A DNA stretch of 64,000 bases from Shigella phage SP21535. The number at the start of each line of letters is the position of its first letter. Within the stretch, counting starts at the first letter, position 1. Shown one piece after another: positions 1-64,000 of this stretch. Made by a program: the position numbers and the translations under genes. The stretch lies in the sequence record PQ615101; one strand, given 5' to 3'. The notes beneath the pieces are model-generated. The model searched no databases, was not told where the DNA came from, and saw only the letters and a program-made list of their open reading frames with translations.

Positions 1-167
1 TTATTGCGTATCTTTTTAATATAATCACCGGAACCTATATACTTGTCATTTTCTAAATCAAAATATCTAGATTCATGTTTACCAATATAAACACGTACTA
101 ATCCTTTCGGATTAGTAACGGTTGTTTTATATATGTATCTAAATTGAACAGTGTTAGATTTTTTCAT
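1..167 (-). CDS. GIY-YIG (seg-like) homing endonuclease, N-terminal part only; gene continues past window start
   Basis: Minus-strand ATG at 165-167 behind GAGGTG; translation MKKSNTVQFRYIYKTTVTNPKGLVRVYIGKHE..YIGSGDY resembles segB N-terminus. Confidence 0.55.
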   Translation of the reverse strand, partial: MKKSNTVQFRYIYKTTVTNPKGLVRVYIGKHESRYFDLENDKYIGSGDYIKKIRN

Positions 168-185
168 AATTCACCTCTGAATTAT

Positions 186-1916
186 TTATAAACCTACGTC
201 TATACGGCTACCATCAATTGTGTATTGACCAGATGAAATAGAACTCATAGATGCCATTTTTTCTGTCCAATCACCACCAACGTCCCAATCAACTGTCCCA
301 GCAACTTTCCAAGAAAGATTTCCATTTACTGTATTAGTCTGGTTTCCTTCAACTAAAGTGGTAGCATCCCCTTTAACTGTAATGTCAGCATTACCTTCAA
401 CTACAATAGTAACATTACCTTTAACTAGGATAGTTCCATTACCTTCAACTGTCTTAGTTTCATCGCCACGTACAAATATTGTATTGCTTCCATCTATTTG
501 GTGGAGACGATTATCCATGTTGTAATAAATTTCTGACCCACCGACGTTAGTCTTTTTATCGCCAGCTACCAAAAAATTACCATCAGCATTTGTTATATCA
601 TACAAATTATCAACAGTTTTTCTTGTTCTTCTTCCTGACGGTGATACTTCCTCATATGTTCCAGTCGGATGAACTAATCTGTATCGTTCTTGTCCCGGGG
701 TATCGTCAAATTCCTGAATATGACCGCTTTCAGTTTCCATTGTGTGAACATACGGATATTCACCTTTATATGAAGAAACAGGTTCTTTAAATAAAATTCT
801 CGAATCATTCGGAATAGGAGGGTCAGCTGGATCAGAAGACTTTGCTACAGCAGCAGCCATTGCTGACAAAGACCTAGCCGGTGTTTTCACTTCAATACCG
901 TATGATTCCAAATTACCGGTAAGAATAATCATGGTAACACGGGATGCACGGCCTTTTGTTTGTTGATACCACAATGAATCACGACCAGCTTTATATGCTT
1001 TTTCCCAATCTCCGGCTAACATAGCAGTTAACATTGTGTTAAATTTAGCTACACCGCCAACACCCATTTGGAATGCCATATTTTCTAATGCCATTTGACG
1101 AGAACGATTAACTGCCTGCCAAACTGGGCCAACTTTAGAATGTGATTTAATGTCACGTTGCATATCAGCTAAATCACGTTCAAATAAAGTTACCGCTTCT
1201 TCCATTGTAATAGAACCTGGATTTCCGGTAATTTCACGACCAACTTGTTTTGATAAAACTTTATTAATTTGGGCCATATCACGAACTGGCTGCTTCATGA
1301 TAAGATGACCAATACCAATTGTCGGATATCCTTCGGTATCCCAATAAACTTTTAGTCTTAATCCTTCATCGCGGCGAAGCATTTCAGCCATTGACATATT
1401 TGGATTATCATCAGTTGGAATCTCTGATAGTGGTCTATCATCAGGATTTATCGCAGTGTCTAAATTACTATCTTGGATAATATTAGAAGACGAATCATAT
1501 CCTACTTCTCCGCCTTGGTTTAATACGTTAGTATCATTTCCTAGACGTCTAGGATACTGTCCAGTCGGGTCAGAAAATCCTTCAAGTCTATTAGGCTTTT
1601 CGCGAACTATTCCACCATACGTGCCAAGGACAATTCCGTTAGTTTTCCATTTGTCTAAAAAATGACCATAAACTCTAGTTCCTTCTACCGGTCCAGTAAC
1701 AGAACCTCCAATTCCAGACATTGCTGCAGAAGTTATAGGTTGAATAACTGACATCCATGGTAATTTATCAGTTGGAATACCCATTACATCGCCTTGCGCT
1801 CTTTGAGGTGGATGCAGACCAACCACACGAACACGAACACGACCTAATTTTAATGGGTCCATTCTATCTTCAACAACACCAACAAACCAGTTGAGGTTAT
1901 TACTTATCATTTCCAT
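186..1916 (-). CDS. 5: baseplate hub / tail-associated lysozyme gp5
   Basis: 576 aa; internal T4-lysozyme-like domain (MAEMLRRDEGLRLKVYWDTEGYPTIGIGHL) and C-terminal VxGxxxxxV beta-helix repeats. Confidence 0.93.
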   Translation of the reverse strand: MEMISNNLNWFVGVVEDRMDPLKLGRVRVRVVGLHPPQRAQGDVMGIPTDKLPWMSVIQPITSAAMSGIGGSVTGPVEGTRVYGHFLDKWKTNGIVLGTYGGIVREKPNRLEGFSDPTGQYPRRLGNDTNVLNQGGEVGYDSSSNIIQDSNLDTAINPDDRPLSEIPTDDNPNMSMAEMLRRDEGLRLKVYWDTEGYPTIGIGHLIMKQPVRDMAQINKVLSKQVGREITGNPGSITMEEAVTLFERDLADMQRDIKSHSKVGPVWQAVNRSRQMALENMAFQMGVGGVAKFNTMLTAMLAGDWEKAYKAGRDSLWYQQTKGRASRVTMIILTGNLESYGIEVKTPARSLSAMAAAVAKSSDPADPPIPNDSRILFKEPVSSYKGEYPYVHTMETESGHIQEFDDTPGQERYRLVHPTGTYEEVSPSGRRTRKTVDNLYDITNADGNFLVAGDKKTNVGGSEIYYNMDNRLHQIDGSNTIFVRGDETKTVEGNGTILVKGNVTIVVEGNADITVKGDATTLVEGNQTNTVNGNLSWKVAGTVDWDVGGDWTEKMASMSSISSGQYTIDGSRIDVGL

Positions 1917-2490
1917 AAGATTTCTCCATTATACGTATAAGGTCGTTCATAAATGAATTAATGTCTGATTTTGCTATTATTTTTATTTGACGAAGTTTTT
2001 CATTTTCAAGAACAGCAGCTTCATACGTATCAACAGCAGCAAGTGCTCCTTCATATTGAGGATATTTTCTAGCTTTATCGCCTTTATCATACCAAACATA
2101 TGGATTATCATCGTATGATATTAAATTATAAAATTTTTCACCATTCTCATTCACGTGATATACTATTTGGTCTCCACCTACGTTTTTGTATTTTTGTATA
2201 GATGCTTGATAAGCAGCTTCTTGCGAAGTAATCCATCCATAATACGGATCATAATTATCATTACACATCAATAAAACCCAATACAACTGTGGATTTCCAT
2301 ATATAGCATTTGCTAATTCTTCCGGGCGTGGTGAACCTTTAATATAATAAGTACGTAAGCGGTATCCCGCAAGAGCGCGTTTGAAATAGTCTTTATAGTT
2401 TCTAAAAATATCTGTCATAGGAATAGTCGGCGCGTTTTTATTCACCGTTTTGGCCGCATATTCAATCGGATCAAAAAATGTAAAGAGCAT
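1900..2490 (-). CDS. 53: baseplate wedge protein gp53
   Basis: 196 aa (T4 gp53 is 196 aa), directly upstream of gene 5 on the same strand, late promoter in front. Confidence 0.8.
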   Translation of the reverse strand: MLFTFFDPIEYAAKTVNKNAPTIPMTDIFRNYKDYFKRALAGYRLRTYYIKGSPRPEELANAIYGNPQLYWVLLMCNDNYDPYYGWITSQEAAYQASIQKYKNVGGDQIVYHVNENGEKFYNLISYDDNPYVWYDKGDKARKYPQYEGALAAVDTYEAAVLENEKLRQIKIIAKSDINSFMNDLIRIMEKSYGNDK

Positions 2491-2503
2491 GGGCCCTCCT
2501 GTT

Positions 2504-2511
2504 TATAAATA
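2504..2511 (+). promoter_or_regulatory. late promoter TATAAATA for gene 4
   Basis: Exact TATAAATA 26 nt upstream of gene 4 ATG. Confidence 0.6.
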
Positions 2512-2518
2512 TATTATC

Positions 2519-2526
2519 TATTTATA
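2519..2526 (-). promoter_or_regulatory. late promoter TATAAATA (minus strand) for genes 53 and 5
   Basis: Reverse complement reads TATAAATA about 29 nt upstream of gene 53 start. Confidence 0.6.
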
Positions 2527-2537
2527 AGGAGAATCCA

Positions 2538-2990
2538 ATGGCATATTCTGGAAAATGGGTTCCTAAAAATATATCAAAATACAGAGGTGACCCTAAAAAA
2601 ATTACGTATAGATCAAATTGGGAAAAATTCTTTTTTGAATGGTTAGATAAAAATCCAGAAATTATTGCATGGGGTAGTGAAACAGCAGTAATTCCTTATT
2701 TTTGTAATGCAGAAGGGAAAAAACGTAGATACTTCATGGATATTTGGATGAAAGATTCTTCTGGACAAGAATTTTTTATTGAAATAAAACCTAAAAAAGA
2801 AACACAACCACCAGTTAAACCAGCACATCTAACAACTGCAGCGAAGAAAAGATTTATGAATGAAATTTATACATATTCCGTTAATACTGACAAATGGAAA
2901 GCAGCACAATCTTTAGCTGAAAAGCGTGGAATAAAATTTAGAATTTTAACAGAAGATGGATTACGAGCTCTTGGCTTTAAGGGGGCATAA
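2538..2990 (+). CDS. 4: head completion protein gp4
   Basis: 150 aa, matches T4 gp4 length and position between 53 and 2. Confidence 0.8.
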
Positions 2991-3814
2991 TGGCTATTTT
3001 TCAAATAATTAATGAAAGCACTCCCCAAGTTCCAAAGGTTAAGCAATCATTAAACGAAAAGAAATGGATTCAGATAGGTCTTGAATACAAAAAGGCCAAA
3101 GCAAAAGGAATGACAGGAAAGCAATTTGCTGAAGAAAGAGGAATCAAATACTCTACGTTTACTTCGGCAATGTCAAAATATGCTTCAGGAATTAAAACAG
3201 CCGAAAAGATTCAAAAACTTGAATCAAAACCAATGAATAAACTCAATAAGCAAGAAAGACAACTGCTTATGATAAATTCATTCAGACAAACATTGCGTGA
3301 TAAAATTCGTAATGAAGGTGCAGCAATTAATAATAAAACCAGAAAGTGGTTTGCTGAAACTATTAAGCAAGTAAAAGGACATAAAGTTGTTCGCCCGCAG
3401 CCGGGACGAATATATGCTTTTGCTTACGATGCTAAACACAAAGAAACTCTTCCTTACTGGGATAAATTTCCTTTGATAATTTACCTCGGTTTAGGTAAAC
3501 ATAATTTAATGTACGGATTGAACTTGCACTATATTCCACCTAAAGCTCGTCAGCAATTTCTAGAAGAGCTTTTAAAGCAATATTCAAATACACCTACTAT
3601 TACTAATAAAACGAAATTAAAAATTGATTGGAGTCAAGTGAAAGGATTTAGGGGTGCAGACCAAATGATTAAGGCATATATACCTGGTAATATTATGGGT
3701 AGCCTTGTTGAAATCGCCCCGAAAGACTGGGCGAACGTTGTGTTAATGCCACTCCAAAGCTTTTACTCCAAAGGAAAACGTTTCTCTGCAAACAAAGTCT
3801 GGTCAAATATCTAA
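2990..3814 (+). CDS. 2: DNA end protector protein gp2
   Basis: 274 aa, matches T4 gp2 length and synteny. Confidence 0.8.
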
Positions 3815-3920
3815 TTCTATTATCTTCCATTCTTTTCTGTTGTTTGTTCTAATTGGAATTGAATGGAAGGGACTTAGACCCATTATACCACCAACATTTA
3901 TAAAGCATTATGAGGAATAT

Positions 3921-4451
3921 ATGTCACAAGCTCTGCAACAAATTTTTAACCAAGCAAATACAACTAACTTTGTAGTATCAATACCACATAGTAATACTAC
4001 ATCTGCTTTTACTTTAAATGCTCAGTCAGTTCCTATTCCGGGAATTAGGATACCTGTTACTGATACCGTGACTGGGCCGTTTGGACTAGGCCGAGCACAG
4101 CGTCCAGGAGTTACATTTGAGTACGATCCACTCATCGTGAGATTTATAGTTGATGAAGAGCTTAAGTCATGGATAGGAATGTATGAATGGATGCTAGGAA
4201 CTAGTAACTATCTTACAGGCGAAAATACTGCCCAAAAAACAGGTCCTGAATACATTACGCTTTACATTTTAGATAATAGTAAAACTGAAATCGTGATGTC
4301 AATAAATTTTTATAAGCCCTGGGTTTCTGACCTGTCTGAAGTAGAATTTAGCTACACAGAAGATTCAGACCCAGCCTTAGTATGCACAGCAACGATTCCT
4401 TATACGTATTTTCAAGTAGAAAAAGATGGAAAAATTATAGCAGAAGTTTAA
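3921..4451 (+). CDS. 3: tail completion / sheath stabiliser gp3
   Basis: Track ORF 3840..4451; ATG at 3921 behind GAGG gives 176 aa as in T4 gp3. Confidence 0.75.
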   Translation: MSQALQQIFNQANTTNFVVSIPHSNTTSAFTLNAQSVPIPGIRIPVTDTVTGPFGLGRAQRPGVTFEYDPLIVRFIVDEELKSWIGMYEWMLGTSNYLTGENTAQKTGPEYITLYILDNSKTEIVMSINFYKPWVSDLSEVEFSYTEDSDPALVCTATIPYTYFQVEKDGKIIAEV

Positions 4452-4500
4452 TGCTTCAGTTTCATGTGTTATAATCTTAACTAAATTTGAGGAGAAACAT

Positions 4501-5213
4501 ATGAAACTAATCTTTTTAAGTGGTGTAAAGCGTAGTGGAAAAGATACTACTGCAGATTTTATTATGAATAATTATTCTGCAGTTAAATATCAACTTGCTG
4601 GTCCTATTAAGGATGCATTGGCTTATGCATGGGGTGTATTTGCAGCAAACACTGGCTATCCTTGTTTAACTCGTAAAGAGTTTGAAGGAATTGACTATGA
4701 TCGTGAAACTAATTTAAATCTGACTAAATTAGAAGTAATTACGATTATGGAACAAGCATTTTGCTATCTTAATAGTAAAAGCCCAATTAAAGATGTGTTT
4801 GTTTTTGATGACGCAGTTAATTTCGTAGCATTTAACAAGATTGCTGACGTTATAAATAATATTGAAGATCAATGGTCAGTCCGTCGTCTGATGCAAGCCC
4901 TAGGTACGGATTTGATTGTTAATAACTTCGACCGCATGTATTGGGTAAAATTATTTGCTTTAGATTATCTTGATAAATTTAACTCAGGTTATGATTATTA
5001 TATCGTTCCTGATACTCGTCAAGATCATGAAATGGATGCGGCTAGGGCGATGGGTGCTACAGTAATTCATGTAGTTCGTCCTGGTCAAAAATCCAATGAT
5101 ACACATATTACAGAAGCTGGATTGCCAATTCGTGATGGCGATTTAGTAATTACAAACGACGGTTCTCTTGAAGAACTTTTTTCTAAAATTAAAAATACAC
5201 TAAAGGTACTATA

Positions 5214-5214
<1 letters not shown>
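4501..5214 (+). CDS. 1: deoxynucleoside monophosphate kinase gp1
   Basis: 237 aa; position before 57A; T4 gp1 is 241 aa. Confidence 0.85.
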
Positions 5215-5911
<697 letters not shown>

Positions 5912-5923
5912 TTTCACAAAGTT

Positions 5924-5954
5924 GTTTACACGTTGATGAGGTAGTGATACTATT
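5924..5954 (+). promoter_or_regulatory. early promoter (GTTTAC -35, TGaTACTAT extended -10) inside inverted repeat
   Basis: GTTTAC then 15 nt then TGATACTAT; flanked by TTGATGAG / CTCATCAA inverted repeat. Confidence 0.6.
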
Positions 5955-5983
5955 ATCTCATCAAAATTAATTAGGAAAATAAA

Positions 5984-6271
5984 ATGAAAACTTTCAAAGA
6001 ATTTACTTCTACAACTACCCCGGTTTCTACTATTACCGAAGCTACTCTTACTTCTGAGGTTATTAAAGCAAATAAAGGACGAGAAGGTAAACCAATGATT
6101 AGTCTGGCTGATGGTGAAGAAATCAAAGGTACTGTTTACCTAGGTGATGGGTGGTCTGCTAAAAAGGATGGTGCTACAATCGTTATCTCTCCTGCTGAAG
6201 AAACTGCGTTGTTTAAAGCTAAACACATTTCTGCGGCACATCTCAAAATTATTGCTAAAAATCTTTTGTAA
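5984..6271 (+). CDS. ipI: internal protein at the ipI locus
   Basis: 95 aa (T4 IPI is 95 aa); N-terminus MKTFKEF.. resembles capsid targeting sequence; body differs from T4 IPI. Confidence 0.6.
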   Translation: MKTFKEFTSTTTPVSTITEATLTSEVIKANKGREGKPMISLADGEEIKGTVYLGDGWSAKKDGATIVISPAEETALFKAKHISAAHLKIIAKNLL

Positions 6272-6290
6272 TAAATAATTTCACAAAGTT

Positions 6291-6321
6291 GTTTACATAG
6301 GGTTTTAGTTGTGATACTATT
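6291..6321 (+). promoter_or_regulatory. early promoter
   Basis: ATTTCACAAAGTTGTTTACA upstream element shared with 5907-5929 and 37305-37329; TGATACTAT -10. Confidence 0.6.
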
Positions 6322-6348
6322 ACCCTATCAACTACTGAGGAGAATAAA

Positions 6349-6534
6349 ATGAAACGTTGTGAATTAATTCGAAATGTTGCTATTGCAATTTCTGCTTCCG
6401 CTTTTAGTTTTTCAATGTTTGTTGGATTTATATGTGGATTATTAACTACAGCAGAAAATGTGTTTTCACTTGTAGTAGCATTTTTAATTGGTTTAATTGC
6501 TATCGTTATGGATAAAATTTCTAAAGGTGAATAG
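6349..6534 (+). CDS. small hydrophobic membrane protein
   Basis: 61 aa, GGAG SD, two predicted TM segments. Confidence 0.55.
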   Translation: MKRCELIRNVAIAISASAFSFSMFVGFICGLLTTAENVFSLVVAFLIGLIAIVMDKISKGE

Positions 6535-6535
6535 A

Positions 6536-6916
6536 ATGTACAAAGTGTATGCGGATTATCAGGCTAATCCATCTGAAAAGCCAGGTTGTCAAATTGGATG
6601 GGCTCATGATACTTTGCTTGAAGCAGTAGATGCTGCTCAAAAATTGGGATATAAATATGTAGAGATTGTTCAACCGTCAGGAAAAGTTATTACTCTTGAA
6701 GAGTTCAATAACATTAAACCAAACTTTTTACTTTTTGCAGGTGATAATTATTATCCTCGTGGTGGATATGCTGATTTAATCGCGAAAGCCGCCACTGAAG
6801 ATGAACTCCGTGATATTATCAAAGAAAATGAAAATAAACCAGATTATGGTTCCAATCGTTTCGATTGGTGGCAAATTGTAAATGCCAATACTCATACTAT
6901 TGTTGATGAAGGCTGA
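6536..6916 (+). CDS. hypothetical protein
   Basis: Track ORF 6497..6916; first ATG at about 6536 (MYKVYADYQ..). Confidence 0.55.
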   Translation: MYKVYADYQANPSEKPGCQIGWAHDTLLEAVDAAQKLGYKYVEIVQPSGKVITLEEFNNIKPNFLLFAGDNYYPRGGYADLIAKAATEDELRDIIKENENKPDYGSNRFDWWQIVNANTHTIVDEG

Positions 6917-6918
6917 TA

Positions 6919-7206
6919 ATGATTCTTTATGCGAAAGTATCATCCATTGAAAATGGATATAAATATGATCAAGAAGCAGCTAAAGCCTTGATTGATGATT
7001 ATGGCGTTTTAACATGTTTTGAAGTTGAAAAGGTTTATGTTGACCGTTCATCTTCTCAAGTTAAATTAGTGAAGGAAGACCGTAAATTTAATACAGTAAA
7101 TTTTGATTTCTTTATTGAAACAGAAAAAGGTCCTCTTGAATATGATATTTTCAAGAATCCTTTGGGTCTTGAATGCATCGTAAGTATGTATCATCATAAA
7201 TGGTAA
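6919..7206 (+). CDS. hypothetical protein
   Basis: 95 aa ORF, ATG overlaps preceding stop region. Confidence 0.55.
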   Translation: MILYAKVSSIENGYKYDQEAAKALIDDYGVLTCFEVEKVYVDRSSSQVKLVKEDRKFNTVNFDFFIETEKGPLEYDIFKNPLGLECIVSMYHHKW

Positions 7207-7303
7207 ATATGCTTTAAGAATTATTTGTTATTATTAACTCATATCGCACTGATTAATACCCTCTATCATCAAGGGTTCTTGTTAGAGAGCCTTTGTTAAT
7301 AAT

Positions 7304-7376
7304 TGGGAATTAGCCAAGTTGGTAAGGCATAGCACTTTGACTGCTAGATGCAAAGGTTCGAGTCCTTTATTCCCAG
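7304..7376 (+). tRNA. tRNA-Gln (anticodon UUG)
   Basis: Cloverleaf folded by hand: acceptor TGGGAAT/ATTCCCA, anticodon loop cTTTGac, T-arm GGTTCGAGTCC. Confidence 0.8.
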
Positions 7377-7377
7377 C

Positions 7378-7464
7378 GCGAGAATGGTCAAATTGGTAAA
7401 GGCACAGCACTTAAAATGCTGCGGAATGATTTCCTTGTGGGTTCGAGTCCCACTTCTCGTACCA
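7378..7464 (+). tRNA. tRNA-Leu (anticodon UAA), long variable arm, CCA encoded
   Basis: Acceptor GCGAGAA/TTCTCGT, anticodon loop TTAA, T-arm GGTTCGAGTCC, ends ACCA. Confidence 0.75.
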
Positions 7465-7470
7465 AAGTTT

Positions 7471-7542
<72 letters not shown>

Positions 7543-7554
7543 AAATTTAATTTA

Positions 7555-7628
7555 CTCCGTGTAGCTCAGTTTGGTAGAGCGTCTGCTTTGGGAGCAGAAT
7601 GTCGCAGGTTCAAATCCTGCCGCGGAGA
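7555..7628 (+). tRNA. tRNA-Pro (anticodon UGG)
   Basis: Acceptor CTCCGTG/CGCGGAG, anticodon loop tTTGGga, T-arm GCAGGTTCAAATCCTGC. Confidence 0.8.
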
Positions 7629-7630
7629 CT

Positions 7631-7717
7631 GGAGGCGTGGCAGAGTGGTTTAATGCACCGGTCTTGAAAACCGGCAGTCGCTCCGGCGACTCATAGGTTC
7701 GAATCCTATCGCCTCCG
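7631..7717 (+). tRNA. tRNA-Ser (anticodon UGA), long variable arm
   Basis: Acceptor GGAGGCG/CGCCTCC, anticodon stem CCGGT/ACCGG loop CTTGAAA. Confidence 0.8.
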
Positions 7718-7724
7718 TAATTTC

Positions 7725-7797
7725 GCTGATTTAGCTCAGTAGGTAGAGCACCTCACTTGTAATGAGGACGTCGGCGGTTCGATTCCGTCAATCAGCA
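7725..7797 (+). tRNA. tRNA-Thr (anticodon UGU)
   Basis: Acceptor GCTGATT/AATCAGC, anticodon stem CCTCA/TGAGG loop CTTGTAA. Confidence 0.8.
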
Positions 7798-7803
7798 TAT
7801 CAA

Positions 7804-7875
7804 GGCCCTGTAGCTGGAAGGTTCAAGCAAGCGACTCATAATCGCCAGATGGTGGTTCAATTCCACCCAGGGCCA
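7804..7875 (+). tRNA. tRNA-Ile (anticodon CAU, presumably modified to read AUA as in T4)
   Basis: Acceptor GGCCCTG/CAGGGCC, anticodon loop cTCATAa, T-arm GGTTCAATTCC. Confidence 0.75.
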
Positions 7876-7916
7876 TATTTTGGGAACATAAATACTCTTA
7901 GAAATAGGAGATATTT

Positions 7917-8582
7917 ATGTTCCATTACACTTATAAAATAACAAATAAAATTAATAATAAAATTTATATTGGTGTGCATTCTACCGAAAATTTAGATGAT
8001 GGATATATGGGTTCTGGTAAATTATTAAAAAGAGCCCAAGACAAGTATGGTATAGAAAATTTCTCTAAAGAAATATTAGAGTATTTTGATGATAAAGAAT
8101 CTATGCTTGAAGCCGAGAAAAATATTGTCACAGAAGAGTTTTTAAATAGACCAGATGTGTATAATTTAAAACTTGGCGGTGAAGGTGGATGGGACCATAT
8201 AAATATTCCTGGGATGCTAAACCAGAAGAAAGATGCTAGCTTAAAAGGAGCTAAATCGTTTAAATCACGTTTTGAAAATGATATTTTACTTCAAGAAAAA
8301 TATCGTAAAATTGGTTCAAATGTATTTAAACGTTTGTGGTCAACTCCTGAATACAAGGAAAAATTTTTAAATAATAGCAGATTTTTAAATAAGCATCATA
8401 CTCCTGAAACTATTAATAAAATGAAAGAAATTCACGCTAAAAATAATCACCAGAAAGGAGAAAAGAATTCCCAATTTGGTATGATGTGGATTCATTCATT
8501 AGATGAAAAAGTTTCTAAACGTATTAAGAAAACTGACCCAATTCCAGAAGGATGGTTTAAAGGTCGAAAAATGAAATTTTAA
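7917..8582 (+). CDS. segB: GIY-YIG homing endonuclease SegB
   Basis: 221 aa inside the tRNA cluster as in T4; YKITNKINNKIYIGVHSTENLDDGYMGSG GIY-YIG motif. Confidence 0.85.
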   Translation: MFHYTYKITNKINNKIYIGVHSTENLDDGYMGSGKLLKRAQDKYGIENFSKEILEYFDDKESMLEAEKNIVTEEFLNRPDVYNLKLGGEGGWDHINIPGMLNQKKDASLKGAKSFKSRFENDILLQEKYRKIGSNVFKRLWSTPEYKEKFLNNSRFLNKHHTPETINKMKEIHAKNNHQKGEKNSQFGMMWIHSLDEKVSKRIKKTDPIPEGWFKGRKMKF

Positions 8583-8585
8583 TTA

Positions 8586-8662
<77 letters not shown>

Positions 8663-8975
8663 GACAAGAAACCGGGTCGCTACCGGTAAGTCGTCGGACT
8701 GATGTTCCCTGGGTAAGGAATTGCGTTAATAAATCTTTATGATTTGTTGATGCCCTCTTACATCACAGCAGAAACGGCGCACCGAATTATCGATTCGAGG
8801 AAATATCTTTGCCGTAAGCCGAGTAGCGTTTTTGACGGAACGTTCGGATATGGTCGAGATATGGCCTTTTAAAAATATTAAGTAGCGTCAACTGCTTAAT
8901 AACCGGGTTCGAATCCCGGCGTTTCGTACAAACACTTGCCTTAGCAGGTGGAACCCCGACAAGGTTGCCGCAAGG
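8663..8975 (+). ncRNA. structured non-coding region, probably the small stable RNAs that follow the T4 tRNA cluster
   Basis: No ORF; tRNA-like T-arm CCGGGTTCGAATCCCGG; ends at strong terminator; T4 encodes two stable RNAs here. Confidence 0.4.
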
Positions 8976-8980
8976 CTTTA

Positions 8981-9008
8981 GCCCCGACCGAAAGGTTGGG
9001 GCTTTTTG
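8981..9008 (+). terminator. rho-independent terminator (GAAA tetraloop hairpin + T-run)
   Basis: GCCCCGACC-GAAA-GGTTGGGGC followed by TTTTTGG. Confidence 0.8.
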
Positions 9009-9009
9009 G

Positions 9010-9017
9010 TATAAATA
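9010..9017 (+). promoter_or_regulatory. late promoter TATAAATA
   Basis: Exact TATAAATA 40 nt upstream of ATG 9057. Confidence 0.6.
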
Positions 9018-9056
9018 TAGTAGTATATTAAATCACGAATTAAAACAGGAAATAAG

Positions 9057-9515
9057 ATGAAATCATATGCTCAATTTTTAAATGAAGCATCCGCTTCAGA
9101 TGTTCGCGCTGTAGCAACTGCTGCTATTAAAGCTGGTAAATATTCTTATAAAGATGCTTCTGACGAATCTCGGTACAAGTTCTACGACGATATGAGAGCT
9201 GAAGGCTTTGTGGGTAACTATGTTACCACCGCCTGGAAAAGCCTGGTTGCTACTGGTGCGGCTTTCGAAAAACCTTCTGGTAAACCTGCTCCTAAGGCTG
9301 ACCCTAAAGCAGCACAAGAAAAAAATATTGCTAAAGGAATTATTTCTAGGTATGAAGCAATTCTTAAAGAACTTTTGGTAATTAAGACCGAAGGCCAGAA
9401 ACTTGCGCGAGCTCATAGTTTCAAAGATAACCCACATGCTCATGACCTAGAGTATGTTGAAGATCTCCAAAAAATCATCAAAGACCGCATTTGGTCTGCT
9501 AAACAAATTAAATAA
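9057..9515 (+). CDS. internal-protein-like protein with N-terminal capsid targeting sequence
   Basis: 152 aa; N-terminus MKSYAQFLNEA fits the MKTYQEFIAEA targeting motif of T4 internal proteins; late promoter upstream. Confidence 0.6.
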   Translation: MKSYAQFLNEASASDVRAVATAAIKAGKYSYKDASDESRYKFYDDMRAEGFVGNYVTTAWKSLVATGAAFEKPSGKPAPKADPKAAQEKNIAKGIISRYEAILKELLVIKTEGQKLARAHSFKDNPHAHDLEYVEDLQKIIKDRIWSAKQIK

Positions 9516-9523
9516 CATTCTTA

Positions 9524-9549
9524 GCCCCAGCCGAAAGGTTGGGGCTTTT
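9524..9549 (+). terminator. rho-independent terminator, near-duplicate of 8981-9008
   Basis: GCCCCAGCC-GAAA-GGTTGGGGC then TTTTGG. Confidence 0.8.
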
Positions 9550-9656
9550 GGTATCTAGGCCTTTCTGGACCTCTCTAGGCATCATTTAGTTTATACCCTT
9601 TATAATATATTATCCTATCCTTTAATTGCCCATCCCTGCCCTAGAATTCCCTAAAA

Positions 9657-9695
9657 CTTCCCCGTTCTTCCATGGTACTATACAACTATCAACTA
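9657..9695 (+). promoter_or_regulatory. early promoter module, repeated sequence family
   Basis: CTTCCCCGTTCTTCCATGGTACTATACAACTATCAACT; 35 nt of it is identical at 51384-51418; core TGGTACTATACAACTATC also at 20574, 24012, 25934. Confidence 0.55.
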
Positions 9696-9725
9696 CTGAT
9701 ACAGAAAAACAACTTGGAGAATGAA

Positions 9726-9989
9726 ATGGATAATTACGGCGAACTGTTCAACTTCTTTATGAAATGCGTTTCAGAAGATTTCGGTCGTACAGTGAATGAT
9801 ATTAAAGTTATCGGTCCTGATCATCCGATGTTTGAAACTTACGCAGTAATGGGTAATGAAGATGGTCAGTGGTATACTGTAAAGGTTGTGATTAACATGT
9901 TCACTGCTGAAAGTTATGTTAAACTGTCTTCTAAAGTTTACCATGATAACGACGAAATCGCAGAAGAATATTTCAATAATATGAAATAA
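9726..9989 (+). CDS. hypothetical protein
   Basis: Track ORF 9672..9989; likely start ATG 9726 behind GGAGAA, 87 aa. Confidence 0.55.
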   Translation: MDNYGELFNFFMKCVSEDFGRTVNDIKVIGPDHPMFETYAVMGNEDGQWYTVKVVINMFTAESYVKLSSKVYHDNDEIAEEYFNNMK

Positions 9990-10019
9990 GTTTACATAGG
10001 CTCATGATTGAGATATTAT
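9990..10019 (+). promoter_or_regulatory. early promoter with -10 inside a 10-bp inverted repeat
   Basis: GTTTAC .. ATAGGCTCAT gattgaga TATTAT GAGCCTAT. Confidence 0.55.
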
Positions 10020-10044
10020 GAGCCTATAATTTGAGGAAACTGTT

Positions 10045-10575
10045 ATGTCTCTTTATACCGAACTGAATGAAACTTCCGAAAAATCTTTTGATGGTATCTT
10101 ATCAATAATGCAAAAGCAGGTATTAGAACAGCTTAGTGAAGCCGCAAGCAACGGACATAAGGCTTGTCGAATCCCAAGCCCACATCGTCGCCTGTATGAA
10201 CGCCCTCTTATTAATTGGCTAGAAAGCGAAGGTCTTACAGTTAAGATTTGTCCTGCCAAATTTGATGTCCCACGTATTCTTAATATTTACTGGGATAAAC
10301 CGATTGAGAAACCGATTGAGAAAAGTGAACCTTGGGTTGTCAATGTAAAAACATATGATAATGGATGCTCACTTGAGGTGTCTGCTGTAATTAAAGGCAC
10401 TCACGGTGAAAAATCGTGGGGTTGGCCTGGTAAAGATAAAGAAATCGTGTTAAGTGTAAAAGCTACTAGTATTAGTACTCCTATAGCTAAAAGCATTATC
10501 GCCGCCGCTGTTGAAGAAGCTGAACGAATTTGTAAAATTAAAAATAGTTTACATCTCTTAAATAGCATGATATAA
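10045..10575 (+). CDS. hypothetical protein
   Basis: 176 aa; GAGG SD; contains an in-frame 12-bp tandem duplication (KPIEKPIE). Confidence 0.6.
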   Translation: MSLYTELNETSEKSFDGILSIMQKQVLEQLSEAASNGHKACRIPSPHRRLYERPLINWLESEGLTVKICPAKFDVPRILNIYWDKPIEKPIEKSEPWVVNVKTYDNGCSLEVSAVIKGTHGEKSWGWPGKDKEIVLSVKATSISTPIAKSIIAAAVEEAERICKIKNSLHLLNSMI

Positions 10576-10618
10576 TTCTTCCACAGATTTTAATTTTTAA
10601 TCAACCTAAGGAAATACT

Positions 10619-11212
10619 ATGAACACACTGAAGAAAATTGTTGAGTTTATTCGCACTAAACTTGGTTCTGCTATGGCTAAAAATCTATCTGTTGAAGAAC
10701 AGTATACTGCTGCAGCAGCAAAACTGCTTGATAAAATTAAAGATCTAAAAACTGCTTCTGTTAAATCTATTAATGAAGAAAAACGTATTCGTGAACTTGT
10801 TATCGAAAAGAATCGACAAGCCGAATCAAAAGAGCGTGAAATTCGCAAACTTCTTTCCGAAGGTCAAGATGTAACAATGCATGCTAAGCTCGGTTTACTA
10901 TATCGTCGAACAGCTGAGCAGTTGACTACTAAAGCTGATGGTTATGCTGAAATGCGAATTGAAATCGCCAAGAAAGTAGTTGAGTTAGATGATGCTCGTC
11001 AAGAACTTGCAGTTAAATTGGAATATATCCGTGAAACTCGTGCAGCAAATGCCCTTGGAATTAGTACTGCCGATGATGTAGTTGAAATCGCAGCGCTAAC
11101 TAAGGTTGATATTGAAGATACTCTTGCTCGAGTTGAAACCTTTAACGGTAATATTTCCGGGGTTGAAACTACCTCTGCCGATGTTCAGGAATACATTAAT
11201 TCTCTGAAATAA
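10619..11212 (+). CDS. PspA/IM30-like coiled-coil protein
   Basis: 197 aa, AAGGA SD; extended heptad-rich helices, segment [19 protein letters not shown] resembles PspA family. Confidence 0.5.
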
Positions 11213-11217
11213 TGATA

Positions 11218-11233
11218 AGGGGCTTCGGCCCCT
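11218..11233 (+). terminator. UUCG-tetraloop hairpin (terminator or RNA stability element)
   Basis: AGGGGC-TTCG-GCCCCT immediately after stop; weak T-run. Confidence 0.5.
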
Positions 11234-11253
11234 ATTACTTGGAGTAAATAGGA

Positions 11254-11862
11254 ATGAAAATGCAAAGTGATTTCAATTCAATGTTTGAAGAGTTCCAAAG
11301 ACAGGTTGATGTTCCAGACCAATTACTAAATGCTCTTAAACGTATGGCAGAAGGACGTAATTACTATTGGGGGTCTTCATATGAAACTGATGAAAGTCTT
11401 TCTGGAAGATTTTCTAGAGGTAAAAAGTCTTTAATACGTCCTGGAATACTCATTAAAAGTATTGAATCAATTCATTCATTGACGTGTGATTTTGATGTTG
11501 AATTTACTGATTTCATTTCTCCTGAATGGACGGTTTGTTATTTAAATGACGATTATGATTATCTTGGCGTTTATAGTTTAAGTGACGCATGGTTTAAACG
11601 TAATTTACAAAAGTCAAATTTGTTCTATATTGATACTACGGTAAAATTTCAGGGAAAGAAATATTTCTTTACTCTTATAGTTGATTCTGAAACAAAGCAT
11701 GAAAATAAACGTATTCTTAGTAAAAAGAATATCTTAACTATTGTTGATGATCTTTTTGATAAATTCGTGGAAAATCCTAATTTTGAAAGCGATTTATTAT
11801 TAGAAAAATTTGTTAAGGAATGTAGAGAATATGTCAAAGCCATCACTATACCTTCCAAGTAA
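11254..11862 (+). CDS. hypothetical protein; C-terminus FVKECREY motif
   Basis: 202 aa; first of four consecutive ORFs ending with F-x-x-(E/D/S)-(C/R)-(R/C)-(K/E). Confidence 0.6.
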   Translation: MKMQSDFNSMFEEFQRQVDVPDQLLNALKRMAEGRNYYWGSSYETDESLSGRFSRGKKSLIRPGILIKSIESIHSLTCDFDVEFTDFISPEWTVCYLNDDYDYLGVYSLSDAWFKRNLQKSNLFYIDTTVKFQGKKYFFTLIVDSETKHENKRILSKKNILTIVDDLFDKFVENPNFESDLLLEKFVKECREYVKAITIPSK

Positions 11863-12223
11863 ACCTGTGAAGTATGAACCAAAGCGTCAGCTAATTTCTA
11901 CTGATGTATTAATAGGTCCTGTTATACTCATATCATTTGTAATTCTATTGATTATTGGAGGTGTTTTAGATGTTATGACTGATATTGATTCTGGCGAAAT
12001 ACTTGTATTAATGCTAATTCTTCCATTAATAGTTCCATTTTTATTAGTACCTGTAAATTGGGTAGGATACTGGTATCAAGGAAGGCATTATCGTAAACGC
12101 GTACGTGATTGGAAAGCACAGTGTAAAAAGATTAAAAAGGAATATCAGCTTAAACTTGCTGCGTATGAATTTGATGAAATTATGAAATTTGTTAAGGAAT
12201 CACGATGCAAAAGCCAAAACTAA
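11831..12223 (+). CDS. membrane protein, paralogue family
   Basis: Track ORF 11810..12223 (TTG); ATG 11831; two TM helices; C-terminus FVKESRCK. Confidence 0.55.
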   Translation: MSKPSLYLPSKPVKYEPKRQLISTDVLIGPVILISFVILLIIGGVLDVMTDIDSGEILVLMLILPLIVPFLLVPVNWVGYWYQGRHYRKRVRDWKAQCKKIKKEYQLKLAAYEFDEIMKFVKESRCKSQN

Positions 12224-12570
12224 ATAAAGTCAAATATTCGCTTCCTGAGTCATTTTTAATTTTTGCTGTGGCGTTGGCTGCAGCTCTTGCGGGTAGTCTT
12301 TTTGGATTGTTAATTGACGACTGTTTTATTTTAAACATCGATGGCACAGTAAATATAATAGAAGTTTGGAGTGAACTTCGCTATACTAAAATTATTTCAT
12401 TATTTTCATTCTTTTGTATCATTCTATATTTTCATTATGATAATTTTAAAATAAATTGGCAAAGAAAAAAGGATTACAAAATACAATTAAAAGAATATAA
12501 TAGCTACATGTCTTATATTGAAAATGAATCAATGAAAGAGTTTGTGAGTGATTGTAGGAAAATCAGATGA
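12205..12570 (+). CDS. membrane protein, paralogue family
   Basis: 121 aa, TM helices, C-terminus FVSDCRKIR. Confidence 0.55.
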   Translation: MQKPKLNKVKYSLPESFLIFAVALAAALAGSLFGLLIDDCFILNIDGTVNIIEVWSELRYTKIISLFSFFCIILYFHYDNFKINWQRKKDYKIQLKEYNSYMSYIENESMKEFVSDCRKIR

Positions 12571-13055
12571 TTTTAAAAACTCGCTGGTATGATTTAGATG
12601 ATGGGGATGATGGCATTCCAGTTGATAGAGTTGACTGGAATGGCTGTTCCGAAGATATGAAAAATTTGCTGATTAGGGAGTTTAGAATGGGATATCAACC
12701 AGTTAAGCCATCTACTGCAACAGATGATAAATTCGTATGTATTCATAATGGTCGCGCTAAATTAACGAACGCTGATTGGTTCACAGATAAAATTATGATT
12801 CTGTGGTATATTATTAGTCTTCCTGTGACATCATTCGTATTTTACTTTTTTATAAAAAATCCAATGGACAGAATAGGAGATTGGATTCTTTTAACCATAC
12901 TTGTTAATATTTTTACAGCAGCAATATTATCTGGGATATGGTACACGTTCATTGAAATGCCATGGCGGCTACGCAGACAACAAAAGATTTTTGATGAAAA
13001 GAAATATACTCAAAATTTAAATAACTTTATCACTGAATGCAGGAAATTAAAATGA
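12567..13055 (+). CDS. membrane protein, paralogue family
   Basis: 162 aa, TM helices, C-terminus FITECRKLK. Confidence 0.55.
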   Translation: MILKTRWYDLDDGDDGIPVDRVDWNGCSEDMKNLLIREFRMGYQPVKPSTATDDKFVCIHNGRAKLTNADWFTDKIMILWYIISLPVTSFVFYFFIKNPMDRIGDWILLTILVNIFTAAILSGIWYTFIEMPWRLRRQQKIFDEKKYTQNLNNFITECRKLK

Positions 13056-13492
13056 AAACACTATCAGCTGGTATTATCTTTATGACAGAAGATAAAGATT
13101 TATTCATGGGACGGGTTACTGGTTCTCGTAAGCCTGGAATGATGGCACATCGCTGGGATATCCCAAAGGGCCGCGTAGAAAATTCTGATTTAAGCGCACT
13201 AGATGCAGCACGAAGAGAATGTTTAGAAGAGACTGGTTTTAGCAATTATAATCCAGACCTTCTAGAAGACCTAGGTGTATTTAAATATTCTAGTAATAAA
13301 GACTTACAGTTATTTTATTATACGATTCCAGTAGAGCATGAGATGTTTAGAAATTGCCATTGCGAGTCTTATTTTGAAAATAAAGATGGCGTTATGATTC
13401 CAGAGATGGACGCTTTTGCTCTTATTCCTCGTACTCAGTGGCAATATGTGATGGGTCCTTCACTTTACCGAATAATGAACAACCTCTTTTAA
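13052..13492 (+). CDS. nudE: Nudix hydrolase NudE
   Basis: Nudix box GRVENSDLSALDAARRECLEETGF; track ORF 13037..13492, ATG 13052 has the better SD. Confidence 0.85.
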   Translation: MKTLSAGIIFMTEDKDLFMGRVTGSRKPGMMAHRWDIPKGRVENSDLSALDAARRECLEETGFSNYNPDLLEDLGVFKYSSNKDLQLFYYTIPVEHEMFRNCHCESYFENKDGVMIPEMDAFALIPRTQWQYVMGPSLYRIMNNLF

Positions 13493-14023
<531 letters not shown>

Positions 14024-14027
14024 AGTT

Positions 14028-14057
14028 GTTTACTTTCTCCTAGAACTGTGATAGTAT
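14028..14057 (+). promoter_or_regulatory. early promoter with -10 inside inverted repeat
   Basis: GTTTAC..AACTGTGA TAGTATAT TCACAGTT. Confidence 0.55.
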
Positions 14058-14100
14058 ATTCACAGTTACTAATTAAAATATTTACATTTAAAGGAAACAT

Positions 14101-14575
14101 ATGAAAACATATCAAGAATTTATTACTGAAGCAGCTATTAATTCTCAAAATTATTGCTGAATCTTTTACTGATCTTTTGAAATTTAAAAAAGGACAGAAA
14201 ATTACTGCTGTATTAGATGATGGTACAGAAGTTGAGATGGATGTACAGGGATATAATTATGCAGTAGATGGAAAACTGTATAATAAATCTCATGCTAAAT
14301 TTGATTCATTTGATGATTTTGTTAATACAGTTGAAGATGAAAAAACTCGTCGATCCATTGCAACTGGTGATGCTAAGGTTCTTATGGCGCATGGACATGA
14401 ACGTATTCGCGCTAAACAGAATAAAATGGGTGAAGATAATTTCGCATTAGTTGGTTATCAATCTGGTAAACAAACTTATGGTTATCAGCGTACTGCTACC
14501 ATGTATAATAAAAATGGTAAAATCGCTTTCGTGAATAGTAAAGGTTCTATTCAGTACGTTAAATCGTTCAAATAA
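14101..14575 (+). pseudogene. internal-protein-like gene (MKTYQEFITEA targeting motif) interrupted by a frameshift
   Basis: ATG frame stops after 19 codons (..AINSQNYC*); downstream 132-aa frame is open from 14105 but has no ATG; shift maps near A4 run 14147-14150. Confidence 0.5.
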
Positions 14576-14716
14576 TATGGGAACAACCTGGACCTCATGA
14601 TTCTGTGAGGGATTCCCGCCAACCTGTAATAAGGTCGAGCCCAAGTGCGGTAATGGGTAAATACAGAAATGGACAATTCATGCGCCATGGAATGGCCCAA
14701 ATTTAGAGAGAATAAA

Positions 14717-15259
14717 ATGAGAACATTTTTAACTGGTCCTTATCTATCCCTGATGAATGCTTTTACACACCATTCTGATGCTAGAGTAGAAGAAATTTGT
14801 AATAGTGGATTTTATGTACCTGATTCGTCGCATTTATTTAAAGAATATTGTACACTTCGACTAGACGGTGGACGTCAATCCGGTAAATCAACTGCAGTAA
14901 CTAATTTTGCCGCTAATTGGTTGTATGATGGTGGAACAGTTATTGTTCTTTCTAATACTTCAGCTTACGCTAAAATTTCTGCGGGCCGCATTAAAAAAGA
15001 ATTTTCTCGTTATTCTAGCGATGATATTCGATTCCGTTTATTTACTGATTCTGTCCGTAGTTTTGTTGGTAATAGAGGTAGCAAGTTCAGAGGTTTATCG
15101 CTTTCTCGAATTTTGTATATAATCGATGAGCCTGTTAAATCTCCTGATATGGATAAAATTTACGATATTCATATTGAAACTGTGCAACACTGCTGCAATA
15201 GTAAATGCTGCATTGGTGGTATTACTCGTCCACAGTTTTTCATAATCGGAATGCAATGA
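14717..15259 (+). CDS. P-loop NTPase-like protein
   Basis: Walker A GGRQSGKST; track ORF 14669..15259, ATG 14717 has GAGAG SD. Confidence 0.55.
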   Translation: MRTFLTGPYLSLMNAFTHHSDARVEEICNSGFYVPDSSHLFKEYCTLRLDGGRQSGKSTAVTNFAANWLYDGGTVIVLSNTSAYAKISAGRIKKEFSRYSSDDIRFRLFTDSVRSFVGNRGSKFRGLSLSRILYIIDEPVKSPDMDKIYDIHIETVQHCCNSKCCIGGITRPQFFIIGMQ

Positions 15260-15585
15260 TGACAGACACGCAACTTTTCGAATATCTTTATTTTTCGCCA
15301 AAAACTATTAAAAATAAATTGGTGAATCATTTTGAAATTTTGGCAAATAACAACGTCTTGAGCGAATTTTATCCTAAGCAATACAAATTACAAAAAGGTG
15401 TATTTAAAGGATGTAGAGTTTTGTGTACTGCTCCTAATGCAAGGTTAATGAATAAAATTCCATATTTTACTATGGAATTTATTGATGGTCCTTTTAAAGG
15501 ACTAATCACCCAAAGTTTAATGGCATATGATTCTGAGCCATTTTTAATTAAAGAACAATCTTGGATAAATTTATTTTCTAATTGA
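15256..15585 (+). CDS. hypothetical protein
   Basis: Track ORF 15205..15585; ATG 15256 overlaps upstream stop. Confidence 0.5.
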   Translation: MMTDTQLFEYLYFSPKTIKNKLVNHFEILANNNVLSEFYPKQYKLQKGVFKGCRVLCTAPNARLMNKIPYFTMEFIDGPFKGLITQSLMAYDSEPFLIKEQSWINLFSN

Positions 15586-15591
15586 GGTTAT

Positions 15592-15954
15592 ATGAAAGCA
15601 TATCAAATTCTTGAAGGCACACATAAAGGTACTATTTATTTTGAAGACGGTATTCAAGCACGAATTATTGTCTCTAAAACTTTTAAAGAGGACTCTTTTG
15701 TAGACCCAGAAATTTTCTATGGTTTGCATGCCCGTGAAATTGAAATTGAAACACAACCTACAGTTAAAATTGAAGGTGGTCAGCACCTGAACGTTAACGT
15801 TCTGCGTCGTGAAACTCTGGAAGATGCAGTTAAGCATCCGGAAAAATATCCGCAGCTGACCATCCGTGTATCCGGATACGCAGTTCGCTTTAACTCTCTG
15901 ACTCCGGAACAGCAACGCGACGTTATTGCTCGTACCTTTACTGAGAGTTTGTAA
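15592..15954 (+). CDS. autonomous glycyl-radical cofactor (GrcA/YfiD-like)
   Basis: C-terminal 60 aa nearly identical to the E. coli YfiD glycyl radical domain: [55 protein letters not shown]. Confidence 0.85.
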
Positions 15955-16175
15955 TGGCAAAGATAATTATTGAAGGTTCTGAAGATGTGCTAAATGCTTT
16001 CGCCGAGTGGTTTAGTAATTCAGGCGAACAGCAATTTAATGAAGCGTGGAACATGGGTGATATTAGTGGAATTTATCCTACGACAGAAATTTCTGTTCAA
16101 GGATATGGAATTCATGAACCTATTCGTTTAGTTGAATATGATTTGGGAACAGGTGAGGAAGTAAAATATGATTGA
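15954..16175 (+). CDS. hypothetical protein
   Basis: 73 aa acidic ORF, translationally coupled to neighbours. Confidence 0.5.
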   Translation: MAKIIIEGSEDVLNAFAEWFSNSGEQQFNEAWNMGDISGIYPTTEISVQGYGIHEPIRLVEYDLGTGEEVKYD

Positions 16176-16434
16176 AGACATTAAAGGTTATAAGCCACAT
16201 ACTGACGATAAAATCAGTAAAGTGAATGCTATCAAAGACGCTGAAGTTCGTTTAGGACTTATCTTTGATGCTTTATACGATGAATTCTGGGAAGCATTAG
16301 ATAATTGTGAAGACTGCGAATTCGCAAAGAATTATGCTGAAAGCCTCGATCAGTTAACTATTGCTAAAACGAAACTCAAAGAAGCCAGTATGTGGGCTTG
16401 TCGTGCTGTGTTCCAACCAGAGGAAAAATACTAA
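16168..16434 (+). CDS. hypothetical protein
   Basis: 88 aa ORF. Confidence 0.5.
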   Translation: MIEDIKGYKPHTDDKISKVNAIKDAEVRLGLIFDALYDEFWEALDNCEDCEFAKNYAESLDQLTIAKTKLKEASMWACRAVFQPEEKY

Positions 16435-16711
16435 TGGCTCAATTAAGCGCAGGGTTTGGTTATGAGTATTATACTGCCCTCGTCGTGTATCTGTTGCTCC
16501 TAAGAAAATTCAAAGTCTTGATGACTTCCAGGAAGTAGTTCGTAACGCTTTCCAGGACTATGCACGTTATCTTAAAGAAGATTCACAGGACTGTCTCGAA
16601 GAAGATGAAATTGCTTACTATGAGCAGCGTCTTGAACAGCTCAAAAATCTACATGAGGTTCGTGCAGAAGTTTCAAAGTCTATGAATAAATTGATTAGAT
16701 TTAAAGAATAA
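16434..16711 (+). pseudogene. small gene upstream of regB with a frameshift (possible pseudogene, recoding site or sequence error)
   Basis: ATG 16434 frame stops after 34 codons; the -1 frame codes a clean 81-codon segment (..[31 protein letters not shown]..) with no start; junction near CCC run 16476-16478. Confidence 0.45.
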
Positions 16712-16713
16712 CT

Positions 16714-16743
16714 GTTTACTTTTCCTCTTGACTGTGGTATAAT
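16714..16743 (+). promoter_or_regulatory. early promoter
   Basis: GTTTAC / TTGACT then TGGTATAAT. Confidence 0.6.
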
Positions 16744-16770
16744 TTTTCTATCAGTTAAGAGGAGAATAAC

Positions 16771-17232
16771 ATGACTATCAATACAGAAGTTTTTATCCGT
16801 CGAAATAAGCTCCGTCGTCACTTTGAGTCGGAGTTTCGTCAAATTAACAATGAGATTCGTGAGGCATCAAAAGCAGCAGGGGTCTCATCGTTTCATCTAA
16901 AATATTCTCAACATCTTCTTGATCGTGCAATTCAACGGGAGATTGATGAGACATACGTTTTTGAATTATTCCATAAAATAAAAGACCATGTTTTAGAAGT
17001 TAATGAATTCCTGAGTATGCCTCCGCGTCCTGACATTGACGAGGATTTTATTGATGGGGTTGAATATCGTCCTGGACGTTTAGAAATCACAGATGGAAAT
17101 CTTTGGCTTGGATTTACAGTTTGTAAACCTAACGCGAAGTTCAAAGACCCGTCACTTCAATGTAGGATGGCAATTATCAACAGTCGTCGTTTACCAGGAA
17201 AGGCTTCTAAAGCAGTAATTAAAACTCAATGA
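16771..17232 (+). CDS. regB: RegB site-specific endoribonuclease
   Basis: 153 aa, matches T4 RegB as I recall it (MTINTEVFIRRNKLRRHFESEFRQ..). Confidence 0.9.
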   Translation: MTINTEVFIRRNKLRRHFESEFRQINNEIREASKAAGVSSFHLKYSQHLLDRAIQREIDETYVFELFHKIKDHVLEVNEFLSMPPRPDIDEDFIDGVEYRPGRLEITDGNLWLGFTVCKPNAKFKDPSLQCRMAIINSRRLPGKASKAVIKTQ

Positions 17233-17239
17233 GGTAAGC

Positions 17240-17785
17240 ATGAGAAAAGCACTACTCGCTGGTCTATTGGCCATTTCAATGATGGCACATAGCTCCGAGC
17301 ATACTTTCAGTAATGTCCAACTCGATAACATGCGTTACGCGTATCAATTCGGGGAACAGTTTTCTAAGGATGGAAAATATAAAACACATAAAAATATCCA
17401 CAAGAGCGGATTAGGTTATATAATGGCTGCTATTTTATGGCAAGAAAGCTCTGGCGGAGTTAATTTAAAATCTAAACCAAAGCATCACGCTTACGGAATG
17501 TTCCAAAATTATTTGCCTACTATGCGAGCGAGAGTTAAGGAACTTGGTTATAATATGACCGATGCTGAAATAAAAAGAATGTTGAATAAACGATCCAATT
17601 CAGCTTCCTGGGCGTACATTGAACTTTCTTATTGGTTAAATATACATAAGGGCGATATAAGAAAAGCAATATCCTCTTATAATTCGGGATGGAATGTTAA
17701 AGCTGGTTCTAAATATGCTTCTGAAGTCCTAGAAAAGGCTAATTACCTTAAAAATAATAAACTTTTGGAAATAGTAAATGACTAA
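17240..17785 (+). CDS. secreted lytic transglycosylase-like protein
   Basis: Signal peptide MRKALLAGLLAISMMAHS; WQESSGG motif typical of SLT domains. Confidence 0.6.
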   Translation: MRKALLAGLLAISMMAHSSEHTFSNVQLDNMRYAYQFGEQFSKDGKYKTHKNIHKSGLGYIMAAILWQESSGGVNLKSKPKHHAYGMFQNYLPTMRARVKELGYNMTDAEIKRMLNKRSNSASWAYIELSYWLNIHKGDIRKAISSYNSGWNVKAGSKYASEVLEKANYLKNNKLLEIVND

Positions 17786-18125
17786 AATTTTGGTTTTATG
17801 TATAGGATTAATTTCATTTTCTGCTTCTGCGTCAGCAGATACATCATATACTGAAATTAGAGAATATGTAAATCGCACTGCGGCAGATTATTGTGGGAAA
17901 AATAAAGCATGCCAAGCTGAATTTGCGCAGAAATTAATATATGCATATAAAGACGGAGAAAGAGATAAATCAAGCAGATACAAAAACGATACATTATTAA
18001 AACGATATGCTAAAAAGTGGAATACCTTAGAATGTTCAGTTGCGGAGGAGAAAGATAAAGCCGCTTGTCATTCAATGGTTGACCGTTTGGTAGATTCTTA
18101 TAATCGAGGATTGAGTACTAGATGA
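17778..18125 (+). CDS. vs: Vs (valyl-tRNA synthetase modifier) homologue
   Basis: 115 aa, same length as T4 Vs, positioned between regB and tk. Confidence 0.6.
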   Translation: MTKILVLCIGLISFSASASADTSYTEIREYVNRTAADYCGKNKACQAEFAQKLIYAYKDGERDKSSRYKNDTLLKRYAKKWNTLECSVAEEKDKAACHSMVDRLVDSYNRGLSTR

Positions 18126-18589
18126 TTGTAAAATATATCAAGGGCGATATTGTCGCCCTTTTCGCTGAAGGTAAAAATATTGCGCATGGATGCAATTGTT
18201 TTCATACTATGGGTTCAGGCGTAGCGGGTCAATTAACCAAAGCTTTCCCTAAAATTTTGGAAGCTGATAAATTACAGACTGAATGGGGTGATGTAACTAA
18301 ACTTGGTTCTTACTCAGTCTATGAAAAATACTTTAGGACTCATAAAGCGTATTGCTTCAACCTTTATACTCAATTTCAACCAGGGCCAAATTTTGAGTAT
18401 TCCGCTTTAATGAATTGTATGTTAGAATTAAATGAGTTTGGTGAAAATAAACTGATTAAACCTACAATCTATATGCCTAGGATTGGTGCAGGCATAGGTA
18501 AAGGGAACTGGGATATTATTGAGGGGATTTTAGATACATATTCCTCTAAATTAGAAATTGTGATTGTTGATTGGGAACCATTATTATGA
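18122..18589 (+). CDS. macro-domain-like protein
   Basis: NIAHGCNCFHTMGSGVAGQL resembles the macro domain glycine-rich motif; later YMPRIGAGIGKGNW resembles the second motif. Confidence 0.5.
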   Translation: MIVKYIKGDIVALFAEGKNIAHGCNCFHTMGSGVAGQLTKAFPKILEADKLQTEWGDVTKLGSYSVYEKYFRTHKAYCFNLYTQFQPGPNFEYSALMNCMLELNEFGENKLIKPTIYMPRIGAGIGKGNWDIIEGILDTYSSKLEIVIVDWEPLL

Positions 18590-18798
18590 ATATACATTAT
18601 CCACATCCATATGACCCAAAGAATAAGGCAGTAATTATTCGTCAATGGGAACGCATTTGCCGTACTAAATGTCCAATTAATAGTCCACACGATGTAGATA
18701 AAGACTACATTGGAACATTCGTTGAATATACCTTTATTGATAGGAAAGGTCGTAAACAACATGTAGAAGAATATTGCTTAAAGGTTACATGGTTATGA
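18586..18798 (+). CDS. hypothetical protein
   Basis: Track ORF 18571..18798 (TTG); ATG 18586 overlaps upstream stop. Confidence 0.5.
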   Translation: MNIHYPHPYDPKNKAVIIRQWERICRTKCPINSPHDVDKDYIGTFVEYTFIDRKGRKQHVEEYCLKVTWL

Positions 18799-18980
18799 GT
18801 CTGAGTAAAGAACAAAAAGATAAATTGTTTGAGCTTATCCATGAACTTCTAGATGAGCATACAGAAGCAAACACCTTTTATGATGAATACGGCCCGCTAT
18901 CTCCCGAACAGCAAGAAGAATTTGCTGACCGGTTTGATAAGAAAGAAAACGAATTAATAGCTTATGTGAATACGCTTTAA
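18789..18980 (+). CDS. hypothetical protein
   Basis: Track ORF 18774..18980 (TTG); ATG 18789 behind AAAGG. Confidence 0.5.
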   Translation: MVMSLSKEQKDKLFELIHELLDEHTEANTFYDEYGPLSPEQQEEFADRFDKKENELIAYVNTL

Positions 18981-18989
18981 GAAGGTGAT

Positions 18990-19571
18990 ATGGCGAGTTT
19001 AATTTTTACTTATGCAGCAATGAATGCTGGAAAATCTGCTTCTCTTTTGACTGCTGCGCATAATTATAAAGAACGCGGAATGGGTGTATTAGTTCTTAAA
19101 CCTGCTATTGATACTCGCGATTCTGTCTGTGAAGTCGTTTCTCGCATTGGAATTAAGCAGGAAGCAAATATTATTACAGATGATATGGATATTTTCGAGT
19201 TCTATAAATGGGCTGAAGCACAAAAAGATATTCATTGCGTATTTGTAGATGAAGCCCAGTTTTTAAAAACTGAACAGGTGCATCAATTGAGCCGAATTGT
19301 TGATACATATAATGTTCCTGTTATGGCCTATGGTCTAAGGACTGATTTCGCCGGAAAATTATTTGAAGGTTCTAAAGAACTTTTGGCGATTGCAGATAAA
19401 CTTATTGAACTAAAGGCAGTTTGTCATTGTGGTAAAAAAGCTATTATGACAGCTCGATTAATGGAAGATGGAACACCCGTTAAAGAAGGTAATCAAATCT
19501 GTATTGGTGATGAAATTTATGTTTCTTTGTGTAGAAAACATTGGAATGAATTAACTAAAAAGCTCGGTTAG
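18990..19571 (+). CDS. tk: thymidine kinase
   Basis: 193 aa (T4 Tk is 193 aa); P-loop NAGKSAS; zinc-ribbon cysteines near C-terminus. Confidence 0.9.
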   Translation: MASLIFTYAAMNAGKSASLLTAAHNYKERGMGVLVLKPAIDTRDSVCEVVSRIGIKQEANIITDDMDIFEFYKWAEAQKDIHCVFVDEAQFLKTEQVHQLSRIVDTYNVPVMAYGLRTDFAGKLFEGSKELLAIADKLIELKAVCHCGKKAIMTARLMEDGTPVKEGNQICIGDEIYVSLCRKHWNELTKKLG

Positions 19572-19613
19572 TGCAAAAGTTATAAATAGGTTTATCTAAC
19601 TAAAGGGGTATAT

Positions 19614-19826
19614 ATGCTACAATTAACTGAAAAGCAACTTCGCAATCTTACTGTTCTTCAATTAGATGAAATTCGTAGGGAAGTTGGAAATATCATTTCA
19701 GCTTTGCGTCGAGAAGTATCACTCAACCAATCTCCGGCAGACTATACTAGATTGCGAAATTTTGAAAAATACCTTGATAAAGTTAAGGCCGTGCATCGGC
19801 ATAAAGTAAATACAGGACAAAAATGA
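19614..19826 (+). CDS. hypothetical protein
   Basis: 70 aa ORF behind GGGG SD. Confidence 0.5.
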
Positions 19827-19838
19827 TAGGAGGCCTTT

Positions 19839-20132
19839 ATGGCCTTAAAAGCAACGGCACTATTTGCCATGCTAGGATTAGCGTTTGCTTTATCTCCACC
19901 GATTGAAGCGAATGTCGATCCTCATTTTGATAAATTTATGGAATCTGGTATTAGACACGTTTATATGCTTTTTGAAAACAAAAGCGTAGAATCATCTGAA
20001 CAGTTCTATAGTTTTATGCGAACGACTTATAAAAATGACCCGTGCTCTTCCGATTTTGAATGTATAGAGCGAGGCGCGGAGATGGCACAATCATACGCTA
20101 GAATTATGAACATTAAATTGGAGACTGAATGA
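19839..20132 (+). CDS. rI: lysis inhibition regulator RI
   Basis: 97 aa with signal-anchor MALKATALFAMLGLAFALS; near-identical to T4 RI as I recall it. Confidence 0.85.
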   Translation: MALKATALFAMLGLAFALSPPIEANVDPHFDKFMESGIRHVYMLFENKSVESSEQFYSFMRTTYKNDPCSSDFECIERGAEMAQSYARIMNIKLETE

Positions 20133-20515
20133 AATTCAGCGACTTTTCACAAAGTGGAAAACCTTCAAAGGCAGATGAATACTTAGGTTTATTAATGGCT
20201 GCACAAGCTTATTTTCATTCTGCACATTTTGAAACTAAAAATTATGCTAGACACAAAGCATACGATTTTATTTTCTCCGAGTTGCCAGATTTGATTGATA
20301 AATTTGGTGAGCAATATTTGGGGTATTCTGGTAGAAAATACACGCCGTCAATTCCGGATGCCAGTAAACTTCCTACCGACACAATTAAAATGATTGATCG
20401 TATACTAGACCAATCTAACAGCATTTATAAAGAAATGCCTCCAGCCATTCAAAGCACGATAGATGATATTACTGGAATGTTTTACCAGAGCAAGTATCTT
20501 CTTTCCCTCGAATAA
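20129..20515 (+). CDS. hypothetical protein
   Basis: 128 aa ORF coupled to rI. Confidence 0.55.
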
Positions 20516-20519
20516 CATT

Positions 20520-20542
20520 AGTCTCCTTCGGGAGACTTTTTT
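20520..20542 (+). terminator. rho-independent terminator
   Basis: AGTCTCC-TTCG-GGAGACT followed by TTTTTT. Confidence 0.8.
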
Positions 20543-20552
20543 CATTTTACCG

Positions 20553-20591
20553 GTTTACTTTCCGTTTGAGCTGTGGTACTATACAACTATC
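20553..20591 (+). promoter_or_regulatory. early promoter module (TGGTACTATACAACTATC family)
   Basis: GTTTAC, 15 nt, TGGTACTAT; downstream identical to other family members. Confidence 0.6.
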
Positions 20592-20610
20592 GGATAAAGA
20601 GGAGAACATC

Positions 20611-20799
20611 ATGAAAATTGAAGCACTTAATCAAGAAGGAAATATCTACGTCATCATTAATGGTGATTTTTTCGTCGACATGGATGAAGTTACCAGTGAA
20701 GAACTTGTAGAACTTCTTAAGAAACGTTATAATATGTGTGATGAAGTTGCAACTCACATGGCGTGTGCAATATTCTCTCTTTCATATGTGGTGGAATAA
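20611..20799 (+). CDS. small hypothetical protein
   Basis: Track ORF 20566..20799; ATG 20611 behind GAGGAG; 62 aa. Confidence 0.5.
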
Positions 20800-20981
20800 T
20801 GATTAGTATCGAACAAGCAGATAAAATCAAGGAATTAGTGGCTTTAATTCGTAAAGCAGATGAGGAACGCATTAACTTTGCCTTATCAGGTATTGAAGAA
20901 TTTGAAGATAAAGTTAACAATGCTGTAGAAGCGTTAGATATGTTTCTTGATGAAATTATCGATCATAATACGAGAGTTTAA
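20799..20981 (+). CDS. small helical protein, paralogue family
   Basis: 60 aa [20 protein letters not shown]..; ATG behind GGTGGA. Confidence 0.5.
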   Translation: MISIEQADKIKELVALIRKADEERINFALSGIEEFEDKVNNAVEALDMFLDEIIDHNTRV

Positions 20982-20983
20982 GT

Positions 20984-21178
20984 ATGCTAACACGCGAACA
21001 GTTTGAAAAAATCATTAAATTAGCACGTGATATTGAAATAGATTCATATCAATTAGCAGTTGAGCATTGTGAAGGATATTCATACGACGGTATAGAAGCA
21101 GCTAAAAGGGATTTGGATAAATCCAAAGCTAAGTTAGTTCAATATCTTGAAATGATTAGGTGGAATAATGAAAACTGA
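20984..21178 (+). CDS. small helical protein, paralogue family
   Basis: 64 aa MLTREQFEKIIKLARDIE.. Confidence 0.5.
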   Translation: MLTREQFEKIIKLARDIEIDSYQLAVEHCEGYSYDGIEAAKRDLDKSKAKLVQYLEMIRWNNEN

Positions 21179-21341
21179 AAAGCAGATGTTTTTAATGAAG
21201 CTAATTGAAGAATATGCTAATGCAGTTTCTGACTATGAGTGTTCTTCTCGGGAAAGAGGTATAGCTTTCGCAAAGGAAGAAATGAAAATCATGGTTGATG
21301 CTCACACAAAGCTTCAGAATTTTATTGAAAACGTCATTTAA
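21168..21341 (+). CDS. small helical protein, paralogue family
   Basis: 57 aa by manual translation MKTEKQMFLMKLIEEYANAV..; below ORF-track size cutoff. Confidence 0.45.
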   Translation: MKTEKQMFLMKLIEEYANAVSDYECSSRERGIAFAKEEMKIMVDAHTKLQNFIENVI

Positions 21342-21343
21342 TG

Positions 21344-21374
21344 GTTTACAAGTTGGCAAGGTTATGGTATAGTA
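21344..21374 (+). promoter_or_regulatory. early promoter
   Basis: GTTTAC, 15 nt, TGGTATAGT; imperfect inverted repeat CAAGGTTA / TAATCTTG around -10. Confidence 0.55.
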
Positions 21375-21505
21375 ATCTTGTCAACTGCCAAGGAGAAGAG
21401 AATGAAAATTTTGTTTGTTGTGTATGTGATGATTCAATATAATTACCCAATGTTTACTTATAATCTAGTGAACAACATTATTGATATTATTCAGAGGAGT
21501 ATGTA

Positions 21506-21691
21506 ATGACAAGTGAGCAGGCTTTTAAATTAAGAGAATTAATTGAGATGTATAGTAAAGCTGTTCATACATCAACAATTATTGATGAATCAGCTTTCTC
21601 CGGACATGCTAACAAGATTAAATACAAAACTCTTATGGAAGAAGCTAAAGTAAATCTTGATTCTTATATTGAAACTTTAATTGGTGAATAA
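21506..21691 (+). CDS. small helical protein, paralogue family
   Basis: 61 aa MTSEQAFKLRELIEMYSKAV.. Confidence 0.5.
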   Translation: MTSEQAFKLRELIEMYSKAVHTSTIIDESAFSGHANKIKYKTLMEEAKVNLDSYIETLIGE

Positions 21692-21692
21692 C

Positions 21693-21959
21693 ATGGGCTT
21701 TCCTAAATTAGAAGTAGGTGATTTAGTTTTAACAAAATTATGGAATGGTGTTCAATCAGTAGAAATCTGCCAATATCGTGGAGCAACAGGTAATTTGATG
21801 TACACGATTTATAATCCAGAAATTTTGTTAGAGTGTCATTTGGAACGCTTTATAAAAGACACCGATAGTATGCCTTATAGTGTATCAATTGTACGTAAAT
21901 CTGATACAAAGGAATATTCTAAAATTTTAGAACAAATTCGTGCCAATAAAAAGGATTAA
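21693..21959 (+). CDS. hypothetical protein
   Basis: Track ORF 21681..21959; ATG 21693; 88 aa. Confidence 0.5.
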   Translation: MGFPKLEVGDLVLTKLWNGVQSVEICQYRGATGNLMYTIYNPEILLECHLERFIKDTDSMPYSVSIVRKSDTKEYSKILEQIRANKKD

Positions 21960-21960
21960 T

Positions 21961-22500
21961 ATGAAACGATTAGTATTAGAAGTTAGTTCACTTTTTGGTG
22001 AATTGGCTATAGAAAAAGTAAATAATATGTATCGTTTGACGCAAGAAGATGATATGCTATATTTTACGCCTAGTGAAATCATTCATTTAACCCAAATTGA
22101 AAATCCTTATACTGATAAAATTGTAAGCATTAATGATGAGCATAAAATTCATTTTTATTCTTCATGCCCAGGATTTAATATTGAAAGCGAGTCAATATGC
22201 TTATCAGTTATCCATTGGGATAGTTTTATAGATAAGATTAAATATTTTTATTATTCTAATGAAAGAAAACATAGTTTAAAATGGCTTAAAAATTGCAATG
22301 CTATTATTACTAACGCTTGTGATCAGTGCGATCAGAATGATGAAACTGATACTTATATGTGTGTTTTAAAAGCTGGTGGTGACCGTCATCCGGATTTTAT
22401 TTCTATTCGTCAAAACAATGGAGAAATTTCATTATCAAAATCAGAAGCTGAAGCTATGATTAAGTATTTAACAACTGTTACACCTTCAATGAAAGGATGA
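21961..22500 (+). CDS. hypothetical protein
   Basis: Track ORF 21940..22500; ATG 21961 behind AAGGA; 179 aa. Confidence 0.5.
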   Translation: MKRLVLEVSSLFGELAIEKVNNMYRLTQEDDMLYFTPSEIIHLTQIENPYTDKIVSINDEHKIHFYSSCPGFNIESESICLSVIHWDSFIDKIKYFYYSNERKHSLKWLKNCNAIITNACDQCDQNDETDTYMCVLKAGGDRHPDFISIRQNNGEISLSKSEAEAMIKYLTTVTPSMKG

Positions 22501-22982
22501 TTATAATTATGATTATTAATGAAAACTCTTGGCACTATAAAATTTACTCGGCATTTAATAGCACATGGAATCGTCCAAAAACGTTATGTGCTTATTTTTG
22601 GAAAACGTTTCTCCCGGTATTAGCTGTTTCAATTGTTGGATTTGCAACTTTAGCAGGTGCCGCAATAATTGGCCAAGAAATTTTAATTAAATTCTTTGTC
22701 TTTAGTAGTCTATGGACATTAGTTCCGGCTTCAATTGGTATAGGCATTTTAGCATTATCGGTTATGGTTCTTATTGCTGTCGGGGCGGTAATTGGTCCTT
22801 CCTGGTTGTTAGACAAATATAACGACCGAAAGCTCAATAAAGAAATTGAGTTCATTGTACAAAACGAAGAACGAATCAAAAATGGACTTGAGCCTATTCA
22901 ACCCAAGAAATCGATTATCGTTGAATTTTTAAAAGCTCGTAAAGCTAAAGTATGTCCTGTTATTGAATATAAGGCTGAATGA
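22497..22982 (+). CDS. membrane protein
   Basis: 161 aa with multiple hydrophobic helices. Confidence 0.55.
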   Translation: MIIIMIINENSWHYKIYSAFNSTWNRPKTLCAYFWKTFLPVLAVSIVGFATLAGAAIIGQEILIKFFVFSSLWTLVPASIGIGILALSVMVLIAVGAVIGPSWLLDKYNDRKLNKEIEFIVQNEERIKNGLEPIQPKKSIIVEFLKARKAKVCPVIEYKAE

Positions 22983-23992
22983 TGAAAACAGTAATGAAAA
23001 GTTATTTTGGTAGTCATCTTTATGGAACTTCTACCCCAGAATCTGATGTAGATTTTAAAGAAATCTTTGTTCCTCCTGCTCGCGATATTCTTATTGGAAA
23101 TGTTAAAGAGCACATGAGTAAAAACACTAACAACACATCATCTAAAAACACTAAAGATGATATTGACCACGAATTGTATAGTCTTAAGTATTTCTTTAAA
23201 TTAGCAGCAGATGGTGAAACTGTAGCATTAGATATGCTTCACACTCCACCTGAGCTAGTGGTTAAATCTGATTTGCCTGATGTGTGGAAGTTTATTCAAG
23301 ACAACCGTTCTCGTTTTTATACGACTAACATGAAATCCTATTTAGGATATGTCCGTAAGCAAGCTTCTAAATACGGTGTCAAGGGTTCTCGTTTGGCCGC
23401 ATTACGTGATGTATTGAAAGTAGTTAATCAAATCCCTGACCAGTGGGTCGACTATCAAGAAGGAATCCCTGATAGACTTCGTCGCACTAAAGTTGAAGAT
23501 ATTAAGCATCGTCTTCCAGAAAACGAGTTCTGTGAATGGGTGTTCCATAATTATGAGAAAACAGGCCCGCAAATGTTCTACACTGTGTTGGGTCGTAAAT
23601 ATCAGACAACGCTTTCTCTTATTGAGCTTAAGCAGTCACTGAACAAATTAGATGCTGAATATGGTGAACGTGCCCGTAAGGCCGAAGCCAACGAAGGTAT
23701 TGACTGGAAAGCTCTGAGCCATGCTTGTCGTGGTGGACTTCAACTATTGGAAATTTACAAAACTGGTGACTTGGTTTATCCACTTCAAGACGCTCCATTT
23801 ATTCTTGACGTGAAGTTGGGTAAACATCCATTTAAAACGGTTCAAGAGTTTTTGGAAGATGTGGTCGATCAAGTAGAAGCAGCATCTACTGAAGCTTCTA
23901 AGAACGGTATGCCTAAAACAGTAGACATGAGTTTCTGGGATGACTTCCTTGAGAAGGTCTATCTTGAAAACCACCGAAGTTATTATAAATGA
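22979..23992 (+). CDS. predicted nucleotidyltransferase (Pol-beta superfamily-like)
   Basis: 337 aa; N-terminal FGSHLYGTSTPESDVDF fits the NTase signature hG[GS]x9-13[DE]h[DE]h. Confidence 0.5.
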   Translation: MMKTVMKSYFGSHLYGTSTPESDVDFKEIFVPPARDILIGNVKEHMSKNTNNTSSKNTKDDIDHELYSLKYFFKLAADGETVALDMLHTPPELVVKSDLPDVWKFIQDNRSRFYTTNMKSYLGYVRKQASKYGVKGSRLAALRDVLKVVNQIPDQWVDYQEGIPDRLRRTKVEDIKHRLPENEFCEWVFHNYEKTGPQMFYTVLGRKYQTTLSLIELKQSLNKLDAEYGERARKAEANEGIDWKALSHACRGGLQLLEIYKTGDLVYPLQDAPFILDVKLGKHPFKTVQEFLEDVVDQVEAASTEASKNGMPKTVDMSFWDDFLEKVYLENHRSYYK

Positions 23993-24057
23993 TAGGGAGC
24001 CTTCGGGCTTATGGTACTATACAACTATCAAAACAAACACTTAAACGGAAAAACAAA

Positions 24058-24207
24058 ATGAAAATTACACCAATTGAAGTAAAAAAGTTGATTGATACAG
24101 AAGAAATTTCAGAGTGTTTTGAAAGTTTCTTAGAAGATGCAACTGAAGATAATGCAGTTTATCTCGCTCAGAAAATTATCGAAACTTATTTGGAGAAGAA
24201 TCAATGA
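24058..24207 (+). CDS. small hypothetical protein
   Basis: Track ORF 23989..24207; first ATG after the promoter at 24058; 49 aa. Confidence 0.4.
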   Translation: MKITPIEVKKLIDTEEISECFESFLEDATEDNAVYLAQKIIETYLEKNQ

Positions 24208-24467
24208 CAGTTTACGTAGATGTTTTAATGAATCATGGATGGAAACTTCGCGGTCATCCAACTAAAAATTGTCATATGTTCACTGATGGAGATATTGAAG
24301 AGCTTCACGAAATGGCAGAAGCAATAGGAATGAAACGTTCTTGGTTTCAAGATAAACGCATTAAACATTATGACTTACACGCTCGGCGACGCCAAAAAGC
24401 TGTAGAACTTGGAGCTGTAGAAGTATCTCGTCGCGAAGCAGTAAAAATTTGGCAAACATTAAAATAA
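24204..24467 (+). CDS. hypothetical protein
   Basis: 87 aa ORF. Confidence 0.5.
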   Translation: MTVYVDVLMNHGWKLRGHPTKNCHMFTDGDIEELHEMAEAIGMKRSWFQDKRIKHYDLHARRRQKAVELGAVEVSRREAVKIWQTLK

Positions 24468-24470
24468 ATT

Positions 24471-24501
24471 GTTTACAGCAGGGTAGTAGTGTGATACTAT
24501 T
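24471..24501 (+). promoter_or_regulatory. early promoter with -10 in inverted repeat
   Basis: GTTTAC..AGGGTAGTAG TGTGATAC TATTACCCT. Confidence 0.55.
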
Positions 24502-24536
24502 ACCCTATCAAAACAAATGTAAAATTGGAGAATAAA

Positions 24537-25505
24537 ATGAAAACTGTAACTATCAATAAGGGTATCTACTTCGGTAAAGAAATCTCTGGAACTTTTGAGC
24601 TCTTAGGCGAATGGTTCCCAGATAATGCTCCGGTAGATGTACAAGGAGATGGTAAAGTTTTTGTTGAAATTGACGGTAAACGTCGCGGTGTTTGGGTTTA
24701 CAAATCAGACATTTCATATGATGGTGTAAAAGTTGAAGAAGTTAAAGAATCGTATGAAGATATGAAAACCCGCATTAATAAAAGATTTAATGTTATGGGA
24801 ATGATGACGAATGGTATTATTAATGGAAACATTCGTTCATTAATTATCTCTGGTGCGGCGGGTATTGGTAAAACGTATTCTTTAGATAAAGCTTTGAATA
24901 AAGCAAATGATAATGGATACATTGAATATAAAAGCATTAACGGTAAAATCTCTGGTATTGGTCTTTATGAGCAGCTTTGGAATAATCGTGAAGAGAATTC
25001 TGTCCTTTTGATTGATGATGTGGATGTTTTCTCTGATATGGACATTCTTAATCTTCTAAAAGCCGCTCTGGACACTGGAGAGACCCGTAAAGTCTGCTGG
25101 AGCACTGCATCTTCTTACTTAGAAGAAAAAGGCATTGAGCGTGAGTTTGAATTTAAAGGAACGATTGTTTTTATCACAAACGTTGACATTGACCGCGAAT
25201 TAGACCGTGGTACTAAACTTGCTCCACATTTACAAGCATTAGTATCCCGCTCAGTTTATTTGGATTTGGGTGTTCACACTAATGAAGAAATTATGGTCAG
25301 GGTTGAAGATGTTATTCTTTCAACCGACATGATGCAAAAGCGCGGTCTTTCTGATGAAGAAACTTATAAAGCATTATCATGGATGAAAGTCAATGTTAAT
25401 CGTTTACGCAATGTTTCACTGCGTACTGCACTTTATCTTGCTGACTTTATTATGACCGACAAAAACGGTTGGCAAGAAATTGCTGAGGTTACTCTTCTGA
25501 AATAA
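24537..25505 (+). CDS. AAA-type P-loop ATPase
   Basis: Walker A GAAGIGKT and Walker B LLIDDVD; track ORF 24525..25505 (TTG), ATG 24537 behind GGAG. Confidence 0.6.
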   Translation: MKTVTINKGIYFGKEISGTFELLGEWFPDNAPVDVQGDGKVFVEIDGKRRGVWVYKSDISYDGVKVEEVKESYEDMKTRINKRFNVMGMMTNGIINGNIRSLIISGAAGIGKTYSLDKALNKANDNGYIEYKSINGKISGIGLYEQLWNNREENSVLLIDDVDVFSDMDILNLLKAALDTGETRKVCWSTASSYLEEKGIEREFEFKGTIVFITNVDIDRELDRGTKLAPHLQALVSRSVYLDLGVHTNEEIMVRVEDVILSTDMMQKRGLSDEETYKALSWMKVNVNRLRNVSLRTALYLADFIMTDKNGWQEIAEVTLLK

Positions 25506-25607
25506 TTCATAAGAGGACTTCTATGACAAAAAAGGCAGTTCAGAAATAGATTATATGGACTGCCATTAAAAAGATGACTAGAATTAAACTGGTAAATGGA
25601 GGTAGTG

Positions 25608-25910
25608 ATGTTATACTCAAAGGCTCGTGAAATTTACGAAACTAAGATTAAAGAAGCTGTATTTCAATTCGCAACGACAATGCGATGGACAAATGACTGG
25701 GAGTATTCAAAAAATCATAAGAAGCCCATGGTGACAAGAAAGGCTCATATGTTAGTGTTAATAGACCGTGAGCAGATTAAAGCCCGAGAAGCCCTCCAGA
25801 ATCATAAAAAGGCTGCCTTTGAATGGTTTATGGATAACACTGCTCCTGAGACTAAGAAAGCAGTGAGCGCATGGTTCAGTGGAAAAAAATGTGAAAGAAG
25901 TTTCTTTTAG
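25608..25910 (+). CDS. hypothetical protein
   Basis: Track ORF 25596..25910; ATG 25608 has GGAGG SD; 100 aa. Confidence 0.5.
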   Translation: MLYSKAREIYETKIKEAVFQFATTMRWTNDWEYSKNHKKPMVTRKAHMLVLIDREQIKAREALQNHKKAAFEWFMDNTAPETKKAVSAWFSGKKCERSFF

Positions 25911-25912
25911 TG

Positions 25913-25951
25913 GTTTACAAGACTGTTCCTCTGTGGTACTATACAACTATC
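25913..25951 (+). promoter_or_regulatory. early promoter module (TGGTACTATACAACTATC family)
   Basis: GTTTAC, 15 nt, TGGTACTATACAACTATC. Confidence 0.6.
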
Positions 25952-25970
25952 AACTACGGAGGAACAGAAA

Positions 25971-26498
25971 ATGAACGCTAAAGATATTTTCAACCTGGTA
26001 AATTACAACGATGGTAAATTTAAATCAGAAGCACAAAGCAAGTTCTTTAATGACATCTCAATCGAAGGTGAAATCACGGTTGACGGAGGACAAATTTATA
26101 AATCCCGTTGGAATTGGATCGTTATTATCGATGAGATTGGTATTGTAGAAATTTACAAGAATACGAATAAAAATCGTACATTACACTGGTCTCGTGATAC
26201 TAACGAACAGTACAAAAAGGATAAAGCATCTAAATTATCTCGTGTAACTCAAGAAGATATTGAGTTCATCAAGAAAGATATTTTGATGTATGATAACTTA
26301 ATTGCTGAAGAGCAAGCTGTTATTGATAAATTTGACGAGATTAAAGCTTCTCATGAAATTCCTGATTTTATGAAAGAATCAGTAAATGAACGATACACTC
26401 TCATTTCAGAGCGTATTGAAACTTACAAAAAGCAAAGAGCTGAACGCCAGAACACTCTTCGGAAATTTGAAGAACGGTTAAAGACGGTACTCGCATAA
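25971..26498 (+). CDS. hypothetical protein
   Basis: 175 aa ORF behind GGAGG SD. Confidence 0.55.
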   Translation: MNAKDIFNLVNYNDGKFKSEAQSKFFNDISIEGEITVDGGQIYKSRWNWIVIIDEIGIVEIYKNTNKNRTLHWSRDTNEQYKKDKASKLSRVTQEDIEFIKKDILMYDNLIAEEQAVIDKFDEIKASHEIPDFMKESVNERYTLISERIETYKKQRAERQNTLRKFEERLKTVLA

Positions 26499-26553
26499 CC
26501 GCTTTATACCAAGGATGGTATAATGGTTCTAAGCCCTTTTAATTGAGATTATT

Positions 26554-26961
26554 ATGAAACAGTTGATAATTAAAAGATTGAATTTATTGATATGTTGTTT
26601 ATGTATAGCAATTGCATACGGTTATTACGCAATTAATGATTATATGCATTATAAAGATTATGATGTTACTGTAGTTAATACCATTACAGGAACACAAGGA
26701 AAAGGGTCTAGTTTATCGTTTATTGCTGTATATGAACTCAAAGACGGTTATAGATTTAGTGAATATATTTCCCCAGAGATGTATTCTTCAATAGAAAAAG
26801 GTGATAATATTACTGTAAGTTTACGTCCTTTCGACGTAAAACAGACACTGTTTGATAATATTGTTTGGTTCTTTGGGATGGTATTAGTTCAATCTGTGTG
26901 CGGTGCTTATGTAGTCTGTTCAATCATATTCTGTGTATTTAGTAAAATTGAAATTGAGTGA
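26554..26961 (+). CDS. membrane protein
   Basis: 135 aa with N- and C-terminal hydrophobic helices. Confidence 0.55.
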   Translation: MKQLIIKRLNLLICCLCIAIAYGYYAINDYMHYKDYDVTVVNTITGTQGKGSSLSFIAVYELKDGYRFSEYISPEMYSSIEKGDNITVSLRPFDVKQTLFDNIVWFFGMVLVQSVCGAYVVCSIIFCVFSKIEIE

Positions 26962-26968
26962 GGAAAAT

Positions 26969-27856
26969 ATGTCAGTAGCAATTAATAATGTCAATGCAGT
27001 AATTAAATCTTTAGTTAATAAAAAATCAAATGAATGGACTGTACTTCGCCGTGGAGAGCCAGATAAATTTTTTCATAGATTTAACCCAACTTTGGATTTG
27101 AATGTTATCGACAAAGATGTTCATGCTGAAATTTTAGATAAATTTAAAGTTGATATTGGATTTGGATTAGAAAAACATTTACAGCGACCAAACGGGTCTG
27201 GAATGCTTTTATCTAAACGCATTATGAAAGCCCTTAATAAAATTGGAGCGTTGTCTCGTATTAATGCGAGCGAAATCCTTCGTAATTATAATAAAGGATA
27301 TGACCTTTACGGTCGACTAATGCCAAAATTATCATTCGATCAAATGATTGCGGATTTGTGGGAAAATCAACGACGATTATTAGCATTAGGCGCTCGATTA
27401 GCTAAAGGTCTAGATAAACAAATGATTTTTAAGACCAATAATACAGAAGACCTTAAATGCTTTAAATTTAGTATTCGCGGAGATGATTATTACATCAGAG
27501 CTCGCTCTACAGATTATGTTAATATGGGGCATCATCTCTGTTTAGCTTTTGAAGTTTTAAAAGAAGCTGGAACATTAGAATATTCATCTGGTGCAAAATG
27601 CCCTATTGGTTCAAGTTGTATTTTAATTTATCGCCCGAATGAATCCAGTTCAACTACATTGCCTACAAAACCTGTACCGGTTCGTAGTAATGAAAAACAT
27701 TCTGAACAAATTGATTATTTTAATAAGCAAATTGAAGAACTGAATATTTCTATTCAACAATATGATGATGAAATTTTCAGACTATCTGGATTGAGTAGTA
27801 AAGCTAAATCTGAGCGTGAAAAGTTAATTAAAATTGTTGATTTACTTAAATCTTAA
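26969..27856 (+). CDS. hypothetical protein with C-terminal coiled coil
   Basis: Track ORF 26933..27856; ATG 26969 behind GAGG; Pro/Lys linker then coiled coil. Confidence 0.55.
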   Translation: MSVAINNVNAVIKSLVNKKSNEWTVLRRGEPDKFFHRFNPTLDLNVIDKDVHAEILDKFKVDIGFGLEKHLQRPNGSGMLLSKRIMKALNKIGALSRINASEILRNYNKGYDLYGRLMPKLSFDQMIADLWENQRRLLALGARLAKGLDKQMIFKTNNTEDLKCFKFSIRGDDYYIRARSTDYVNMGHHLCLAFEVLKEAGTLEYSSGAKCPIGSSCILIYRPNESSSTTLPTKPVPVRSNEKHSEQIDYFNKQIEELNISIQQYDDEIFRLSGLSSKAKSEREKLIKIVDLLKS

Positions 27857-27864
27857 GGAACACC

Positions 27865-28872
27865 ATGAAAACTCGTTCTCAAATTGAAGATATGGTTCGT
27901 AATGCCAGTTATACTCGTGATGTTATGACATTTTTGTGTGAAAATAATTTAGACCCTGATAAAGTTAATCGTGTTATTCATCACTTTAAGTATACGAATA
28001 GCAGTGAATGGGTGCGTAATTTTAGTAAAGCGGGATATATTACACAAATGACTGCTCGTGAGCAGCTCACCGATTTCTGTAAAACTATTGATTATAAAAA
28101 TCCTCTATTTGTTCAAGGCGTTGGTCAAAGTAAGGTCGATTTATCATCTGGATTTTTCAATCCAAATCATTATCGTATTGAATGGAGATTTATTGCTCTG
28201 TTCCGTAGACAATTAAAGCAAATTTTATCAACTGCGAGTCGATTAAAAGGTTCTGATATTAACTTAAAGAATCTGAAATTTGATGGTTATACTCTTCAGA
28301 TGGAAGTAAGACCATTAAAAGAAAATAATAGAACTGCACGAATTAGCTTTAAACCTAATACAAAAAATTCTCTTTCAATTTGCGAATGCCTTAAATCACA
28401 GTTGACAGAAGCATTTAAGTATATGGATGTTGTTGCTGCTGTTCAATCTAAGATTTTACCTCGTTTTGAGCGAAATTGGGAACATACAACAACATATGAA
28501 CTTGATATGATCGTTTCATTTAAATACGATTTTTTGAGAAAGGACGAAGTCCCGCAAGAGAAAAAACCTGAACCCCAAACTAATTACTCATCAAACGATC
28601 CTAAATTTTGGATGTATAGTTCAGGTAATAAAGATGCATGGAAATTCAATAAAGTGAATTTTCTTTCTGTTGAAAATCCGAGTCTTAAACCTGTTGAAAA
28701 ATGGTACGCGGATGCGATTGAGAAGTCCCTTAAGGCAGTAGATGATGAACTCGTTAAAGCGACCAATGAAGTGCTAGAAGCTGAAAAGGCGTTAGAACAA
28801 GCTCAGTCAAGGGTTCAAAATCTGACAAAGCAACGTTCTAAACTGAACAATGCACTAAATGCACTGAACTAG
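27865..28872 (+). CDS. hypothetical protein with C-terminal coiled coil
   Basis: 335 aa; same architecture as 26969 and 28930 ORFs. Confidence 0.55.
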   Translation: MKTRSQIEDMVRNASYTRDVMTFLCENNLDPDKVNRVIHHFKYTNSSEWVRNFSKAGYITQMTAREQLTDFCKTIDYKNPLFVQGVGQSKVDLSSGFFNPNHYRIEWRFIALFRRQLKQILSTASRLKGSDINLKNLKFDGYTLQMEVRPLKENNRTARISFKPNTKNSLSICECLKSQLTEAFKYMDVVAAVQSKILPRFERNWEHTTTYELDMIVSFKYDFLRKDEVPQEKKPEPQTNYSSNDPKFWMYSSGNKDAWKFNKVNFLSVENPSLKPVEKWYADAIEKSLKAVDDELVKATNEVLEAEKALEQAQSRVQNLTKQRSKLNNALNALN

Positions 28873-28929
28873 TTTACTTTGCCACAAGGATGTGGTATAA
28901 TGTTCTTACTTTCTACTGAGGAGATTAAT

Positions 28930-29856
28930 ATGACTCGTAAACACTATATTGATTATTTTGACAGTCTTATTACTAAACATCGTAATTATCAGATCGGGCA
29001 CAGAGCAGTAATCAATAATATTCTTCGTGATTTCCTTCAATATGTTGACCAGGAAAATCATATCTGTAAAGATACTCAAAACGCTTATTCTCATTCGTTA
29101 GGCAATTTGCTTGAATGGTTTAAACGTTCTCGTATGTTATCTTCTACTGTAGCTCGCGATAACATTAAAAACTTTATGAAGCCGAGCTTCATTAAATCTG
29201 AGACATCTATAACCGATTTGGTTGAATTTACTATTGTTAACGATGTTAAAAAGACCCATTTGGCTGATTGGTTATCTACCATTCCTGAAACTAAATTTGC
29301 TGATAAATTTGCTTGTCAATTCAATGACCAAGTGAATATGCTTTTTAAGCATGCTCGTAAACTATTTACCGCGGGCGATGACCGTACAAATACAGTTCAT
29401 GTTAAGGATTGGGTTATTGCTGATGAAGTAACACACAAGCCAGGTGGTTCATCAGTGTTAATTAATATCCAGGTTCCTTATTATTACTCACGTAATCTCG
29501 GCACCATGAACTCTAGAGAAATTAATAAGCACAACAAAACTATTCGTTCATTGTCTTATAAACTCCGCATGATGTTAAAAATCATGGACGTAGTAGAAAT
29601 GTATGATGAAACCGAAGATAATGGTTCAATGTTATACAGTTCACGCATTCTAATTAAACTGAAGAACCCTAATACGTATAAGCCAGTTGTAAAAGAACCT
29701 AAAGTAGAAAAGATTGATAACCTGAGTGAAGAACGCGAATATCTTAATACACGCTTAATTGAAGTTGAAGCCCAAATTGCAGAACACACCAAATTGTTAA
29801 AAGCTCTTAATGCAAAAGCAAATGGTTTACGTAATGCTATTGAGGTATTGAAATGA
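28930..29856 (+). CDS. hypothetical protein with C-terminal coiled coil
   Basis: Track ORF 28879..29856; ATG 28930 behind GAGGAG. Confidence 0.55.
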   Translation: MTRKHYIDYFDSLITKHRNYQIGHRAVINNILRDFLQYVDQENHICKDTQNAYSHSLGNLLEWFKRSRMLSSTVARDNIKNFMKPSFIKSETSITDLVEFTIVNDVKKTHLADWLSTIPETKFADKFACQFNDQVNMLFKHARKLFTAGDDRTNTVHVKDWVIADEVTHKPGGSSVLINIQVPYYYSRNLGTMNSREINKHNKTIRSLSYKLRMMLKIMDVVEMYDETEDNGSMLYSSRILIKLKNPNTYKPVVKEPKVEKIDNLSEEREYLNTRLIEVEAQIAEHTKLLKALNAKANGLRNAIEVLK

Positions 29857-30170
29857 AAAAGCGCTTATTAGAAGATATTGCAGCTTCAAGTAATTCCAGT
29901 CTAATTAAAATTATTATGGCTGGTGAAGAAGACGATTTAGAAATGCGTGGAAAGATTCATGGCTGTGACGATCTAGACTTTAAACCTCCTGCTTGGGATG
30001 CCATTACGGTTATGGTTGAACGCCGCGAAAGGGCTTCTAAGAATGTTCCGAACTGCCCAAAATGTGGTACTGAACAGGTCCAATTGATTAACTGGCGTAA
30101 ACCAGAGCTTGAATATAAATGTCGTCATTGTAAACATCGATTTGACCGAGAAGAAAATGACAAAGCGTAA
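29853..30170 (+). CDS. zinc-ribbon protein
   Basis: 105 aa with CPKCG..CRHCKH cysteine pairs. Confidence 0.55.
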
Positions 30171-30330
30171 AGAATATATGGAGACTGCTGAAAAGGCAGT
30201 CCGTGAATTAGCAATAGCTTATTATAATGAACATGGTAAATTTCCTGATAGATACAGCGTGCTTAAATCAGCTTTAACTCGTTCATATAAAAATATGCTA
30301 TCAGAAGTAAGTGATATTATACAAACATAA
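30157..30330 (+). CDS. small hypothetical protein
   Basis: Track ORF 30109..30330; internal ATG 30157 ([10 protein letters not shown]..). Confidence 0.4.
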
Positions 30331-30398
30331 AGAACAAACGGGCCAAAGTCTTGATTACGACGAGACTTTTAAACAAGTATTAGGAATTAAGGAATAAT

Positions 30399-30662
30399 AT
30401 GTTTAAAGTATATGGTTATGATAGCAACATTCATAAATGCGTGTATTGTGATAATGCAAAACGTCTCTTGACTGTGAAGAAACAGCCGTTTGAATTTATC
30501 AACATTATGCCGGAAAAAGGTGTTTTTGATGATGAGAAAATTGCTGAGCTTCTGACTAAACTAGGTCGTGATACTCAAATCGGATTGACGATGCCTCAGG
30601 TATTTGCTCCTGATGGAAGTCATATTGGTGGATTTGACCAATTGCGGGAATACTTTAAATGA
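30399..30662 (+). CDS. nrdC: thioredoxin/glutaredoxin NrdC
   Basis: 87 aa (T4 NrdC is 87 aa); CVYC redox motif. Confidence 0.85.
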   Translation: MFKVYGYDSNIHKCVYCDNAKRLLTVKKQPFEFINIMPEKGVFDDEKIAELLTKLGRDTQIGLTMPQVFAPDGSHIGGFDQLREYFK

Positions 30663-30874
30663 TGCTTGAAGGAACTGATTATATCCATGACTACCGCGGA
30701 AGCGCGGTATATGTAGGTGATGAGGTTGCAGTTTATTATGGGTATGGAACTTTGATGACAGCAAAGGTTATTCAAATTAAAAATAATCGTGCTAAACTTG
30801 AAGTTTATTATTCTAACGGTGAAAAGTCTATTTCTAAATGGAAATACGGCGATTGTATGGTCAAACTGGGGTAA
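30659..30874 (+). CDS. hypothetical protein
   Basis: 71 aa ORF coupled to nrdC. Confidence 0.5.
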   Translation: MMLEGTDYIHDYRGSAVYVGDEVAVYYGYGTLMTAKVIQIKNNRAKLEVYYSNGEKSISKWKYGDCMVKLG

Positions 30875-30876
30875 AT

Positions 30877-31047
30877 ATGATTTACGATATTAGTGTATCA
30901 AGAACTCCGTCAATGGTTACTATTCCAGCTGAAGAATTAGATCGTCTTCAGAAAATTGAAGAACTTCTTTGGGAAATTGAATATGATTTGCCATCAGGAC
31001 TAGAATCCTGGATTGATTATGAAGAACTTAATAAGCTTCGGGGTTAA
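30877..31047 (+). CDS. small hypothetical protein
   Basis: Track ORF 30838..31047; ATG 30877. Confidence 0.45.
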   Translation: MIYDISVSRTPSMVTIPAEELDRLQKIEELLWEIEYDLPSGLESWIDYEELNKLRG

Positions 31048-31169
31048 ACCTTGGTGGGCGGCTAGATGGGAAACTGTAGAGCCAGAGCCGGAAGAACCGG
31101 TTTACACTGATGAAGAAACAGTATATAATGAACCTACGATAAATGACTTAATTGATACGGAGATGGGAC

Positions 31170-31616
31170 ATGATTACAGTAGATAAGTGGTTTAGAATTA
31201 ATCGTGCTGATACCGGGCTGTGTAATTATTGGCCGGAACTTAGTGCAGGTACTGTCTTTAAAGTTCGTGAACTCGCAAAAGAATGCGAAGATGATATAGA
31301 ACCTGATACTGGAATTATTGAAATTGAACTTTCTGATGGAAAGATTATTAACATCTACGATAAGCCAATTACGTATTGGTGCTTATGGAATACTGAATCA
31401 GTAGAAAATGGCGAAATTGAAGAAGTTGTAGAACGAGCTGATCAAGCTCTTCATAAACCTAAAGCCGCTTTTCAAGGTGAACGCATTTCATACGCATTAG
31501 CTAAATTAGCTGCACAAGAAAATAACGATGGTTATGAAGGAAATTTGATGCAAGCTGCGGCAGAATATATTGAATGGCTTGAAACTCAAATTTCTTTTTC
31601 TGACCGAGCGTTTTAA
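31170..31616 (+). CDS. hypothetical protein (possibly Pin-like)
   Basis: Track ORF 31152..31616 (TTG); ATG 31170; sits where T4 carries pin, next to gene 49. Confidence 0.45.
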   Translation: MITVDKWFRINRADTGLCNYWPELSAGTVFKVRELAKECEDDIEPDTGIIEIELSDGKIINIYDKPITYWCLWNTESVENGEIEEVVERADQALHKPKAAFQGERISYALAKLAAQENNDGYEGNLMQAAAEYIEWLETQISFSDRAF

Positions 31617-31665
31617 TACTTGAAAATAATAAATACCCTTATCTATTTAAGGTAAGGGTTTTATT

Positions 31666-32139
31666 ATGTTATTGACTGGCAAATTATACAAAGAAGAAAA
31701 ACAGAAATTTTATGATGCACAAAACGGTAAATGCTTAATTTGCCAACGAGAACTAAATCCTGATGTTCAAGCTAATCACCTTGACCATGACCATGAATTA
31801 AATGGACCAAAAGCAGGAAAGGTACGTGGATTGCTCTGTAATCTCTGTAATGCAGCAGAAGGTCAAATGAAGCATAAATTCAATCGTTCTGGCTTAAAGG
31901 GACAAGGTGTTGATTATCTTGAATGGTTAGAAAATTTACTTACTTATTTAAAATCCGATTACACCCAAAATAATATTCACCCTAACTTTGTTGGAGATAA
32001 ATCAAAGGAATTTTCTCGTTTAGGAAAAGAGGAAATGATGGCTGAGATGCTTCAAAGAGGATTTGAATATAATGAATCTGACACTAAAACACAATTAATA
32101 GCTTCATTTAAGAAGCAGCTTAGAAAGAGTTTAAAATGA
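31666..32139 (+). CDS. 49: endonuclease VII (Holliday junction resolvase)
   Basis: 157 aa; matches T4 EndoVII as I recall it, including zinc-binding CLICQ..CNLC. Confidence 0.9.
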   Translation: MLLTGKLYKEEKQKFYDAQNGKCLICQRELNPDVQANHLDHDHELNGPKAGKVRGLLCNLCNAAEGQMKHKFNRSGLKGQGVDYLEWLENLLTYLKSDYTQNNIHPNFVGDKSKEFSRLGKEEMMAEMLQRGFEYNESDTKTQLIASFKKQLRKSLK

Positions 32140-32673
32140 CGATTGAAAAAGAAATTGAAGGATTAATTCATAAAACTAATAAAGACCTTTTAAACGAGAA
32201 TGCTAATAAAGATTCTCGTGTTTTTCCAACTCAACGGGACCTTATGGCTGGTATTGTGTCTAAACATATTGCCAAAAATATGGTCCCGTCTTTTATTATG
32301 AAAGCGCATGAAAGCGGAATTATTCACGTGCACGATATTGATTATTCCCCTGCTCTTCCATTTACTAATTGCTGTTTAGTAGATTTAAAAGGAATGCTTG
32401 AGAATGGATTTAAGCTCGGTAATGCACAGATTGAAACTCCTAAATCAATCGGTGTTGCTACTGCAATTATGGCACAAATTACTGCGCAGGTTGCTTCTCA
32501 TCAATATGGCGGAACGACTTTTGCGAATGTAGATAAAGTACTTTCTCCTTATGTTAAACGCACCTACGCAAAACATATTGAGGATGCGGAAAAATGGCAA
32601 ATCGCTGATGCATTGAATTATGCTCAATCTAAAACAGAAAAAGACGTATACGATGCATTCCAGGCGTATGAGT
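32136..32673 (+). CDS. nrdD: anaerobic ribonucleotide reductase NrdD, exon 1
   Basis: ORF 32136..32681; 5-prime splice site placed after U32673 by a 6-bp P1 pairing of exon AUGAGU with GCUCAU in the intron. Confidence 0.75.
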
Positions 32674-33706
32674 TAATTTAATTCAGGCTCATGTAAAACC
32701 GGTCTAAACGGGGAACCTCTCTAGTAGACAATCCCGTGCTAAATGTTCTTTTGAACTAAATGCCTAACGACTAACCGTGATGAATGTAGCGGTGTAGAAT
32801 AGAAGCTAATGCTATTCGAAACGGCCGGCATCGAAAGATGAAGATATAGTCTAATCTGCATGGCGACATGCAGCAGTCATCTTGTATAAATAAGATTATC
32901 TTATGAATACGAGGTGAAACAATGAAATGGATAAAAAGACGTTGTACTAAAATAAAAGATAAAGACGCATTTACATACTTAGTTAAGTTTTCTAATGGCG
33001 ACATTTATATCGGTTATAAAAAATTTAGAACAATTAAAAACAAGCCCACAAACTGGAAAACTTACACAACGTCATCTAAGTATATAAATGAACGCTTAAA
33101 AACTGATACACCTACTAAATGGATAATTTTAAAAACATTTGATAGTTATAAAGATGCATTAAAACATGAAGAAGAGGTCATACGTAAATATTTTTATAGC
33201 AAAAAATGTTTAAATAAATCCATAGGCGGTAAAAAGTTTTATAAGCATCCGGATACTGAAGAACATATTCAAAAATTAAGAGATGCTCATAAGGGTAAAG
33301 TGTTATCCGAATCTCATAAAAACAATATAAAATCTTCTGTAGCTGAATATTATGCTAAAAACGGAAGATCTAAGGAACATGTGCAAAATAATATCAATAG
33401 TCGAAAAAGTAAAAAACAAGTATCGATAAAGCTTAAAAATAAAACTTTTAGAAGTTTTAAAAAAGCAGCGGAATATTTAAATTGCACTGAAAGTGAAGTC
33501 GAAACTCATCCTCTTGTTTTGAGTATTAAGACTACTATTCATAAAGTTCCTGAATATGTGGTTGTTGACGGTATTAAGTATACGTCTTATATAGAAGCAG
33601 CTAAAGCGCTAAATTTTCATCCTAGCACTATAAAAGAACGTTGCATATCTATGGACTATCCAAATTTTGTTGTTTCATATAAACGGGCATGAATTTGCGA
33701 CTCATG
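32674..33706 (+). mobile_element. group I intron in nrdD (T4 nrdD/sunY-type) carrying I-TevII
   Basis: Starts UAAUU like the T4 td intron; core CUAAACGGGGAACCUCUCUAGUAGACAAUCCCGUGCUAAAU; inferred length 1033 nt equals the T4 nrdD intron. Confidence 0.75.
32922..33692 (+). CDS. I-TevII: intron-encoded GIY-YIG homing endonuclease I-TevII
   Basis: 256 aa ORF inside the intron; FTYLVKFSNGDIYIGYKK motif. Confidence 0.8.
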   Translation: MKWIKRRCTKIKDKDAFTYLVKFSNGDIYIGYKKFRTIKNKPTNWKTYTTSSKYINERLKTDTPTKWIILKTFDSYKDALKHEEEVIRKYFYSKKCLNKSIGGKKFYKHPDTEEHIQKLRDAHKGKVLSESHKNNIKSSVAEYYAKNGRSKEHVQNNINSRKSKKQVSIKLKNKTFRSFKKAAEYLNCTESEVETHPLVLSIKTTIHKVPEYVVVDGIKYTSYIEAAKALNFHPSTIKERCISMDYPNFVVSYKRA

Positions 33707-34998
33707 CTGAATATAATGATGAAGTAAATACACTTTTCAGCTCTAATGGACAAACGCCTTTTGTAACAATTACATTTGGTACGGGAACTGACTGGACTGA
33801 ACGAATGATTCAGAAAGCAATTCTGAAAAATCGTATTAAAGGTCTTGGTCGTGATGGGATAACTCCTATTTTCCCTAAGCTTGTTATGTTCGTTGAAGAA
33901 GGTGTTAATCTTTATAAAGACGATCCGAACTATGATATTAAGCAGCTTGCTCTAGAGTGCGCAAGCAAAAGAATGTATCCTGATATTATTTCAGCTAAGA
34001 ACAATAAAGCTATCACTGGTTCATCTGTTCCTGTTTCTCCGATGGGATGCCGTAGTTTCTTGAGCGTATGGAAAGATTCGACTGGCAATGAAATTCTTGA
34101 TGGACGTAATAATCTTGGTGTTGTAACATTGAATCTTCCTCGCATCGCGTTAGATTCTTATATTGGAACACAGTTCAATGAACAGAAATTTGTTGAATTG
34201 TTCAATGAGCGAATGGATTTATGTTTTGAAGCTTTGATGTGTAGAATTAGTTCCTTAAAAGGAGTTAAAGCGACTGTTGCTCCTATTCTTTACCAAGAAG
34301 GTGCATTCGGGGTTCGTCTTAAACCTGATGACGATATAATTGAGTTATTTAAAAACGGCAGAAGTTCAGTGTCTTTGGGATACATTGGTATTCACGAATT
34401 AAATATTCTTGTCGGTCGTGATATTGGACAAGAAATTTTAACTAAAATGAATGCTCATCTTAAACAGTGGACTGAAAGAACCGGATTTGCTTTTAGTTTA
34501 TATTCGACTCCTGCTGAAAACCTTTGTTACCGCTTCTGTAAACTTGATACAGAAAAATATGGAAGTGTAAAAGATGTTACCGATAAAGGCTGGTACACTA
34601 ATAGTTTCCATGTTTCAGTAGAAGAAAATATTACTCCGTTTGAAAAGATTTCTCGTGAAGCGCCATATCATTTCATTGCGACAGGTGGTCACATTTCTTA
34701 TGTTGAACTTCCTGATATGAAAAATAACTTAAAAGGCCTTGAGGCCGTGTGGGATTATGCTGCACAACATTTAGATTATTTTGGTGTTAATATGCCAGTA
34801 GATAAATGTTTTACATGCGGAAGCACCCATGAAATGACTCCTACTGAAAACGGATTTGTTTGTTCTATTTGTGGAGAAACTGATCCTAAAAAGATGAATA
34901 CAATAAGAAGAACATGCGGATATCTTGGAACTCCTAGCGTTGTTCCATGGAATTTAGGTAAAATGAAAGAAATGGTAAAACGAGTAAAACATGCATAG
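33707..34998 (+). CDS. nrdD: anaerobic ribonucleotide reductase NrdD, exon 2
   Basis: 3-prime splice after G33706, exon 2 begins CUGAA (P10 pairing); C-terminal glycyl radical motif RRTCGYLG; combined product about 609 aa. Confidence 0.75.
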
Positions 34999-35821
34999 GT
35001 ATTATATAATTTATAAAATAACAAATATAATTAATTCAAAGGAATATATCGGTGCGCATAGCACCGATAACATAAATGACGGTTATATGGGGTCAGGAAC
35101 ATTGATTCGTGCCGCTTTATTAAAATATGGTAGAAAAAATTTTAATAAAGAAATTTTACATGTTTTTGATAATGAAAAACAAATGTATGATAAAGAAGCT
35201 GAACTTGTAACCGAAGAGTATTGTCTAAAAGAAAATACATATAATATTAAACCTGGTGGAAAAGGTGGAACTGCCTATGAACAGACACTTGAACATCGCC
35301 GCAAAAATAGTTTAGCAAATAAAGGTAAAAAGAGAACAGAAGAAACTAAAATAGCTATTTCACGTGCTTTAAAGAAATATAAACGTACGCCAGAGCATCA
35401 AGCAAATTTAAATAAAGCCGTAAGCATAGCTATGAAGCGAAAAGATGTTAGAAGTAAATTAGCTGGAGAGCGGTCTGAGAAAGATAAATTATCTATATCA
35501 AACGGTGTTAAAAAATATTACAATTCTTTGAGTGAAGAAGAACGCGAACTTCATCGCAAGCGAATTATTGAAGGTAAAAAGAATTCTCCCATGTCATTGG
35601 AATCTAGACAAAAGCTTTCAAAAGCTTTAAAAGGACTTCAAGTTGGTTCAAAAAATCCAATGTATGGAAAAATTTCTCCAACTAGCAAAACCGTTTCAGT
35701 TGACGGTATTAAATATGATTCAATTAAAAAGTGCTCAAATGCCATAAAAGTTTCTAGACATCTTATACTAAAACGCTGTAATTCTACTGATGAAGCTTGG
35801 AAAAATTGGATATTATTATGA
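34991..35821 (+). CDS. free-standing GIY-YIG homing endonuclease, SegB paralogue
   Basis: 276 aa; N-terminus YKITNIINSKEYIGAHSTDNINDGYMGSG closely parallels segB; NUMOD-like repeats; sits between nrdD and nrdG. Confidence 0.75.
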   Translation: MHRYYIIYKITNIINSKEYIGAHSTDNINDGYMGSGTLIRAALLKYGRKNFNKEILHVFDNEKQMYDKEAELVTEEYCLKENTYNIKPGGKGGTAYEQTLEHRRKNSLANKGKKRTEETKIAISRALKKYKRTPEHQANLNKAVSIAMKRKDVRSKLAGERSEKDKLSISNGVKKYYNSLSEEERELHRKRIIEGKKNSPMSLESRQKLSKALKGLQVGSKNPMYGKISPTSKTVSVDGIKYDSIKKCSNAIKVSRHLILKRCNSTDEAWKNWILL

Positions 35822-36288
35822 ATTATGACAGAATATATCCGTGCTGCTTTGTTAATGGTCCTGGATGCAGGACAGTTCTTTTCGTTACAGGTTGTTTGCA
35901 TAAATGCGAAGGGTGTTATAATAAATCAACATGGAATGCTAGAAATGGCGTTCCATTTACTGGTGAAACACTAGAACAATTAATTGAATGTTTGAATAAT
36001 GATTATATAGAAGGATTAACTATAACTGGAGGTGACCCTCTTTATCCTGATAACCGAGATGATGTTCATTGCATTGTTCAAACTGTAAAAAATCTTTATC
36101 CAAATAAAAGCATTTGGTTGTGGACAGGGTACAAGTTTGAAGATATTAAACAACTAGAAATGCTTAAATATGTTGATGTTATTATTGATGGGAAGTATGA
36201 GAAAAATCTTCCAACCAAAAAGCTGTGGCGAGGTTCAGATAATCAGCGACTTTGGTCAAATACCGATGGGGTGTGGAAACATGATTAA
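35818..36288 (+). CDS. nrdG: anaerobic RNR activating enzyme NrdG
   Basis: Radical-SAM cysteine cluster CRTVLFVTGCLHKCEGC; ATG 35818 overlaps upstream stop (ATGA); 156 aa. Confidence 0.85.
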   Translation: MNYDRIYPCCFVNGPGCRTVLFVTGCLHKCEGCYNKSTWNARNGVPFTGETLEQLIECLNNDYIEGLTITGGDPLYPDNRDDVHCIVQTVKNLYPNKSIWLWTGYKFEDIKQLEMLKYVDVIIDGKYEKNLPTKKLWRGSDNQRLWSNTDGVWKHD

Positions 36289-36402
36289 ACTGAATTATAT
36301 TATTGATACTATAAATGATATGATTTTTCATTTTGGTCCAGAATTTTATTCGCAGTATAGTTTAGTACTTATCAATGCTTGGTTAATCAATTAAGGGTAA
36401 AT

Positions 36403-36618
36403 ATGTATAAATTTCGTAAAGGTTTAGCTGATTTTCTTACAACTGTAACGTTCTTTTTGTTTATGGCAGTTGGTGCTATTTTTCTTATTCCTTTTATTGC
36501 TATATTTTTCGTAATTAGCTTAATTTCTCCAGAAAAAGGCTTATCTTCTAGCGAGTTCAATGAGCGTCTGGATAAAATTACTAACAAGCTTAATGCAGTT
36601 CTTGATAAAAAGGCTTAA
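36403..36618 (+). CDS. small membrane protein
   Basis: Track ORF 36379..36618; ATG 36403; hydrophobic core. Confidence 0.5.
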   Translation: MYKFRKGLADFLTTVTFFLFMAVGAIFLIPFIAIFFVISLISPEKGLSSSEFNERLDKITNKLNAVLDKKA

Positions 36619-36620
36619 TT

Positions 36621-36932
36621 ATGATTAGTTTTGAGCAGTATGTGGTAGAGAGTTGGAAGGGGTTTGATATGTTTGGTAATGACTATTATTTCTATGAATG
36701 TAGTCTAAATCCTAGTTTTTGGGCTGGACGTGAACGAGATCTCGAAGAAATTAATGCTCGTGCTGAATTGTTAGGTGAACTGCCTACGGTTTATTTTACC
36801 TTTGATGCATCTGGATTTGTTATCCAGGTTTATTTTCCTGAAGAAAATTCTGGCGATGATTCTGTTAACCCGCCATACTGGGCTTATCAAGGAATTATTT
36901 CTCGTGGAACAAAACTCGAACTTAAAGAATAA
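36621..36932 (+). CDS. hypothetical protein
   Basis: 103 aa ORF. Confidence 0.5.
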   Translation: MISFEQYVVESWKGFDMFGNDYYFYECSLNPSFWAGRERDLEEINARAELLGELPTVYFTFDASGFVIQVYFPEENSGDDSVNPPYWAYQGIISRGTKLELKE

Positions 36933-37227
36933 GATTGAAGTCTATGGAATTCCAGATGAAGTAGGTCGTTGTCCTGGATGTCAATCAGTTACAAAACTTC
37001 TAAAGGAGCTCAATGCTCCTTTTACTTTCTATAAAGTTCTTACAAATAATGGTAAGATTGAGTATGATCGTCCACTGATTGTATCTCTTGCTAAACGAGC
37101 TGGATTCACATCTCTTAACATTCGTTATCCAGTCATTTTCATTAATGATTCTAGACAAAAGAACATTAAACACTTCAAAGAAACTCTCATTTCACTTGGA
37201 TATGATAGAGATATCATAGAAGACTAA
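36856..37227 (+). CDS. glutaredoxin-like protein (NrdH-like); start uncertain
   Basis: Redox motif GRCPGC; first ATG 36856 lies inside upstream ORF, GTG 36904 is an alternative start. Confidence 0.55.
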   Translation: MILLTRHTGLIKELFLVEQNSNLKNKIEVYGIPDEVGRCPGCQSVTKLLKELNAPFTFYKVLTNNGKIEYDRPLIVSLAKRAGFTSLNIRYPVIFINDSRQKNIKHFKETLISLGYDRDIIED

Positions 37228-37230
37228 GAC

Positions 37231-37250
37231 GGGCCCTCTGGGCCTTTCTT
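37231..37250 (+). terminator. hairpin terminator
   Basis: GGCCC-TCT-GGGCC followed by TTTCTTTCTC. Confidence 0.5.
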
Positions 37251-37323
37251 TCTCACATTCTGTATATTACCATTCTAACTATCATTCACTTCTTATCATT
37301 CCCTAAAATAATTTCACAAAGTT

Positions 37324-37353
37324 GTTTACAACAAGTTCAAACTGTGGTATTAT
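37324..37353 (+). promoter_or_regulatory. early promoter
   Basis: ATTTCACAAAGTTGTTTACA element then TGGTATTAT. Confidence 0.6.
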
Positions 37354-37383
37354 TAACATATGAATTGCCTTTGAGGATTTGAT

Positions 37384-37566
37384 ATGGTTGTGGTTGATAA
37401 AGAAATTAAAAAGGGACAATATTATTTTATTAATGGTAATGTTGTTCGTGTTACTTACGTAAACGGTTTTGAAGTTTATTATCTTATACTCAAGTTACAT
37501 AAACAGATGATTTGTGATCGTGCTGTATTTAGTTCAGTTGCTAAGGAAATTAAACTCCATGGGTAA
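37384..37566 (+). CDS. small hypothetical protein
   Basis: 60 aa ORF behind GAGGA SD. Confidence 0.5.
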   Translation: MVVVDKEIKKGQYYFINGNVVRVTYVNGFEVYYLILKLHKQMICDRAVFSSVAKEIKLHG

Positions 37567-37852
37567 AACATATCGTCGTAAAGATTTAAAAGTACGTGAT
37601 TATGACTATTTTGGAAAGCGCAAAGCTCCTGATGGTGTAAGTCATAAAGATATGGTTGAAAACATTTTTCGCTCAGATAAATGGCGTAGAATGAAAGGCA
37701 TTGATTCAGAAGTTAAAGATGAGCTAAATCGTCAATTACGTAGTGAAGTAAGAAAGTTGAAAAAATCAGTTTACATTGACGATGATTTTGATTATAATAC
37801 TTCTCAACGAGTTGCTAAACGTAAATCAAACGAGTGTTATCGTTACAGCTGA
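37559..37852 (+). CDS. basic hypothetical protein
   Basis: Track ORF 37514..37852; ATG 37559 (MGKTYRRKDLK..). Confidence 0.5.
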   Translation: MGKTYRRKDLKVRDYDYFGKRKAPDGVSHKDMVENIFRSDKWRRMKGIDSEVKDELNRQLRSEVRKLKKSVYIDDDFDYNTSQRVAKRKSNECYRYS

Positions 37853-37994
37853 GGAAAATATGAATATCAAACGAATGCTTTTTAAACAAGGATTATACAC
37901 TTTAAATGTTACTCCAAAAGGTGATACAACTAAGTGGTCAGTAAATGACTGGATTAAATTCATTGATGAAAACGGTAACTGGTGGAAAATTTAA

Positions 37995-38195
37995 ATGAAT
38001 CCTGAATCTAAATTATCACAACGAATTGCTGAAGAACGTGCCAAATTTTTCCAGAACATGAAACACAATGGTATTGAAGATGAAGTTTTTCTAAATTGGT
38101 TCTGGAATAATAAGTATGCAGCATGTGAAGGAGCTCTGTCATTGTCAGTTGCAATGATGTACGAAGGCTGGAAGGGTGCCAAAAAGTTTAGCTAA
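37995..38195 (+). CDS. hypothetical protein
   Basis: 66 aa ORF. Confidence 0.5.
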   Translation: MNPESKLSQRIAEERAKFFQNMKHNGIEDEVFLNWFWNNKYAACEGALSLSVAMMYEGWKGAKKFS

Positions 38196-38213
38196 GGGCT
38201 TCGGCCCTTTTTG
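38194..38213 (+). terminator. rho-independent terminator
   Basis: AAGGGC-TTCG-GCCCTT followed by TTTGG. Confidence 0.75.
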
Positions 38214-38247
38214 GATAATAAAATTTTAACGTAATTGAGGATAATGT

Positions 38248-38574
38248 ATGACTATTCAAATTAAAAACGTCATTAATTCTTACGCATATGATAAAGTAGT
38301 TTCTTTGCTAGAAAAAGGCGATATTGTAACTCCTCAAATTTTGGATAAATGGGAAAAAGAGCTTCATCAAATGATGAAACAGAATGATCAGAAGATTGGA
38401 CGCAATACTGTCCGTGAATTGTTGGTTCAATATATCTTGTCAGAATTTGATGTTAAAGCTTTTGGTGTAGAATCTAAAGCTTATCAAAAGCATGAAATTT
38501 CCGATAAAACTATTCGTCGCATGAAAAATCAACGCAAGAAAAAATTTGCAGACCGGAAAATTGCTAAGGTATAA
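38248..38574 (+). CDS. hypothetical protein
   Basis: 108 aa ORF behind GAGGA SD. Confidence 0.55.
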   Translation: MTIQIKNVINSYAYDKVVSLLEKGDIVTPQILDKWEKELHQMMKQNDQKIGRNTVRELLVQYILSEFDVKAFGVESKAYQKHEISDKTIRRMKNQRKKKFADRKIAKV

Positions 38575-38576
38575 TT

Positions 38577-38792
38577 ATGAACGAAGCTCTTATTAACGAT
38601 TTGCGTCTTGCTGGATATGAAGTAAATACAAACGGTATTGGTTTAACTCAAATTGAAGGAAATGGATTCATCCTTGAGTATGAATTTAGCCAATGGTGGT
38701 TATACGCTAATTACGGCGAATTGATTGAATACGTTGACCAATTTGATTCACTAGATGCAGCTCTTGAAGCGGCTAAGTTGATGAATGCATGA
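38577..38792 (+). CDS. hypothetical protein
   Basis: 71 aa ORF. Confidence 0.5.
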   Translation: MNEALINDLRLAGYEVNTNGIGLTQIEGNGFILEYEFSQWWLYANYGELIEYVDQFDSLDAALEAAKLMNA

Positions 38793-39058
38793 AATTAATT
38801 AATATTTCTATTGCTATTGAAAATTTTGGTATTTTCTATGTTGACCAATATATGAAAATTTCATTTTTCCCAAATAAGACTGGTGTTGGATATTGGGAAA
38901 GCCATGTTTCTGAATTAAATGAAAGTAAATATTCTAACACCCATAAAAAGTTTTTAGACTTTTTATATCGTGCTGATATTAATGATCATTATATAGATAT
39001 TCATGAATTTAAAAAGATGATGGAGAAAGTATTCCAAGCATACTGTTTACTTAGATAA
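38789..39058 (+). CDS. hypothetical protein
   Basis: 89 aa ORF. Confidence 0.5.
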   Translation: MKLINISIAIENFGIFYVDQYMKISFFPNKTGVGYWESHVSELNESKYSNTHKKFLDFLYRADINDHYIDIHEFKKMMEKVFQAYCLLR

Positions 39059-39136
39059 CTGATATCCTCTATGCTTTAAGATAGATCTTCAAATATTATG
39101 ATATAATAGATCTATGAATTGAGCTAAGAGGTGAAA

Positions 39137-39694
39137 ATGTCAGAAACTAAGCCTAAATATAATTACGTAAACAATAAAGAGCTTTTACAAGCTATTATTG
39201 ATTGGAAAACAGAATTAGCAAATAATAAAGACCCAAATAAAGTAGTTCGTCAGAATGATACTATCGGATTAGCCATTATGCTTATTGCAGAAGGCTTATC
39301 TAAACGTTTCAACTTTTCAGGATACACCCAGTCTTGGAAACAAGAAATGATTGCAGATGGTATAGAAGCTTCTATTAAGGGGCTTCATAATTTTGATGAA
39401 ACGAAATATAAAAACCCACATGCGTATATAACTCAAGCTTGTTTTAATGCATTCGTCCAGCGTATTAAAAAAGAACGTAAGGAAGTTGCAAAGAAATATA
39501 GTTACTTCGTTCACAATGTCTATGACAGCCGTGACGACGATATGGTTGCGTTAGTAGATGAAACTTTTATTCAAGACATCTACGATAAAATGACGCATTA
39601 CGAAGAATCAACCTATAGAACACCGGGGGCTGAAAAGAAAAGTGTTGTAGACGATTCTCCTAGTTTGGATTTTTTATATGAGGCTAACGATTAA
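39137..39694 (+). CDS. 55: late-transcription sigma factor gp55
   Basis: Track ORF 39131..39694 (GTG); ATG 39137 gives 185 aa as in T4 gp55. Confidence 0.85.
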
Positions 39695-39896
39695 CCTCTC
39701 CGGATTCTTGGAAGAAATACCTGAAGTTGAAGCTATTCCCTATTTACTTAAAATGTATCTCAGGGAAGTTTTAGCTCTTGACATTGATATTGATCCAGAA
39801 AATCCGTATGATACCGCTTTTAAATCTAATGGTGTAGAATTAAACTATCGGTATCATTTAACAGATGATGATTTTTATTTTATATTAGAGAAATAA
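39678..39896 (+). CDS. hypothetical protein
   Basis: 72 aa ORF overlapping the end of gene 55. Confidence 0.45.
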
Positions 39897-39897
39897 T

Positions 39898-40215
39898 ATG
39901 ACTGATAAACCCGAAATTAATGATGAAGTGGAAAAGCTTATTTCTTCTATTGAAGAAAAGAACCGTCTTGAAGCAGAAAGAAAAGCAAATAAGTTATTGT
40001 CTAAAAACAAACGCGAACTGAATCGTCTTTATAAGCATGCTCAGATTGCGGCTGAAAATAATAATTTTGCTCAATACGAATATGCTATCAAGAAAAGTCG
40101 GGATATTCTAAAACAGCCATATAACGATGAACTCATCAGTATTCTTTGGAAGACTACTAGATCGCAAATTGAGGATATGATTGATGCTTACACACGTAAA
40201 ATTCAAGCGTCTTAA
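39898..40215 (+). CDS. hypothetical protein
   Basis: 105 aa ORF. Confidence 0.5.
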   Translation: MTDKPEINDEVEKLISSIEEKNRLEAERKANKLLSKNKRELNRLYKHAQIAAENNNFAQYEYAIKKSRDILKQPYNDELISILWKTTRSQIEDMIDAYTRKIQAS

Positions 40216-40387
40216 AATTAATGCAGGATTTACTGAATCTTTGAATGGTCATCTTTGTGTGAAAATTTCTGAAAAAGAATACCATGATAGTTCAATTAAA
40301 GAAGTTAATCCTCCTATTGTAAGAGCAGACCCTAATATGAAAGTGTGGGTTGATTCTTATCAAGTCAAAAAATGGTGGCAACTGTGA
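40184..40387 (+). CDS. hypothetical protein
   Basis: Track ORF 40181..40387 (TTG); ATG 40184. Confidence 0.45.
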   Translation: MLTHVKFKRLKINAGFTESLNGHLCVKISEKEYHDSSIKEVNPPIVRADPNMKVWVDSYQVKKWWQL

Positions 40388-40390
40388 AAG

Positions 40391-40561
40391 ATGAACACCC
40401 AGACTTCTGAAAATTTCGATAAAATCCGTAAAGGCAAAGCAGAAAGAATGAGACGTTTTAAAGAGTCTTATGATAAAGCTAAAGCCGAAGGAACTATTAC
40501 GTACAAGCCCATTCGATTTAAAAGTTCAAATGAGCCTCTGTATGACGTATTATGTGGATAG
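40391..40561 (+). CDS. small basic protein
   Basis: 56 aa by manual translation (MNTQTSENFDKIRKGKAERMRRF..), ends at hairpin GGAGC-TTCG-GCTCC. Confidence 0.4.
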   Translation: MNTQTSENFDKIRKGKAERMRRFKESYDKAKAEGTITYKPIRFKSSNEPLYDVLCG

Positions 40562-40627
40562 GAGCTTCGGCTCCTATATTGCTTTATAAATTTTTGGTAA
40601 AATAAACCAAAACAAAGAGGATATTAA

Positions 40628-41830
40628 ATGAAAGTATGTATTTTTATGGCTCGAGGTCTTGAAGGTTGTGGTGTAACAAAATTCTCACTCGAGCAACGTG
40701 ATTGGTTTATTAAAAATGGTCATGAAGTGACTTTGGTTTATGCTAAAGATAAATCATTTACTCGTAATTGCGCGCATGATTATAAATCATTTTCAATTCC
40801 AGTTTTATTGGCAAAAGAATACGATAAAACACTTAAGCTGGTAAATGATTGTGATATTCTAATTATCAATTCAGTTCCTGCTACTTCGGTTGAAGAAGAC
40901 ACTATTAATAACTATAAAAAAATTATTGATAACATTAAACCTTCTGTTCGTGTTGTAGTTTATCAACATGACCATTCTTCTCTTTCTTTACGCCGAAATT
41001 TGGGATTAGAAGAAACTGTTCGTCGAGCTGATGTTATTTTTAGTCATTCTGACAATGGTGATTTTAATAAAGTTTTAATGAAAGAATGGTATCCAGAAAC
41101 AGTTTCTCTGTTTGATGATATTGAAGAAGCACCGACAGTATATAACTTTCAGCCTCCTATGGATATTGCGAAGGTTCGATCAACCTACTGGAAAGATGTT
41201 TCTGAAATTAACATGAATATCAACCGTTGGATTGGTCGTACGACTACATGGAAAGGCTTTTATCAGATGTTTGATTTTCATGAAAAACATCTTAAACCTG
41301 CAGGACTAAGTACTATTATGGAAGGTCTGGAACGTTCTCCAGCGTTCATTCCTATTAAAGAAAAAGGAATTCCATACGAGTATTATCGTCTTCATCAAGT
41401 AGACCAAATTAAAATTGCTCCTAATTTGCCAACGCAAATTCTCGACCGTTATGTAAATAGCGAAATGCTTGAACGCATGAGTAAATCCGGATTTGGTTAT
41501 CAGCTGAGTAAATTAGATAAAAAATATCTACAACGTTCTTTAGAATATACTCATCTCGAGCTTGGTGCATGCGGAACAATTCCAGTATTTTGGAAATCTA
41601 CGGGCGAAAATTTGAAATTCCGTGTTGATAACACTCCGTTAATTTCTCATGATAGCGGTATCGTTTGGTTTGATGAAAATGACATGGAATCAACATTTGA
41701 ACGTATTAAAGAACTGTCATCTGACCGAGCTCTTTATGACCGTGAACGCGAAAAAGCTTATGAATTTTTGTATCAGCATCAAGATTCAAGCTTCTGCTTT
41801 AAAGAACAGTTTGACATTATTACAAAATAA
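40628..41830 (+). CDS. agt: DNA alpha-glucosyltransferase
   Basis: 400 aa, same length and position as T4 alpha-gt. Confidence 0.85.
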   Translation: MKVCIFMARGLEGCGVTKFSLEQRDWFIKNGHEVTLVYAKDKSFTRNCAHDYKSFSIPVLLAKEYDKTLKLVNDCDILIINSVPATSVEEDTINNYKKIIDNIKPSVRVVVYQHDHSSLSLRRNLGLEETVRRADVIFSHSDNGDFNKVLMKEWYPETVSLFDDIEEAPTVYNFQPPMDIAKVRSTYWKDVSEINMNINRWIGRTTTWKGFYQMFDFHEKHLKPAGLSTIMEGLERSPAFIPIKEKGIPYEYYRLHQVDQIKIAPNLPTQILDRYVNSEMLERMSKSGFGYQLSKLDKKYLQRSLEYTHLELGACGTIPVFWKSTGENLKFRVDNTPLISHDSGIVWFDENDMESTFERIKELSSDRALYDREREKAYEFLYQHQDSSFCFKEQFDIITK

Positions 41831-41846
41831 AGGGCTTCGGCCCTTT
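41830..41846 (+). terminator. UUCG hairpin terminator
   Basis: AAGGGC-TTCG-GCCCTT directly after the a-gt stop. Confidence 0.7.
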
Positions 41847-41869
41847 AGCTTTATACGGAGTTTGATATA

Positions 41870-42010
41870 ATGATATTTCTTGGATATGTGATACTTTTTC
41901 TTGCATTTTATCTATTCACTAGAGCATGCTGGATTGGGTTCTTTAGCACTTCAGATGGATTTATTTCAATAATTTTATTTTGCATTTCAATGACGGTTCT
42001 TGATATATGA
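41870..42010 (+). CDS. small hydrophobic peptide
   Basis: 46 aa by manual translation (MIFLGYVILFLAFYLF..), stop overlaps gene 47 ATG. Confidence 0.4.
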   Translation: MIFLGYVILFLAFYLFTRACWIGFFSTSDGFISIILFCISMTVLDI

Positions 42011-43026
42011 AAATTTTAAATTTAGGTGATTGGCATTTAGGCGTTAAAGCTGATGATGAATGGATTCGCGGTATTCAAATTGATGGAATTAAACAAGCAA
42101 TAGAATATTCTAAGAAAAATGGAATTACTACCTGGATTCAATACGGTGATATTTTTGATGTACGAAAAGCGATCACGCATAAAACTATGGAGTTTGCTCG
42201 TGAAATAGTTCAAATGCTTGATGACGTTGGAATCACATTACATACTATTGTAGGAAATCACGATCTCCACTATAAAAATGTAATGCATCCAAATGCCTCT
42301 ACTGAGCTTTTGGCTAAATATCCTAATGTTAAAGTATATGATAAGCCTACTACAGTAGATTTTGACGGATGTTTGATTGATTTAATTCCTTGGATGTGCG
42401 AAGAAAATACTGGTGAAATTCTTGAACACATCAAAACTTCATCTGCTTCTTTTTGTGTTGGTCACTGGGAGTTGAATGGATTTTATTTTTATAAAGGAAT
42501 GAAATCTCACGGTCTTGAACCTGATTTCCTTAAGACTTATAAAGAGGTGTGGTCTGGTCACTTCCATACTATCTCTGAGGCTGCTAACGTCAGATATATT
42601 GGGACACCATGGACACTAACTGCAGGTGACGAGAATGACCCTCGCGGGTTCTGGATGTTTGATACAGAAACAGAACGAATGGAATTTATTCCAAACAACA
42701 CTACCTGGCATCGTCGAATTCAATATCCATTTAAGGGAAAAATTGACTATAAAGATTTTACAAATCTGTCAGTACGTGTTATAGTAACTGAGGTAGACAA
42801 AAATCTGACGAAGTTCGAATCTGAACTAGAAAAAGTTGTGCATTCATTACGAGTTGTGTCAAAGATTGATAACTCTGTCGAGTCAGATGATAGTGAAGAA
42901 GTTGAAGTTCAATCTCTTCAGACGTTGATGGAAGAATACATTAATGCAATTCCAGACATCACTGATTCTGATCGCGAAGCACTTATTCAATATGCAAATC
43001 AGTTATATGTAGAGGCAACACAATGA
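42007..43026 (+). CDS. 47: recombination nuclease subunit gp47 (SbcD/Mre11-like)
   Basis: 339 aa as T4 gp47; phosphoesterase motifs GDWH, GNHD. Confidence 0.9.
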   Translation: MKILNLGDWHLGVKADDEWIRGIQIDGIKQAIEYSKKNGITTWIQYGDIFDVRKAITHKTMEFAREIVQMLDDVGITLHTIVGNHDLHYKNVMHPNASTELLAKYPNVKVYDKPTTVDFDGCLIDLIPWMCEENTGEILEHIKTSSASFCVGHWELNGFYFYKGMKSHGLEPDFLKTYKEVWSGHFHTISEAANVRYIGTPWTLTAGDENDPRGFWMFDTETERMEFIPNNTTWHRRIQYPFKGKIDYKDFTNLSVRVIVTEVDKNLTKFESELEKVVHSLRVVSKIDNSVESDDSEEVEVQSLQTLMEEYINAIPDITDSDREALIQYANQLYVEATQ

Positions 43027-43286
43027 CTTTTGATGAATTTAAAAATGTTATGATGAGTCAGCATTTTGAATGTGAAGTAAAAGATGATATTGGGCATAAA
43101 GAAATTATTGAATATTGGTTTGAACCCCTAGAGGTTGAAGATAATTGTATTAAAAAGGTTACGGTATGCACTGACTGGGCTGTATCTTTTAACTTCAACA
43201 TTTTAGATAATGACACGCCTAAATCATTGCGAGATATGGCTGTATCTTGTATTAAGGATGCATACTGTGAAGTTTTCGACATTTGA
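43023..43286 (+). CDS. hypothetical protein
   Basis: 87 aa ORF between 47 and 46. Confidence 0.5.
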   Translation: MTFDEFKNVMMSQHFECEVKDDIGHKEIIEYWFEPLEVEDNCIKKVTVCTDWAVSFNFNILDNDTPKSLRDMAVSCIKDAYCEVFDI

Positions 43287-43473
43287 CATTAACGATGAAT
43301 TCATAGCAAATATTGATTACACCGAAGAAGATTCTAGATATGTTGGAATAATTTATATCACATCAAAAGCAGCGCAAGGTGTTGTTTGCATGGCTGAATT
43401 TGATGAATACTTTTTAGATTATGATGATATGATAGAATGGTCTAAAAGATACATTAAAAGGAATCTTTTGTGA
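43261..43473 (+). CDS. hypothetical protein
   Basis: Track ORF 43210..43473; internal ATG 43261. Confidence 0.45.
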   Translation, partial: HTVKFSTFDINDEFIANIDYTEEDSRYVGIIYITSKAAQGVVCMAEFDEYFLDYDDMIEWSKRYIKRNLL

Positions 43474-45152
43474 AGAATTTTAAACTTAATAGAGTAAAAT
43501 ATAAAAATATAATGTCAGTTGGTCAAAATGGGATTGACATTCAATTAGATAAGGTTCAAAAAACTCTTATTACTGGACGAAATGGCGGTGGTAAGTCTAC
43601 TATGTTAGAAGCCATCACATTCGGGCTTTTTGGCAAGCCATTCCGTGATGTAAAGAAAGGTCAATTAATAAACAGCACAAATAAGAAAGAACTTTTAGTT
43701 GAACTGTGGATGGAATATGATGAGAAAAAGTACTATATCAAAAGAGGACAAAAACCAAACGTTTTCGAAATCACCGTTAACGGTACACGTCTTAATGAAT
43801 CTGCCAGCAGTAAAGATTTCCAAGCAGAATTTGAACAGCTTATCGGAATGTCATATGCCAGTTTCAAGCAGATTGTTGTCCTTGGTACAGCAGGGTATAC
43901 CCCTTTCATGGGCCTGTCGACCCCTGCGCGAAGAAAGCTTGTGGAAGACCTGCTCGAAGTAGGAACATTAGCTGAAATGGATAAGCTTAATAAAGCACTA
44001 ATACGTGAATTAAATTCGCAGAACCAAGTGCTTGATGTTAAAAAAGATAGTATTATCCAACAAATTAAAATATATAATGATAACGTTGAACGCCAGAAAA
44101 AATTAACTGGTGACAACCTTACTCGTCTACAAAATATGTATGATGATTTGGCAAAAGAAGCTAGAACGCTAAAATCGGAAATAGAAGAAGCTAATGAAAG
44201 ATTAGTTAATATTGTTTTAGACGAAGACCCGACTGATGCATTTAATAAAATCGGTCAAGAAGCAGTTTTAATTAAATCAAAAATTGACTCGTATAATAAA
44301 GTCATTAATATGTATCACGAAGGTGGATTATGTCCAACCTGCTTGTCACAATTAAGTTCCGGTGATAAAGTTGTTTCTAAAATTAAAGATAAAGTTTCTG
44401 AATGTACGCATTCGTTTGAACAGCTTTCAACACATCGTGATAATTTAAAAGTTCTTGTTGATGAATACCGAGATAATATTAAAACCCAACAGTCGTTGGC
44501 AAATGATATTCGCAATAAAAAGCAATCTCTAATCACGACGGTAGATAAAGCCAAAAAAGTTAAAGCAGCTATAGAAAAAGCATCTTCTGAGTTTATTGAC
44601 CATGCTGATGAAATAGCACTGCTTCAAGAAGAACTTGATAAAATTGTTAAGACAAAAACTAATTTAGTAATGGAAAAATACCACCGAGGAATTTTGACTG
44701 ATATGCTCAAAGATTCTGGTATTAAAGGTGCTATTATTAAAAAGTACATTCCATTATTTAATAAGCAGATTAACCATTATCTTAAAATAATGGAAGCGGA
44801 TTATGTGTTTACATTAGATGAAGAATTTAATGAGACAATTAAATCCCGTGGTCGTGAAGATTTTAGTTATGCTTCATTTAGTGAAGGTGAAAAAGCACGA
44901 ATTGATATTGCTCTTTTATTTACTTGGCGTGATATTGCTTCTATCGTATCTGGTGTTAGTATTAGTACATTAATTCTTGATGAAGTGTTTGATGGGTCAT
45001 TTGATGCCGAAGGTATTAAAGGCGTAGCTAATATTATAAATTCAATGAAAAATACTAATGTTTTTATAATTTCGCATAAAGACCATGACCCGCAAGAATA
45101 TGGTCAGCATCTTCAAATGAAGAAAGTTGGTCGGTTTACTGTAATGGTTTAA
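43470..45152 (+). CDS. 46: recombination ATPase subunit gp46 (SbcC/Rad50-like)
   Basis: 560 aa as T4 gp46; GTG start overlapping upstream stop; Walker A GRNGGGKST; CxxC zinc hook. Confidence 0.9.
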   Translation: MKNFKLNRVKYKNIMSVGQNGIDIQLDKVQKTLITGRNGGGKSTMLEAITFGLFGKPFRDVKKGQLINSTNKKELLVELWMEYDEKKYYIKRGQKPNVFEITVNGTRLNESASSKDFQAEFEQLIGMSYASFKQIVVLGTAGYTPFMGLSTPARRKLVEDLLEVGTLAEMDKLNKALIRELNSQNQVLDVKKDSIIQQIKIYNDNVERQKKLTGDNLTRLQNMYDDLAKEARTLKSEIEEANERLVNIVLDEDPTDAFNKIGQEAVLIKSKIDSYNKVINMYHEGGLCPTCLSQLSSGDKVVSKIKDKVSECTHSFEQLSTHRDNLKVLVDEYRDNIKTQQSLANDIRNKKQSLITTVDKAKKVKAAIEKASSEFIDHADEIALLQEELDKIVKTKTNLVMEKYHRGILTDMLKDSGIKGAIIKKYIPLFNKQINHYLKIMEADYVFTLDEEFNETIKSRGREDFSYASFSEGEKARIDIALLFTWRDIASIVSGVSISTLILDEVFDGSFDAEGIKGVANIINSMKNTNVFIISHKDHDPQEYGQHLQMKKVGRFTVMV

Positions 45153-45207
45153 TTTATAAGAGATTATGCTTTAATTTATTAGAGTATAATCTCTATGGAG
45201 GAAAAAC

Positions 45208-45396
45208 ATGGAATATTCAACTGGACAGCATCTATTAACTATTCCTGAAATAAAACGATATATTCTGAGAAATAATTTTTCTAATGAAGAGCATATAGTT
45301 ACTGAATCTATGCTTAAGAATGCATTTAAATCAGAATATACGAAAATAATGTCCAACAGAAATGAAGCTTGGACTGTTACTGATTATTATGACTAA
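45208..45396 (+). CDS. hypothetical protein
   Basis: 62 aa ORF behind GGAGG SD. Confidence 0.5.
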   Translation: MEYSTGQHLLTIPEIKRYILRNNFSNEEHIVTESMLKNAFKSEYTKIMSNRNEAWTVTDYYD

Positions 45397-45405
45397 AGGT
45401 GTATT

Positions 45406-45795
45406 ATGACTAAAATTACTGTGAATTATACTGTTGATGTAAAAGATATTCAGCCAAAACACGTGCGTTCTGATTCAAATCCACAAAACCAAAATAAAAT
45501 TCGTCGAGCATGGGTTTTGTCTCTTTCTGATAACGCAATGGAAGTTATTCAGAACAAAATTAAATCTGCACCTGCTCGTCATGTGTATTATGAAGCTATC
45601 GATCGTGAAGTAAGTAATAAATGGATTGAACTAATGCGCAAACATACTACAGAATCCCTAAACGCCGGTGCTAAATTTATTATGACTTCATGTGGTGAAC
45701 GCCTTGAAGATGAATATTGCGGTAATGCAGATGAACGTCTAATTGTTGCTGCTCAACTTGTTGCGGAAACAATTGCGGCTGATTTTAATCGTTAA
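45406..45795 (+). CDS. rpbA: RNA polymerase binding protein RpbA
   Basis: 129 aa, same length and position as T4 RpbA. Confidence 0.75.
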
Positions 45796-45850
45796 TTGCT
45801 TTATTAAATTAGTTATAAAATTAAATCTCATTTGAATTGAAGGAAATTAC

Positions 45851-46537
45851 ATGAAACTGTCTAAAGATACGCTGAATATTTTGAAAAATTTCGCTACTAT
45901 TAACTCCGGTATTATGCTTAAATCTGGTCAATTTATTATGACTCGCGCGGTTAATGGTACCACTTATGCGGAAGCAAATATTTCTGACGTTATTGATTTT
46001 GATGTAGCGATTTACGATTTGAACGGTTTTCTCGGTATTCTGTCTCTAGTTAATGATGATGCAGAAATTTCCCAGTCAGAAGATGGTAATATTAAAATTG
46101 CTGATGCTCGCTCAACAATTTTTTGGCCAGCAGCCGATCCGAGTACAGTAGTTGCTCCTAATAAACCAATTCCATTCCCGGTAGCATCTGTTGTTACTGA
46201 AATTAAAGCTGAAGACCTTCAACAGCTGTTGCGTGTATCTCGTGGTCTGCAGATTGATACAATTGCTATCACAGTAAAAGAAGGTAAAATCGTAATTAAT
46301 GGTTTTAATAAAGTGGAAGATTCTGCTTTGACTCGTGTTAAATATTCTTTGACTCTTGGTGATTATGATGGTGAAAATACATTTAATTTCATTATCAATA
46401 TGGCAAATATGAAAATGCAACCAGGAAATTATAAACTTCTGCTCTGGGCAAAAGGTAAACAAGGTGCTGCTAAATTTGAAGGTGAACACGCGAATTATGT
46501 AGTAGCTCTTGAAGCTGATTCTACCCACGATTTTTAA
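45851..46537 (+). CDS. 45: sliding clamp gp45
   Basis: 228 aa as T4 gp45. Confidence 0.9.
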   Translation: MKLSKDTLNILKNFATINSGIMLKSGQFIMTRAVNGTTYAEANISDVIDFDVAIYDLNGFLGILSLVNDDAEISQSEDGNIKIADARSTIFWPAADPSTVVAPNKPIPFPVASVVTEIKAEDLQQLLRVSRGLQIDTIAITVKEGKIVINGFNKVEDSALTRVKYSLTLGDYDGENTFNFIINMANMKMQPGNYKLLLWAKGKQGAAKFEGEHANYVVALEADSTHDF

Positions 46538-46540
46538 TAG

Positions 46541-46556
46541 AGGGCTTCGGCCCTTT
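46541..46556 (+). terminator. UUCG hairpin
   Basis: AGGGC-TTCG-GCCCT after gene 45 stop. Confidence 0.6.
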
Positions 46557-46588
46557 ATAATTTACACTAAAACTTGAATGAGGAAATT

Positions 46589-47548
46589 ATGATTACTGTA
46601 AATGAAAAAGAACACATTCTTGAACAGAAATATCGTCCATCTACTATCGATGAATGTATTCTTCCCGCCTTTGATAAAGAAACCTTTAAATCTATTACAA
46701 GTAAAGGTAAAATTCCACATATTATTCTTCATTCTCCTTCTCCAGGAACAGGTAAAACAACCGTAGCAAAAGCATTATGTCATGATGTAAATGCTGATAT
46801 GATGTTTGTGAATGGGTCAGATTGTAAAATTGATTTCGTTCGCGGTCCTTTGACTAATTTTGCTAGTGCAGCTTCATTTGATGGTCGTCAAAAAGTAATT
46901 GTTATTGATGAATTTGACCGTTCAGGGTTAGCAGAGTCTCAGCGACATCTTCGTTCCTTTATGGAAGCTTATAGTTCAAACTGTAGTATTATTATTACTG
47001 CTAACAATATTGATGGTATTATTAAACCGCTTCAGTCACGCTGCCGAGTTATTACGTTCGGTCAACCGACCGATGAAGATAAAATTGAAATGATGAAGCA
47101 GATGATTCGTCGATTGACTGAAATCTGTAAGCATGAAGGAATTGCTATAGCTGATATGAAAGTTGTAGCAGCTTTGGTTAAAAAGAATTTTCCTGATTTT
47201 CGTAAAACTATTGGCGAGCTCGATAGTTATTCATCTAAAGGTGTTTTGGATGCTGGTATTTTATCACTGGTTACTAACGATCGTGGTGCTATTGATGATG
47301 TTCTTGAGTCTCTCAAAAATAAAGATGTTAAACAACTCAGAGCTTTAGCACCAAAATATGCGGCTGATTATTCGTGGTTCGTTGGTAAACTTGCCGAAGA
47401 AATTTATACACGCGTAACTCCACAAAGTATTATTCGTATGTATGAAATTGTTGGTGAAAATAACCAGTATCATGGAATTGCGGCTAATACGGAATTACAT
47501 TTAGCATATCTTTTCATTCAATTGGCATGTGAAATGCAGTGGAAGTGA
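46589..47548 (+). CDS. 44: clamp loader large subunit gp44
   Basis: Track ORF 46574..47548; ATG 46589 gives 319 aa as T4 gp44; Walker [11 protein letters not shown]. Confidence 0.9.
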
Positions 47549-47549
47549 T

Positions 47550-48113
47550 ATGAGCTTATTTGAAGATGATATTCAATTAAACGAGCATCAAGTTGCTTGG
47601 TATTCTAAAGATTGGACAGCTGTCCAATCCGCTGCTGATTCTTTTAAAGAAAAAGCTGAAAATGAGTTTTTTGAAATAATTGGAGCTATTAATAATAAAA
47701 CTAAATGCTCTATTGCTCAAAAAGATTATTCAAAATACATGGTTGAGAATGCATTATCACAATTTCCTGAATGCATGCCAGCTGTATATGCTATGAATTT
47801 AATTGGATCAGGTTTAAGCGATGAAGCCCATTTTAATTATCTGATGGCTGCTGTTCCTCGGGGTAAAAGATATGGTAAATGGGCAAAACTGGTCGAAGAT
47901 TCTACCGAAGTATTGATTATTAAGTTACTTGCTAAGCGGTATCAAGTTAATACAAATGATGCAATTAACTATAAATCAATTCTTACTAAAAATGGAAAAC
48001 TTCCTTTAGTATTAAAAGAACTAAAAGGTTTAGTCACGGATGATTTTTTGAAAGAAGTGACTAAGAACGTAAAAGAACAGAAACAACTTAAAAAACTAGC
48101 ATTGGAATGGTAA
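47550..48113 (+). CDS. 62: clamp loader small subunit gp62
   Basis: Track ORF 47529..48113; ATG 47550 gives 187 aa as T4 gp62. Confidence 0.85.
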
Positions 48114-48114
48114 A

Positions 48115-48483
48115 ATGATTGAAATTACTCTTAAAAAACCTGAAGATTTTCTGAAAGTAAAAGAAACTTTGACTCGTATGGGAATTGCTAATAATAAAGA
48201 TAAAGTTCTGTATCAGTCCTGCCACATTCTTCAGAAAAAAGGACTATACTATATCGTTCATTTTAAAGAAATGCTTCGTATGGATGGTCGTCAAGTTGAA
48301 ATGACAGAAGAAGATGAAGTTCGTCGTGATTCGATTGCATGGCTGTTAGAAGATTGGGGACTGATTGAAATCGTTCCTGGTCAAAGAACTTTTATGAAAG
48401 ATTTAACTAATAACTTCCGAGTTATTTCTTTTAAACAAAAACACGAATGGAAACTCGTTCCTAAATATACGATTGGTAATTAA
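48115..48483 (+). CDS. regA: translational repressor RegA
   Basis: 122 aa as T4 RegA, between 62 and 43. Confidence 0.85.
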   Translation: MIEITLKKPEDFLKVKETLTRMGIANNKDKVLYQSCHILQKKGLYYIVHFKEMLRMDGRQVEMTEEDEVRRDSIAWLLEDWGLIEIVPGQRTFMKDLTNNFRVISFKQKHEWKLVPKYTIGN

Positions 48484-48485
48484 GC

Positions 48486-48503
48486 AAGGGGCTTCGGCCC
48501 CTT
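48486..48503 (+). terminator. UUCG hairpin
   Basis: AAGGGGC-TTCG-GCCCCTT after regA. Confidence 0.6.
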
Positions 48504-48561
48504 ATTTGGAGTATAATATATCAAGAGCCTAATAACTCGGGCTATAAACTAAGGAATATCT

Positions 48562-51258
48562 ATGAAAGAATTTTATATCTCTATCGAAACAGTCGGAAAT
48601 AATATTGTTGAGCGTTATATTGATGAAAACGGAAAGGAACGTACTCGTGAAGTAGAATATCTTCCGACTATGTTTAGGCACTGTAAGGAAGAGTCAAAGT
48701 ACAAAGACATTTATGGTAAAAATTGCGCTCCTCAAAAATTTCCATCAATGAAAGATGCACGAGACTGGATGAAGCGAATGGAAGACATCGGTCTCGAAGC
48801 TCTTGGTATGAACGATTTTAAACTCGCTTATATCAGTGATACATATGGTTCAGAAATTGTTTATGACCGAAAATTTGTTCGTATAGCTAACTGTGACATT
48901 GAGGTTACTGGTGATAAATTTCCTGACCCAATGAAAGCAGAATATGAAATTGATGCTATCACTCATTACGATTCAATTGACGATCGTTTTTATGTTTTCG
49001 ACCTTTTGAATTCAATGTACGGTTCAGTATCAAAATGGGATGCAAAGTTAGCTGCTAAGCTTGACTGTGAAGGTGGTGATGAAGTTCCTCAAGAAATTCT
49101 TGACCGAGTAATTTATATGCCATTCGATAATGAGCGTGATATGCTCATGGAATATATTAATCTCTGGGAACAGAAACGACCGGCTATTTTTACCGGTTGG
49201 AACATTGAGGGATTTGACGTTCCGTATATCATGAATCGTGTTAAAATGGTTCTCGGCGAACGTAGTATGAAACGTTTCTCTCCAATCGGTCGGGTAAAAT
49301 CTAAACTAATTCAAAATGTGTACGGTAGCAAAGAAATTTATTCTATTGATGGCGTATCTATTCTTGATTATTTAGATTTGTACAAGAAATTCGCATTTAC
49401 TAATTTGCCGTCATTCTCTTTGGAATCAGTTGCTCAACATGAAACCAAAAAAGGTAAATTACCATACGACGGTCCTATTAATAAACTTCGTGAGACTAAT
49501 CATCAACGATACATTAGTTATAACATCATTGACGTAGAATCAGTTCAAGCAATTGATAAAATTCGCGGGTTTATCGATCTAGTTTTAAGTATGTCTTATT
49601 ACGCTAAAATGCCTTTTTCTGGTGTAATGAGTCCTATTAAAACTTGGGATGCTATTATTTTTAACTCATTGAAAGGTGAACATAAGGTTATTCCTCAACA
49701 GGGTTCGCACGTTAAACAGAGTTTTCCGGGTGCATTTGTGTTTGAACCTAAACCAATTGCTCGTCGATATATTATGAGTTTTGACTTGACGTCTCTGTAT
49801 CCTAGCATTATTCGTCAGGTTAACATTAGTCCTGAGACTATTCGTGGGCAGTTTAAAGTTCATCCAATTCATGAATATATTGCAGGAACAGCTCCTAAGC
49901 CAAGTGATGAATATTCTTGCTCTCCGAATGGATGGATGTATGATAAGCATCAAGAAGGTATCATTCCAAAGGAAATCGCTAAAGTATTTTTCCAGCGTAA
50001 AGATTGGAAAAAGAAAATGTTCGCTGAAGAAATGAATGCCGAAGCTATTAAAAAGATTATTATGAAAGGCGCAGGGTCTTGTTCAACTAAACCAGAAGTT
50101 GAACGATATGTTAAGTTCAGTGATGATTTCTTAAATGAACTATCAAATTACACCGAATCTGTTCTTAATAGTCTGATCGAAGAATGTGAAAAAGCAGCTA
50201 CACTTGCTAACACAAATCAGCTGAACCGTAAAATTCTTATCAACAGTCTTTATGGTGCTCTTGGTAATATTCATTTCCGTTACTATGATTTGCGAAATGC
50301 TACTGCTATCACAATTTTCGGTCAAGTTGGTATTCAGTGGATTGCTCGTAAAATTAATGAATACCTGAATAAGGTGTGTGGAACTGATGGTGAAGATTTC
50401 ATCGCGGCGGGTGATACTGATTCGGTATATGTTTGTGTAGATAAAGTAATTGAAAAAGTAGGTCTTGACCGCTTTAAAGAACAAAATGATTTAGTTGAAT
50501 TCATGAATCAGTTCGGTAAGAAAAAGATGGAACCTATGATTGATGTTGCATATCGTGAGTTATGTGATTATATGAATAACCGCGAGCATCTGATGCATAT
50601 GGACCGTGAAGCTATTTCTTGCCCTCCGCTTGGTTCAAAGGGTGTTGGTGGATTTTGGAAAGCGAAAAAACGTTATGCTCTGAACGTTTATGATATGGAA
50701 GATAAGCGATTTGCTGAACCACATCTAAAAATCATGGGTATGGAAACTCAGCAGAGTTCAACACCAAAAGCAGTACAAGAAGCTCTCGAAGAAAGTATTC
50801 GTCGTATTCTTCAGGAAGGCGAAGAGTCTGTCCAAGAATACTATAAGAACTTTGAGAAAGAATATCGTCAACTTGATTATAAAGTTATTGCTGAAGTAAA
50901 AACCGCGAACGATATAGCGAAATATGATGATAAAGGTTGGCCAGGGTTTAAATGCCCGTTCCATATTCGTGGGGTGCTAACTTATCGTCGAGCTGTTAGT
51001 GGTTTAGGTGTAGCTCCAATTTTGGATGGAAATAAGGTAATGGTTCTTCCATTACGTGAGGGAAATCCATTTGGTGACAAGTGCATTGCTTGGCCATCGG
51101 GTACGGAACTTCCAAAAGAAATTCGTTCTGATGTACTGTCTTGGATTGACTACTCAACTTTGTTCCAAAAATCGTTTGTTAAACCACTTGCGGGCATGTG
51201 TGAATCGGCAGGTATGGACTATGAGGAAAAAGCTTCGTTAGACTTCCTGTTTGGCTGA
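48562..51258 (+). CDS. 43: DNA polymerase gp43
   Basis: 898 aa as T4 gp43; family B motifs DxxSLYPS and YGDTDS. Confidence 0.95.
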   Translation: MKEFYISIETVGNNIVERYIDENGKERTREVEYLPTMFRHCKEESKYKDIYGKNCAPQKFPSMKDARDWMKRMEDIGLEALGMNDFKLAYISDTYGSEIVYDRKFVRIANCDIEVTGDKFPDPMKAEYEIDAITHYDSIDDRFYVFDLLNSMYGSVSKWDAKLAAKLDCEGGDEVPQEILDRVIYMPFDNERDMLMEYINLWEQKRPAIFTGWNIEGFDVPYIMNRVKMVLGERSMKRFSPIGRVKSKLIQNVYGSKEIYSIDGVSILDYLDLYKKFAFTNLPSFSLESVAQHETKKGKLPYDGPINKLRETNHQRYISYNIIDVESVQAIDKIRGFIDLVLSMSYYAKMPFSGVMSPIKTWDAIIFNSLKGEHKVIPQQGSHVKQSFPGAFVFEPKPIARRYIMSFDLTSLYPSIIRQVNISPETIRGQFKVHPIHEYIAGTAPKPSDEYSCSPNGWMYDKHQEGIIPKEIAKVFFQRKDWKKKMFAEEMNAEAIKKIIMKGAGSCSTKPEVERYVKFSDDFLNELSNYTESVLNSLIEECEKAATLANTNQLNRKILINSLYGALGNIHFRYYDLRNATAITIFGQVGIQWIARKINEYLNKVCGTDGEDFIAAGDTDSVYVCVDKVIEKVGLDRFKEQNDLVEFMNQFGKKKMEPMIDVAYRELCDYMNNREHLMHMDREAISCPPLGSKGVGGFWKAKKRYALNVYDMEDKRFAEPHLKIMGMETQQSSTPKAVQEALEESIRRILQEGEESVQEYYKNFEKEYRQLDYKVIAEVKTANDIAKYDDKGWPGFKCPFHIRGVLTYRRAVSGLGVAPILDGNKVMVLPLREGNPFGDKCIAWPSGTELPKEIRSDVLSWIDYSTLFQKSFVKPLAGMCESAGMDYEEKASLDFLFG

Positions 51259-51270
51259 TAGAATAAATCT

Positions 51271-51292
51271 AGGGACCTCCGGGTCCCTTTTT
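51271..51292 (+). terminator. rho-independent terminator
   Basis: AGGGACC-TCCG-GGTCCCT followed by TTTTTC. Confidence 0.8.
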
Positions 51293-51383
51293 CATACAAG
51301 TAATATAAATCTATACTTAGGAAAAATAGATGATTCTGGACCTCTGGAATTCATTAAAAATTTTTTCACAAAACTGTTTACAT

Positions 51384-51418
51384 CCCCGTTCTTCCATGGT
51401 ACTATACAACTATCAACT
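51384..51418 (+). promoter_or_regulatory. early promoter module, 35-nt exact repeat of 9661-9695
   Basis: CCCCGTTCTTCCATGGTACTATACAACTATCAACT identical to the 9661-9695 copy; GTTTAC 15 nt upstream of TGG. Confidence 0.6.
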
Positions 51419-51439
51419 GATACGGATTTGGAGAATAAA

Positions 51440-51820
51440 ATGAAAATCGCTATTTTGGTTATTGCATTGGGTCTTACTGGTTGTGTAGCTCAAGGACCGG
51501 TAGTAAATCAATCTGATGTAGGAAAAATTGTAAACTGTTCAAGCAAATTTTATAATCCTAATGTTAAGTGTTATAAAGAAGCTCCAAAACAGACAGTAGA
51601 ACAAATGCAGGCGAATTTTGACGAAGCTATTCGTCCAGATGAATCTGCCCAAGCATATCGTAATTCAGATGTAATTACACGCGAAGAAAAAATTGAAAGC
51701 TACTGCGCTGAACTTTGGGCAAATTGGGCTAATAATTACCAATGGCGTACTGGTAAAAATGCTCCGATGGAGTATGTAGTGAATTCTTATAATTCATGTG
51801 TAAAAAATTTGACTAAGTGA
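51440..51820 (+). CDS. lipoprotein
   Basis: Track ORF 51251..51820; ATG 51440 behind GGAGAA; signal peptide with lipobox LTGC. Confidence 0.6.
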   Translation: MKIAILVIALGLTGCVAQGPVVNQSDVGKIVNCSSKFYNPNVKCYKEAPKQTVEQMQANFDEAIRPDESAQAYRNSDVITREEKIESYCAELWANWANNYQWRTGKNAPMEYVVNSYNSCVKNLTK

Positions 51821-51827
51821 GGAAAAC

Positions 51828-52079
51828 ATGGAAACTTTAGTAGCAGGTTCAATTTTTATGGTTTTAGTTTCAGGCGTGTTGGCTATTATTATATACATGC
51901 TTCCATGGTTCATCGCCTTGATGCGTGGGTCAAAATCGACAGTAGGAATCTTTTTCACATCTTTACTGTTTAACTGGTCAATCATTGGTTGGTTTATTAC
52001 TTTTATTTGGTCAATTGCTGGTGAAACTAAAAAGTCAACACAGCCAAATCAGGTAATTATCATCAGAGAGAAGGAATGA
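51828..52079 (+). CDS. imm: superinfection immunity protein Imm
   Basis: 83 aa two-TM membrane protein, same size and position as T4 Imm. Confidence 0.8.
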   Translation: METLVAGSIFMVLVSGVLAIIIYMLPWFIALMRGSKSTVGIFFTSLLFNWSIIGWFITFIWSIAGETKKSTQPNQVIIIREKE

Positions 52080-52232
52080 AAAGCAAAATTTTAGCAGTAT
52101 TGCTTTTAATCTTGATGATTATAATAAGTATATACTATAGTGTAACAGTTCCTTGTATGATTCCAACACTTATTATAGGGTGGAGTTTATTACTGTTACA
52201 AGTTAAATATGAATGCATCAATTGAGGTTTAA

Positions 52233-52973
52233 ATGATTAATAACTCTATGACAGTTGAAGAAATCCGTCTTTATTTGGGAATTGCATTAAAGGAAAAAGA
52301 TTTCGTAATTGATAAAACCGGTGTTAAAACTATTGAAATTATTGGTGCATCATTTGTAGCAGATGAACCTTTTATTTTTGGCGCTCTTAATGATGAATAC
52401 ATTCAGCGTGAACTTGAATGGTATAAGTCTCAAAGTTTGTTTGTTAAAGATATTCCAGGTGAAACGCCAAAGATTTGGCAACAGGTAGCATCTTCTAAAG
52501 GCGAAATTAACTCGAATTATGGTTGGGCCATCTGGTCAGAAGATAACTATGCTCAGTATGACATGTGTTTAGCTGAACTTGGTCAAAATCCTGATTCTCG
52601 ACGTGGTATCATGATTTATACTCGTCCATCTATGCAGTTTGACTACAATAAAGATGGTATGTCAGATTTCATGTGTACGAATACAGTACAGTACCTGATT
52701 CGTGATAAGAAAGTCAATGCAGTGGTTAACATGAGAAGTAATGATTGCTGGGCAGGCTATCGTAATGATTATGCATGGCAAAAATATGTACTAGATAAAT
52801 TAGTATCTGATTTGAATGCAGGTGATTCAACTCGTCAGTATAAAGCAGGTTCCATTATATGGAATGTCGGGAGCCTTCATGTGTATTCCCGTCATTTTTA
52901 TTTGGTTGACCATTGGTGGAAAACTGGCGAAACTCATATTGCGAAAAAAGATTATAACGGTGAGTGGAAATGA
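52233..52973 (+). CDS. 42: dCMP hydroxymethylase gp42
   Basis: 246 aa as T4 gp42; thymidylate-synthase-like fold. Confidence 0.85.
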   Translation: MINNSMTVEEIRLYLGIALKEKDFVIDKTGVKTIEIIGASFVADEPFIFGALNDEYIQRELEWYKSQSLFVKDIPGETPKIWQQVASSKGEINSNYGWAIWSEDNYAQYDMCLAELGQNPDSRRGIMIYTRPSMQFDYNKDGMSDFMCTNTVQYLIRDKKVNAVVNMRSNDCWAGYRNDYAWQKYVLDKLVSDLNAGDSTRQYKAGSIIWNVGSLHVYSRHFYLVDHWWKTGETHIAKKDYNGEWK

Positions 52974-53812
52974 TTCAATTCGTAATTCCAAGCTATCAAC
53001 GCGTAGGGGCAGTTTCTGCCCTTGATATGTTTCCGACTGATTATGAACCTCATATTGTAGTACGTGAACATGAAGAAAAAGCTTATTATGACGCTTACGG
53101 GTCTAGAGCTAAAATTATAACTATTCCTGATGATGTTAATGGAATTGCTGGTACTCGTAAAGCAATTACTGATATGTATGCAGGTCAACGAATTTGGATG
53201 ATTGATGATGATACTACTATTCGTATGAGTTCAATACGAAAGAGAGACGATAAACGGCGTGTAGATAAAGTCAATCAATTGACTCGTGAGCAATTCTATG
53301 AATTAATTCAATACGTTGAGGATGCAATGGATTGCGGGTATTATCATGGTCATGCTCGTTTACCAATTTTTAAAATTACTTCATCTTGGGGTAATTATCG
53401 TGAAAATTCATATGGATTCACGAATACATGGTATGATTTAGGAAAACTTACAACAGAACAAATTGGGTATGGAAAAATTGATTTATGTGAAGATATGTAT
53501 GCATTTCTCAATTTAATTAATCAAGGTTATCCGCATTTGGCCTTGTTCAAATATCTAGTTGTATCTGGAAAAGCACAAGCTCCTGGCGGATGTAGTTCAA
53601 TTCGTAGTAATTCAAAACATAATAGAGCTCTTGAGCAAATCAATAGAGAGTTTCCAGAGCAAGCTCGTTGGAAAACATCGAATATTGAAAAACGAAAATC
53701 GTTGGGTGAAGAAGATGAACCGCTAAAGGTTCTTCGCATGTGTGTTTCGCGTAAAGAAAAATCAGAAGCATTTCATAAGTTTAATGCTATTCATCCAATA
53801 GCAGTTGATTAA
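52970..53812 (+). CDS. glycosyltransferase (DxD type), not T4 beta-gt
   Basis: Track ORF 52964..53812; ATG 52970 overlaps gene 42 stop; IWMIDDD motif; unlike the 351-aa T4 beta-gt that occupies this locus. Confidence 0.6.
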   Translation: MIQFVIPSYQRVGAVSALDMFPTDYEPHIVVREHEEKAYYDAYGSRAKIITIPDDVNGIAGTRKAITDMYAGQRIWMIDDDTTIRMSSIRKRDDKRRVDKVNQLTREQFYELIQYVEDAMDCGYYHGHARLPIFKITSSWGNYRENSYGFTNTWYDLGKLTTEQIGYGKIDLCEDMYAFLNLINQGYPHLALFKYLVVSGKAQAPGGCSSIRSNSKHNRALEQINREFPEQARWKTSNIEKRKSLGEEDEPLKVLRMCVSRKEKSEAFHKFNAIHPIAVD

Positions 53813-53889
53813 TGCCTAAATTTATTGTGTTATAATTACCCTATCTTTAACCAGTGAGGAAAATATAATGATGCTTATGGAAAAAATGA

Positions 53890-54819
53890 ATGTCTATTGC
53901 AGATTTAAAATCCCGTTTGATTAAAGCTTCCACTTCTAAAATGACTGCTGAACTGACTACATCTAAATTCTTTAATGAAAAGGATGTAATCCGTACAAAA
54001 ATCCCAATGCTTAATATCGCTATTTCTGGCGCGATTGATGGCGGCATGCAGTCTGGTTTAACTATTTTCGCAGGGCCTTCTAAACACTTTAAATCAAATA
54101 TGTCTTTGACTATGGTTGCGGCATATTTAAACAAATATCATGACGCAGTTTGTCTATTCTATGATAGCGAATTTGGTATTACTCCAGCTTATTTGCGATC
54201 CATGGGAGTTGACCCGGAACGAGTAATTCATACGCCAATTCAGTCAGTTGAACAGCTGAAAATTGATATGGTGAACCAGCTTGAAGCTATTGAGCGTGGT
54301 GAAAAGGTTATTGTATTCATCGACTCAATCGGTAATATGGCTTCTAAGAAAGAAACGGAAGATGCCTTGAATGAAAAATCTGTGGCAGATATGACTCGTG
54401 CTAAATCACTGAAGTCATTATTCCGTATTGTTACTCCTTATTTTAGCATTAAAAATATTCCATGTGTTGCGGTTAACCATACAATTGAAACAATTGAACT
54501 GTTTAGTAAAACCGTGATGACAGGTGGTTGTGTTATTGCTGGTACTAAAATCCAGATGTCCGATGGTTCTACTAAAGCAGTTGAAGATATTCGTCCAGGT
54601 GAGCGTGTTAAAACCATGGTCGGTGATAATGAAGTAACTTATGTTTGGGACCCCGAAACTCTGGCTGAAGGTACTCCTGAATGTTTCGAAATTGAATTCG
54701 AAGACGGTTATAAAGTAACTACTTCAGATACTCACAAGTTCCTGGTAATGGTTAAAGACATTCCAACTTGGGTTGAAGCTAAAGATTTAGTAGCTGGAAT
54801 GGATTGTGTTGTAAGGTAA
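53890..54819 (+). CDS. uvsX: UvsX recombinase N-terminal fragment (residues 1-213) fused in frame to a putative intein N-half
   Basis: First 213 aa match T4 UvsX up to ..FSKTVMTGG (Walker A GPSKHFKS); then 96 aa starting with Cys; ends TAA TAA. Confidence 0.85.
   Translation: MSIADLKSRLIKASTSKMTAELTTSKFFNEKDVIRTKIPMLNIAISGAIDGGMQSGLTIFAGPSKHFKSNMSLTMVAAYLNKYHDAVCLFYDSEFGITPAYLRSMGVDPERVIHTPIQSVEQLKIDMVNQLEAIERGEKVIVFIDSIGNMASKKETEDALNEKSVADMTRAKSLKSLFRIVTPYFSIKNIPCVAVNHTIETIELFSKTVMTGGCVIAGTKIQMSDGSTKAVEDIRPGERVKTMVGDNEVTYVWDPETLAEGTPECFEIEFEDGYKVTTSDTHKFLVMVKDIPTWVEAKDLVAGMDCVVR
54529..54816 (+). other. putative split-intein N-terminal half (Int-N, 96 aa)
   Basis: Begins CVIAGTKIQMSDGS (block A Cys1), contains TTSDTHKF (block B TxxH); absent from T4 uvsX. 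Confidence 0.65.
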
Positions 54820-54822
54820 TAA

Positions 54823-54864
54823 ATATGGGTACCGGACTAATGTATATTTTTGAGGTACCCATAT
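54823..54864 (+). promoter_or_regulatory. hairpin sequestering the endonuclease RBS and start codon
   Basis: Perfect 11-bp inverted repeat ATATGGGTACC (54823-54833) / GGTACCCATAT (54854-54864), 20-nt loop; 3-prime arm covers GAGG SD and A,T of ATG 54863. Confidence 0.6.
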
Positions 54865-55585
54865 GAATTTTGTCTATAAAATTGTGTTCAACGATAGAAT
54901 TAAAAACGGCACTCCGCCATATTACTACATAGGGAGCAAGACAAATGCTTCTTATGTAGATGGTAAGATTATTGACGCCCACGGTCGTGAGTACTATGGC
55001 TCATCGAGATATCCCGGATATCATGATTTTATCAATAATGTTACTGTTGAAATATTGGAGCAATATGATGATATTAAACACACTAAACTGCTAGAGCGCG
55101 AAAATTTCTATCAGAAACAAGTAAATGTTAAAACAAATCCAGATTATTTTAATTTAGATTATGCTTGTGGGCATAATTCATATGCTAATGCTGATTTTGC
55201 ATCATACAAGCATTATATAACAGGTAAATGTATTCGTCTTGAAAGAAACCATCCGCTTGTTAAATCTGGTGTGTATGTTGGCGTCACAAAAGGCGTGAAA
55301 TCTTCTGATGAACACCGCAAGCACATATCAGAAGGTATTACCGGAGAAAACAATGGGTTCTATGGTAAGAAACACACTAAAGAAACAATTAATAAAATAT
55401 CAGAAAAAGCAAAGAAAAGATTAAAGCATTCCCATCCTAGACAAAAAGGTGTTATCATAAACGGTATTGAATACCGGGGCGTCAGACCTGCTGCAAGAGC
55501 GTTGGGAATTAATCCTAACACAATTATCAACAAAATTAAAGCTAATATAAAAGGATGGGCTTATGCAGTAGATGCACGCGGTTAA
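54863..55585 (+). CDS. free-standing GIY-YIG homing endonuclease between the two uvsX fragments
   Basis: 240 aa; VYKIVF..YYIGSK GIY-YIG-type N-terminus, NUMOD-like linker repeats, C-terminal helix-turn-helix-like region. Confidence 0.75.
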   Translation: MNFVYKIVFNDRIKNGTPPYYYIGSKTNASYVDGKIIDAHGREYYGSSRYPGYHDFINNVTVEILEQYDDIKHTKLLERENFYQKQVNVKTNPDYFNLDYACGHNSYANADFASYKHYITGKCIRLERNHPLVKSGVYVGVTKGVKSSDEHRKHISEGITGENNGFYGKKHTKETINKISEKAKKRLKHSHPRQKGVIINGIEYRGVRPAARALGINPNTIINKIKANIKGWAYAVDARG

Positions 55586-55693
55586 GGCATTCGAAGATAT
55601 GGTAAAAGAATTTGGAATGAACATGACAATCAAGATTATGCTTTCATGAAATATGTATATTGAAACTAGCTACTACGAAACACAAGGTAAAGT

Positions 55694-55798
55694 ATGAAAA
55701 TTAAATCTGTTAAATCTGTTGGTAAAAAAGAAGTCTATGATTTGTCTGTTGCTGACGTCGAGCATTATGTTTTAGAAAATGGTATCGTTACACACAAC
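55694..55798 (+). other. putative split-intein C-terminal half (Int-C, 35 aa)
   Basis: Ends His-Asn followed by Thr +1 extein residue; block F/G-like VYDLSVADVEHYVLENGIVTHN. Confidence 0.65.
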
Positions 55799-56341
55799 AC
55801 AGGCGTAATGTATTCGGCTGATACTGTATTCATTATCGGTAAGCGCCAGATTAAAGATGGTTCTGATCTTCAGGGGTATCAATTTGTTCTAAATGTAGAA
55901 AAATCTCGTACCGTTAAAGAAAAAAGTAAATTCTTTATTGATGTTAAATTTGACGGTGGCATCGATCCTTATTCTGGATTGTTAGATATGGCTCTTGAAT
56001 TAGGATTTGTGGTAAAACCTAAAAATGGCTGGTATGCTCGTGAATTTCTTGACGAAGAAACAGGCGAGATGATTCGCGAAGAAAAATCTTGGCGTGCAAA
56101 AGATACCAACTGCACTACATTCTGGGGTCCTTTATTTAAGCATCAGCCATTCCGAGATGCTATTAAACGTGCTTATCAGTTAGGTGCTATTGATAGTAAT
56201 GAAATTGTTGAAGCTGAAGTTGATGAATTAATTAACTCAAAGGTTGAAAAATTTAAATCTCCAGAAAGTAAAAGTAAATCAGCAGCTGATTTAGAAACTG
56301 ACCTAGATCAGTTAAGTGATATGGAAGAATTTAATGAATAA
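55694..56341 (+). CDS. uvsX: putative intein C-half (35 aa) fused in frame to UvsX C-terminal fragment (180 aa)
   Basis: Own AAGG SD and ATG; ..VYDLSVADVEHYVLENGIVTHN then TGVMYSADTVFIIGKRQ.. matching T4 UvsX C-terminal region. Confidence 0.85.
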   Translation: MKIKSVKSVGKKEVYDLSVADVEHYVLENGIVTHNTGVMYSADTVFIIGKRQIKDGSDLQGYQFVLNVEKSRTVKEKSKFFIDVKFDGGIDPYSGLLDMALELGFVVKPKNGWYAREFLDEETGEMIREEKSWRAKDTNCTTFWGPLFKHQPFRDAIKRAYQLGAIDSNEIVEAEVDELINSKVEKFKSPESKSKSAADLETDLDQLSDMEEFNE

Positions 56342-56678
56342 AGATGATTTAGATTTAGATCTAGAAATTATCGATGAATCCCCCTCTTCGGAGGGGGAAG
56401 AAGAAAGAAAAGAGCGTCTTTTTAATGAATCTCTTAAGATAATTAAATCTGCTATGGAAAATGTTATCCAGGAGATTGTCATTAAACTAGAAGATGGTTC
56501 TACACATATAGTGTATGTAACTAAACTGGATTGGGTTGATGGAAAGGTTGTAATGGACTTTGCTGTTCTTGACCAAGAAAGAAAAGCTGAGTTAGCTCCT
56601 CATGTAGAAAAATGTATTACAATGCAACTACAAGATGCATTTAATAAAAGGTCAAAGAAAAAATTTAAATTCTTTTAA
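56334..56678 (+). CDS. 40: gp40-like protein (position of T4 gene 40)
   Basis: Track ORF 56316..56678; ATG 56334 overlaps uvsX stop; 114 aa, between uvsX and 41. Confidence 0.65.
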   Translation: MNKDDLDLDLEIIDESPSSEGEEERKERLFNESLKIIKSAMENVIQEIVIKLEDGSTHIVYVTKLDWVDGKVVMDFAVLDQERKAELAPHVEKCITMQLQDAFNKRSKKKFKFF

Positions 56679-56687
56679 GGAGTAAGT

Positions 56688-58115
56688 GTGGTAGAAATTA
56701 TTCTTTCTCATCTCATATTTGATCAAGCTTATTTTTCAAAAGTTTGGCCATATATGGATTCAGAATATTTTGAAAGTGGTCCAGCTAAAAATACATTCAA
56801 ATTAATTAAATCTCATGTCAATGAGTATCATAGCGTTCCATCTATTAATGCGTTAAATGTTGCATTAGAAAATAGTTCATTTACTGAAACAGAATATTCT
56901 GGTGTAAAAACACTTATTTCAAAACTGGCTGATTCTCCGGAAGACCACAGCTGGTTAGTAAAAGAAACAGAAAAATATGTTCAGCAAAGGGCGATGTTTA
57001 ATGCTACGTCTAAAATAATCGAAATTCAAACTAATGCTGAGCTTTCTCCGGAAAAACGAAATAAGAAAATGCCGGATGTTGGTGCTATTCCTGACATCAT
57101 GCGCCAAGCATTATCAATTTCATTTGATAGCTACGTTGGTCATGATTGGATGGATGACTACGAAGCACGTTGGCTATCTTATATGAATAAAGCTCGTAAG
57201 GTTCCATTTAAACTCAAAATTCTAAATAAAATTACTAAAGGCGGAGCTGAGACTGGAACACTGAACGTTTTAATGGCTGGTGTTAACGTTGGTAAGTCAT
57301 TAGGTCTATGTTCATTGGCAGCAGATTATTTGCAGCTCGGACATAATGTTCTTTACATTTCCATGGAAATGGCTGAAGAAGTTTGTGCTAAACGTATTGA
57401 CGCTAATATGCTTGATGTTTCTCTTGATGACATTGATGATGGGCATATTTCTTACGCTGAATATAAAGGAAAAATGGAAAAATGGCGTGAGAAATCTACT
57501 CTTGGTCGTTTAATCGTTAAACAGTATCCTACTGGTGGAGCAGATGCTAACACATTCAGGTCTCTCTTGAATGAATTGAAGCTCAAGAAGAATTTTGTTC
57601 CAACAATCATTATTGTCGACTATCTAGGTATTTGTAAATCTTGCCGCATTAGAATTTATTCAGAAAATAGTTACACAACTGTTAAAGCTATTGCAGAAGA
57701 ATTGCGTGCTCTGGCTGTTGAAACCGAAACTGTTCTTTGGACTGCAGCACAGGTTGGTAAACAAGCTTGGGATTCTTCTGATGTTAACATGAGTGATATT
57801 GCAGAATCCGCCGGTCTTCCAGCAACAGCCGATTTTATGCTTGCGGTCATTGAAACTGAGGAGTTAGCAGCTGCTGAACAACAACTCATTAAGCAAATCA
57901 AATCACGATATGGTGATAAGAATAAATGGAATAAGTTTTTGATGGGTGTTCAAAAAGGAAATCAAAAATGGGTAGAAATTGAGCAAGATTCTACTCCAAC
58001 TGAAGTGAACGAAGTAACAGGTTCACAACAGATACAAGCTGAGCAGAATCGCTATCAAAGAAATGAATCTACTCGAGCCCAGTTAGATGCTTTAGCAAAT
58101 GAATTAAAATTTTAG
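56688..58115 (+). CDS. 41: replicative DNA helicase gp41
   Basis: 475 aa as T4 gp41; GTG start behind AGGAG; Walker A GVNVGKS. Confidence 0.9.
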   Translation: MVEIILSHLIFDQAYFSKVWPYMDSEYFESGPAKNTFKLIKSHVNEYHSVPSINALNVALENSSFTETEYSGVKTLISKLADSPEDHSWLVKETEKYVQQRAMFNATSKIIEIQTNAELSPEKRNKKMPDVGAIPDIMRQALSISFDSYVGHDWMDDYEARWLSYMNKARKVPFKLKILNKITKGGAETGTLNVLMAGVNVGKSLGLCSLAADYLQLGHNVLYISMEMAEEVCAKRIDANMLDVSLDDIDDGHISYAEYKGKMEKWREKSTLGRLIVKQYPTGGADANTFRSLLNELKLKKNFVPTIIIVDYLGICKSCRIRIYSENSYTTVKAIAEELRALAVETETVLWTAAQVGKQAWDSSDVNMSDIAESAGLPATADFMLAVIETEELAAAEQQLIKQIKSRYGDKNKWNKFLMGVQKGNQKWVEIEQDSTPTEVNEVTGSQQIQAEQNRYQRNESTRAQLDALANELKF

Positions 58116-58144
58116 TTTACAAGCTGACAAGACTATGGTATAGT
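58115..58144 (+). promoter_or_regulatory. early promoter with -10 inside hairpin
   Basis: GTTTAC..CAAGACTA TGGTATAG TAGTCTTG, 8-bp perfect inverted repeat. Confidence 0.55.
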
Positions 58145-58172
58145 AGTCTTGTTGGTTAAATGAGGAGATGTT

Positions 58173-58355
58173 ATGGAATTGGTAAAGGTAGTTTTTATGG
58201 GGTGGTTTAAGAATAAAAGCATGTTTACTAAAGAAATCACAATGATGAAAGATGACGTTCAATGGGCTACTACTCAATATGCTGAAGTTAATAAAGCATT
58301 AGTTAAAGCTTTCATTGATGGCAAGAAAGTATGTGAAGTTGATTGTCGAGGGTAA
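58173..58355 (+). CDS. dmd: Dmd (antitoxin against RnlA/LsoA)
   Basis: 60 aa; near-identical to T4 Dmd as I recall it (MELVKVVFMGWFKNKSMFTKEITMMKDD..). Confidence 0.8.
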   Translation: MELVKVVFMGWFKNKSMFTKEITMMKDDVQWATTQYAEVNKALVKAFIDGKKVCEVDCRG

Positions 58356-58356
58356 T

Positions 58357-58614
58357 ATGCATATTGTTTTATTTAAACCTACTCCGTATAATGTCAGGAA
58401 AAATACTCAATTCAAAGCACTTGTTGCAGATACGTGGGAATTGGTGTTAGATATTCCACCAGAAGAAAGTCCTCCATTTGGTCGAGTGGAATTTATTAAG
58501 TTTGCTGTTCGCCCTACGAAGCGGCAGATTCGTCAGTGTAAAAGGTATTTTCGTAAGATCGTTAAGCTAGAGAAACAGTTTGTAACATGTGATTACGCAA
58601 AAGTTTTAAAATAA
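58357..58614 (+). CDS. hypothetical protein
   Basis: Track ORF 58315..58614 overlaps dmd; ATG 58357 behind GAGGG right after dmd stop. Confidence 0.5.
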   Translation: MHIVLFKPTPYNVRKNTQFKALVADTWELVLDIPPEESPPFGRVEFIKFAVRPTKRQIRQCKRYFRKIVKLEKQFVTCDYAKVLK

Positions 58615-58636
58615 CTGTTTACTTTTATTGGAAATT
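58607..58636 (+). promoter_or_regulatory. early promoter
   Basis: GTTTAC, 15 nt, AGATACTAT. Confidence 0.5.
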
Positions 58637-58675
58637 GAGATACTATATAAACATAAACTACTGAGGAGATTAATC

Positions 58676-58969
58676 ATGAAAAAATTTATCTTTGCTACAA
58701 TTTTTGCTTTAGCTTCTTGTGCTGCTCAGCCTGCTATGGCAGGTTATGATAAAGATTTGTGCGAATGGTCTATGACTGCGGATCAGACTGAGGTTGAAAC
58801 TCAAATTGAAGCGGATATTATGAATATCGTTGAACGTGATCGTCCTGAAATGAAAGCTGAAGTGCAAAAACAGCTTAAGTCTGGTGGTGTAATGCAGTAT
58901 AATTATGTTCTATATTGCGATAAAAACTTTAATAATAAAAATATCATCGCTGAAGTGGTAGGTGAGTAA
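58676..58969 (+). CDS. sp: Spackle-like periplasmic protein
   Basis: Track ORF 58628..58969; ATG 58676 behind GAGGAG; 97 aa with signal peptide, same size as T4 Sp. Confidence 0.65.
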   Translation: MKKFIFATIFALASCAAQPAMAGYDKDLCEWSMTADQTEVETQIEADIMNIVERDRPEMKAEVQKQLKSGGVMQYNYVLYCDKNFNNKNIIAEVVGE

Positions 58970-58981
58970 TTAGAGGTTAAT

Positions 58982-59338
58982 ATGTATAGTTCTGAATTTT
59001 CATATTTAAAAATGGAAAAAATTTCATACGATTTTATAGATGAAAAGGTTTATTACAGTTTCCATGAACCGCGTTTTAATAGTGAGGTTGGGTTTATTGT
59101 AGTAAAAGACAATTTCATTTTAAAAATATATTCAGCATTAAAGGATTTTCATTACGAAAATATTAACCTAAAATTTAATAAAGAAAACGTTCGTAATTGC
59201 GCAGTAACAATTACAGGAAATAAAGGTACATGTGTTATGCTATCTGATGAAATTAATGATTTGCTAAATGATGCAGAAAATATTACTGCACCATCTATTG
59301 ATGACCAAATTTTTAATGCTTTTATGAATAGAGGTTAA
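58982..59338 (+). CDS. hypothetical protein
   Basis: 118 aa ORF. Confidence 0.5.
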   Translation: MYSSEFSYLKMEKISYDFIDEKVYYSFHEPRFNSEVGFIVVKDNFILKIYSALKDFHYENINLKFNKENVRNCAVTITGNKGTCVMLSDEINDLLNDAENITAPSIDDQIFNAFMNRG

Positions 59339-59339
59339 T

Positions 59340-59504
59340 ATGAAAACATATAAAGAATTTATTAAAGAAGATATGGTAGCTGGAGATTCAGGTGGTAATC
59401 CTGAAAATATCTCTACTGGAACAACGTCAGGCGCTGTAGTAAATAAAGGTCCTGAACAGATTCCTAAAAAGAAAAAAGAGGAATCTAAAGAAAAAGAAGA
59501 GTAA
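59340..59504 (+). CDS. small acidic protein with capsid-targeting-like N-terminus
   Basis: 54 aa by manual translation; MKTYKEFIKED.. resembles the MKTYQEFIAEA targeting motif. Confidence 0.4.
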   Translation: MKTYKEFIKEDMVAGDSGGNPENISTGTTSGAVVNKGPEQIPKKKKEESKEKEE

Positions 59505-59507
59505 AAA

Positions 59508-60536
59508 ATGTCATCAATACCTTGGATTGATAATGAGTTTGCATATCGTGCGCTAGCTCATTTACCTAAATTCACACAAGTAAATAATAGTTCAACTTTT
59601 AAATTACGGTTTAGATGCCCTGTTTGTGGAGATTCAAAAACCGATCAAAATAAAGCCCGTGGATGGTATTATGGTGATAACAATGAAGGAAATATTCATT
59701 GTTATAACTGTAACTATCATGCACCAATCGGAATATATCTAAAGGAGTTTGAACCTGATTTATATCGTGAGTATATCTTTGAAATAAGAAAAGAAAAAGG
59801 TAAAAGTCGTCCAGTAGAAAAACCTAAAGAACTTCCTAAACAACCTGAGAAGAAAATAATTAAATCTCTTCCGTCATGTGTTAGATTAGATAAACTGGCG
59901 GAAGACCATCCAATTATAAAATATGTAAAAGCTCGTTGTATTCCAAAGGATAAATGGAAATATCTTTGGTTTACAACCGAATGGCCTAAATTGGTTAATA
60001 GCATAGTACCGGGAACATATAAAAAGGAAATTTCTGAGCCTCGTCTTGTTATTCCAATTTATAATGCTAATGGAAAGGCTGAGTCTTTTCAAGGACGCGC
60101 ATTAAAGAAAGATGCTCCACAAAAGTATATCACCATCAAAGCTTATCCTGAGGCAACAAAAATCTATGGAGTCGAACGAGTTAAAGATGGTGATGTATAT
60201 GTTCTAGAAGGACCTATAGATTCACTTTTTATTGAAAATGGTATAGCCATTACGGGTGGTCAATTAGACCTAGAAGTTGTTCCATTTAAAGATAGACGAG
60301 TGTGGGTCTTAGATAATGAACCTCGTCACCCTGACACTATTAAACGAATGACTAAATTAGTTGATGCAGGAGAAAGGGTTATGTTTTGGGATAAATCTCC
60401 CTGGAAATCAAAAGATGTTAATGATATGATTAGAAAGGAAGGTGCAACCCCTGAACAAATTATGGAATATATGAAAAATAATATTGCCCAGGGGTTAATG
60501 GCTAAAATGCGGTTATCTAAATATGCTAAGATTTAA
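59508..60536 (+). CDS. 61: DNA primase gp61
   Basis: 342 aa as T4 gp61; zinc ribbon CPVCGDS..CYNC; Toprim-like core. Confidence 0.9.
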   Translation: MSSIPWIDNEFAYRALAHLPKFTQVNNSSTFKLRFRCPVCGDSKTDQNKARGWYYGDNNEGNIHCYNCNYHAPIGIYLKEFEPDLYREYIFEIRKEKGKSRPVEKPKELPKQPEKKIIKSLPSCVRLDKLAEDHPIIKYVKARCIPKDKWKYLWFTTEWPKLVNSIVPGTYKKEISEPRLVIPIYNANGKAESFQGRALKKDAPQKYITIKAYPEATKIYGVERVKDGDVYVLEGPIDSLFIENGIAITGGQLDLEVVPFKDRRVWVLDNEPRHPDTIKRMTKLVDAGERVMFWDKSPWKSKDVNDMIRKEGATPEQIMEYMKNNIAQGLMAKMRLSKYAKI

Positions 60537-60733
60537 ATTAACCCAACTAAAGCAAATGCTAAATCTACGAATGTATCAAGAGTAACTACTGGAATACTAA
60601 CGCCATGAGCAATAGCAACTGGCGATAAAACAAAATTCCAAAGTAAAATTCCTATCATAGCAGAAATAGTAAAAGCTATACGTTTCTTATTACCTTTGAT
60701 GGCATTAACAAGTGCCATTAATTTTTGTACCAT
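60533..60733 (-). CDS. small membrane protein on the opposite strand
   Basis: 66 aa, two hydrophobic helices; strong SD AAGGAGG 4 nt before ATG; only intergenic minus-strand ORF in the early region. Confidence 0.5.
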   Translation of the reverse strand: MVQKLMALVNAIKGNKKRIAFTISAMIGILLWNFVLSPVAIAHGVSIPVVTLDTFVDLAFALVGLI

Positions 60734-60768
60734 ATGTCCTCCTTTAAATTAATATTTATCATAAATTT

Positions 60769-60798
60769 GTTTACTTTCTCAGCTTGTTATGGTATTAT
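60769..60798 (+). promoter_or_regulatory. early promoter with flanking inverted repeat
   Basis: GTTTAC..CTCAGC..TGGTATTAT..GCTGAG upstream of ATG 60824. Confidence 0.55.
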
Positions 60799-60823
60799 AA
60801 AATAAATTGCTGAGGATGATATA

Positions 60824-62163
<1,340 letters not shown>

Positions 62164-62223
62164 TTGCTTACATACTCAAATGATATAATTATTTAACTTA
62201 TTAATGAATTGAAAGGAAAACTA

Positions 62224-62742
62224 ATGGCTCACTTTAATGAATGCGCTCATTTGATCGAAGGTGTTGATAAAGCAAATCGTGCATATGCTGAGTATATTAT
62301 GCACAGTATTGACCCATTGCAGGTTATGCTTGACATGCAGCGGCATTTACAGATTCGTTTGGCTAATGATAAACCAGAAACAAATCGTCATCCCGATTCA
62401 CTTGAAACTGCAGGAGAAGTTCTTGCTTGGCTGCGAAACCAAGACGATTATATCGCAGACGAAACTCGCGAGTTATATACTTCTCTTGGTGGTATGAGTA
62501 ATGGTGAAAAAGAAGCTTCTGCTGTATGGAAACCTTGGAAGAAACGTTATTCTGAAATGCAATCCAAGAAAATTCAAGATTTATCTCCTGAAGATCAACT
62601 TGAAATTAAATTTGAACTGATTGATCAATTTCACTTTTTCATGAATAAATTCATTGCTCTTGGAATGTCAGCTGAAGAAATCTTTAAACTTTATTATCTG
62701 AAAAATGCTGAAAATTTCGCTCGTCAAGACCGAGGTTATTAA
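62224..62742 (+). CDS. 56: dCTPase/dUTPase gp56
   Basis: Track ORF 62209..62742; ATG 62224 behind AAAGGAAA gives 172 aa (T4 gp56 171 aa). Confidence 0.75.
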   Translation: MAHFNECAHLIEGVDKANRAYAEYIMHSIDPLQVMLDMQRHLQIRLANDKPETNRHPDSLETAGEVLAWLRNQDDYIADETRELYTSLGGMSNGEKEASAVWKPWKKRYSEMQSKKIQDLSPEDQLEIKFELIDQFHFFMNKFIALGMSAEEIFKLYYLKNAENFARQDRGY

Positions 62743-62942
62743 TGGCTCGTTTAAATAAACGTCAACTTAAGAAAGCCCACAAGAAACGTATTGACCAGCT
62801 ATTTAAAGATTATGACAAGGAGCTCACATATGAGCTCTTATCTAATCAGCTTCGTATGGTTGATTGGGTTGCAGAAGAAAGCCCTGACGAAATTTTTGTA
62901 AGTGAAGAAGCCTTAAAATTAATTATAGAGCATTCAAAATGA
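62742..62942 (+). CDS. hypothetical protein
   Basis: 66 aa ORF coupled to gene 56. Confidence 0.5.
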   Translation: MARLNKRQLKKAHKKRIDQLFKDYDKELTYELLSNQLRMVDWVAEESPDEIFVSEEALKLIIEHSK

Positions 62943-63112
62943 AAATATCCAAAGAAGAATTTATTAGACGTCAAAAAGCTTTAATTAATTTACATGAGTG
63001 GTATGCTTATCAACTTAAAGTAGATAGCTCTAACATAAATGCTGTAATGGCTTTATATAAACAAATTCAAGATGAGCATGAATTCCTGGCACAAGTTTTC
63101 ATTGAAGATTGA
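62939..63112 (+). CDS. small hypothetical protein
   Basis: 57 aa by manual translation (MKISKEEFIRRQKALINLHEW..). Confidence 0.4.
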   Translation: MKISKEEFIRRQKALINLHEWYAYQLKVDSSNINAVMALYKQIQDEHEFLAQVFIED

Positions 63113-63120
63113 TATAAATA
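63113..63120 (+). promoter_or_regulatory. late promoter TATAAATA for soc
   Basis: Exact TATAAATA 32 nt upstream of soc ATG. Confidence 0.6.
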
Positions 63121-63151
63121 CATCTGTAATTAAACAATAAAGGAGTTTATT

Positions 63152-63388
63152 ATGGGTGGTTTCGTTAACATCAAGACCTTTACTCATCCAGCGGGTGAAG
63201 GCAAAGAAGTTAAAGGTATGGAAGTTTCTGTTCCGTTTGAAATTTATTCTAACGAGCATCGTATTGCAGATTCTCATTATCAGACCTTTCCTTCTGAAAA
63301 GGCGGCATATTCTACTGTAGTTTCTGATGCAGCTGACTGGAAAACTAAGAATGCTGCAATGTTTACGCCTACAACAATAGGTGGTTAA
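63152..63388 (+). CDS. soc: small outer capsid protein Soc
   Basis: 78 aa; shares ..HYQTFPSEKAAYSTV.. with T4 Soc; late promoter upstream. Confidence 0.8.
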   Translation: MGGFVNIKTFTHPAGEGKEVKGMEVSVPFEIYSNEHRIADSHYQTFPSEKAAYSTVVSDAADWKTKNAAMFTPTTIGG

Positions 63389-63395
63389 TAATTCA

Positions 63396-63421
63396 AGGAC
63401 TCCTTCGGGAGTCCTTTTTTC
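63396..63421 (+). terminator. rho-independent terminator
   Basis: AGGACTCC-TTCG-GGAGTCCT followed by TTTTTTC. Confidence 0.8.
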
Positions 63422-63429
63422 ATTTTATG

Positions 63430-63459
63430 GTTTACTTTCCAAAATGAGTATGGTATAAT
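63430..63459 (+). promoter_or_regulatory. early promoter
   Basis: GTTTAC, spacer, TGGTATAAT. Confidence 0.6.
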
Positions 63460-63485
63460 AGAATTATCTTATAGAGGAGAGCACT

Positions 63486-63698
63486 ATGTTAAATCGTTGG
63501 ATTAAACCAAATGAAGACCTTCAGAAGGTTCTTGATAAAGCTATCTCTGATAAATGGGGTATGAAAAGCTGGGATTGTGATGTCGTCACGCATTCATTCA
63601 TGATGCATGCAGATGGTTCAGTCGAGTTCAATGCTGAAATGCGATATACTGACTGGGGTGGATTTCAAAGAGTCGAATTTCAAAGAGGCTTTTTGTAA
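63486..63698 (+). CDS. hypothetical protein
   Basis: 70 aa ORF behind GGAGAG SD. Confidence 0.5.
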   Translation: MLNRWIKPNEDLQKVLDKAISDKWGMKSWDCDVVTHSFMMHADGSVEFNAEMRYTDWGGFQRVEFQRGFL

Positions 63699-64000
63699 TG
63701 TTTATCTTTAATTGGTTTAAAAGTTTCTTTACGGATTTTTTCTCTACGACTCCTGGAGAAGGTGTAGTTCCTATTTCAAATGACTACCTTCCTTTAACTG
63801 TAGTTGAGTATGTTTATATGGGAGATGGAACAGTAGAAGCAGTTACTATGACTTATGAAGAAGCCCAAGAATATTATAAAAATCCTTGGCGCTGGTCAAC
63901 ACCTACTACATCATCTAACACACAGTCTAGTTCTGATTCATATGATACAAATGTCCCTGTTCATGTATGGGCAGGTGATTCATGCGGAAGTTCTTGTGAT
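63698..64000 (+). CDS. hypothetical protein, 5-prime part only; runs off window end
   Basis: ATG 63698 overlaps upstream stop (TAATG); open for 101 codons to the window edge. Confidence 0.45.
   Translation, partial: MFIFNWFKSFFTDFFSTTPGEGVVPISNDYLPLTVVEYVYMGDGTVEAVTMTYEEAQEYYKNPWRWSTPTTSSNTQSSSDSYDTNVPVHVWAGDSCGSSCD

What the first reader, a model, noticed from the sequence alone, without database searches (positions are those of the whole stretch)
8981..9549. Capsid-targeting-sequence gene in a self-contained late cassette flanked by duplicated terminators
Two near-identical GAAA-tetraloop terminators (8981-9008 and 9524-9549, about 30 of 32 nt shared) bracket a late promoter (TATAAATA 9010-9017) and a 152-aa ORF whose N-terminus MKSYAQFLNEA matches the capsid targeting motif of T4 internal proteins. 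The flanking direct repeats are the kind of sequence that could move such a cassette by recombination. Internal proteins are injected with the DNA, and T4 IPI is known to block a modification-dependent restriction system, so this is a candidate counter-defence effector.
Basis: partly seen in the sequence, partly recalled or inferred. Interest (0 to 1): 0.6.

Follow-up and report, generated by a model that had tools for sequence, protein, structure and literature searches.

The report
Unnamed T4-type internal-protein gene cassette
A T4-like phage carries, between its tRNA cluster and gene e.8, a small late-expressed gene whose product has the leader that sends proteins into the phage head for injection. 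The gene is bracketed by two copies of one terminator and is gained, lost or swapped among relatives, so it is an unnamed member of a known class of likely anti-defence proteins.

Summary
Two near-identical GAAA-tetraloop terminators (8978-9006 and 9521-9549) bracket a TATAAATA late promoter (9010-9017) and a 152-aa ORF (9057-9515).

The window is a Tequatrovirus. T4, T2 and PST have one terminator and no gene at this site, so the unit is a 543-bp indel bounded exactly by the repeat.

The N-terminus MKSYAQFLNE|A fits the four experimentally critical capsid-targeting positions (Y4, F7, L8, E10). It ranks third of 1599 Met-started peptides in the window, level with true IPI. The leader is kept in relatives down to about 33-48% identity.

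The gene is under purifying selection (dN/dS 0.07-0.19). Its divergence is uncoupled from the neighbouring e.8 gene. The site holds zero, one or two CTS genes of three types, all in phrog_2280, in different phages.

No fold or family match suggests a function, and every public record sampled calls these proteins hypothetical.

Packaging, cleavage, injection and any anti-restriction role remain inferences, drawn by analogy with Ip1-3, which inhibit GmrSD enzymes. Shuffled IP cassettes have been known since 1994. This is therefore a new member at a third locus, with a late promoter rather than an early one. Interest is moderate.

The parts
8978..9006 (+). Upstream copy of the repeated intrinsic terminator (stem 8980-9003, GAAA loop, T-run). 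In T4 it is the single terminator that ends the tRNA/rnaD/rnaC transcription unit.
9010..9017 (+). T4-type late promoter TATAAATA. It overlaps the GGTAT end of the repeat and ends 39 nt before the ATG.
   Evidence: Its position is conserved in 18 of 19 related genes.
9047..9052 (+). Shine-Dalgarno sequence AGGAAA. The AGGA core lies 6 nt before the ATG.
   Evidence: Read from the sequence. The motif CAGGAAA is conserved in relatives.
9057..9086 (+). Codons 1-10, MKSYAQFLNE: the capsid-targeting leader. Cleavage by the prohead protease gp21 is predicted after Glu10 (LNE|A).
   Evidence: The critical positions are taken from PMC9026906.
9057..9515 (+). 152-aa ORF including its stop codon, an A-type member of phrog_2280. 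The predicted mature protein is residues 11-152, 15.7 kDa, pI 9.4. It has an N-terminal three-helix bundle, a Lys/Pro/Ala linker and a C-terminal helical hairpin.
   Evidence: dN/dS is 0.07-0.19.
9521..9549 (+). Downstream copy of the terminator (stem 9523-9546). It is followed by GGTATCTAGG, the sequence that follows the single terminator in T4.
8586..8662 (+). Context: tRNA-Arg, the last tRNA of the cluster. The rnaD/rnaC homologous region follows, up to the first terminator.
9726..9989 (+). Context: gene e.8, the conserved downstream flank of the variable site.

Best explanation
This is a gene for a T4-type internal head protein, carried as a small late-transcription module at a variable site between the tRNA/rnaC unit and e.8.

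Proposed steps:
- The upstream terminator stops early transcripts coming from the tRNA cluster.
- RNA polymerase carrying the phage late sigma factor gp55 starts at TATAAATA, and the downstream terminator ends the message before e.8.
- The protein's first ten residues bind it to the scaffolding core of the assembling prohead.
- The prohead protease gp21 cuts after Glu10.
- The basic 142-residue mature protein stays in the head with the DNA and is injected with it.
- By analogy with Ip1, Ip2 and Ip3, its most likely task is to disarm a host defence that meets the incoming modified DNA, probably a type IV restriction enzyme variant.
- The module is gained, lost and exchanged among co-infecting T-even-like phages by recombination within the repeated terminator, and sometimes within the conserved leader-coding sequence.

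Shown here: the anatomy, the fit of the leader, purifying selection, presence/absence and swapping at the repeat, and mosaic divergence.

Inferred: late transcription, packaging, cleavage, injection and the anti-defence role.
For: Anatomy.

T4, T2 and PST have the empty site with one terminator, so the indel equals one repeat plus promoter plus ORF. The T4-like empty junction is found in only 91 of 727 matching phage records. The terminator occurs at 1263 places in 804 records.

Leader: T4 IPII and IPIII start MKTYQEFIAE|A. The ORF shares M1, K2, Y4, F7, E10 and A11, with conservative changes at S3, Q6 and L8. It ranks third of 1599 peptides, level with true IPI. Residues 4 and 7 govern targeting and residues 8 and 10 govern processing (PMC9026906). 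The leader is kept in relatives at 33-48% identity and in all cluster members sampled. AlphaFold leaves residues 1-9 disordered ahead of a folded body.

It is a real gene: dN/dS is 0.07-0.19.

Exchange: against L004, e.8 has dS 0.02 while the ORF has dS 0.99. Against L010, e.8 has dS 1.05 while the ORF has dS 0.36. The identity profile is mosaic, with a breakpoint at the 5'UTR and leader in phage G8.

Site configurations: A only, B only (RB69, RB14), A plus B, C, or empty, all joined at the terminator.

Late promoter position is conserved.

The mature protein is small and basic, like T4 IPs.

Ip1-3 are each specific GmrSD inhibitors (PMC12373910). IPIII acts in the cytoplasm without its leader (bioRxiv 10.1101/2022.04.14.488369).
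Against: - No virion proteomics, cleavage or injection data were found for this family.
- There is no sequence or fold similarity to IPI, to other known anti-restriction proteins or to any solved structure. The function therefore rests on analogy alone.
- Seven further ip genes (ip4-10), tested alongside T4's Ip1-3 against newly found GmrSD variants, showed no reproducible inhibition (PMC12373910). Not every IP need be a GmrSD inhibitor.
- Experts who labelled other IPs in RB69, PST and T6 did not label this family.
- TATAAATA alone is no more frequent in the window than chance.
- Gene 61.1, in an early-gene neighbourhood, also carries a good leader. A leader-like N-terminus may therefore not be sufficient evidence of packaging.
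Confidence: 0.68

Rival explanations
1. The protein is a packaged internal protein, but its job is physical rather than anti-defence. As a basic protein with a Lys/Pro/Ala-rich linker, it would help neutralise or organise DNA in the head or assist ejection, and it has no specific host target.
For: The mature protein has pI 9.4 and a KPSGKPAPKADPKAAQEK linker. The C-type relative has a much longer PAK-rich linker, with a weak TonB-like low-complexity hit. No similarity to any inhibitor was found. The review PMC3012670 reports lysines of internal proteins contacting DNA phosphates.
Against: The gene is dispensable in T4, T2 and PST. It also comes in swapped, fast-diverging alleles and types. That pattern is typical of arms-race genes rather than housekeeping head components. 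All three T4 IPs that have been tested turned out to be specific inhibitors (PMC12373910).
Confidence: 0.17
2. The leader is a recombination relic and the protein is not packaged. It would act inside the producing cell late in infection, for example in assembly, lysis timing or superinfection exclusion.
For: Leader-coding DNA is shared among ip genes and is itself a recombination breakpoint. In G8 the ORF is 97% identical to the window while the 5'UTR and leader differ. Gene 61.1, which sits among early genes, also carries a leader-like N-terminus.
Against: The leader is kept under selection in relatives at 33-48% identity, with Y/F4, F7, L8 and a Glu at 10 or 11 always present. Many alleles carry a second LNE|A site in tandem, as expected for a propeptide that must be removed. 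Late timing matches prohead assembly. The first 10 residues of IPIII suffice to target foreign proteins (PMC9026906).
Confidence: 0.1
3. The duplicated terminators say nothing about mobility. The filled site would be simply ancestral, and a few lineages such as T4 would have lost the gene by chance deletion. The repeats would exist only because each transcription unit needs a terminator.
For: The filled state is the majority: 636 of 727 records lack the T4-like empty junction. The family occupies the same site in Tequatrovirus, Mosigvirus and Dhakavirus. There is no recombinase or homing enzyme inside the unit.
Against: A deletion between the repeats is itself repeat-mediated recombination. 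ORF divergence is uncoupled from e.8 in both directions. Three gene types occur in four filled arrangements at one junction. The GA/AG stem variants swap position between loci, comparing the window with L004. Together these need repeated exchange, not a single loss.
Confidence: 0.05

Closest known systems
T4-type internal proteins (IPI, IPII, IPIII of T4; Ip4-Ip10 and beyond of other T-even phages; Repoila et al. 1994, EMBO J 13:4181, as cited in PMC12373910 and PMC2839356)
   Same: - A ~10-residue N-terminal capsid-targeting leader ending in Glu.
- A small, basic, non-essential protein.
- Presence and identity vary among close relatives.
- The genes are bracketed by conserved regulatory blocks with stem-loops that can mediate shuffling.
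   Different: - It lies at a third site (rnaC terminator | e.8), not at 57B-trna.4 or e-denV.
- It has no sequence or fold similarity to any named IP.
- It is driven by a canonical late promoter placed directly after a strong GC-rich terminator. The classical IP elements are described as based on early promoters with weaker AT-rich stem-loops (PMC2839356), and ipI-IV have no perfect TATAAATA within 120 nt upstream.
- Packaging has not been shown.
Ip1/Ip2/Ip3 as inhibitors of GmrSD type IV restriction enzymes (Bair and Black 2007; Silas et al. 2025, PMC12373910)
   Same: The presumed delivery route is the same: the protein is injected with glucosyl-hmC DNA. The evolutionary pattern of variable, subtype-specific accessory genes is also the same.
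   Different: No target is known. There is no homology to IPI (PF11634) or to other inhibitors. The fold is a two-domain all-helical protein with a flexible linker, whereas IPI* has a compact alpha/beta fold (PMC3012670).
PeSL mobile regulatory cassettes of T4-type phages (Arbiol et al. 2010, PMC2839356; Comeau et al. 2014, PMC4122927)
   Same: A repeated promoter-plus-stem-loop motif flanks small accessory ORFs. Indels and replacements between close relatives have their ends in the repeats.
   Different: Here the motif is a stem-loop followed by a late promoter, not an early sigma-70-like promoter followed by a stem-loop. Only two copies occur in 64 kb. Mini-circle intermediates were not examined.

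Membership tests
T4-type internal (injected) head proteins | An N-terminal capsid-targeting sequence of about 10 residues resembling MKTYQEFIAE. Residues 4 and 7 are needed for targeting. | tested here: met
   MKSYAQFLNE has Y4 and F7. Its score of 33.0 compares with a mean of -3.0 (sd 6.8) over 1599 peptides, ranks third, and equals true IPI. The critical positions come from PMC9026906.
T4-type internal (injected) head proteins | A gp21 prohead-protease site at the end of the leader (Leu/Ile-x-Glu, then cut). Residues 8 and 10 are needed for processing. | tested here: met
   L8-N9-E10|A11 is read from the sequence and conserved in the family. Actual cleavage cannot be tested here.
T4-type internal (injected) head proteins | Physical presence of the processed protein in the mature head, and injection with the DNA. 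| not testable with these tools
   No proteomic report was found.
T4-type internal (injected) head proteins | A small, basic, dispensable protein that varies among close relatives. | tested here: met
   The mature protein is 15.7 kDa with pI 9.4, against pI 9.0-9.7 for T4 IPs. It is absent from T4, T2 and PST. Alleles and types vary.
T4-type internal (injected) head proteins | Located in one of the two classical polymorphic IP loci (57B-trna.4 or e-denV). | tested here: not met
   It lies between the rnaC terminator and e.8. This is a positional habit of the family, not a functional requirement.
IPI family (Pfam PF11634, GmrSD inhibitor) | Sequence or fold homology to IPI*. | tested here: not met
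   There is no Pfam hit, while the window's own ipI (5984-6271) hits PF11634 at 6e-53. There is no fold match.
PeSL-type mobile regulatory cassette | Direct repeats of a promoter/stem-loop motif flanking an accessory ORF, with indels between relatives ending in the repeats. | tested here: met
PeSL-type mobile regulatory cassette | The motif contains an early (sigma-70-like) promoter followed by the stem-loop. | tested here: not met
   Here the stem-loop is followed by the late promoter TATAAATA. No sigma-70-like site lies at the repeat.
PeSL-type mobile regulatory cassette | Excised mini-circles carrying the ORF plus one repeat. | not testable with these tools
   This needs inverse PCR on infected cells or on virion DNA.
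Intrinsic (rho-independent) terminator | A GC-rich stem, a short loop and a 3' U-run. | tested here: met
   Each copy has a 10-bp stem with 7 GC pairs, a GAAA loop and a T4-5 run. Free energies are -22.1 and -20.6 kcal/mol, with z-scores of -4.2 and -4.9.
T4 late promoter | TATAAATA at about -10, with no -35 element needed. | tested here: inconclusive
   A perfect octamer sits at 9010-9017, and its position is conserved in 18 of 19 related genes. The octamer is not enriched in the window, and transcription was not measured.

The most novel reading that the evidence does not exclude
The rnaC|e.8 junction is a third, so far unrecognised internal-protein locus of T-even-like phages. T4, T2 and PST lack it, but about seven in eight sequenced relatives have it filled. 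It would hold late-promoter cassettes of a two-domain helical protein family (phrog_2280, types A, B and C) that is injected and disarms a host defence not covered by Ip1-3. The target would be either an untested GmrSD subtype or a different first-response system.
Probability: 0.3. Interest if true: 0.6.

Novelty: new member of a known kind. Interest (0 to 1): 0.4.

Why it matters
Internal proteins are the first phage molecules to meet host immunity. All three T4 IPs have now been shown to be specific inhibitors of different GmrSD restriction enzymes. The ip4-10 genes tested alongside them still have no known target.

This family is present in several hundred sequenced T-even-like phages, many of them candidates for therapy or biocontrol. 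It is labelled 'hypothetical' in every record sampled, probably because the model phages T4, T2 and PST lack it.

Recognising it adds a cheap, testable candidate host-range determinant. T4 itself is a natural null background for gain-of-function tests.

It also gives a clean natural example of accessory-gene exchange at a terminator repeat. It does not reveal a new principle.

Tried and rejected
- **Function by homology.** Pfam, NCBIfam and PADLOC gave nothing. PHROGs gave only phrog_2280, of unknown function. A PDB sequence profile gave only spurious helical-repeat hits. An exhaustive HMMER search of 1.8 billion representatives found 8 proteins, all phage relatives or fusion fragments.
- **Function by fold.** The AlphaFold model (pLDDT 78.8) has no significant PDB match; the best, E 0.2 and TM 0.22, is ferritin-like noise. 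In BFVD it matched only its own family.
- **Identity with a named IP.** PST IpIV has the same length (157 aa) as the common allele but is unrelated. It is instead the intact form of the window's broken gene at 14101-14575.
- **Proteomic support in the literature.** The fPS-2 paper has no proteome. Searches by leader sequence, by accession numbers and by T4-like virion mass spectrometry found nothing relevant.
- **Papers not available.** Repoila et al. 1994 is not held, and Comeau et al. 2007 could not be read. I cannot exclude that the latter's list of more than 30 IP variants already includes this family.
- **Transposon-like insertion with target duplication.** Rejected: the repeat is 29-35 nt, it is a functional terminator, and the unit encodes no mobility enzyme.
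- **Minus-strand ORF 9096-9443.** Treated as spurious, because the plus-strand frame shows strong purifying selection.

Full report
**What the window is.** The region matches Tequatrovirus genomes; the closest is Escherichia phage vB_EcoM_SYGD1 at 99.6%. The plus strand of the window corresponds to the minus strand of T4. The gene order is 57B, ipI (5984-6271, Pfam IPI_T4 at 6e-53), trna.4-2, eight tRNAs with segB, the rnaD/rnaC region, the finding, e.8 (9726-9989), and then the e.x genes, nudE and e.

**Checking the observation.** Two terminator-like hairpins are found at 8980-9003 and 9523-9546. Each has 10 pairs, a GAAA loop and a T-run, and they fold at -22.1 and -20.6 kcal/mol with z-scores of -4.2 and -4.9.
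- As direct repeats, 8978-9006 and 9521-9549 share 27 of 29 nt. With one T indel the repeat continues through GGTAT.
- The two differences (GA versus AG in the 5' arm) exchange an A-U and a G-U pair, so both stems remain intact.
- There are exactly two copies in 64 kb, and none in 100 shuffles.
- TATAAATA lies at 9010-9017, AGGAAA at 9047-9052, and the 152-codon ORF at 9057-9515.
- The octamer alone is not enriched in the window (13 found, 10.8 expected), so its significance rests on position, discussed below.

**The unit is an indel bounded by the repeat.** T4 has a single terminator at this place. Its stem equals the window's upstream copy, and its 3' flank (GGTATCTAAG) equals the sequence after the window's downstream copy. 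The window therefore carries 543 extra bases, equal to one repeat plus promoter plus ORF.
- PST and T2 are also empty.
- A T4 junction probe is covered at 80% or more in only 91 of 727 matching phage records. In the rest the match stops at the end of the terminator. The terminator occurs at 1263 places in 804 records. A tblastn search finds the ORF in 511 records.
- The filled state is therefore the majority, and the classical model phages are the exceptions.

**The site holds different cassettes.** I surveyed loci fetched through the flanking e.8 gene, together with annotated records. The configurations are:
- A-type gene only (152-157 aa): the window, fPS-2, G8, L004, L008, L010 and L012.
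- A followed by a 187-aa B-type gene: L006, L007 and L013.
- B only: RB69, where it is split into ORF149c and ORF148c, and RB14, where it is intact.
- A 205-aa C-type gene: JS98 and IME281.
- Empty.

All three types begin with a leader of the form MK[ST]Y..FL..E and all match phrog_2280. In pairwise comparison, however, A and B share only the leader. C shares a C-terminal motif (L[DE]TPDLY) with distant A-like proteins, which suggests domain shuffling.

Junctions between modules fall in or just after the terminator T-run: term-A-term-GGTATCTAGG, term-A-term-B-term', and term-B-term'. In Tegunavirus fHe-Yen9-01, a C-like and an A-like gene sit in tandem behind one TATAAATA. A Klebsiella phage has an A-like gene just after its tRNAs.

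**Evidence for exchange.** Nei-Gojobori estimates give dN/dS of 0.07-0.19 for the ORF in 13 pairwise comparisons, so it is a real, constrained gene.
- Its divergence is uncoupled from e.8, which lies 210 bp away. Against L004, e.8 has dS 0.02 and the ORF 0.99. Against L010, e.8 has dS 1.05 and the ORF 0.36.
- Segment identities are mosaic. In G8 the ORF is 97% identical to the window, but the 5'UTR is only 52% identical and the leader differs (MKTYAQFLMTE). This places a breakpoint in the leader region.
- The GA/AG stem variants occupy opposite positions in the window and in L004.
- Together these results point to repeated homologous exchange, and to deletion between the repeats, rather than a single ancestral event.
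- The unit encodes no mobility enzyme. The segB homing endonuclease about 400 bp upstream (7917-8582) could promote co-conversion of this site. That is an inference from what is known of SegB and was not tested.

**The leader.** T4 IPII and IPIII start MKTYQEFIAE|A, and IPI starts MKTFKEF.... Other annotated IPs (PST IpIV-VI, T6 Ip5 and Ip6, T2 Ip7) follow the same pattern.
- I scored every Met-started peptide in all six frames against five annotated 10-residue leaders. The ORF ranks third of 1599, with a score of 33.0 against a mean of -3.0 and sd 6.8. It ties with the window's true IPI.
- The ORF ranks behind only a broken ipIV homolog and gene 61.1.
- Amber-suppressor experiments by Mullaney and Black, as summarised in PMC9026906, place targeting at residues 4 and 7 and processing at residues 8 and 10. 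The ORF has Y4, F7, L8 and E10.
- The first 10 residues of IPIII suffice to carry foreign proteins into heads (PMC8442874).
- The leader persists in relatives at 33-48% identity.
- Most A alleles carry a tandem FLNEAVLNEA, that is, two cleavage motifs. The window allele, shared with SYGD1 and LH2, lacks five residues.

**Expression signals.** A perfect TATAAATA, or AATAAATA, ends 26-40 nt before the start codon in 18 of 19 genes of types A, B and C across Tequatrovirus, Mosigvirus, Dhakavirus, Tegunavirus and a Klebsiella phage. The exception is the second gene of an operon.
- By contrast, ipI, ipII, ipIII and ipIV have no perfect octamer within 120 nt upstream.
- Arbiol et al. describe the classical IP-associated elements as based on early promoters with weak AT-rich stem-loops (PMC2839356).
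- The present module therefore differs from them. A strong terminator insulates it from the early tRNA transcripts, and it appears to be expressed late only, which matches the time of prohead assembly.

**The protein.** The mature form would be 142 residues, 15.7 kDa and pI 9.4, similar to T4 IPs at pI 9.0-9.7.
- AlphaFold (10-sequence alignment, pLDDT 78.8) predicts a disordered leader, a three-helix N-domain (13-66), a flexible Lys/Pro/Ala linker (70-82) and a long helical hairpin (83-149).
- No significant match exists in the PDB or among viral models outside its own family, nor in Pfam, NCBIfam, PADLOC or PDB sequences.
- All named cluster members that were listed are called 'hypothetical', apart from one evidently spurious label. 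This includes records whose annotators did label other IPs, namely RB69, PST and T6.

**What is known.** Repoila et al. (1994) described two highly polymorphic IP loci in T-even phages, a conserved leader, and conserved flanking blocks proposed to mediate shuffling. I could not read the paper and rely on citations of it in PMC12373910, PMC2839356, PMC4122927 and PMC3012670.
- More than 30 IP variants are said to be known (Comeau et al. 2007, cited; not read).
- IPI* inhibits GmrSD. Ip2 and Ip3 each inhibit a different GmrSD variant. The same study tested ip4-10 as well and found no new reproducible inhibitory interaction.
- IPIII works in the cytoplasm without its leader.

**Verdict.**
- What remains unproven is packaging, cleavage, injection and the target.
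- The finding is a new, unnamed member of the internal-protein class, or strictly a family of three related types. It sits at a third variable locus and has a late-promoter/terminator architecture that differs from the classical IP cassettes.
- It does not show a new principle. I rate interest at 0.4.
- The most novel reading still open is that this family targets a defence outside the known Ip-GmrSD pairs. I give that a probability of about 0.3.

Noticed in passing
window 14101-14575: This is a homolog of PST ipIV (phrog_3155, 'internal virion protein') with a perfect leader, MKTYQEFITEA. It is broken by one extra A (A4 at 14147-14150, against A3 in PST), so the frame stops after 19 codons and the rest reads in the +1 frame. 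The best database relatives are 610 nt against the 611-nt query, so the frameshift looks specific to this genome. It is either a pseudogene or a sequencing error. The window also has no ipIII or ipII after gene e.
   Followed up: partly
window 59340-59504: Gene 61.1 (54 aa, immediately upstream of primase gene 61) starts MKTYKEFIKE|D. This is the second-best capsid-targeting score in the window. T4's own 61.1 starts MKTFKEFIKED. It lies among early anti-toxin genes (dmd, 61.2/adfA) and has no known function. Whether this small peptide is packaged is an open question.
   Followed up: partly
window 9659/9660: 31 bp present in T4, RB69, L013 and apparently in all close relatives are missing here. 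The missing stretch includes the GTTTACA -35 element of the early promoter in front of e.8, while the -10 region remains.
   Followed up: partly
window 10045-10575: A 176-aa gene (phrog_6869, unknown function) occupies the place of e.7. This segment is only about 45% identical to the other loci compared, so it is a replaced module directly downstream of e.8.
   Followed up: partly
public proteins P0011 and P0012 (relatives of window 9057-9515): These are chimeric proteins. P0011 joins the N-terminal part of trna.3 to the last 30 residues of the ORF, which implies a deletion removing the whole tRNA cluster. P0012 joins the first 30 residues of the mature ORF to NudE, which implies a deletion of e.8 through e.2. 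They look like natural or laboratory deletion derivatives with end points inside this gene.
   Followed up: no
L020 (RB69, NC_004928) 73428-73990: The B-type gene is split into RB69ORF149c and ORF148c in the reference genome, while RB14 has it intact (187 aa). This reflects a frameshift in RB69 or in its sequence.
   Followed up: partly
window 14669-15259: A 196-aa ORF (phrog_1488, with a weak hit to the ATPase region of large terminases) follows the broken ipIV gene. T4 has ipII and denV at the corresponding place.
   Followed up: no
L002 (phage G8) 2564-3244, also T2 (L018 3463-4371): About 365 extra bases lie between tRNA-Arg and the first terminator compared with the window. They are annotated as a 116-aa hypothetical ORF overlapping the rnaD/rnaC region. 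This is a second indel polymorphism next to the site.
   Followed up: no

What the first reader, a model, noticed from the sequence alone, without database searches (positions are those of the whole stretch)
9657..9695. Family of repeated early-promoter modules, several with the -10 element inside a hairpin
At least 17 sites share GTTTAC, a 15-nt spacer, then TGnTAnnAT. Five share the longer core TGGTACTATACAACTATC (9673, 20574, 24012, 25934, 51397) and two are identical over 35 nt (9661-9695 and 51384-51418). In others the -10 sits between perfect inverted repeats whose sequence differs from copy to copy while pairing is kept (5934/5956, 9997/10020, 14044/14060, 24482/24500, 58126/58145, 60775/60811). 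That pattern argues for selection on structure. It resembles the promoter-early stem-loop elements proposed to mediate module shuffling in T4-type phages, and here they flank most of the non-T4 cargo.
Basis: partly seen in the sequence, partly recalled or inferred. Interest (0 to 1): 0.55.

Follow-up and report, generated by a model that had tools for sequence, protein, structure and literature searches.

The report
T4 early promoters with built-in hairpins
These repeats are the strong early promoters of a T4-like phage, many wrapped in a hairpin that can form only in RNA read through from upstream; this is the already published "PeSL" promoter/stem-loop cassette, so it is real but largely known.

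Summary
The window is a Tequatrovirus (T4-like) genome. GTTTAC-N15-TGnTAnnAT occurs 13 times exactly (0.03 expected) and about 20 times by PWM, always on the early-gene strand. The five 18-nt cores, a 36-nt identical pair and all six hairpins are present. The flagged site (9657-9695) is a decayed copy: a ~31-nt deletion, rare among relatives, removed its UP element and -35.

The hairpins are not chance. Spacers pair with their own downstream sequence far better than with another promoter's (0/5000 permutations), and this holds for 128 promoters from ~50 related phages. Orthologous promoters carry different stems, with compensatory changes. G·U exceeds A·C (23:4; 14:4 after de-duplication). The hairpins are mutually exclusive with canonical upstream terminators (p=4e-4). 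Together this points to a sense-strand RNA structure that forms only in read-through transcripts, because the 5' arm lies upstream of the module's own start site. A subclass masks the Shine-Dalgarno or AUG.

The cassette-shuffling idea is partly supported. The e.7 slot and the 24.0-24.5 kb insertion are bounded by modules, but only 4-5 of 15 non-T4 segments are.

These are T4 early promoters/PeSLs (Arbiol 2010; Comeau 2014), so novelty is low.

The parts
9659..9694 (+). The flagged site: a decayed e.8 early promoter. It keeps the extended -10 (TGGTACTAT, 9673-9681) and the +1 region but has lost the UP element and -35. It is 36 nt identical to 51383-51418.
   Evidence: T4 and all IMG/VR relatives have ...TTTTTCACAAAACTGTTTACATCC... 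here; nearly all of 512 phage records span about 122 nt instead of 91.
4446..4508 (+). Early promoter upstream of gene 1 (-35 GTTTAA). 13-bp hairpin 4458-4470/4496-4508 whose 3' arm covers the AUG at 4501 (class II).
   Evidence: z = -4.1
5924..5964 (+). Early promoter (ipI-type gene at 5984). 14-bp hairpin 5933-5946/5951-5964 with the -10 in the loop and inner stem (class I).
   Evidence: z = -3.7
6291..6328 (+). Early promoter (trna.4 homologue at 6349). 7-bp stem ATAGGGT/ACCCTAT around the -10.
   Evidence: z = -1.3, weak
9990..10027 (+). Early promoter at the left edge of the e.7 cassette slot. 13-bp hairpin 9996-10008/10015-10027.
   Evidence: z = -4.8. Compensatory changes in orthologues.
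10547..10576 (+). Early promoter of e.6, at the right edge of the e.7 slot. No hairpin.
14028..14067 (+). Early promoter of the internal-protein locus. 8-bp hairpin 14044-14051/14060-14067.
16714..16766 (+). regB early promoter. 15-bp hairpin 16720-16734/16752-16766 whose 3' arm covers the GGAG Shine-Dalgarno (class II).
   Evidence: [quoted passage not shown]
20520..20591 (+). UUCG-tetraloop intrinsic terminator with T-run (about 20520-20543), followed by an early promoter (-35 at 20553) carrying the 18-nt core. No spanning hairpin.
21344..21386 (+). Early promoter (mobD.2 region). 15-bp hairpin 21351-21365/21372-21386.
   Evidence: z = -3.9
23995..24033 (+). Decayed nrdC.10-type promoter. 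The terminator stem is fused directly to TATGGTACTATACAACTATCAA after a 52-nt deletion at a GCT microhomology. It forms the left edge of the 24.0-24.5 kb cargo insertion.
24471..24506 (+). Early promoter of nrdC.10, at the right edge of the cargo insertion. 11-bp hairpin 24480-24490/24496-24506.
   Evidence: z = -2.9
25913..25967 (+). Early promoter of nrdC.8 with the 18-nt core. 15-bp hairpin 25923-25937/25953-25967 whose 3' arm covers the Shine-Dalgarno (class II).
   Evidence: z = -6.9
28872..28901 (+). Early promoter (nrdC.4 promoter, now driving an nrdC.4/nrdC.3 fusion). No significant spanning hairpin.
37324..37353 (+). Early promoter sharing the upstream block AATAATTTCACAAAGTTGTTTAC with 5924 and 6291. 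No hairpin.
51376..51418 (+). Early promoter of imm.1 with the 18-nt core. It is the intact partner of the 36-nt identity. No significant hairpin.
58115..58157 (+). Early promoter. 15-bp hairpin 58122-58136/58143-58157 (9-bp Watson-Crick core).
   Evidence: z = -3.2
58617..58646 (+). Early promoter (AGATACTAT -10). No hairpin.
60769..60816 (+). Early promoter at the left edge of a 537-bp non-T4 insertion. 8-bp hairpin 60776-60783/60809-60816 whose 3' arm covers the Shine-Dalgarno.
   Evidence: z = -1.9
63395..63459 (+). UUCG-tetraloop terminator with T-run (63395-63423), followed by an early promoter (-35 at 63430). No spanning hairpin.

Best explanation
These are the sigma-70-dependent early promoters of a T4-like phage, of the composite UP / GTTTAC -35 / TGn / -10 type. 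Each sits in the short gap between two early genes and is followed about 55-60 nt later by a GGAG-type ribosome-binding site and the start codon. This is the unit published as a PeSL (promoter-early stem-loop). In about half of them, the 15-nt spacer between -35 and -10 is complementary either to the 6-12 nt just after the -10 (class I, with the dyad axis inside the -10 hexamer) or to the Shine-Dalgarno/AUG of the next gene (class II). Transcription from the module's own promoter should start about 7 nt after the -10, so its own RNA lacks the 5' arm and cannot form the hairpin. Only RNA arriving from an upstream promoter can form it. The hairpin therefore most likely insulates each early gene from read-through transcripts. 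Class II masks the ribosome-binding site, and with it the RegB GGAG site, so the gene is translated only from its own transcripts, as is known for T4 late promoters at e, soc, 49 and I-TevI. Class I caps or attenuates the upstream transcript, standing in for a canonical terminator. Secondarily, the 60-100 bp modules are repeated around the genome and act as patches of homology where gene cassettes are gained, lost or swapped. Shown here: the motif, its strand bias, hairpin enrichment, covariation, the G·U bias, exclusivity with terminators, and cassette boundaries. Inferred: the transcription start position, that the RNA structure forms in vivo, and what it does.
For: Identity: the window is 93-98% identical to Tequatrovirus genomes. 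The motif occurs 13 times against 0.03 expected, all on the early-gene strand; PWM hits are 176 on + and 1 on - across 52 related loci. 18 of 20 sites are intergenic, with the ATG at +55 to +72. regB's promoter is described as a typical early promoter, and T4 early promoters are described as UP/-35/TGn/-10 with extra conserved positions.

Hairpins beyond chance: 0/5000 permutations in the window. Across 128 distinct promoters, a Watson-Crick helix of at least 8 bp occurs in 34% against 3.6% of chimeras. z-scores reach -6.9.

Selection on structure: the orthologous nrdC.10 promoter has four unrelated stems. The e.7 promoter has two compensatory double changes plus G·U intermediates, with 95.6% of cells paired against 27-44% when partner columns are slid.

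Sense-strand (RNA) structure: interior G·U 23 against A·C 4, with a null near 48% (p=1.3e-4); 14 against 4 after collapsing to 47 stem clusters (p=0.016).

Action on read-through RNA: the 5' arm occupies positions +6 to +22 from the -35, upstream of any start site. Spanning hairpins are rare when a canonical terminator precedes the -35, 5/27 against 57/100 (p=4e-4).

RBS masking: 3' arms cover the SD or AUG at 4446, 16714, 25913 and 60769, and in many related phages.

Recombination: the e.7 slot has at least 5 cargo states, always with one more promoter than cargo ORFs. The 24.0-24.5 kb insertion runs from about +1 of one module to the SD of the next. L025 and L035 keep an orphan 3' arm beside a foreign 5' half.
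Against: No experimental 5' or 3' ends are available for this phage, and I found no T4 genome-wide TSS/TTS map in the paper library. Class I hairpins have no U-run after the stem, so they are not canonical intrinsic terminators, and their precise effect (attenuation, 3'-end protection or processing) is not resolved. About half of the promoters have no hairpin. The G·U and exclusivity statistics use promoters that are partly related by descent; de-duplication weakens the G·U result to p=0.016. Covariation at the e.7 promoter rests on 7 sequences (35/500 shuffles reach the observed score). Breakpoint enrichment at modules is only about 2-fold.
Confidence: 0.72

Rival explanations
1. The inverted repeats are selected at the DNA level. 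Cruciforms or single-strand hairpins at the promoter would serve as recombination or mobility sites for cassette shuffling (the mini-circle model), with no RNA role.
For: Some cargo boundaries lie in modules. The natural chimeras L025 and L035 have a crossover between the two arms. The PeSL paper mapped one RB49 mini-circle junction inside the loop.
Against: A duplex cruciform needs pairing on both strands, yet G·T (tolerated only on the sense strand) outnumbers A·C 23:4, or 14:4 after de-duplication. A recombination role gives no reason for the anticorrelation with upstream terminators or for 3' arms targeting the SD/AUG. Only about a quarter of junction breakpoints are at modules. The nrdC.4 deletion and the 9657 and 24012 decays use microhomology or coding homology, not stem sequences.
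Confidence: 0.13
2. Class I hairpins are ordinary transcription terminators for the upstream gene, which is the PeSL authors' own reading.
For: One RB49 PeSL stem-loop reduced downstream lacZ as strongly as rrnB T1. The hairpins are mutually exclusive with canonical terminators, as expected for functional equivalents.
Against: No U-run follows the stems: the flanks are A-rich, such as ...ATCAAA or AATTTGAGG. The stems are AT-rich, unlike the G/C tracts of RB49. Class II stems are clearly placed on ribosome-binding sites rather than at gene ends.
Confidence: 0.1
3. The hairpins are a by-product of promoter consensus self-complementarity (T21/A28, TAGT...ACTA) or of chance in AT-rich DNA.
For: The conserved positions T21·A28 and N20·T29 pair in about 90% of promoters regardless of context. 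This seeds the helix and explains the preferred register.
Against: Chimeras keep the same consensus yet lose the helices. The paired bases lie in the non-conserved spacer and discriminator. Compensatory changes occur in orthologues.
Confidence: 0.03

Closest known systems
PeSL (promoter-early stem-loop) cassettes of T4-type phages (Arbiol et al. 2010, PMC2839356; Comeau et al. 2014, PMC4122927)
   Same: AT-rich upstream region, a sigma-70 promoter, a stem-loop whose position can overlap the -10, then the SD and ATG. Intergenic, repeated, and enriched next to indels. The PST/T4 consensus TTTACW..N17..TAYWAT and stem AGNA-loop-TCNT match the column consensus found here. Decayed '1/2 PeSLs' are also described there and seen here at 9659 and 24012.
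   Different: The RB49/phi1 stems are G-tract/C-tract and were tested as terminators. Here the stems are AT-rich, lack U-runs, share a dyad inside the -10 (class I) or target the SD/AUG (class II), and anticorrelate with true terminators. The papers did not analyse strand asymmetry or note that the 5' arm is untranscribed from the module's own promoter. Modules account for a minority of the cargo boundaries here.
Bacteriophage T4 early promoters (Pe), reviewed by Hinton 2010 (PMC2988021)
   Same: Composite UP / -35 / TGn / -10 architecture, extra conserved positions, orientation with the early genes, and positional orthology to T4 (e.8, e.7, e.6, regB, nrdC.10, nrdC.8, imm.1 and others).
   Different: None in kind. 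Two copies here have decayed by deletion, and some drive non-T4 cargo.
Promoter-inside-hairpin translational control at T4 genes e, soc, 49 and I-TevI (PMC3014915)
   Same: The promoter lies within or after the 5' arm, so long upstream transcripts fold and hide the SD/AUG while promoter-proximal transcripts are open. Class II hairpins here have exactly this geometry.
   Different: The known cases use late (gp55) promoters to delay expression. Here the embedded promoters are early sigma-70 promoters, and the effect would be insulation between neighbouring early genes rather than timing. This is untested.
Morons of lambdoid phages
   Same: A single gene carried with its own promoter, and sometimes a terminator, inserted between resident genes.
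   Different: Morons are not bounded by a conserved repeated regulatory module, and their flanks are not thought to mediate the exchange (discussed in PMC2839356).

Membership tests
T4-type early promoter (Pe) | Sigma-70 -35 (GTTTAC), about 15 nt to TGn, an extended -10 TAnnAT, and an A/T-rich UP region | tested here: met
   13 exact and about 20 PWM sites; consensus ..aaaaaaTtT..GTTTACat...TGTGgTAttAT. The flagged copy 9659-9694 and copy 24012 lack the -35 and UP region.
T4-type early promoter (Pe) | Same orientation as the early genes and located upstream of an early gene | tested here: met
   All on the + strand, 0 on the - strand. 18 of 20 are intergenic with the ATG at +55 to +72. Positional orthology to T4 early regions.
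T4-type early promoter (Pe) | Transcription starts immediately after infection without phage protein synthesis | not testable with these tools
   Needs 5'-end mapping with chloramphenicol. Only the regB promoter's status is taken from the literature.
PeSL cassette | An early promoter combined with a sequence able to form a stable stem-loop within the same intergenic module | tested here: met
   Met by 8 strong and 3 moderate sites of 18 folded and by 34-48% of 128 promoters in relatives. About half of the promoters lack it.
PeSL cassette | [quoted passage not shown] | tested here: met
   The -35 begins 0-40 nt after the upstream stop in most cases, followed by the SD and ATG.
PeSL cassette | Preferentially adjacent to insertions, deletions or replacements between close relatives | tested here: inconclusive
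   Enriched but not dominant. 11 of 60 breakpoint edges fall in modules that cover 4.4% of bases. 13 of 46 junction edges are at promoter-bearing junctions, which make up 18 of 119 junctions. Clear cases are the e.7 slot and the 24.0-24.5 kb insertion.
PeSL cassette | The stem-loop terminates or attenuates upstream transcription | not testable with these tools
   Indirect evidence only: anticorrelation with canonical terminators, but no U-run.
PeSL cassette | Recombination between neighbouring PeSLs yields mini-circles | not testable with these tools
   Needs inverse PCR on phage DNA.
Promoter-in-hairpin RBS sequestration (e / soc / 49 / I-TevI type) | 5' arm upstream of the embedded promoter's start site; 3' arm covers the SD and/or AUG | tested here: met
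   Met at 4446 (AUG), 16714, 25913 and 60769 (SD), and in many related phages. Not met by class I hairpins, whose 3' arm ends near +1 to +5.
Promoter-in-hairpin RBS sequestration (e / soc / 49 / I-TevI type) | Long transcripts are translationally silent while promoter-proximal transcripts are translated | not testable with these tools
   Needs reporter fusions or ribosome profiling.
Intrinsic (Rho-independent) terminator | GC-rich stem immediately followed by a U-run | tested here: not met
   The -10-spanning hairpins have A-rich 3' flanks. True terminators (UUCG tetraloop plus T-run) exist separately upstream of 20553 and 63430.

The most novel reading that the evidence does not exclude
The -10-spanning hairpins may form a genome-wide 'own-promoter-only' rule for T-even early genes. 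Each early gene would carry a structure that silences, caps or processes any transcript entering from the neighbouring gene, with the anti-SD or anti-discriminator arm hidden in the untranscribed promoter spacer. Each cassette would then be transcriptionally and translationally autonomous and therefore portable. This would extend the e/soc/49/I-TevI late-promoter paradigm to dozens of early promoters. It could also bear on the still unexplained rapid decline of early gene expression.
Probability: 0.35. Interest if true: 0.5.

Novelty: already known. Interest (0 to 1): 0.24.

Why it matters
The elements themselves are textbook T4 early promoters and published PeSLs, so finding them in another Tequatrovirus is expected. 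The modest added value lies in four results: the stems behave as a sense-strand RNA structure (G·U far exceeds A·C); they can exist only in read-through RNA; they substitute for canonical terminators; and one subclass hides the ribosome-binding site. If these were confirmed experimentally, they would explain how densely packed early genes, each with a very strong promoter, stay independently regulated. They would also explain why promoter-bounded cassettes can move between phages without disturbing their neighbours, which is useful for phage engineering and for annotating the many small genes of unknown function in T4-like genomes.

Tried and rejected
1. The T4 RefSeq record carries no promoter features, so orthology to mapped promoters could not be read from annotation.
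2. The T4 genome review by Miller et al. 2003 is not held, and no genome-wide T4 TSS/terminator map was found. No functional follow-up of PeSLs after 2014 was found.
3. Orthologous promoters use different stem registers (sums 44 and 49 in the nrdC.10 set) and two hairpin classes, so no single consensus structure exists. I used a PWM with chimera and register tests instead.
4. The nrdC.4 deletion first looked promoter-mediated, but the junction is an 8-nt match (ACTCGTAA) in paralogous coding sequence.
5. The canonical-terminator reading of class I hairpins was rejected for lack of a U-run.
6. Recent gene conversion between 9659-9694 and 51383-51418 was considered. The e.8 orthologues differ from the imm.1 copy by only one base in this stretch, so the 36-nt identity needs no special event.
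7. PWM sites 13919 and 42756 lie inside genes and are not counted as confident promoters.

Full report
**What the window is.** Region 9000-12000 matches 662 phage records, almost all Tequatrovirus, with Escherichia phage LH2 best at 98%. blastn against T4 (NC_000866) shows collinearity with T4 78.0 to 14.7 kb in reverse orientation, so the window's + strand is the strand of the T4 early genes. The finding therefore lies in the e.8/e.7 region of a T4-like genome.

**Check of the observation.**
- GTTTAC-N15-TGNTANNAT occurs 13 times, all on the + strand, against 0.03 expected. One mismatch adds six more sites.
- A PWM built from these gives 20 sites above 18 bits on the + strand and none above 8 bits on the - strand.
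- The 18-mer TGGTACTATACAACTATC occurs exactly five times, at the stated positions.
- The identical pair is 36 nt, 9659-9694 = 51383-51418.
- All six quoted inverted repeats are present, and four more exist at 4446, 16714, 21344 and 25913.
- 18 of 20 sites are intergenic. The -35 usually begins 0-40 nt after the upstream stop codon, and the next ATG lies 55-72 nt after the -35.

**The flagged site is a damaged copy.** T4 and every close IMG/VR relative read ...CCCTAAAACTTTTTAAAAATTTTTTCACAAAACTGTTTACATCC(C/T)TGTTCTTCCATGGTACTAT upstream of e.8. The window reads ...CCCTAAAACTTCCCCGTTCTTCCATGGTACTAT. About 31 nt covering the UP element and the -35 are missing. Among 512 phage records, nearly all match the 91-nt query in two pieces spanning about 122 nt, so the deletion is rare. 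A second copy, at 24012, lost its terminator T-run, UP element, -35 and spacer through a 52-nt deletion between GCT microhomologies. These correspond to the "1/2 PeSLs" described by Comeau et al..

**Are the hairpins more than chance?**
- I searched each promoter for the best helix with its 5' arm in the spacer and its 3' arm downstream of the -10. I compared this with chimeras that join promoter i's spacer to promoter j's downstream sequence. This control keeps the conserved boxes and the base composition.
- In the window the native mean score is 8.9 against 6.2 for chimeras. 8 of 20 native sites score at least 9, against 4% of chimeras, and 0 of 5000 permutations reach the observed mean.
- RNAfold gives z-scores of -6.9 (25913), -4.8 (9990), -4.7 (16714), -4.1 (4446), -3.9 (21344), -3.7 (5924), -3.2 (58115) and -2.9 (24471). 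There is no signal at 51376, 10547, 20553, 63430, 37324 or 58617.
- In 52 loci fetched from IMG/VR the PWM finds 176 sites on the + strand and 1 on the - strand. Among 128 distinct promoters, 34% have a perfect helix of at least 8 bp, against 3.6% of chimeras.

**Selection on structure.**
- The promoter upstream of nrdC.10 carries unrelated stems in different phages: GGGTA/TACCC, ATAGGAC/GTCCTAT, TGGAGCT/AGCTCCA and GGTATGAG/CTCATACC. These use two different registers, so the hairpin is re-created rather than simply inherited.
- The e.7 promoter keeps one register. There, U-A changes to C-G in L005, A-U changes to G-C in L013, L017, L009 and L015, and G·U intermediates occur.
- In that set 95.6% of cells pair, against 27-44% when partner columns are slid. 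Two pairs show changes on both sides. With only seven sequences the shuffle control is modest (35/500).

**Geometry.**
- With the -35 G as position 0, 5' arms cover positions 6-22. 3' arms fall into two groups, 28-41 and 43-70.
- Class I helices share one register (i + j = 49). 29 of 128 promoters have a run of at least 6 pairs there, against 0-9 in any other register. This puts the dyad axis inside the -10 hexamer.
- The column consensus AGga...tCCT is the "AGNA-loop-TCNT" stem reported for PST/T4.
- In class II the spacer carries an anti-SD or anti-AUG sequence, for example TTTCTCCTCT/AGAGGAGAAA. In the window this class includes 4446 (AUG of gene 1), 16714 (regB SD), 25913 (nrdC.8 SD) and 60769.
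- Sigma-70 promoters start transcription about 7 nt after the -10 (established knowledge). The 5' arm is therefore never present in the module's own transcript, and the hairpin can exist only in RNA coming from upstream.

**RNA or DNA?**
- A duplex cruciform needs complementarity on both strands, whereas a sense-strand RNA tolerates G·U but not A·C. Interior mismatches flanked by Watson-Crick pairs are G·U 23 against A·C 4 in native helices, with chimeras near 48:52 (p=1.3e-4).
- After collapsing related promoters to 47 stem clusters, the count is 14 against 4 (p=0.016).
- Spanning hairpins are rare when a canonical terminator (GC stem, often a UUCG loop, plus a T-run) sits just upstream of the -35: 5 of 27 against 57 of 100, Fisher p=4e-4. 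In the window, 20553 and 63430 have such terminators and no hairpin.
- Both results fit a structure that acts on read-through RNA and is unnecessary where a real terminator already stops that RNA.
- Class I stems are not followed by a U-run, so they are not canonical terminators. Attenuation, 3'-end protection and processing remain open possibilities.
- The downstream SD often reads GGAGAATAAAATG, which matches the RegB consensus GG*AGRAYARAA. Secondary structure is known to protect such sites from cleavage.

**Cassette shuffling.**
- Against T4 there are 19 alignment gaps.
- Modules bound the e.7 replacement (10047-10602) on both sides.
- They also bound the 24009-24525 insertion on both sides. 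That insertion runs from just after ...ACTATCAA of a decayed module to the GGAG of nrdC.10, so it is 5'UTR + two ORFs + the downstream promoter.
- Modules lie at the left edge of the IP locus and at the left edge of the 60760 insertion.
- The e.7 slot has at least five states in relatives: empty; e.7; e.7 plus a 54-aa ORF; a 176-aa ORF (with a further 75-aa ORF in L009); and a 132-aa ORF. In every state there is one more promoter than there are cargo ORFs.
- L025 and L035 keep the 3' arm of the nrdC.10 hairpin next to an unrelated 5' half. These are natural chimeras with a crossover between the two arms, which is where the PeSL paper mapped one RB49 mini-circle junction.
- The association is partial. 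Of 60 unique breakpoint edges against nine close genomes, 11 lie in modules, which cover 4.4% of bases. Of 46 edges at gene junctions, 13 are at promoter-bearing junctions, which make up 18 of 119 junctions.
- Most other differences are homing-endonuclease gains or losses (mobB, mobC, mobD, segA, segF), promoter-less insertions at gene boundaries, or events in coding homology such as the nrdC.4 deletion at ACTCGTAA.
- Overall, only 4-5 of about 15 non-T4 segments touch a module, so "most of the cargo" is not correct.

**Comparison with what is known.**
- T4 early promoters are described as composite UP/-35/TGn/-10 promoters with additional conserved positions.
- PeSLs were defined in RB49/phi1. 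That paper describes five subclasses by stem position, including overlap with the -10. It marks G-T pairs in the stems, shows terminator activity for one stem, and detects mini-circles.
- The concept was then extended explicitly to PST/T4.
- The promoter-inside-hairpin logic that hides a ribosome-binding site in long transcripts is established for the late promoters of e, soc, 49 and I-TevI.
- The finding is therefore a correct recognition of a known element class. New here, and still only computational, are five points: the sense-strand bias; the anticorrelation with terminators; the fixed class I dyad in the -10; the size of the SD/AUG-masking class at early promoters; and the diagnosis of the flagged copy as decayed.

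Noticed in passing
window 53890-56341: uvsX (the RecA-like recombinase) is a fractured gene. ORF 53890-54819 has a RecA domain followed by a Hint/intein N-terminal part. ORF 54863-55585 is a free-standing NUMOD3 endonuclease-like protein. ORF 55694-56341 begins with an intein C-terminal splicing motif followed by the UvsX C-terminal domain. This looks like a split intein with an inserted homing endonuclease, as in Dassa et al. 2009 (PMC2677866). Only about 8 of 508 matching phage records carry it (BYEP01, SYGD1, HY03, ELT1, pSe_SNUABM_01, RPN226), and none annotates it as a split intein.
   Followed up: partly
window 9012-9521: A 510-bp insertion relative to T4, just downstream of the rnaC-equivalent region, carrying a 152-aa ORF (9057-9515) with no Pfam hit. 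The two flanking T4 alignments overlap by about 34 nt in T4 (70825-70859), which suggests a short direct duplication at the insertion borders.
   Followed up: partly
window 52964-53812: The beta-glucosyltransferase and segA of T4 are replaced by a 282-aa protein of the TET-associated glycosyltransferase (TAGT) family, which implies a different DNA hypermodification sugar chemistry from T4.
   Followed up: partly
window 60824-61384: A non-T4 186-aa ORF, driven by promoter 60769 and lying immediately upstream of dam, has weak similarity to the DpnII and BanI restriction endonucleases (E about 0.005, below the Pfam cutoffs).
   Followed up: no
window 32638-32873: A group I intron in nrdD (Rfam 70.6 bits) that is only about 236 nt, so apparently without the I-TevII ORF present in T4.
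   Followed up: no
window 34973-35810: T4 mobC (HNH) is replaced by a gene with 68% nucleotide similarity to segB (GIY-YIG), an exchange of one homing-endonuclease type for another at the same locus.
   Followed up: no
window 5912-5929, 6279-6296, 37312-37329 and 51364-51381: The upstream half of the promoter is also repeated. AATAATTTCACAAAGTTGTTTAC occurs three times, with a variant at 51376, and combines independently with different -10/+1 halves. The modules are therefore mosaics of at least two repeated blocks.
   Followed up: partly
L001 (T4 NC_000866, about 70.3 kb): The T4 reference record has an ambiguous base (N) inside the 5' arm of the e.7 promoter hairpin (TTTACATAGGCTNATGATTG).
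   Followed up: no

Follow-up and report, generated by a model that had tools for sequence, protein, structure and literature searches.

Gene e.6 and its surroundings

The window, i.e. the whole stretch of DNA that we analysed, comprises 64,000 nucleotides from Shigella phage SP21535 (sequence record PQ615101). Its plus strand carries an ORF at 10619..11212 that begins with an ATG at 10619, ends with a TAA at 11212, and encodes a protein of 197 aa. Judged by sequence, this ORF is gene e.6 of T4-type phages (Tequatrovirus): its product shares 98.5% amino-acid identity with T4 e.6 and is 100% identical to the corresponding proteins of several Tequatrovirus genomes. The 197-aa ORF pointed out in a preliminary description of the window is thus a real gene, running from ATG to TAA and having a T4 counterpart. 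A minus-strand ORF at 10606..10848 (80 aa, TTG start) was rejected for lack of support and because it is contained within a plus-strand gene that is expressed and strongly conserved. The e.6 product is predicted to be a 22-kDa, soluble and nearly all-helical protein. Pro, Cys, and Trp are absent from it, and no transmembrane segment was detected along its length (maximum KD 1.05).

T4 is the best-studied lytic phage, with a function assigned for only about half of its genes, and e.6 belongs to the more widely conserved T4 genes among those that lack an assignment. A tblastn search with e.6 returned matches in 1099 phage records. The family is spread over Straboviridae and Ackermannviridae (>1000 sequenced genomes); among 1.84 billion representatives it accounts for only 45 clusters at 50% identity, each with a length of about 200 aa. 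The protein is a member of PHROG 1203 (E 1.6e-87), a group labelled 'unknown function', and the T4 genome record calls it 'conserved hypothetical protein'.

Gene e.6 is located between the tRNA cluster and nudE/lysozyme gene e. It is flanked on one side by the tRNA cluster with segB, e.8, and a gene in the e.7 position, and on the other by e.5-e.2, nudE, and e. None of the psp-type partners pspB, pspC, and pspF was found among the genes near e.6. The products of e.2, e.3, and e.4 have two transmembrane segments each, and that of e.5 is soluble. A common C-terminal F[IV]xxC[RK] motif is found in e.5, e.3, and e.2 (4 of the 183 window ORFs have it versus 0.05 expected). The succession of e.6 and an e.5-like gene is kept in distant Straboviridae (T4 type, Aeromonas phage 65, and SonariX), and all three of these e.5-like proteins match phrog_13418, weakly. 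Ackermannviridae keep e.6 and have no e.5-type neighbour.

A sigma-70-type promoter-like site of the T4 early type (TTTACA-17 nt-TGaTATAAT) lies on the plus strand at 10548..10576, about 43 nt 5' of the e.6 start codon. This candidate, called from its consensus match (11/12), has an extended -10 TG and is the best promoter match within 8500..14200. Its T4 equivalent (GTTTACA-17-TGaTATTAT) is found at an equal distance from e.6 despite a different upstream gene. The ribosome-binding site read from the sequence, AAGGAAA at 10608..10614 (+), precedes the ATG by 4 nt and is identical in T4. Just past the stop codon, a hairpin (GGGGCTTCGGCCCC / AGGGGCTTCGGCCCCT, CTTCGG tetraloop) can be read at 11218..11233 (+), again identical in T4 and annotated as 'terminator' in two related genomes. 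Since no T-run follows it on the plus strand, it is more likely an RNA 3'-end protection element or an intercistronic hairpin than a classical terminator. In T4, e.6 RNA is classed as early, the protein shows middle kinetics, and it has been detected by mass spectrometry (PMC9697503 supplements). Both the early-type promoter and the early T4 RNA agree with the preliminary suggestion that the gene is expressed early.

Homology to PspA and Vipp1

PspA, IM30, and Vipp1 are bacterial membrane-repair proteins and form the prokaryotic branch of ESCRT-III, a superfamily that remodels membranes. The ORF product had been placed in this family in the preliminary description, with a PspA_IM30 profile search proposed as the check. 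Absence of a significant family match was named there as a refutation and, taken literally, is what the window protein shows. The window protein alone has no PF04012 match in Pfam even at E<=10 (hmmscan; gathering threshold 33.9 bits), no phmmer match in the PDB, and no match to the NCBIfam PspA/LiaH equivalogs, whose cut-off it does not reach. In the e.6 family, 5 of the 52 members match PF04012, and two Ackermannviridae-type e.6 proteins, P0186 (39.0 bits) and P0185 (35.1 bits), pass the gathering threshold. Both match the e.6 profile over their full length (E about 1e-20), and a relative of P0186 (78% identical to it) is connected to the window protein by BLASTP (E 7e-13). P0186 scores 16.5 bits against NCBIfam LiaH, versus a cut-off of 380, with the alignment in register (7-137 versus 3-134). 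Reliance on a single protein is too weak a test with PF04012 and would have wrongly rejected a correct family idea.

Comparison of profiles gave a clearer picture. Synechocystis Vipp1 is the best match of a 52-sequence e.6 profile among 177,635 PDB sequences (hmmsearch, E 6.2e-5, 25.9 bits; residues 1-146 versus 1-147), and 8 of the 9 best matches are Vipp1/PspA-family chains. With a 30-sequence e.6 profile, the Vipp1 matches were non-significant (E 1.8-4.4). Alignment of the e.6 profile with a shallow PspA/Vipp1 profile of 7 sequences (Neff 2.8) by hhalign resulted in 92.8% probability (E 4e-7, 197 columns), and the two are collinear end to end (4-206 versus 1-219). The real score of 50.5 compares with 19.9 and 20.3 for reversed profiles and with 14.5 +/- 2.2 (maximum 22.2) for 30 heptad-block shuffles. 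An earlier hhalign run against a set of near-identical PspA sequences had aligned no more than 59 N-terminal columns, at 33% probability. Diverse PspA sequences were scarce: protein-homologue searches and a genome-contig scan yielded only enterobacterial PspA with at least 82% identity, and tblastn added one actinobacterial sequence (plasmids) and two metagenomic ones (phages).

Identity between e.6 and PspA is low (about 12-24%, BLASTP and hhalign), and profile-level homology to bona fide PspA/Vipp1 extends over the whole domain. Where alpha2 starts, the AKLxLL segment of e.6 is paired with ARxAL of PspA, both being among the most conserved motifs of their families, and the C-terminal ..Y(L/I)xSLK of e.6 coincides with ..LAxLKA of PspA/Vipp1. 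The 'EDPxK' motif, which PspA has between its alpha0 and alpha1, is lacking in e.6. A different correspondence had been put forward in the preliminary description, namely that a 10-residue motif of e.6 (residues 164-173, nt 11108..11137) is equivalent to DDTLAR of PspA (residues 111-116 in E. coli). Both BLASTP and hhalign instead place this motif opposite the alpha4 region of PspA (residues about 159-184), out of the homologous register, and BLASTP pairs 11 e.6 residues there with PspA LDEAMARFESF. As the two motifs do not align, the string match is coincidental.

The resemblance of e.6 to PspA is not new. It was mentioned once in print, in a 2021 genome announcement where the homologue from Klebsiella phage Metamorpho gave an HHpred probability of 99.9% to PspA 4WHE (PMC7862958). 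Overall, profile and fold comparison leave little doubt that e.6 is a real, highly diverged homologue of PspA/IM30/Vipp1 (ESCRT-III superfamily). We therefore annotate the CDS at 10619..11212 (+) as very probably encoding a divergent member of this group, based on the ORF, its identity to T4 e.6, PHROG 1203, and the homology searches. The original family assignment stands as one of distant homology, backed by profiles, controls, fold, and the published HHpred result.

Predicted fold

AF2 models of e.6 have pLDDT values of 74.8 and 79.1 and place 79% of the residues in helices (3-22, 25-80, 86-145, short ones in 151-173, and 186-196), in line with the initial impression of an almost entirely helical protein. 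In the predicted architecture, a cationic amphipathic alpha0 precedes a long alpha1-alpha2/3 hairpin, from which a linker containing Gly leads to two short C-terminal helices. In the models, e.6 would thus show the ESCRT-III-like order, with alpha4 and alpha5 coming after the long hairpin. When the model was searched against the PDB with Foldseek, the best 8 matches were all Vipp1 (probability 1.0) with modest E-values (1.9e-3 and weaker), followed by archaeal ESCRT-III CdvB2 and then PspA. When members of the e.6 family are set aside, the leading BFVD matches include the PspA/IM30 protein of Acinetobacter phage ME3 and a Snf7 protein from Megaviridae.

The predicted alpha0 (residues 3-22, 10625..10684, +), modelled as a helix at low pLDDT, is a putative membrane-binding element. 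Among 52 family members, hydrophobic residues account for at least 85% at each of positions 4, 7, 8, 10, 11, 15, 18, and 19, and positions 5, 6, 12, 14, and 21 are mostly Lys/Arg; the net charge of alpha0 in the window protein is +4. It aligns residue for residue with alpha0 of PspA/Vipp1 (hhalign, hmmsearch). Its hydrophobic moment (0.36-0.45 versus 0.40 for PspA) is not significantly above that of shuffled sequences (fraction 0.16), and the same is true of PspA (0.07). The sequence pattern alone thus suggests an N-terminal amphipathic helix.

The first hairpin arm, alpha1 (residues 25-80, 10691..10858, +; pLDDT 85-97), aligns with alpha1 of PspA/Vipp1; alpha2/3 (residues 86-145, 10874..11053, +; pLDDT 85-93) forms the second arm in the models. 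The protein had also been described as heptad-rich. Hydrophobic periodicity of ∼3.5 residues is above that of shuffles in residues 25-80 (p about 0.02) but not in residues 86-145 (p about 0.3). The most conserved motif of the e.6 family, H-A-K-L-x-L-L-Y-R-R, is found at the start of alpha2/3, where the conserved A89, K90, L91, and L93 align with PspA/Vipp1 'LAReAL' (A87, R88, and L91 of E. coli PspA). Beyond a nearly invariant G147, the alpha4 region (residues 151-173, 11069..11137, +) is predicted to comprise a flexible linker and short helices (151-159 and 166-173, lower pLDDT). The C-terminal helix alpha5 (residues 186-196, 11174..11206, +; AF2) ends in a conserved D-V-x-x-Y-L-x-S-L-K (Y192 94% and L196 87% conserved) and aligns with the conserved C-terminal '..ELAaLKA' helix of PspA/Vipp1 (hhalign).

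Possible function of e.6

T4 shuts off host transcription early. The sigma-54/PspF-dependent host psp operon is hence presumably not properly inducible, and the phage may therefore carry a PspA analogue of its own that is free of PspF/PspBC. In keeping with published data, induction of the host psp operon is weak by T4 and strong by PhiX174 (PMC12795941). Overall, we suggest that e.6 is probably an early-made, PspF/PspBC-independent PspA analogue acting at the inner membrane, which we consider the best explanation of the data as a whole. By analogy with PspA, the chances that its function consists of membrane binding and stabilisation are about even. According to this model, e.6 would be transcribed from its own early promoter in the first minutes of infection. 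The protein would dock via alpha0 onto the cytoplasmic face of the inner membrane and, like PspA/Vipp1, might self-assemble through contacts of its hairpin and alpha5. The resulting polymer would cover the membrane, limit ion and proton leakage, and sustain the proton-motive force. Stresses on the membrane at that time would come from penetration by the tail tube, from superinfection, from phage proteins inserted into it, and from prolonged lysis inhibition, possibly joined by membrane-attacking effectors of host abortive infection.

Genome-wide screens of T4 class e.6 as 'Not Fit' (CRISPRi-ART, PMC11879866 supplement) and as 'Non-essential' with 43/43 insertions (HIDEN-SEQ, 10.1101/2025.11.20.689424 supplement). 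The gene is thus dispensable in the laboratory, and any membrane role should therefore be redundant or conditional. The literature that we searched on e.6 contained no experiment that addressed membrane binding, polymerisation, or proton-motive force, and nothing relevant was found on phage-encoded PspA/ESCRT-III or on e.6 among T4-like core genes. A paper linking pspA to phage tolerance (PMC12234005) deals with a host gain-of-function allele together with capsule loss and is uninformative on e.6.

One could also expect a protein of PspA descent to have acquired a new role as a regulator, decoy, or anti-defence factor rather than in membrane repair itself. Such an e.6 might manipulate the Psp response of the host by binding its PspF or PspB/PspC, bind and neutralise a membrane-targeting abortive-infection effector of the host, or scaffold the phage membrane proteins e.2-e.4 and e.5 encoded next to it. 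The extreme divergence from cellular PspA with loss of EDPxK speaks for a change of this kind, as do the position of e.6 within a block of small accessory genes and its being non-essential on laboratory hosts, which is typical of host-range and counter-defence genes. The conserved pairing with an e.5-like gene in distant Straboviridae points in the same direction, and the F[IV]xxC[RK] tail of e.5, e.3, and e.2 could be a docking peptide for a shared partner. However, the elements of the PspA effector (amphipathic alpha0, hairpin, and C-terminal helix) are conserved across the e.6 family, Ackermannviridae keep e.6 without an e.5-type neighbour, and no PADLOC or anti-defence family matches e.6. 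Control of the sigma-54 psp operon would also gain little in a T4-infected host, because host transcription is shut off early. We therefore regard a new role as possible but rather unlikely.

More doubtful still is an elaborate version of the membrane hypothesis, in which e.6 is the core of a phage Psp-like membrane-maintenance module with e.2-e.5. Here the F[IV]xxC[RK] tail common to the cytoplasmic C-termini of e.2, e.3, e.4, and soluble e.5 would allow these proteins to recruit the e.6 polymer to the inner membrane or to nucleate it there, much as PspA is recruited by PspB/PspC. Such a module might explain why the membrane of T4-infected cells is, in the classical observation, 'sealed' early after injection-induced ion leakage or, alternatively, for protection from membrane-depolarising abortive-infection systems or superinfecting ghosts.

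The similarity to PspA/Vipp1 might, in principle, reflect helical composition and heptad bias of a generic coiled coil rather than common descent. The window protein has no direct Pfam match, and single family members weakly match many coiled-coil families (SMC, CCDC90, BAR_3). Against this, control profiles of PspA that keep composition and periodicity (reversed or heptad-block-shuffled) reach 14-22 versus 50.5, and the collinearity of the real alignment runs from residue 1 through to the C-terminus, with helix breaks and conserved motifs in agreement. Vipp1 also ranks first among all PDB sequences searched (E 6e-5), two members of the family exceed the curated PF04012 threshold, and HHpred independently gave 99.9% (PMC7862958). 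We consider this explanation very improbable and already largely refuted by the shuffle controls and the PDB profile search. Least probable of all is a virion or host-range protein. Only the labels 'host specificity protein' and 'tail completion protein', which some GenBank/UniRef records carry, speak for it: we rejected them as unsupported propagated annotations, as they have no backing from the family (PHROG 1203, no Pfam structural-protein match) or from the T4 record itself. Unlike late structural genes, e.6 also has an early-type promoter and RNA classed as early, it lies in an early accessory block and not in a tail module, and its product is predicted to fold as a PspA-type helical hairpin.

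The preferred reading, that of an early PspA analogue, is not new in kind, and the gene is dispensable under laboratory conditions. If e.6 is indeed a working PspA/ESCRT-III-type protein, large lytic phages would carry their own machinery for membrane repair or remodelling, and would be independent of the host stress response that they switch off. This would bear on three long-standing problems of phage physiology, namely resealing after DNA injection, tolerance of superinfection and ghosts, and cell energisation during lysis inhibition, and also on resistance of phages to defence systems that kill by membrane depolarisation. It would also add a compact viral branch of 197 aa to the ESCRT-III superfamily, which could help structural work.

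Comparison with known systems

Vipp1/IM30 (Synechocystis sll0617, PDB 7O3W/8QFV; Nostoc 6ZVR) is the best match of e.6 by both profile and Foldseek. The two share the order of amphipathic alpha0, alpha1-alpha2/3 hairpin, Gly-containing loop, alpha4, and alpha5, as well as the hydrophobic register of alpha0 and, where alpha2 starts, the A(K/R)xxL motif. However, identity is about 15-17%, the conserved EDPxK is absent from e.6, and Vipp1 is longer (about 267 aa versus 197), with a specific C-terminal extension (alpha6) that e.6 lacks. Vipp1 is a protein of cyanobacteria and chloroplasts, whereas e.6 belongs to lytic enterobacterial phages, whose hosts have no thylakoids.

E. coli PspA (PDB 4WHE, PF04012) is of the same superfamily and of similar size (222 aa), and its hhalign alignment with e.6 is collinear from end to end. 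PspA binds and seals the leaky inner membrane (PMC12795941), and by analogy this effector activity is presumed to be the same in e.6. Regulation would differ. The gene for PspA has pspBCDE/pspF neighbours and a sigma-54/PspF promoter, whereas e.6 is surrounded by phage genes and has a putative sigma-70-type early phage promoter, so that its locus shows no coupling to a proteobacterial Psp system (pspF-pspABCDE). It is unlikely that e.6 retains a PspF-regulatory role.

Matches of e.6 to ESCRT-III proper (Snf7/CHMP, archaeal CdvB, PF03357) score weaker than those to Vipp1. A Pfam search revealed no PF03357 signal in the window protein or its family members, and there is no evident Vps4-type partner or MIM motif. 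Nor does e.6 qualify as a BAR-domain protein when a three-helix crescent dimer and a BAR-family sequence match are taken as the marks of membership.

PspA/IM30 proteins of the same superfamily are also encoded by other phages, namely Acinetobacter phage vB_AbaM_ME3, whose protein is matched by the e.6 model in Foldseek (E 1.7e-2), and two fecal 'Bacteriophage sp.' contigs, MT835668 and MT839532. The proteins of these contigs, which are unverified and unannotated metagenomic records, are 28-31% identical to E. coli PspA. All three are recognised by plain BLAST/Pfam and look like recent captures from bacteria. Unlike them, e.6 represents an old, separate phage lineage (PHROG 1203).

Gene e.6, its locus and its expression signals

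The source of the window is a T4-type phage (Tequatrovirus). Over the 4.6 kb surrounding the ORF at 10619..11212 (+ strand), it is 94–96% identical to many T4-like Escherichia and Shigella genomes, and the order of genes at the locus matches that of T4: a tRNA cluster containing a GIY-YIG homing endonuclease gene (7304..8662), several small ORFs, e.6, four further small ORFs, the Nudix hydrolase gene nudE (13037..13492) and the lysozyme gene e (13529..14023). The ORF (ATG start, TAA stop, 197 aa) is T4 gene e.6; its product has 98.5% identity to the T4 protein and matches the proteins of several other phages at 100%. The gene is present in 1099 of 50,697 phage records (tblastn) and assigned to PHROG 1203, annotated as 'unknown function'.

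A near-consensus sigma-70 promoter with an extended –10 element (10548..10576, TTTACA-17-TGaTATAAT, 11/12 consensus match) precedes e.6, a ribosome-binding site (AAGGAAA) lies upstream of the ATG, and the hairpin GGGGCTTCGGCCCC directly follows the stop codon. T4 e.6 has a promoter of the same type at an equal distance, an identical downstream hairpin and a different upstream gene. In T4 omics data, e.6 RNA belongs to the early class and the protein is detected with 'middle' kinetics (PMC9697503 supplements). Because it has its own promoter, ribosome-binding site and hairpin, and because both RNA and protein are detected in T4, e.6 is a real, expressed gene. The promoter, gene and hairpin of e.6 form a conserved cassette, around which accessory genes have been swapped. 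At the e.7 position (10045..10575 region), the gene encodes 176 aa here versus 111 aa in T4 (compared locus L091), e.2 (12567..13055) encodes 162 versus 102 aa, and the DNA 5' of the e.6 promoter is unrelated between the two phages.

The eight tRNA genes at 7304..8662 are Gln, Leu, Gly, Pro, Ser, Thr, Met-type CAT and Arg; a SegB-like GIY-YIG endonuclease gene (7917..8582) separates the last from the other seven, as in T4. Near-identical, strong, terminator-like hairpins at 8980..9003 and 9523..9546 (AGCCCC(G/A)(A/G)CCGAAAGGTTGGGGCT, then a T-run) flank a 152-aa ORF (9057..9515) with no Pfam match. Lying downstream of the tRNA/rnaC-rnaD region, the hairpins look like a repeated terminator cassette on either side of an inserted gene.

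Homology to PspA, IM30 and Vipp1

The preliminary description had proposed a PspA/IM30-like coiled-coil protein, to be checked by a family profile search. With e.6 alone, this search gave no match to PF04012 (Pfam PspA_IM30) even at E ≤ 10; as an individual sequence, e.6 scores under the Pfam threshold. The single protein likewise matched nothing in the PDB (phmmer), nor NCBIfam PspA or LiaH. When 1.84 billion cluster representatives were searched exhaustively with a profile, only 45 clusters matched, all of about 200 aa and none a bona fide PspA, and e.6 is therefore an isolated family.

The assignment itself was borne out, as very diverged homology, by family profiles, controlled hhalign comparisons and the predicted fold. 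We scanned each of 52 family members (alignment A2, identity down to 18%) against Pfam and found PspA_IM30 matches for five. Two of these, P0186 (39.0 bits) and P0185 (35.1 bits), exceed the curated PF04012 threshold of 33.9, with residues 6–146 aligned to profile positions 2–143. Both match the e.6 profile over their full length (E about 1e–20), and their close relatives are e.6-like genes in Ackermannviridae, such as that of Kuttervirus FEC14, whose product aligns with the window e.6 over 194 residues (BLASTP E 7e–13). Among 177,635 distinct PDB sequences, the top match of the A2 profile was Synechocystis Vipp1 (E 6.2e–5, 25.9 bits, residues 1–146 versus 1–147), and eight of the nine best matches were Vipp1/PspA-family chains. 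An hhalign comparison of A2 with a seven-sequence profile (the enterobacterial PspA of E. coli, Pluralibacter and Cronobacter, Vipp1 of Synechocystis, one PspA from an actinobacterial plasmid and two PspA-like genes of fecal phage contigs) extended over 197 columns, from the first residue of both to the C-terminus (probability 92.8%, E 4e–7). Since coiled coils can match spuriously, the comparison was repeated with controls of unchanged composition and heptad character. The real alignment scored 50.5, versus 19.9 with the PspA/Vipp1 profile reversed, 20.3 with the e.6 profile reversed and 14.5 ± 2.2 (maximum 22.2) for 30 seven-column block shuffles.

The best-conserved motifs of both families also coincide: H-A-K-L-x-L-L at the start of the second long helix of e.6 corresponds to L-A-R-x-A-L of PspA/Vipp1, and the C-terminal D-V-x-x-Y-L-x-S-L-K to ..E-L-A-x-L-K-A. 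For the e.6 homologue of Klebsiella phage Metamorpho, a genome announcement reports an HHpred match of 99.9% to E. coli PspA, PDB 4WHE (PMC7862958). Overall, we consider it highly probable that e.6 truly belongs, though very diverged, to the PspA/IM30/Vipp1 branch of the ESCRT-III superfamily.

The likeness that had first suggested the family did not survive alignment. A 10-residue string of e.6 (residues 164–173) had been compared with DDTLAR of E. coli PspA (residues 111–116); both strings exist, but BLASTP and hhalign leave them unaligned and place the e.6 string opposite the alpha4 region of PspA. The BLASTP partner of an 11-residue e.6 segment is LDEAMARFESF (PspA residues 161–171). Judging by these alignments, the DDTLAR likeness was a coincidence.

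Predicted structure and the N-terminal helix

Two AlphaFold2 runs, on alignments of 30 and 52 sequences, gave pLDDT of 74.8 and 79.1 and agree in their helices: alpha0 (residues 3–22, low pLDDT), alpha1 (25–80) and alpha2/3 (86–145), both at pLDDT 85–97, a Gly-containing linker with short helices at 151–159 and 166–173 (lower pLDDT), and alpha5 (186–196, moderate confidence). These elements follow the order seen in PspA and Vipp1 (structures 4WHE, 7O3W and 6ZVR). The protein had been described as almost entirely heptad-rich helix. The helical part of this stands (79% in the AlphaFold2 model), but a hydrophobic repeat of near 3.5 residues is stronger than in shuffles for residues 25–80 (p about 0.02) and not for 86–145. 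Pro, Cys and Trp are absent. A Foldseek search of the PDB returned Vipp1 entries at ranks 1–8 (best E 1.9e–3, probability 1.0), then archaeal ESCRT-III CdvB2, with PspA 7ABK lower; in viral predicted structures, a Megaviridae Snf7 protein and an annotated PspA/IM30 of Acinetobacter phage ME3 are among the first matches outside e.6 relatives.

Across the 52 family members, positions 4, 7, 8, 10, 11, 15, 18 and 19 are at least 85% hydrophobic, and positions 5, 6, 12, 14 and 21 are mostly Lys/Arg. By sequence, this is the pattern of a cationic amphipathic helix, a putative membrane-binding element, in residue-for-residue register with alpha0 of PspA and Vipp1. Its hydrophobic moment (0.36–0.45) is similar to that of PspA (0.40); the shuffle test is low-powered at such length, and PspA itself is non-significant in it. 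A hydrophobicity scan found no transmembrane segment in e.6, and e.6 does not conserve the 'EDPxK' motif found in PspA between alpha0 and alpha1.

Downstream genes and a shared C-terminal motif

The motif F[IV]xxC[RK] ends the products of e.5 (11254..11862, soluble, ..KFVKECREY..), e.3 (12205..12570, ..EFVSDCRKIR) and e.2 (12567..13055, ..NFITECRKLK), and e.4 (11810..12223) carries a variant (..KFVKESRCK..). Of the 183 window ORFs that encode at least 60 aa, 4 have it in their last 30 residues; three of these are e.6 neighbours, versus 0.05 expected. The scan found two strongly hydrophobic segments in e.4 and in e.2 and one in e.3, where a second is seen by eye; each of the three has a basic C-terminal tail, and e.3 matches e.4 at BLASTP E 0.006. 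All three appear to be paralogues, membrane proteins with some two transmembrane segments apiece and a basic tail in the cytoplasm. The motif may serve as a docking peptide through which its bearers bind one partner, conceivably e.6.

Directly behind e.6, distant Straboviridae again have a gene for a protein of about 200–245 aa with such an ending: ..DFIKECRYEL.. in Aeromonas phage 65 (compared locus L088:4628-5362), ..DFINYCRGQI.. in Enterobacter phage SonariX (L089:4653-5318) and ..KFIHSCKKNV.. in RB43 (L087:4780-5397). Weak matches to phrog_13418 were found for the window e.5 (E 1.7e–3) and the phage 65 (1.6e–4) and SonariX (5.9e–5) proteins. From the shared ending and these matches, the e.6–e.5 pair appears conserved in distant Straboviridae. 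In Ackermannviridae (FEC14, Serratia 3M) the gene after e.6 is unrelated; that of FEC14 encodes an N-terminally anchored membrane protein.

Proposed function

T4 infection shuts off host transcription, and an infected cell would therefore be unable to mount the host response. We suggest, with middling confidence, that e.6 stands in for it: produced early, the protein would dock on the inner leaflet through alpha0, polymerise in the manner of PspA or Vipp1, and so stop the stressed inner membrane from leaking and keep the cell energised. The host psp operon is induced weakly by T4 and strongly by PhiX174 (PMC12795941). On laboratory hosts T4 e.6 is dispensable, scored as 'Not Fit' in CRISPRi-ART (PMC11879866 supplement) and as 'Non-essential', with 43/43 insertion sites hit, in HIDEN-SEQ (bioRxiv 10.1101/2025.11.20.689424 supplement). 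We found no functional test of e.6 in the literature searched.

No psp-type partner genes are present around e.6. The main rival to membrane protection, which we regard as possible, if doubtful, is that e.6 has acquired a derived role, whether as regulator, decoy, scaffold or counter-defence factor. Convergent coiled-coil similarity, the concern behind the reversed and shuffled profiles that scored so far below the real alignment, is an unlikely source of the PspA likeness. A virion or host-range role is more improbable still. The GenBank/UniRef names 'host specificity protein' (many records) and 'tail completion protein' (one) are unsupported by family, context or expression, and look like propagated mis-annotations.

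Comparison with known systems

This kind of protein is already known, and the PspA likeness of an e.6 homologue has once been noted in print; e.6 is notable as a widespread gene of a model phage, experimentally untouched in the literature searched. RB43 RefSeq NC_007023 annotates only 97 aa of e.6 (L087:4001-4447), where tblastn aligns residues 52–197; the match in the later record HE858210.2 is nearly full length, and an artefact of the older record, from sequencing or a frameshift, may account for the short call. Two unverified contigs from human faeces recorded as 'Bacteriophage sp.', MT835668 (L083:3001-3675) and MT839532 (L084:301-981), carry ordinary PspA/IM30 genes (225 and 227 aa, 28–31% identity to E. 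coli PspA); either PspA genes of the classical kind occur in some phages or the contigs are of bacterial origin.

Among known proteins, e.6 is closest to Vipp1/IM30 and PspA, with which it shares its architecture, alpha0 register and key motifs. However, e.6 is shorter, lacks the Vipp1 C-terminal extension, has no EDPxK, unlike PspA and Vipp1, lies outside any PspBC or PspF context and is transcribed from an early phage promoter of sigma-70 type. The few other phage PspA genes can be recognised by BLAST and seem to be recent captures, whereas e.6 is an old phage-only lineage spanning Straboviridae and Ackermannviridae.
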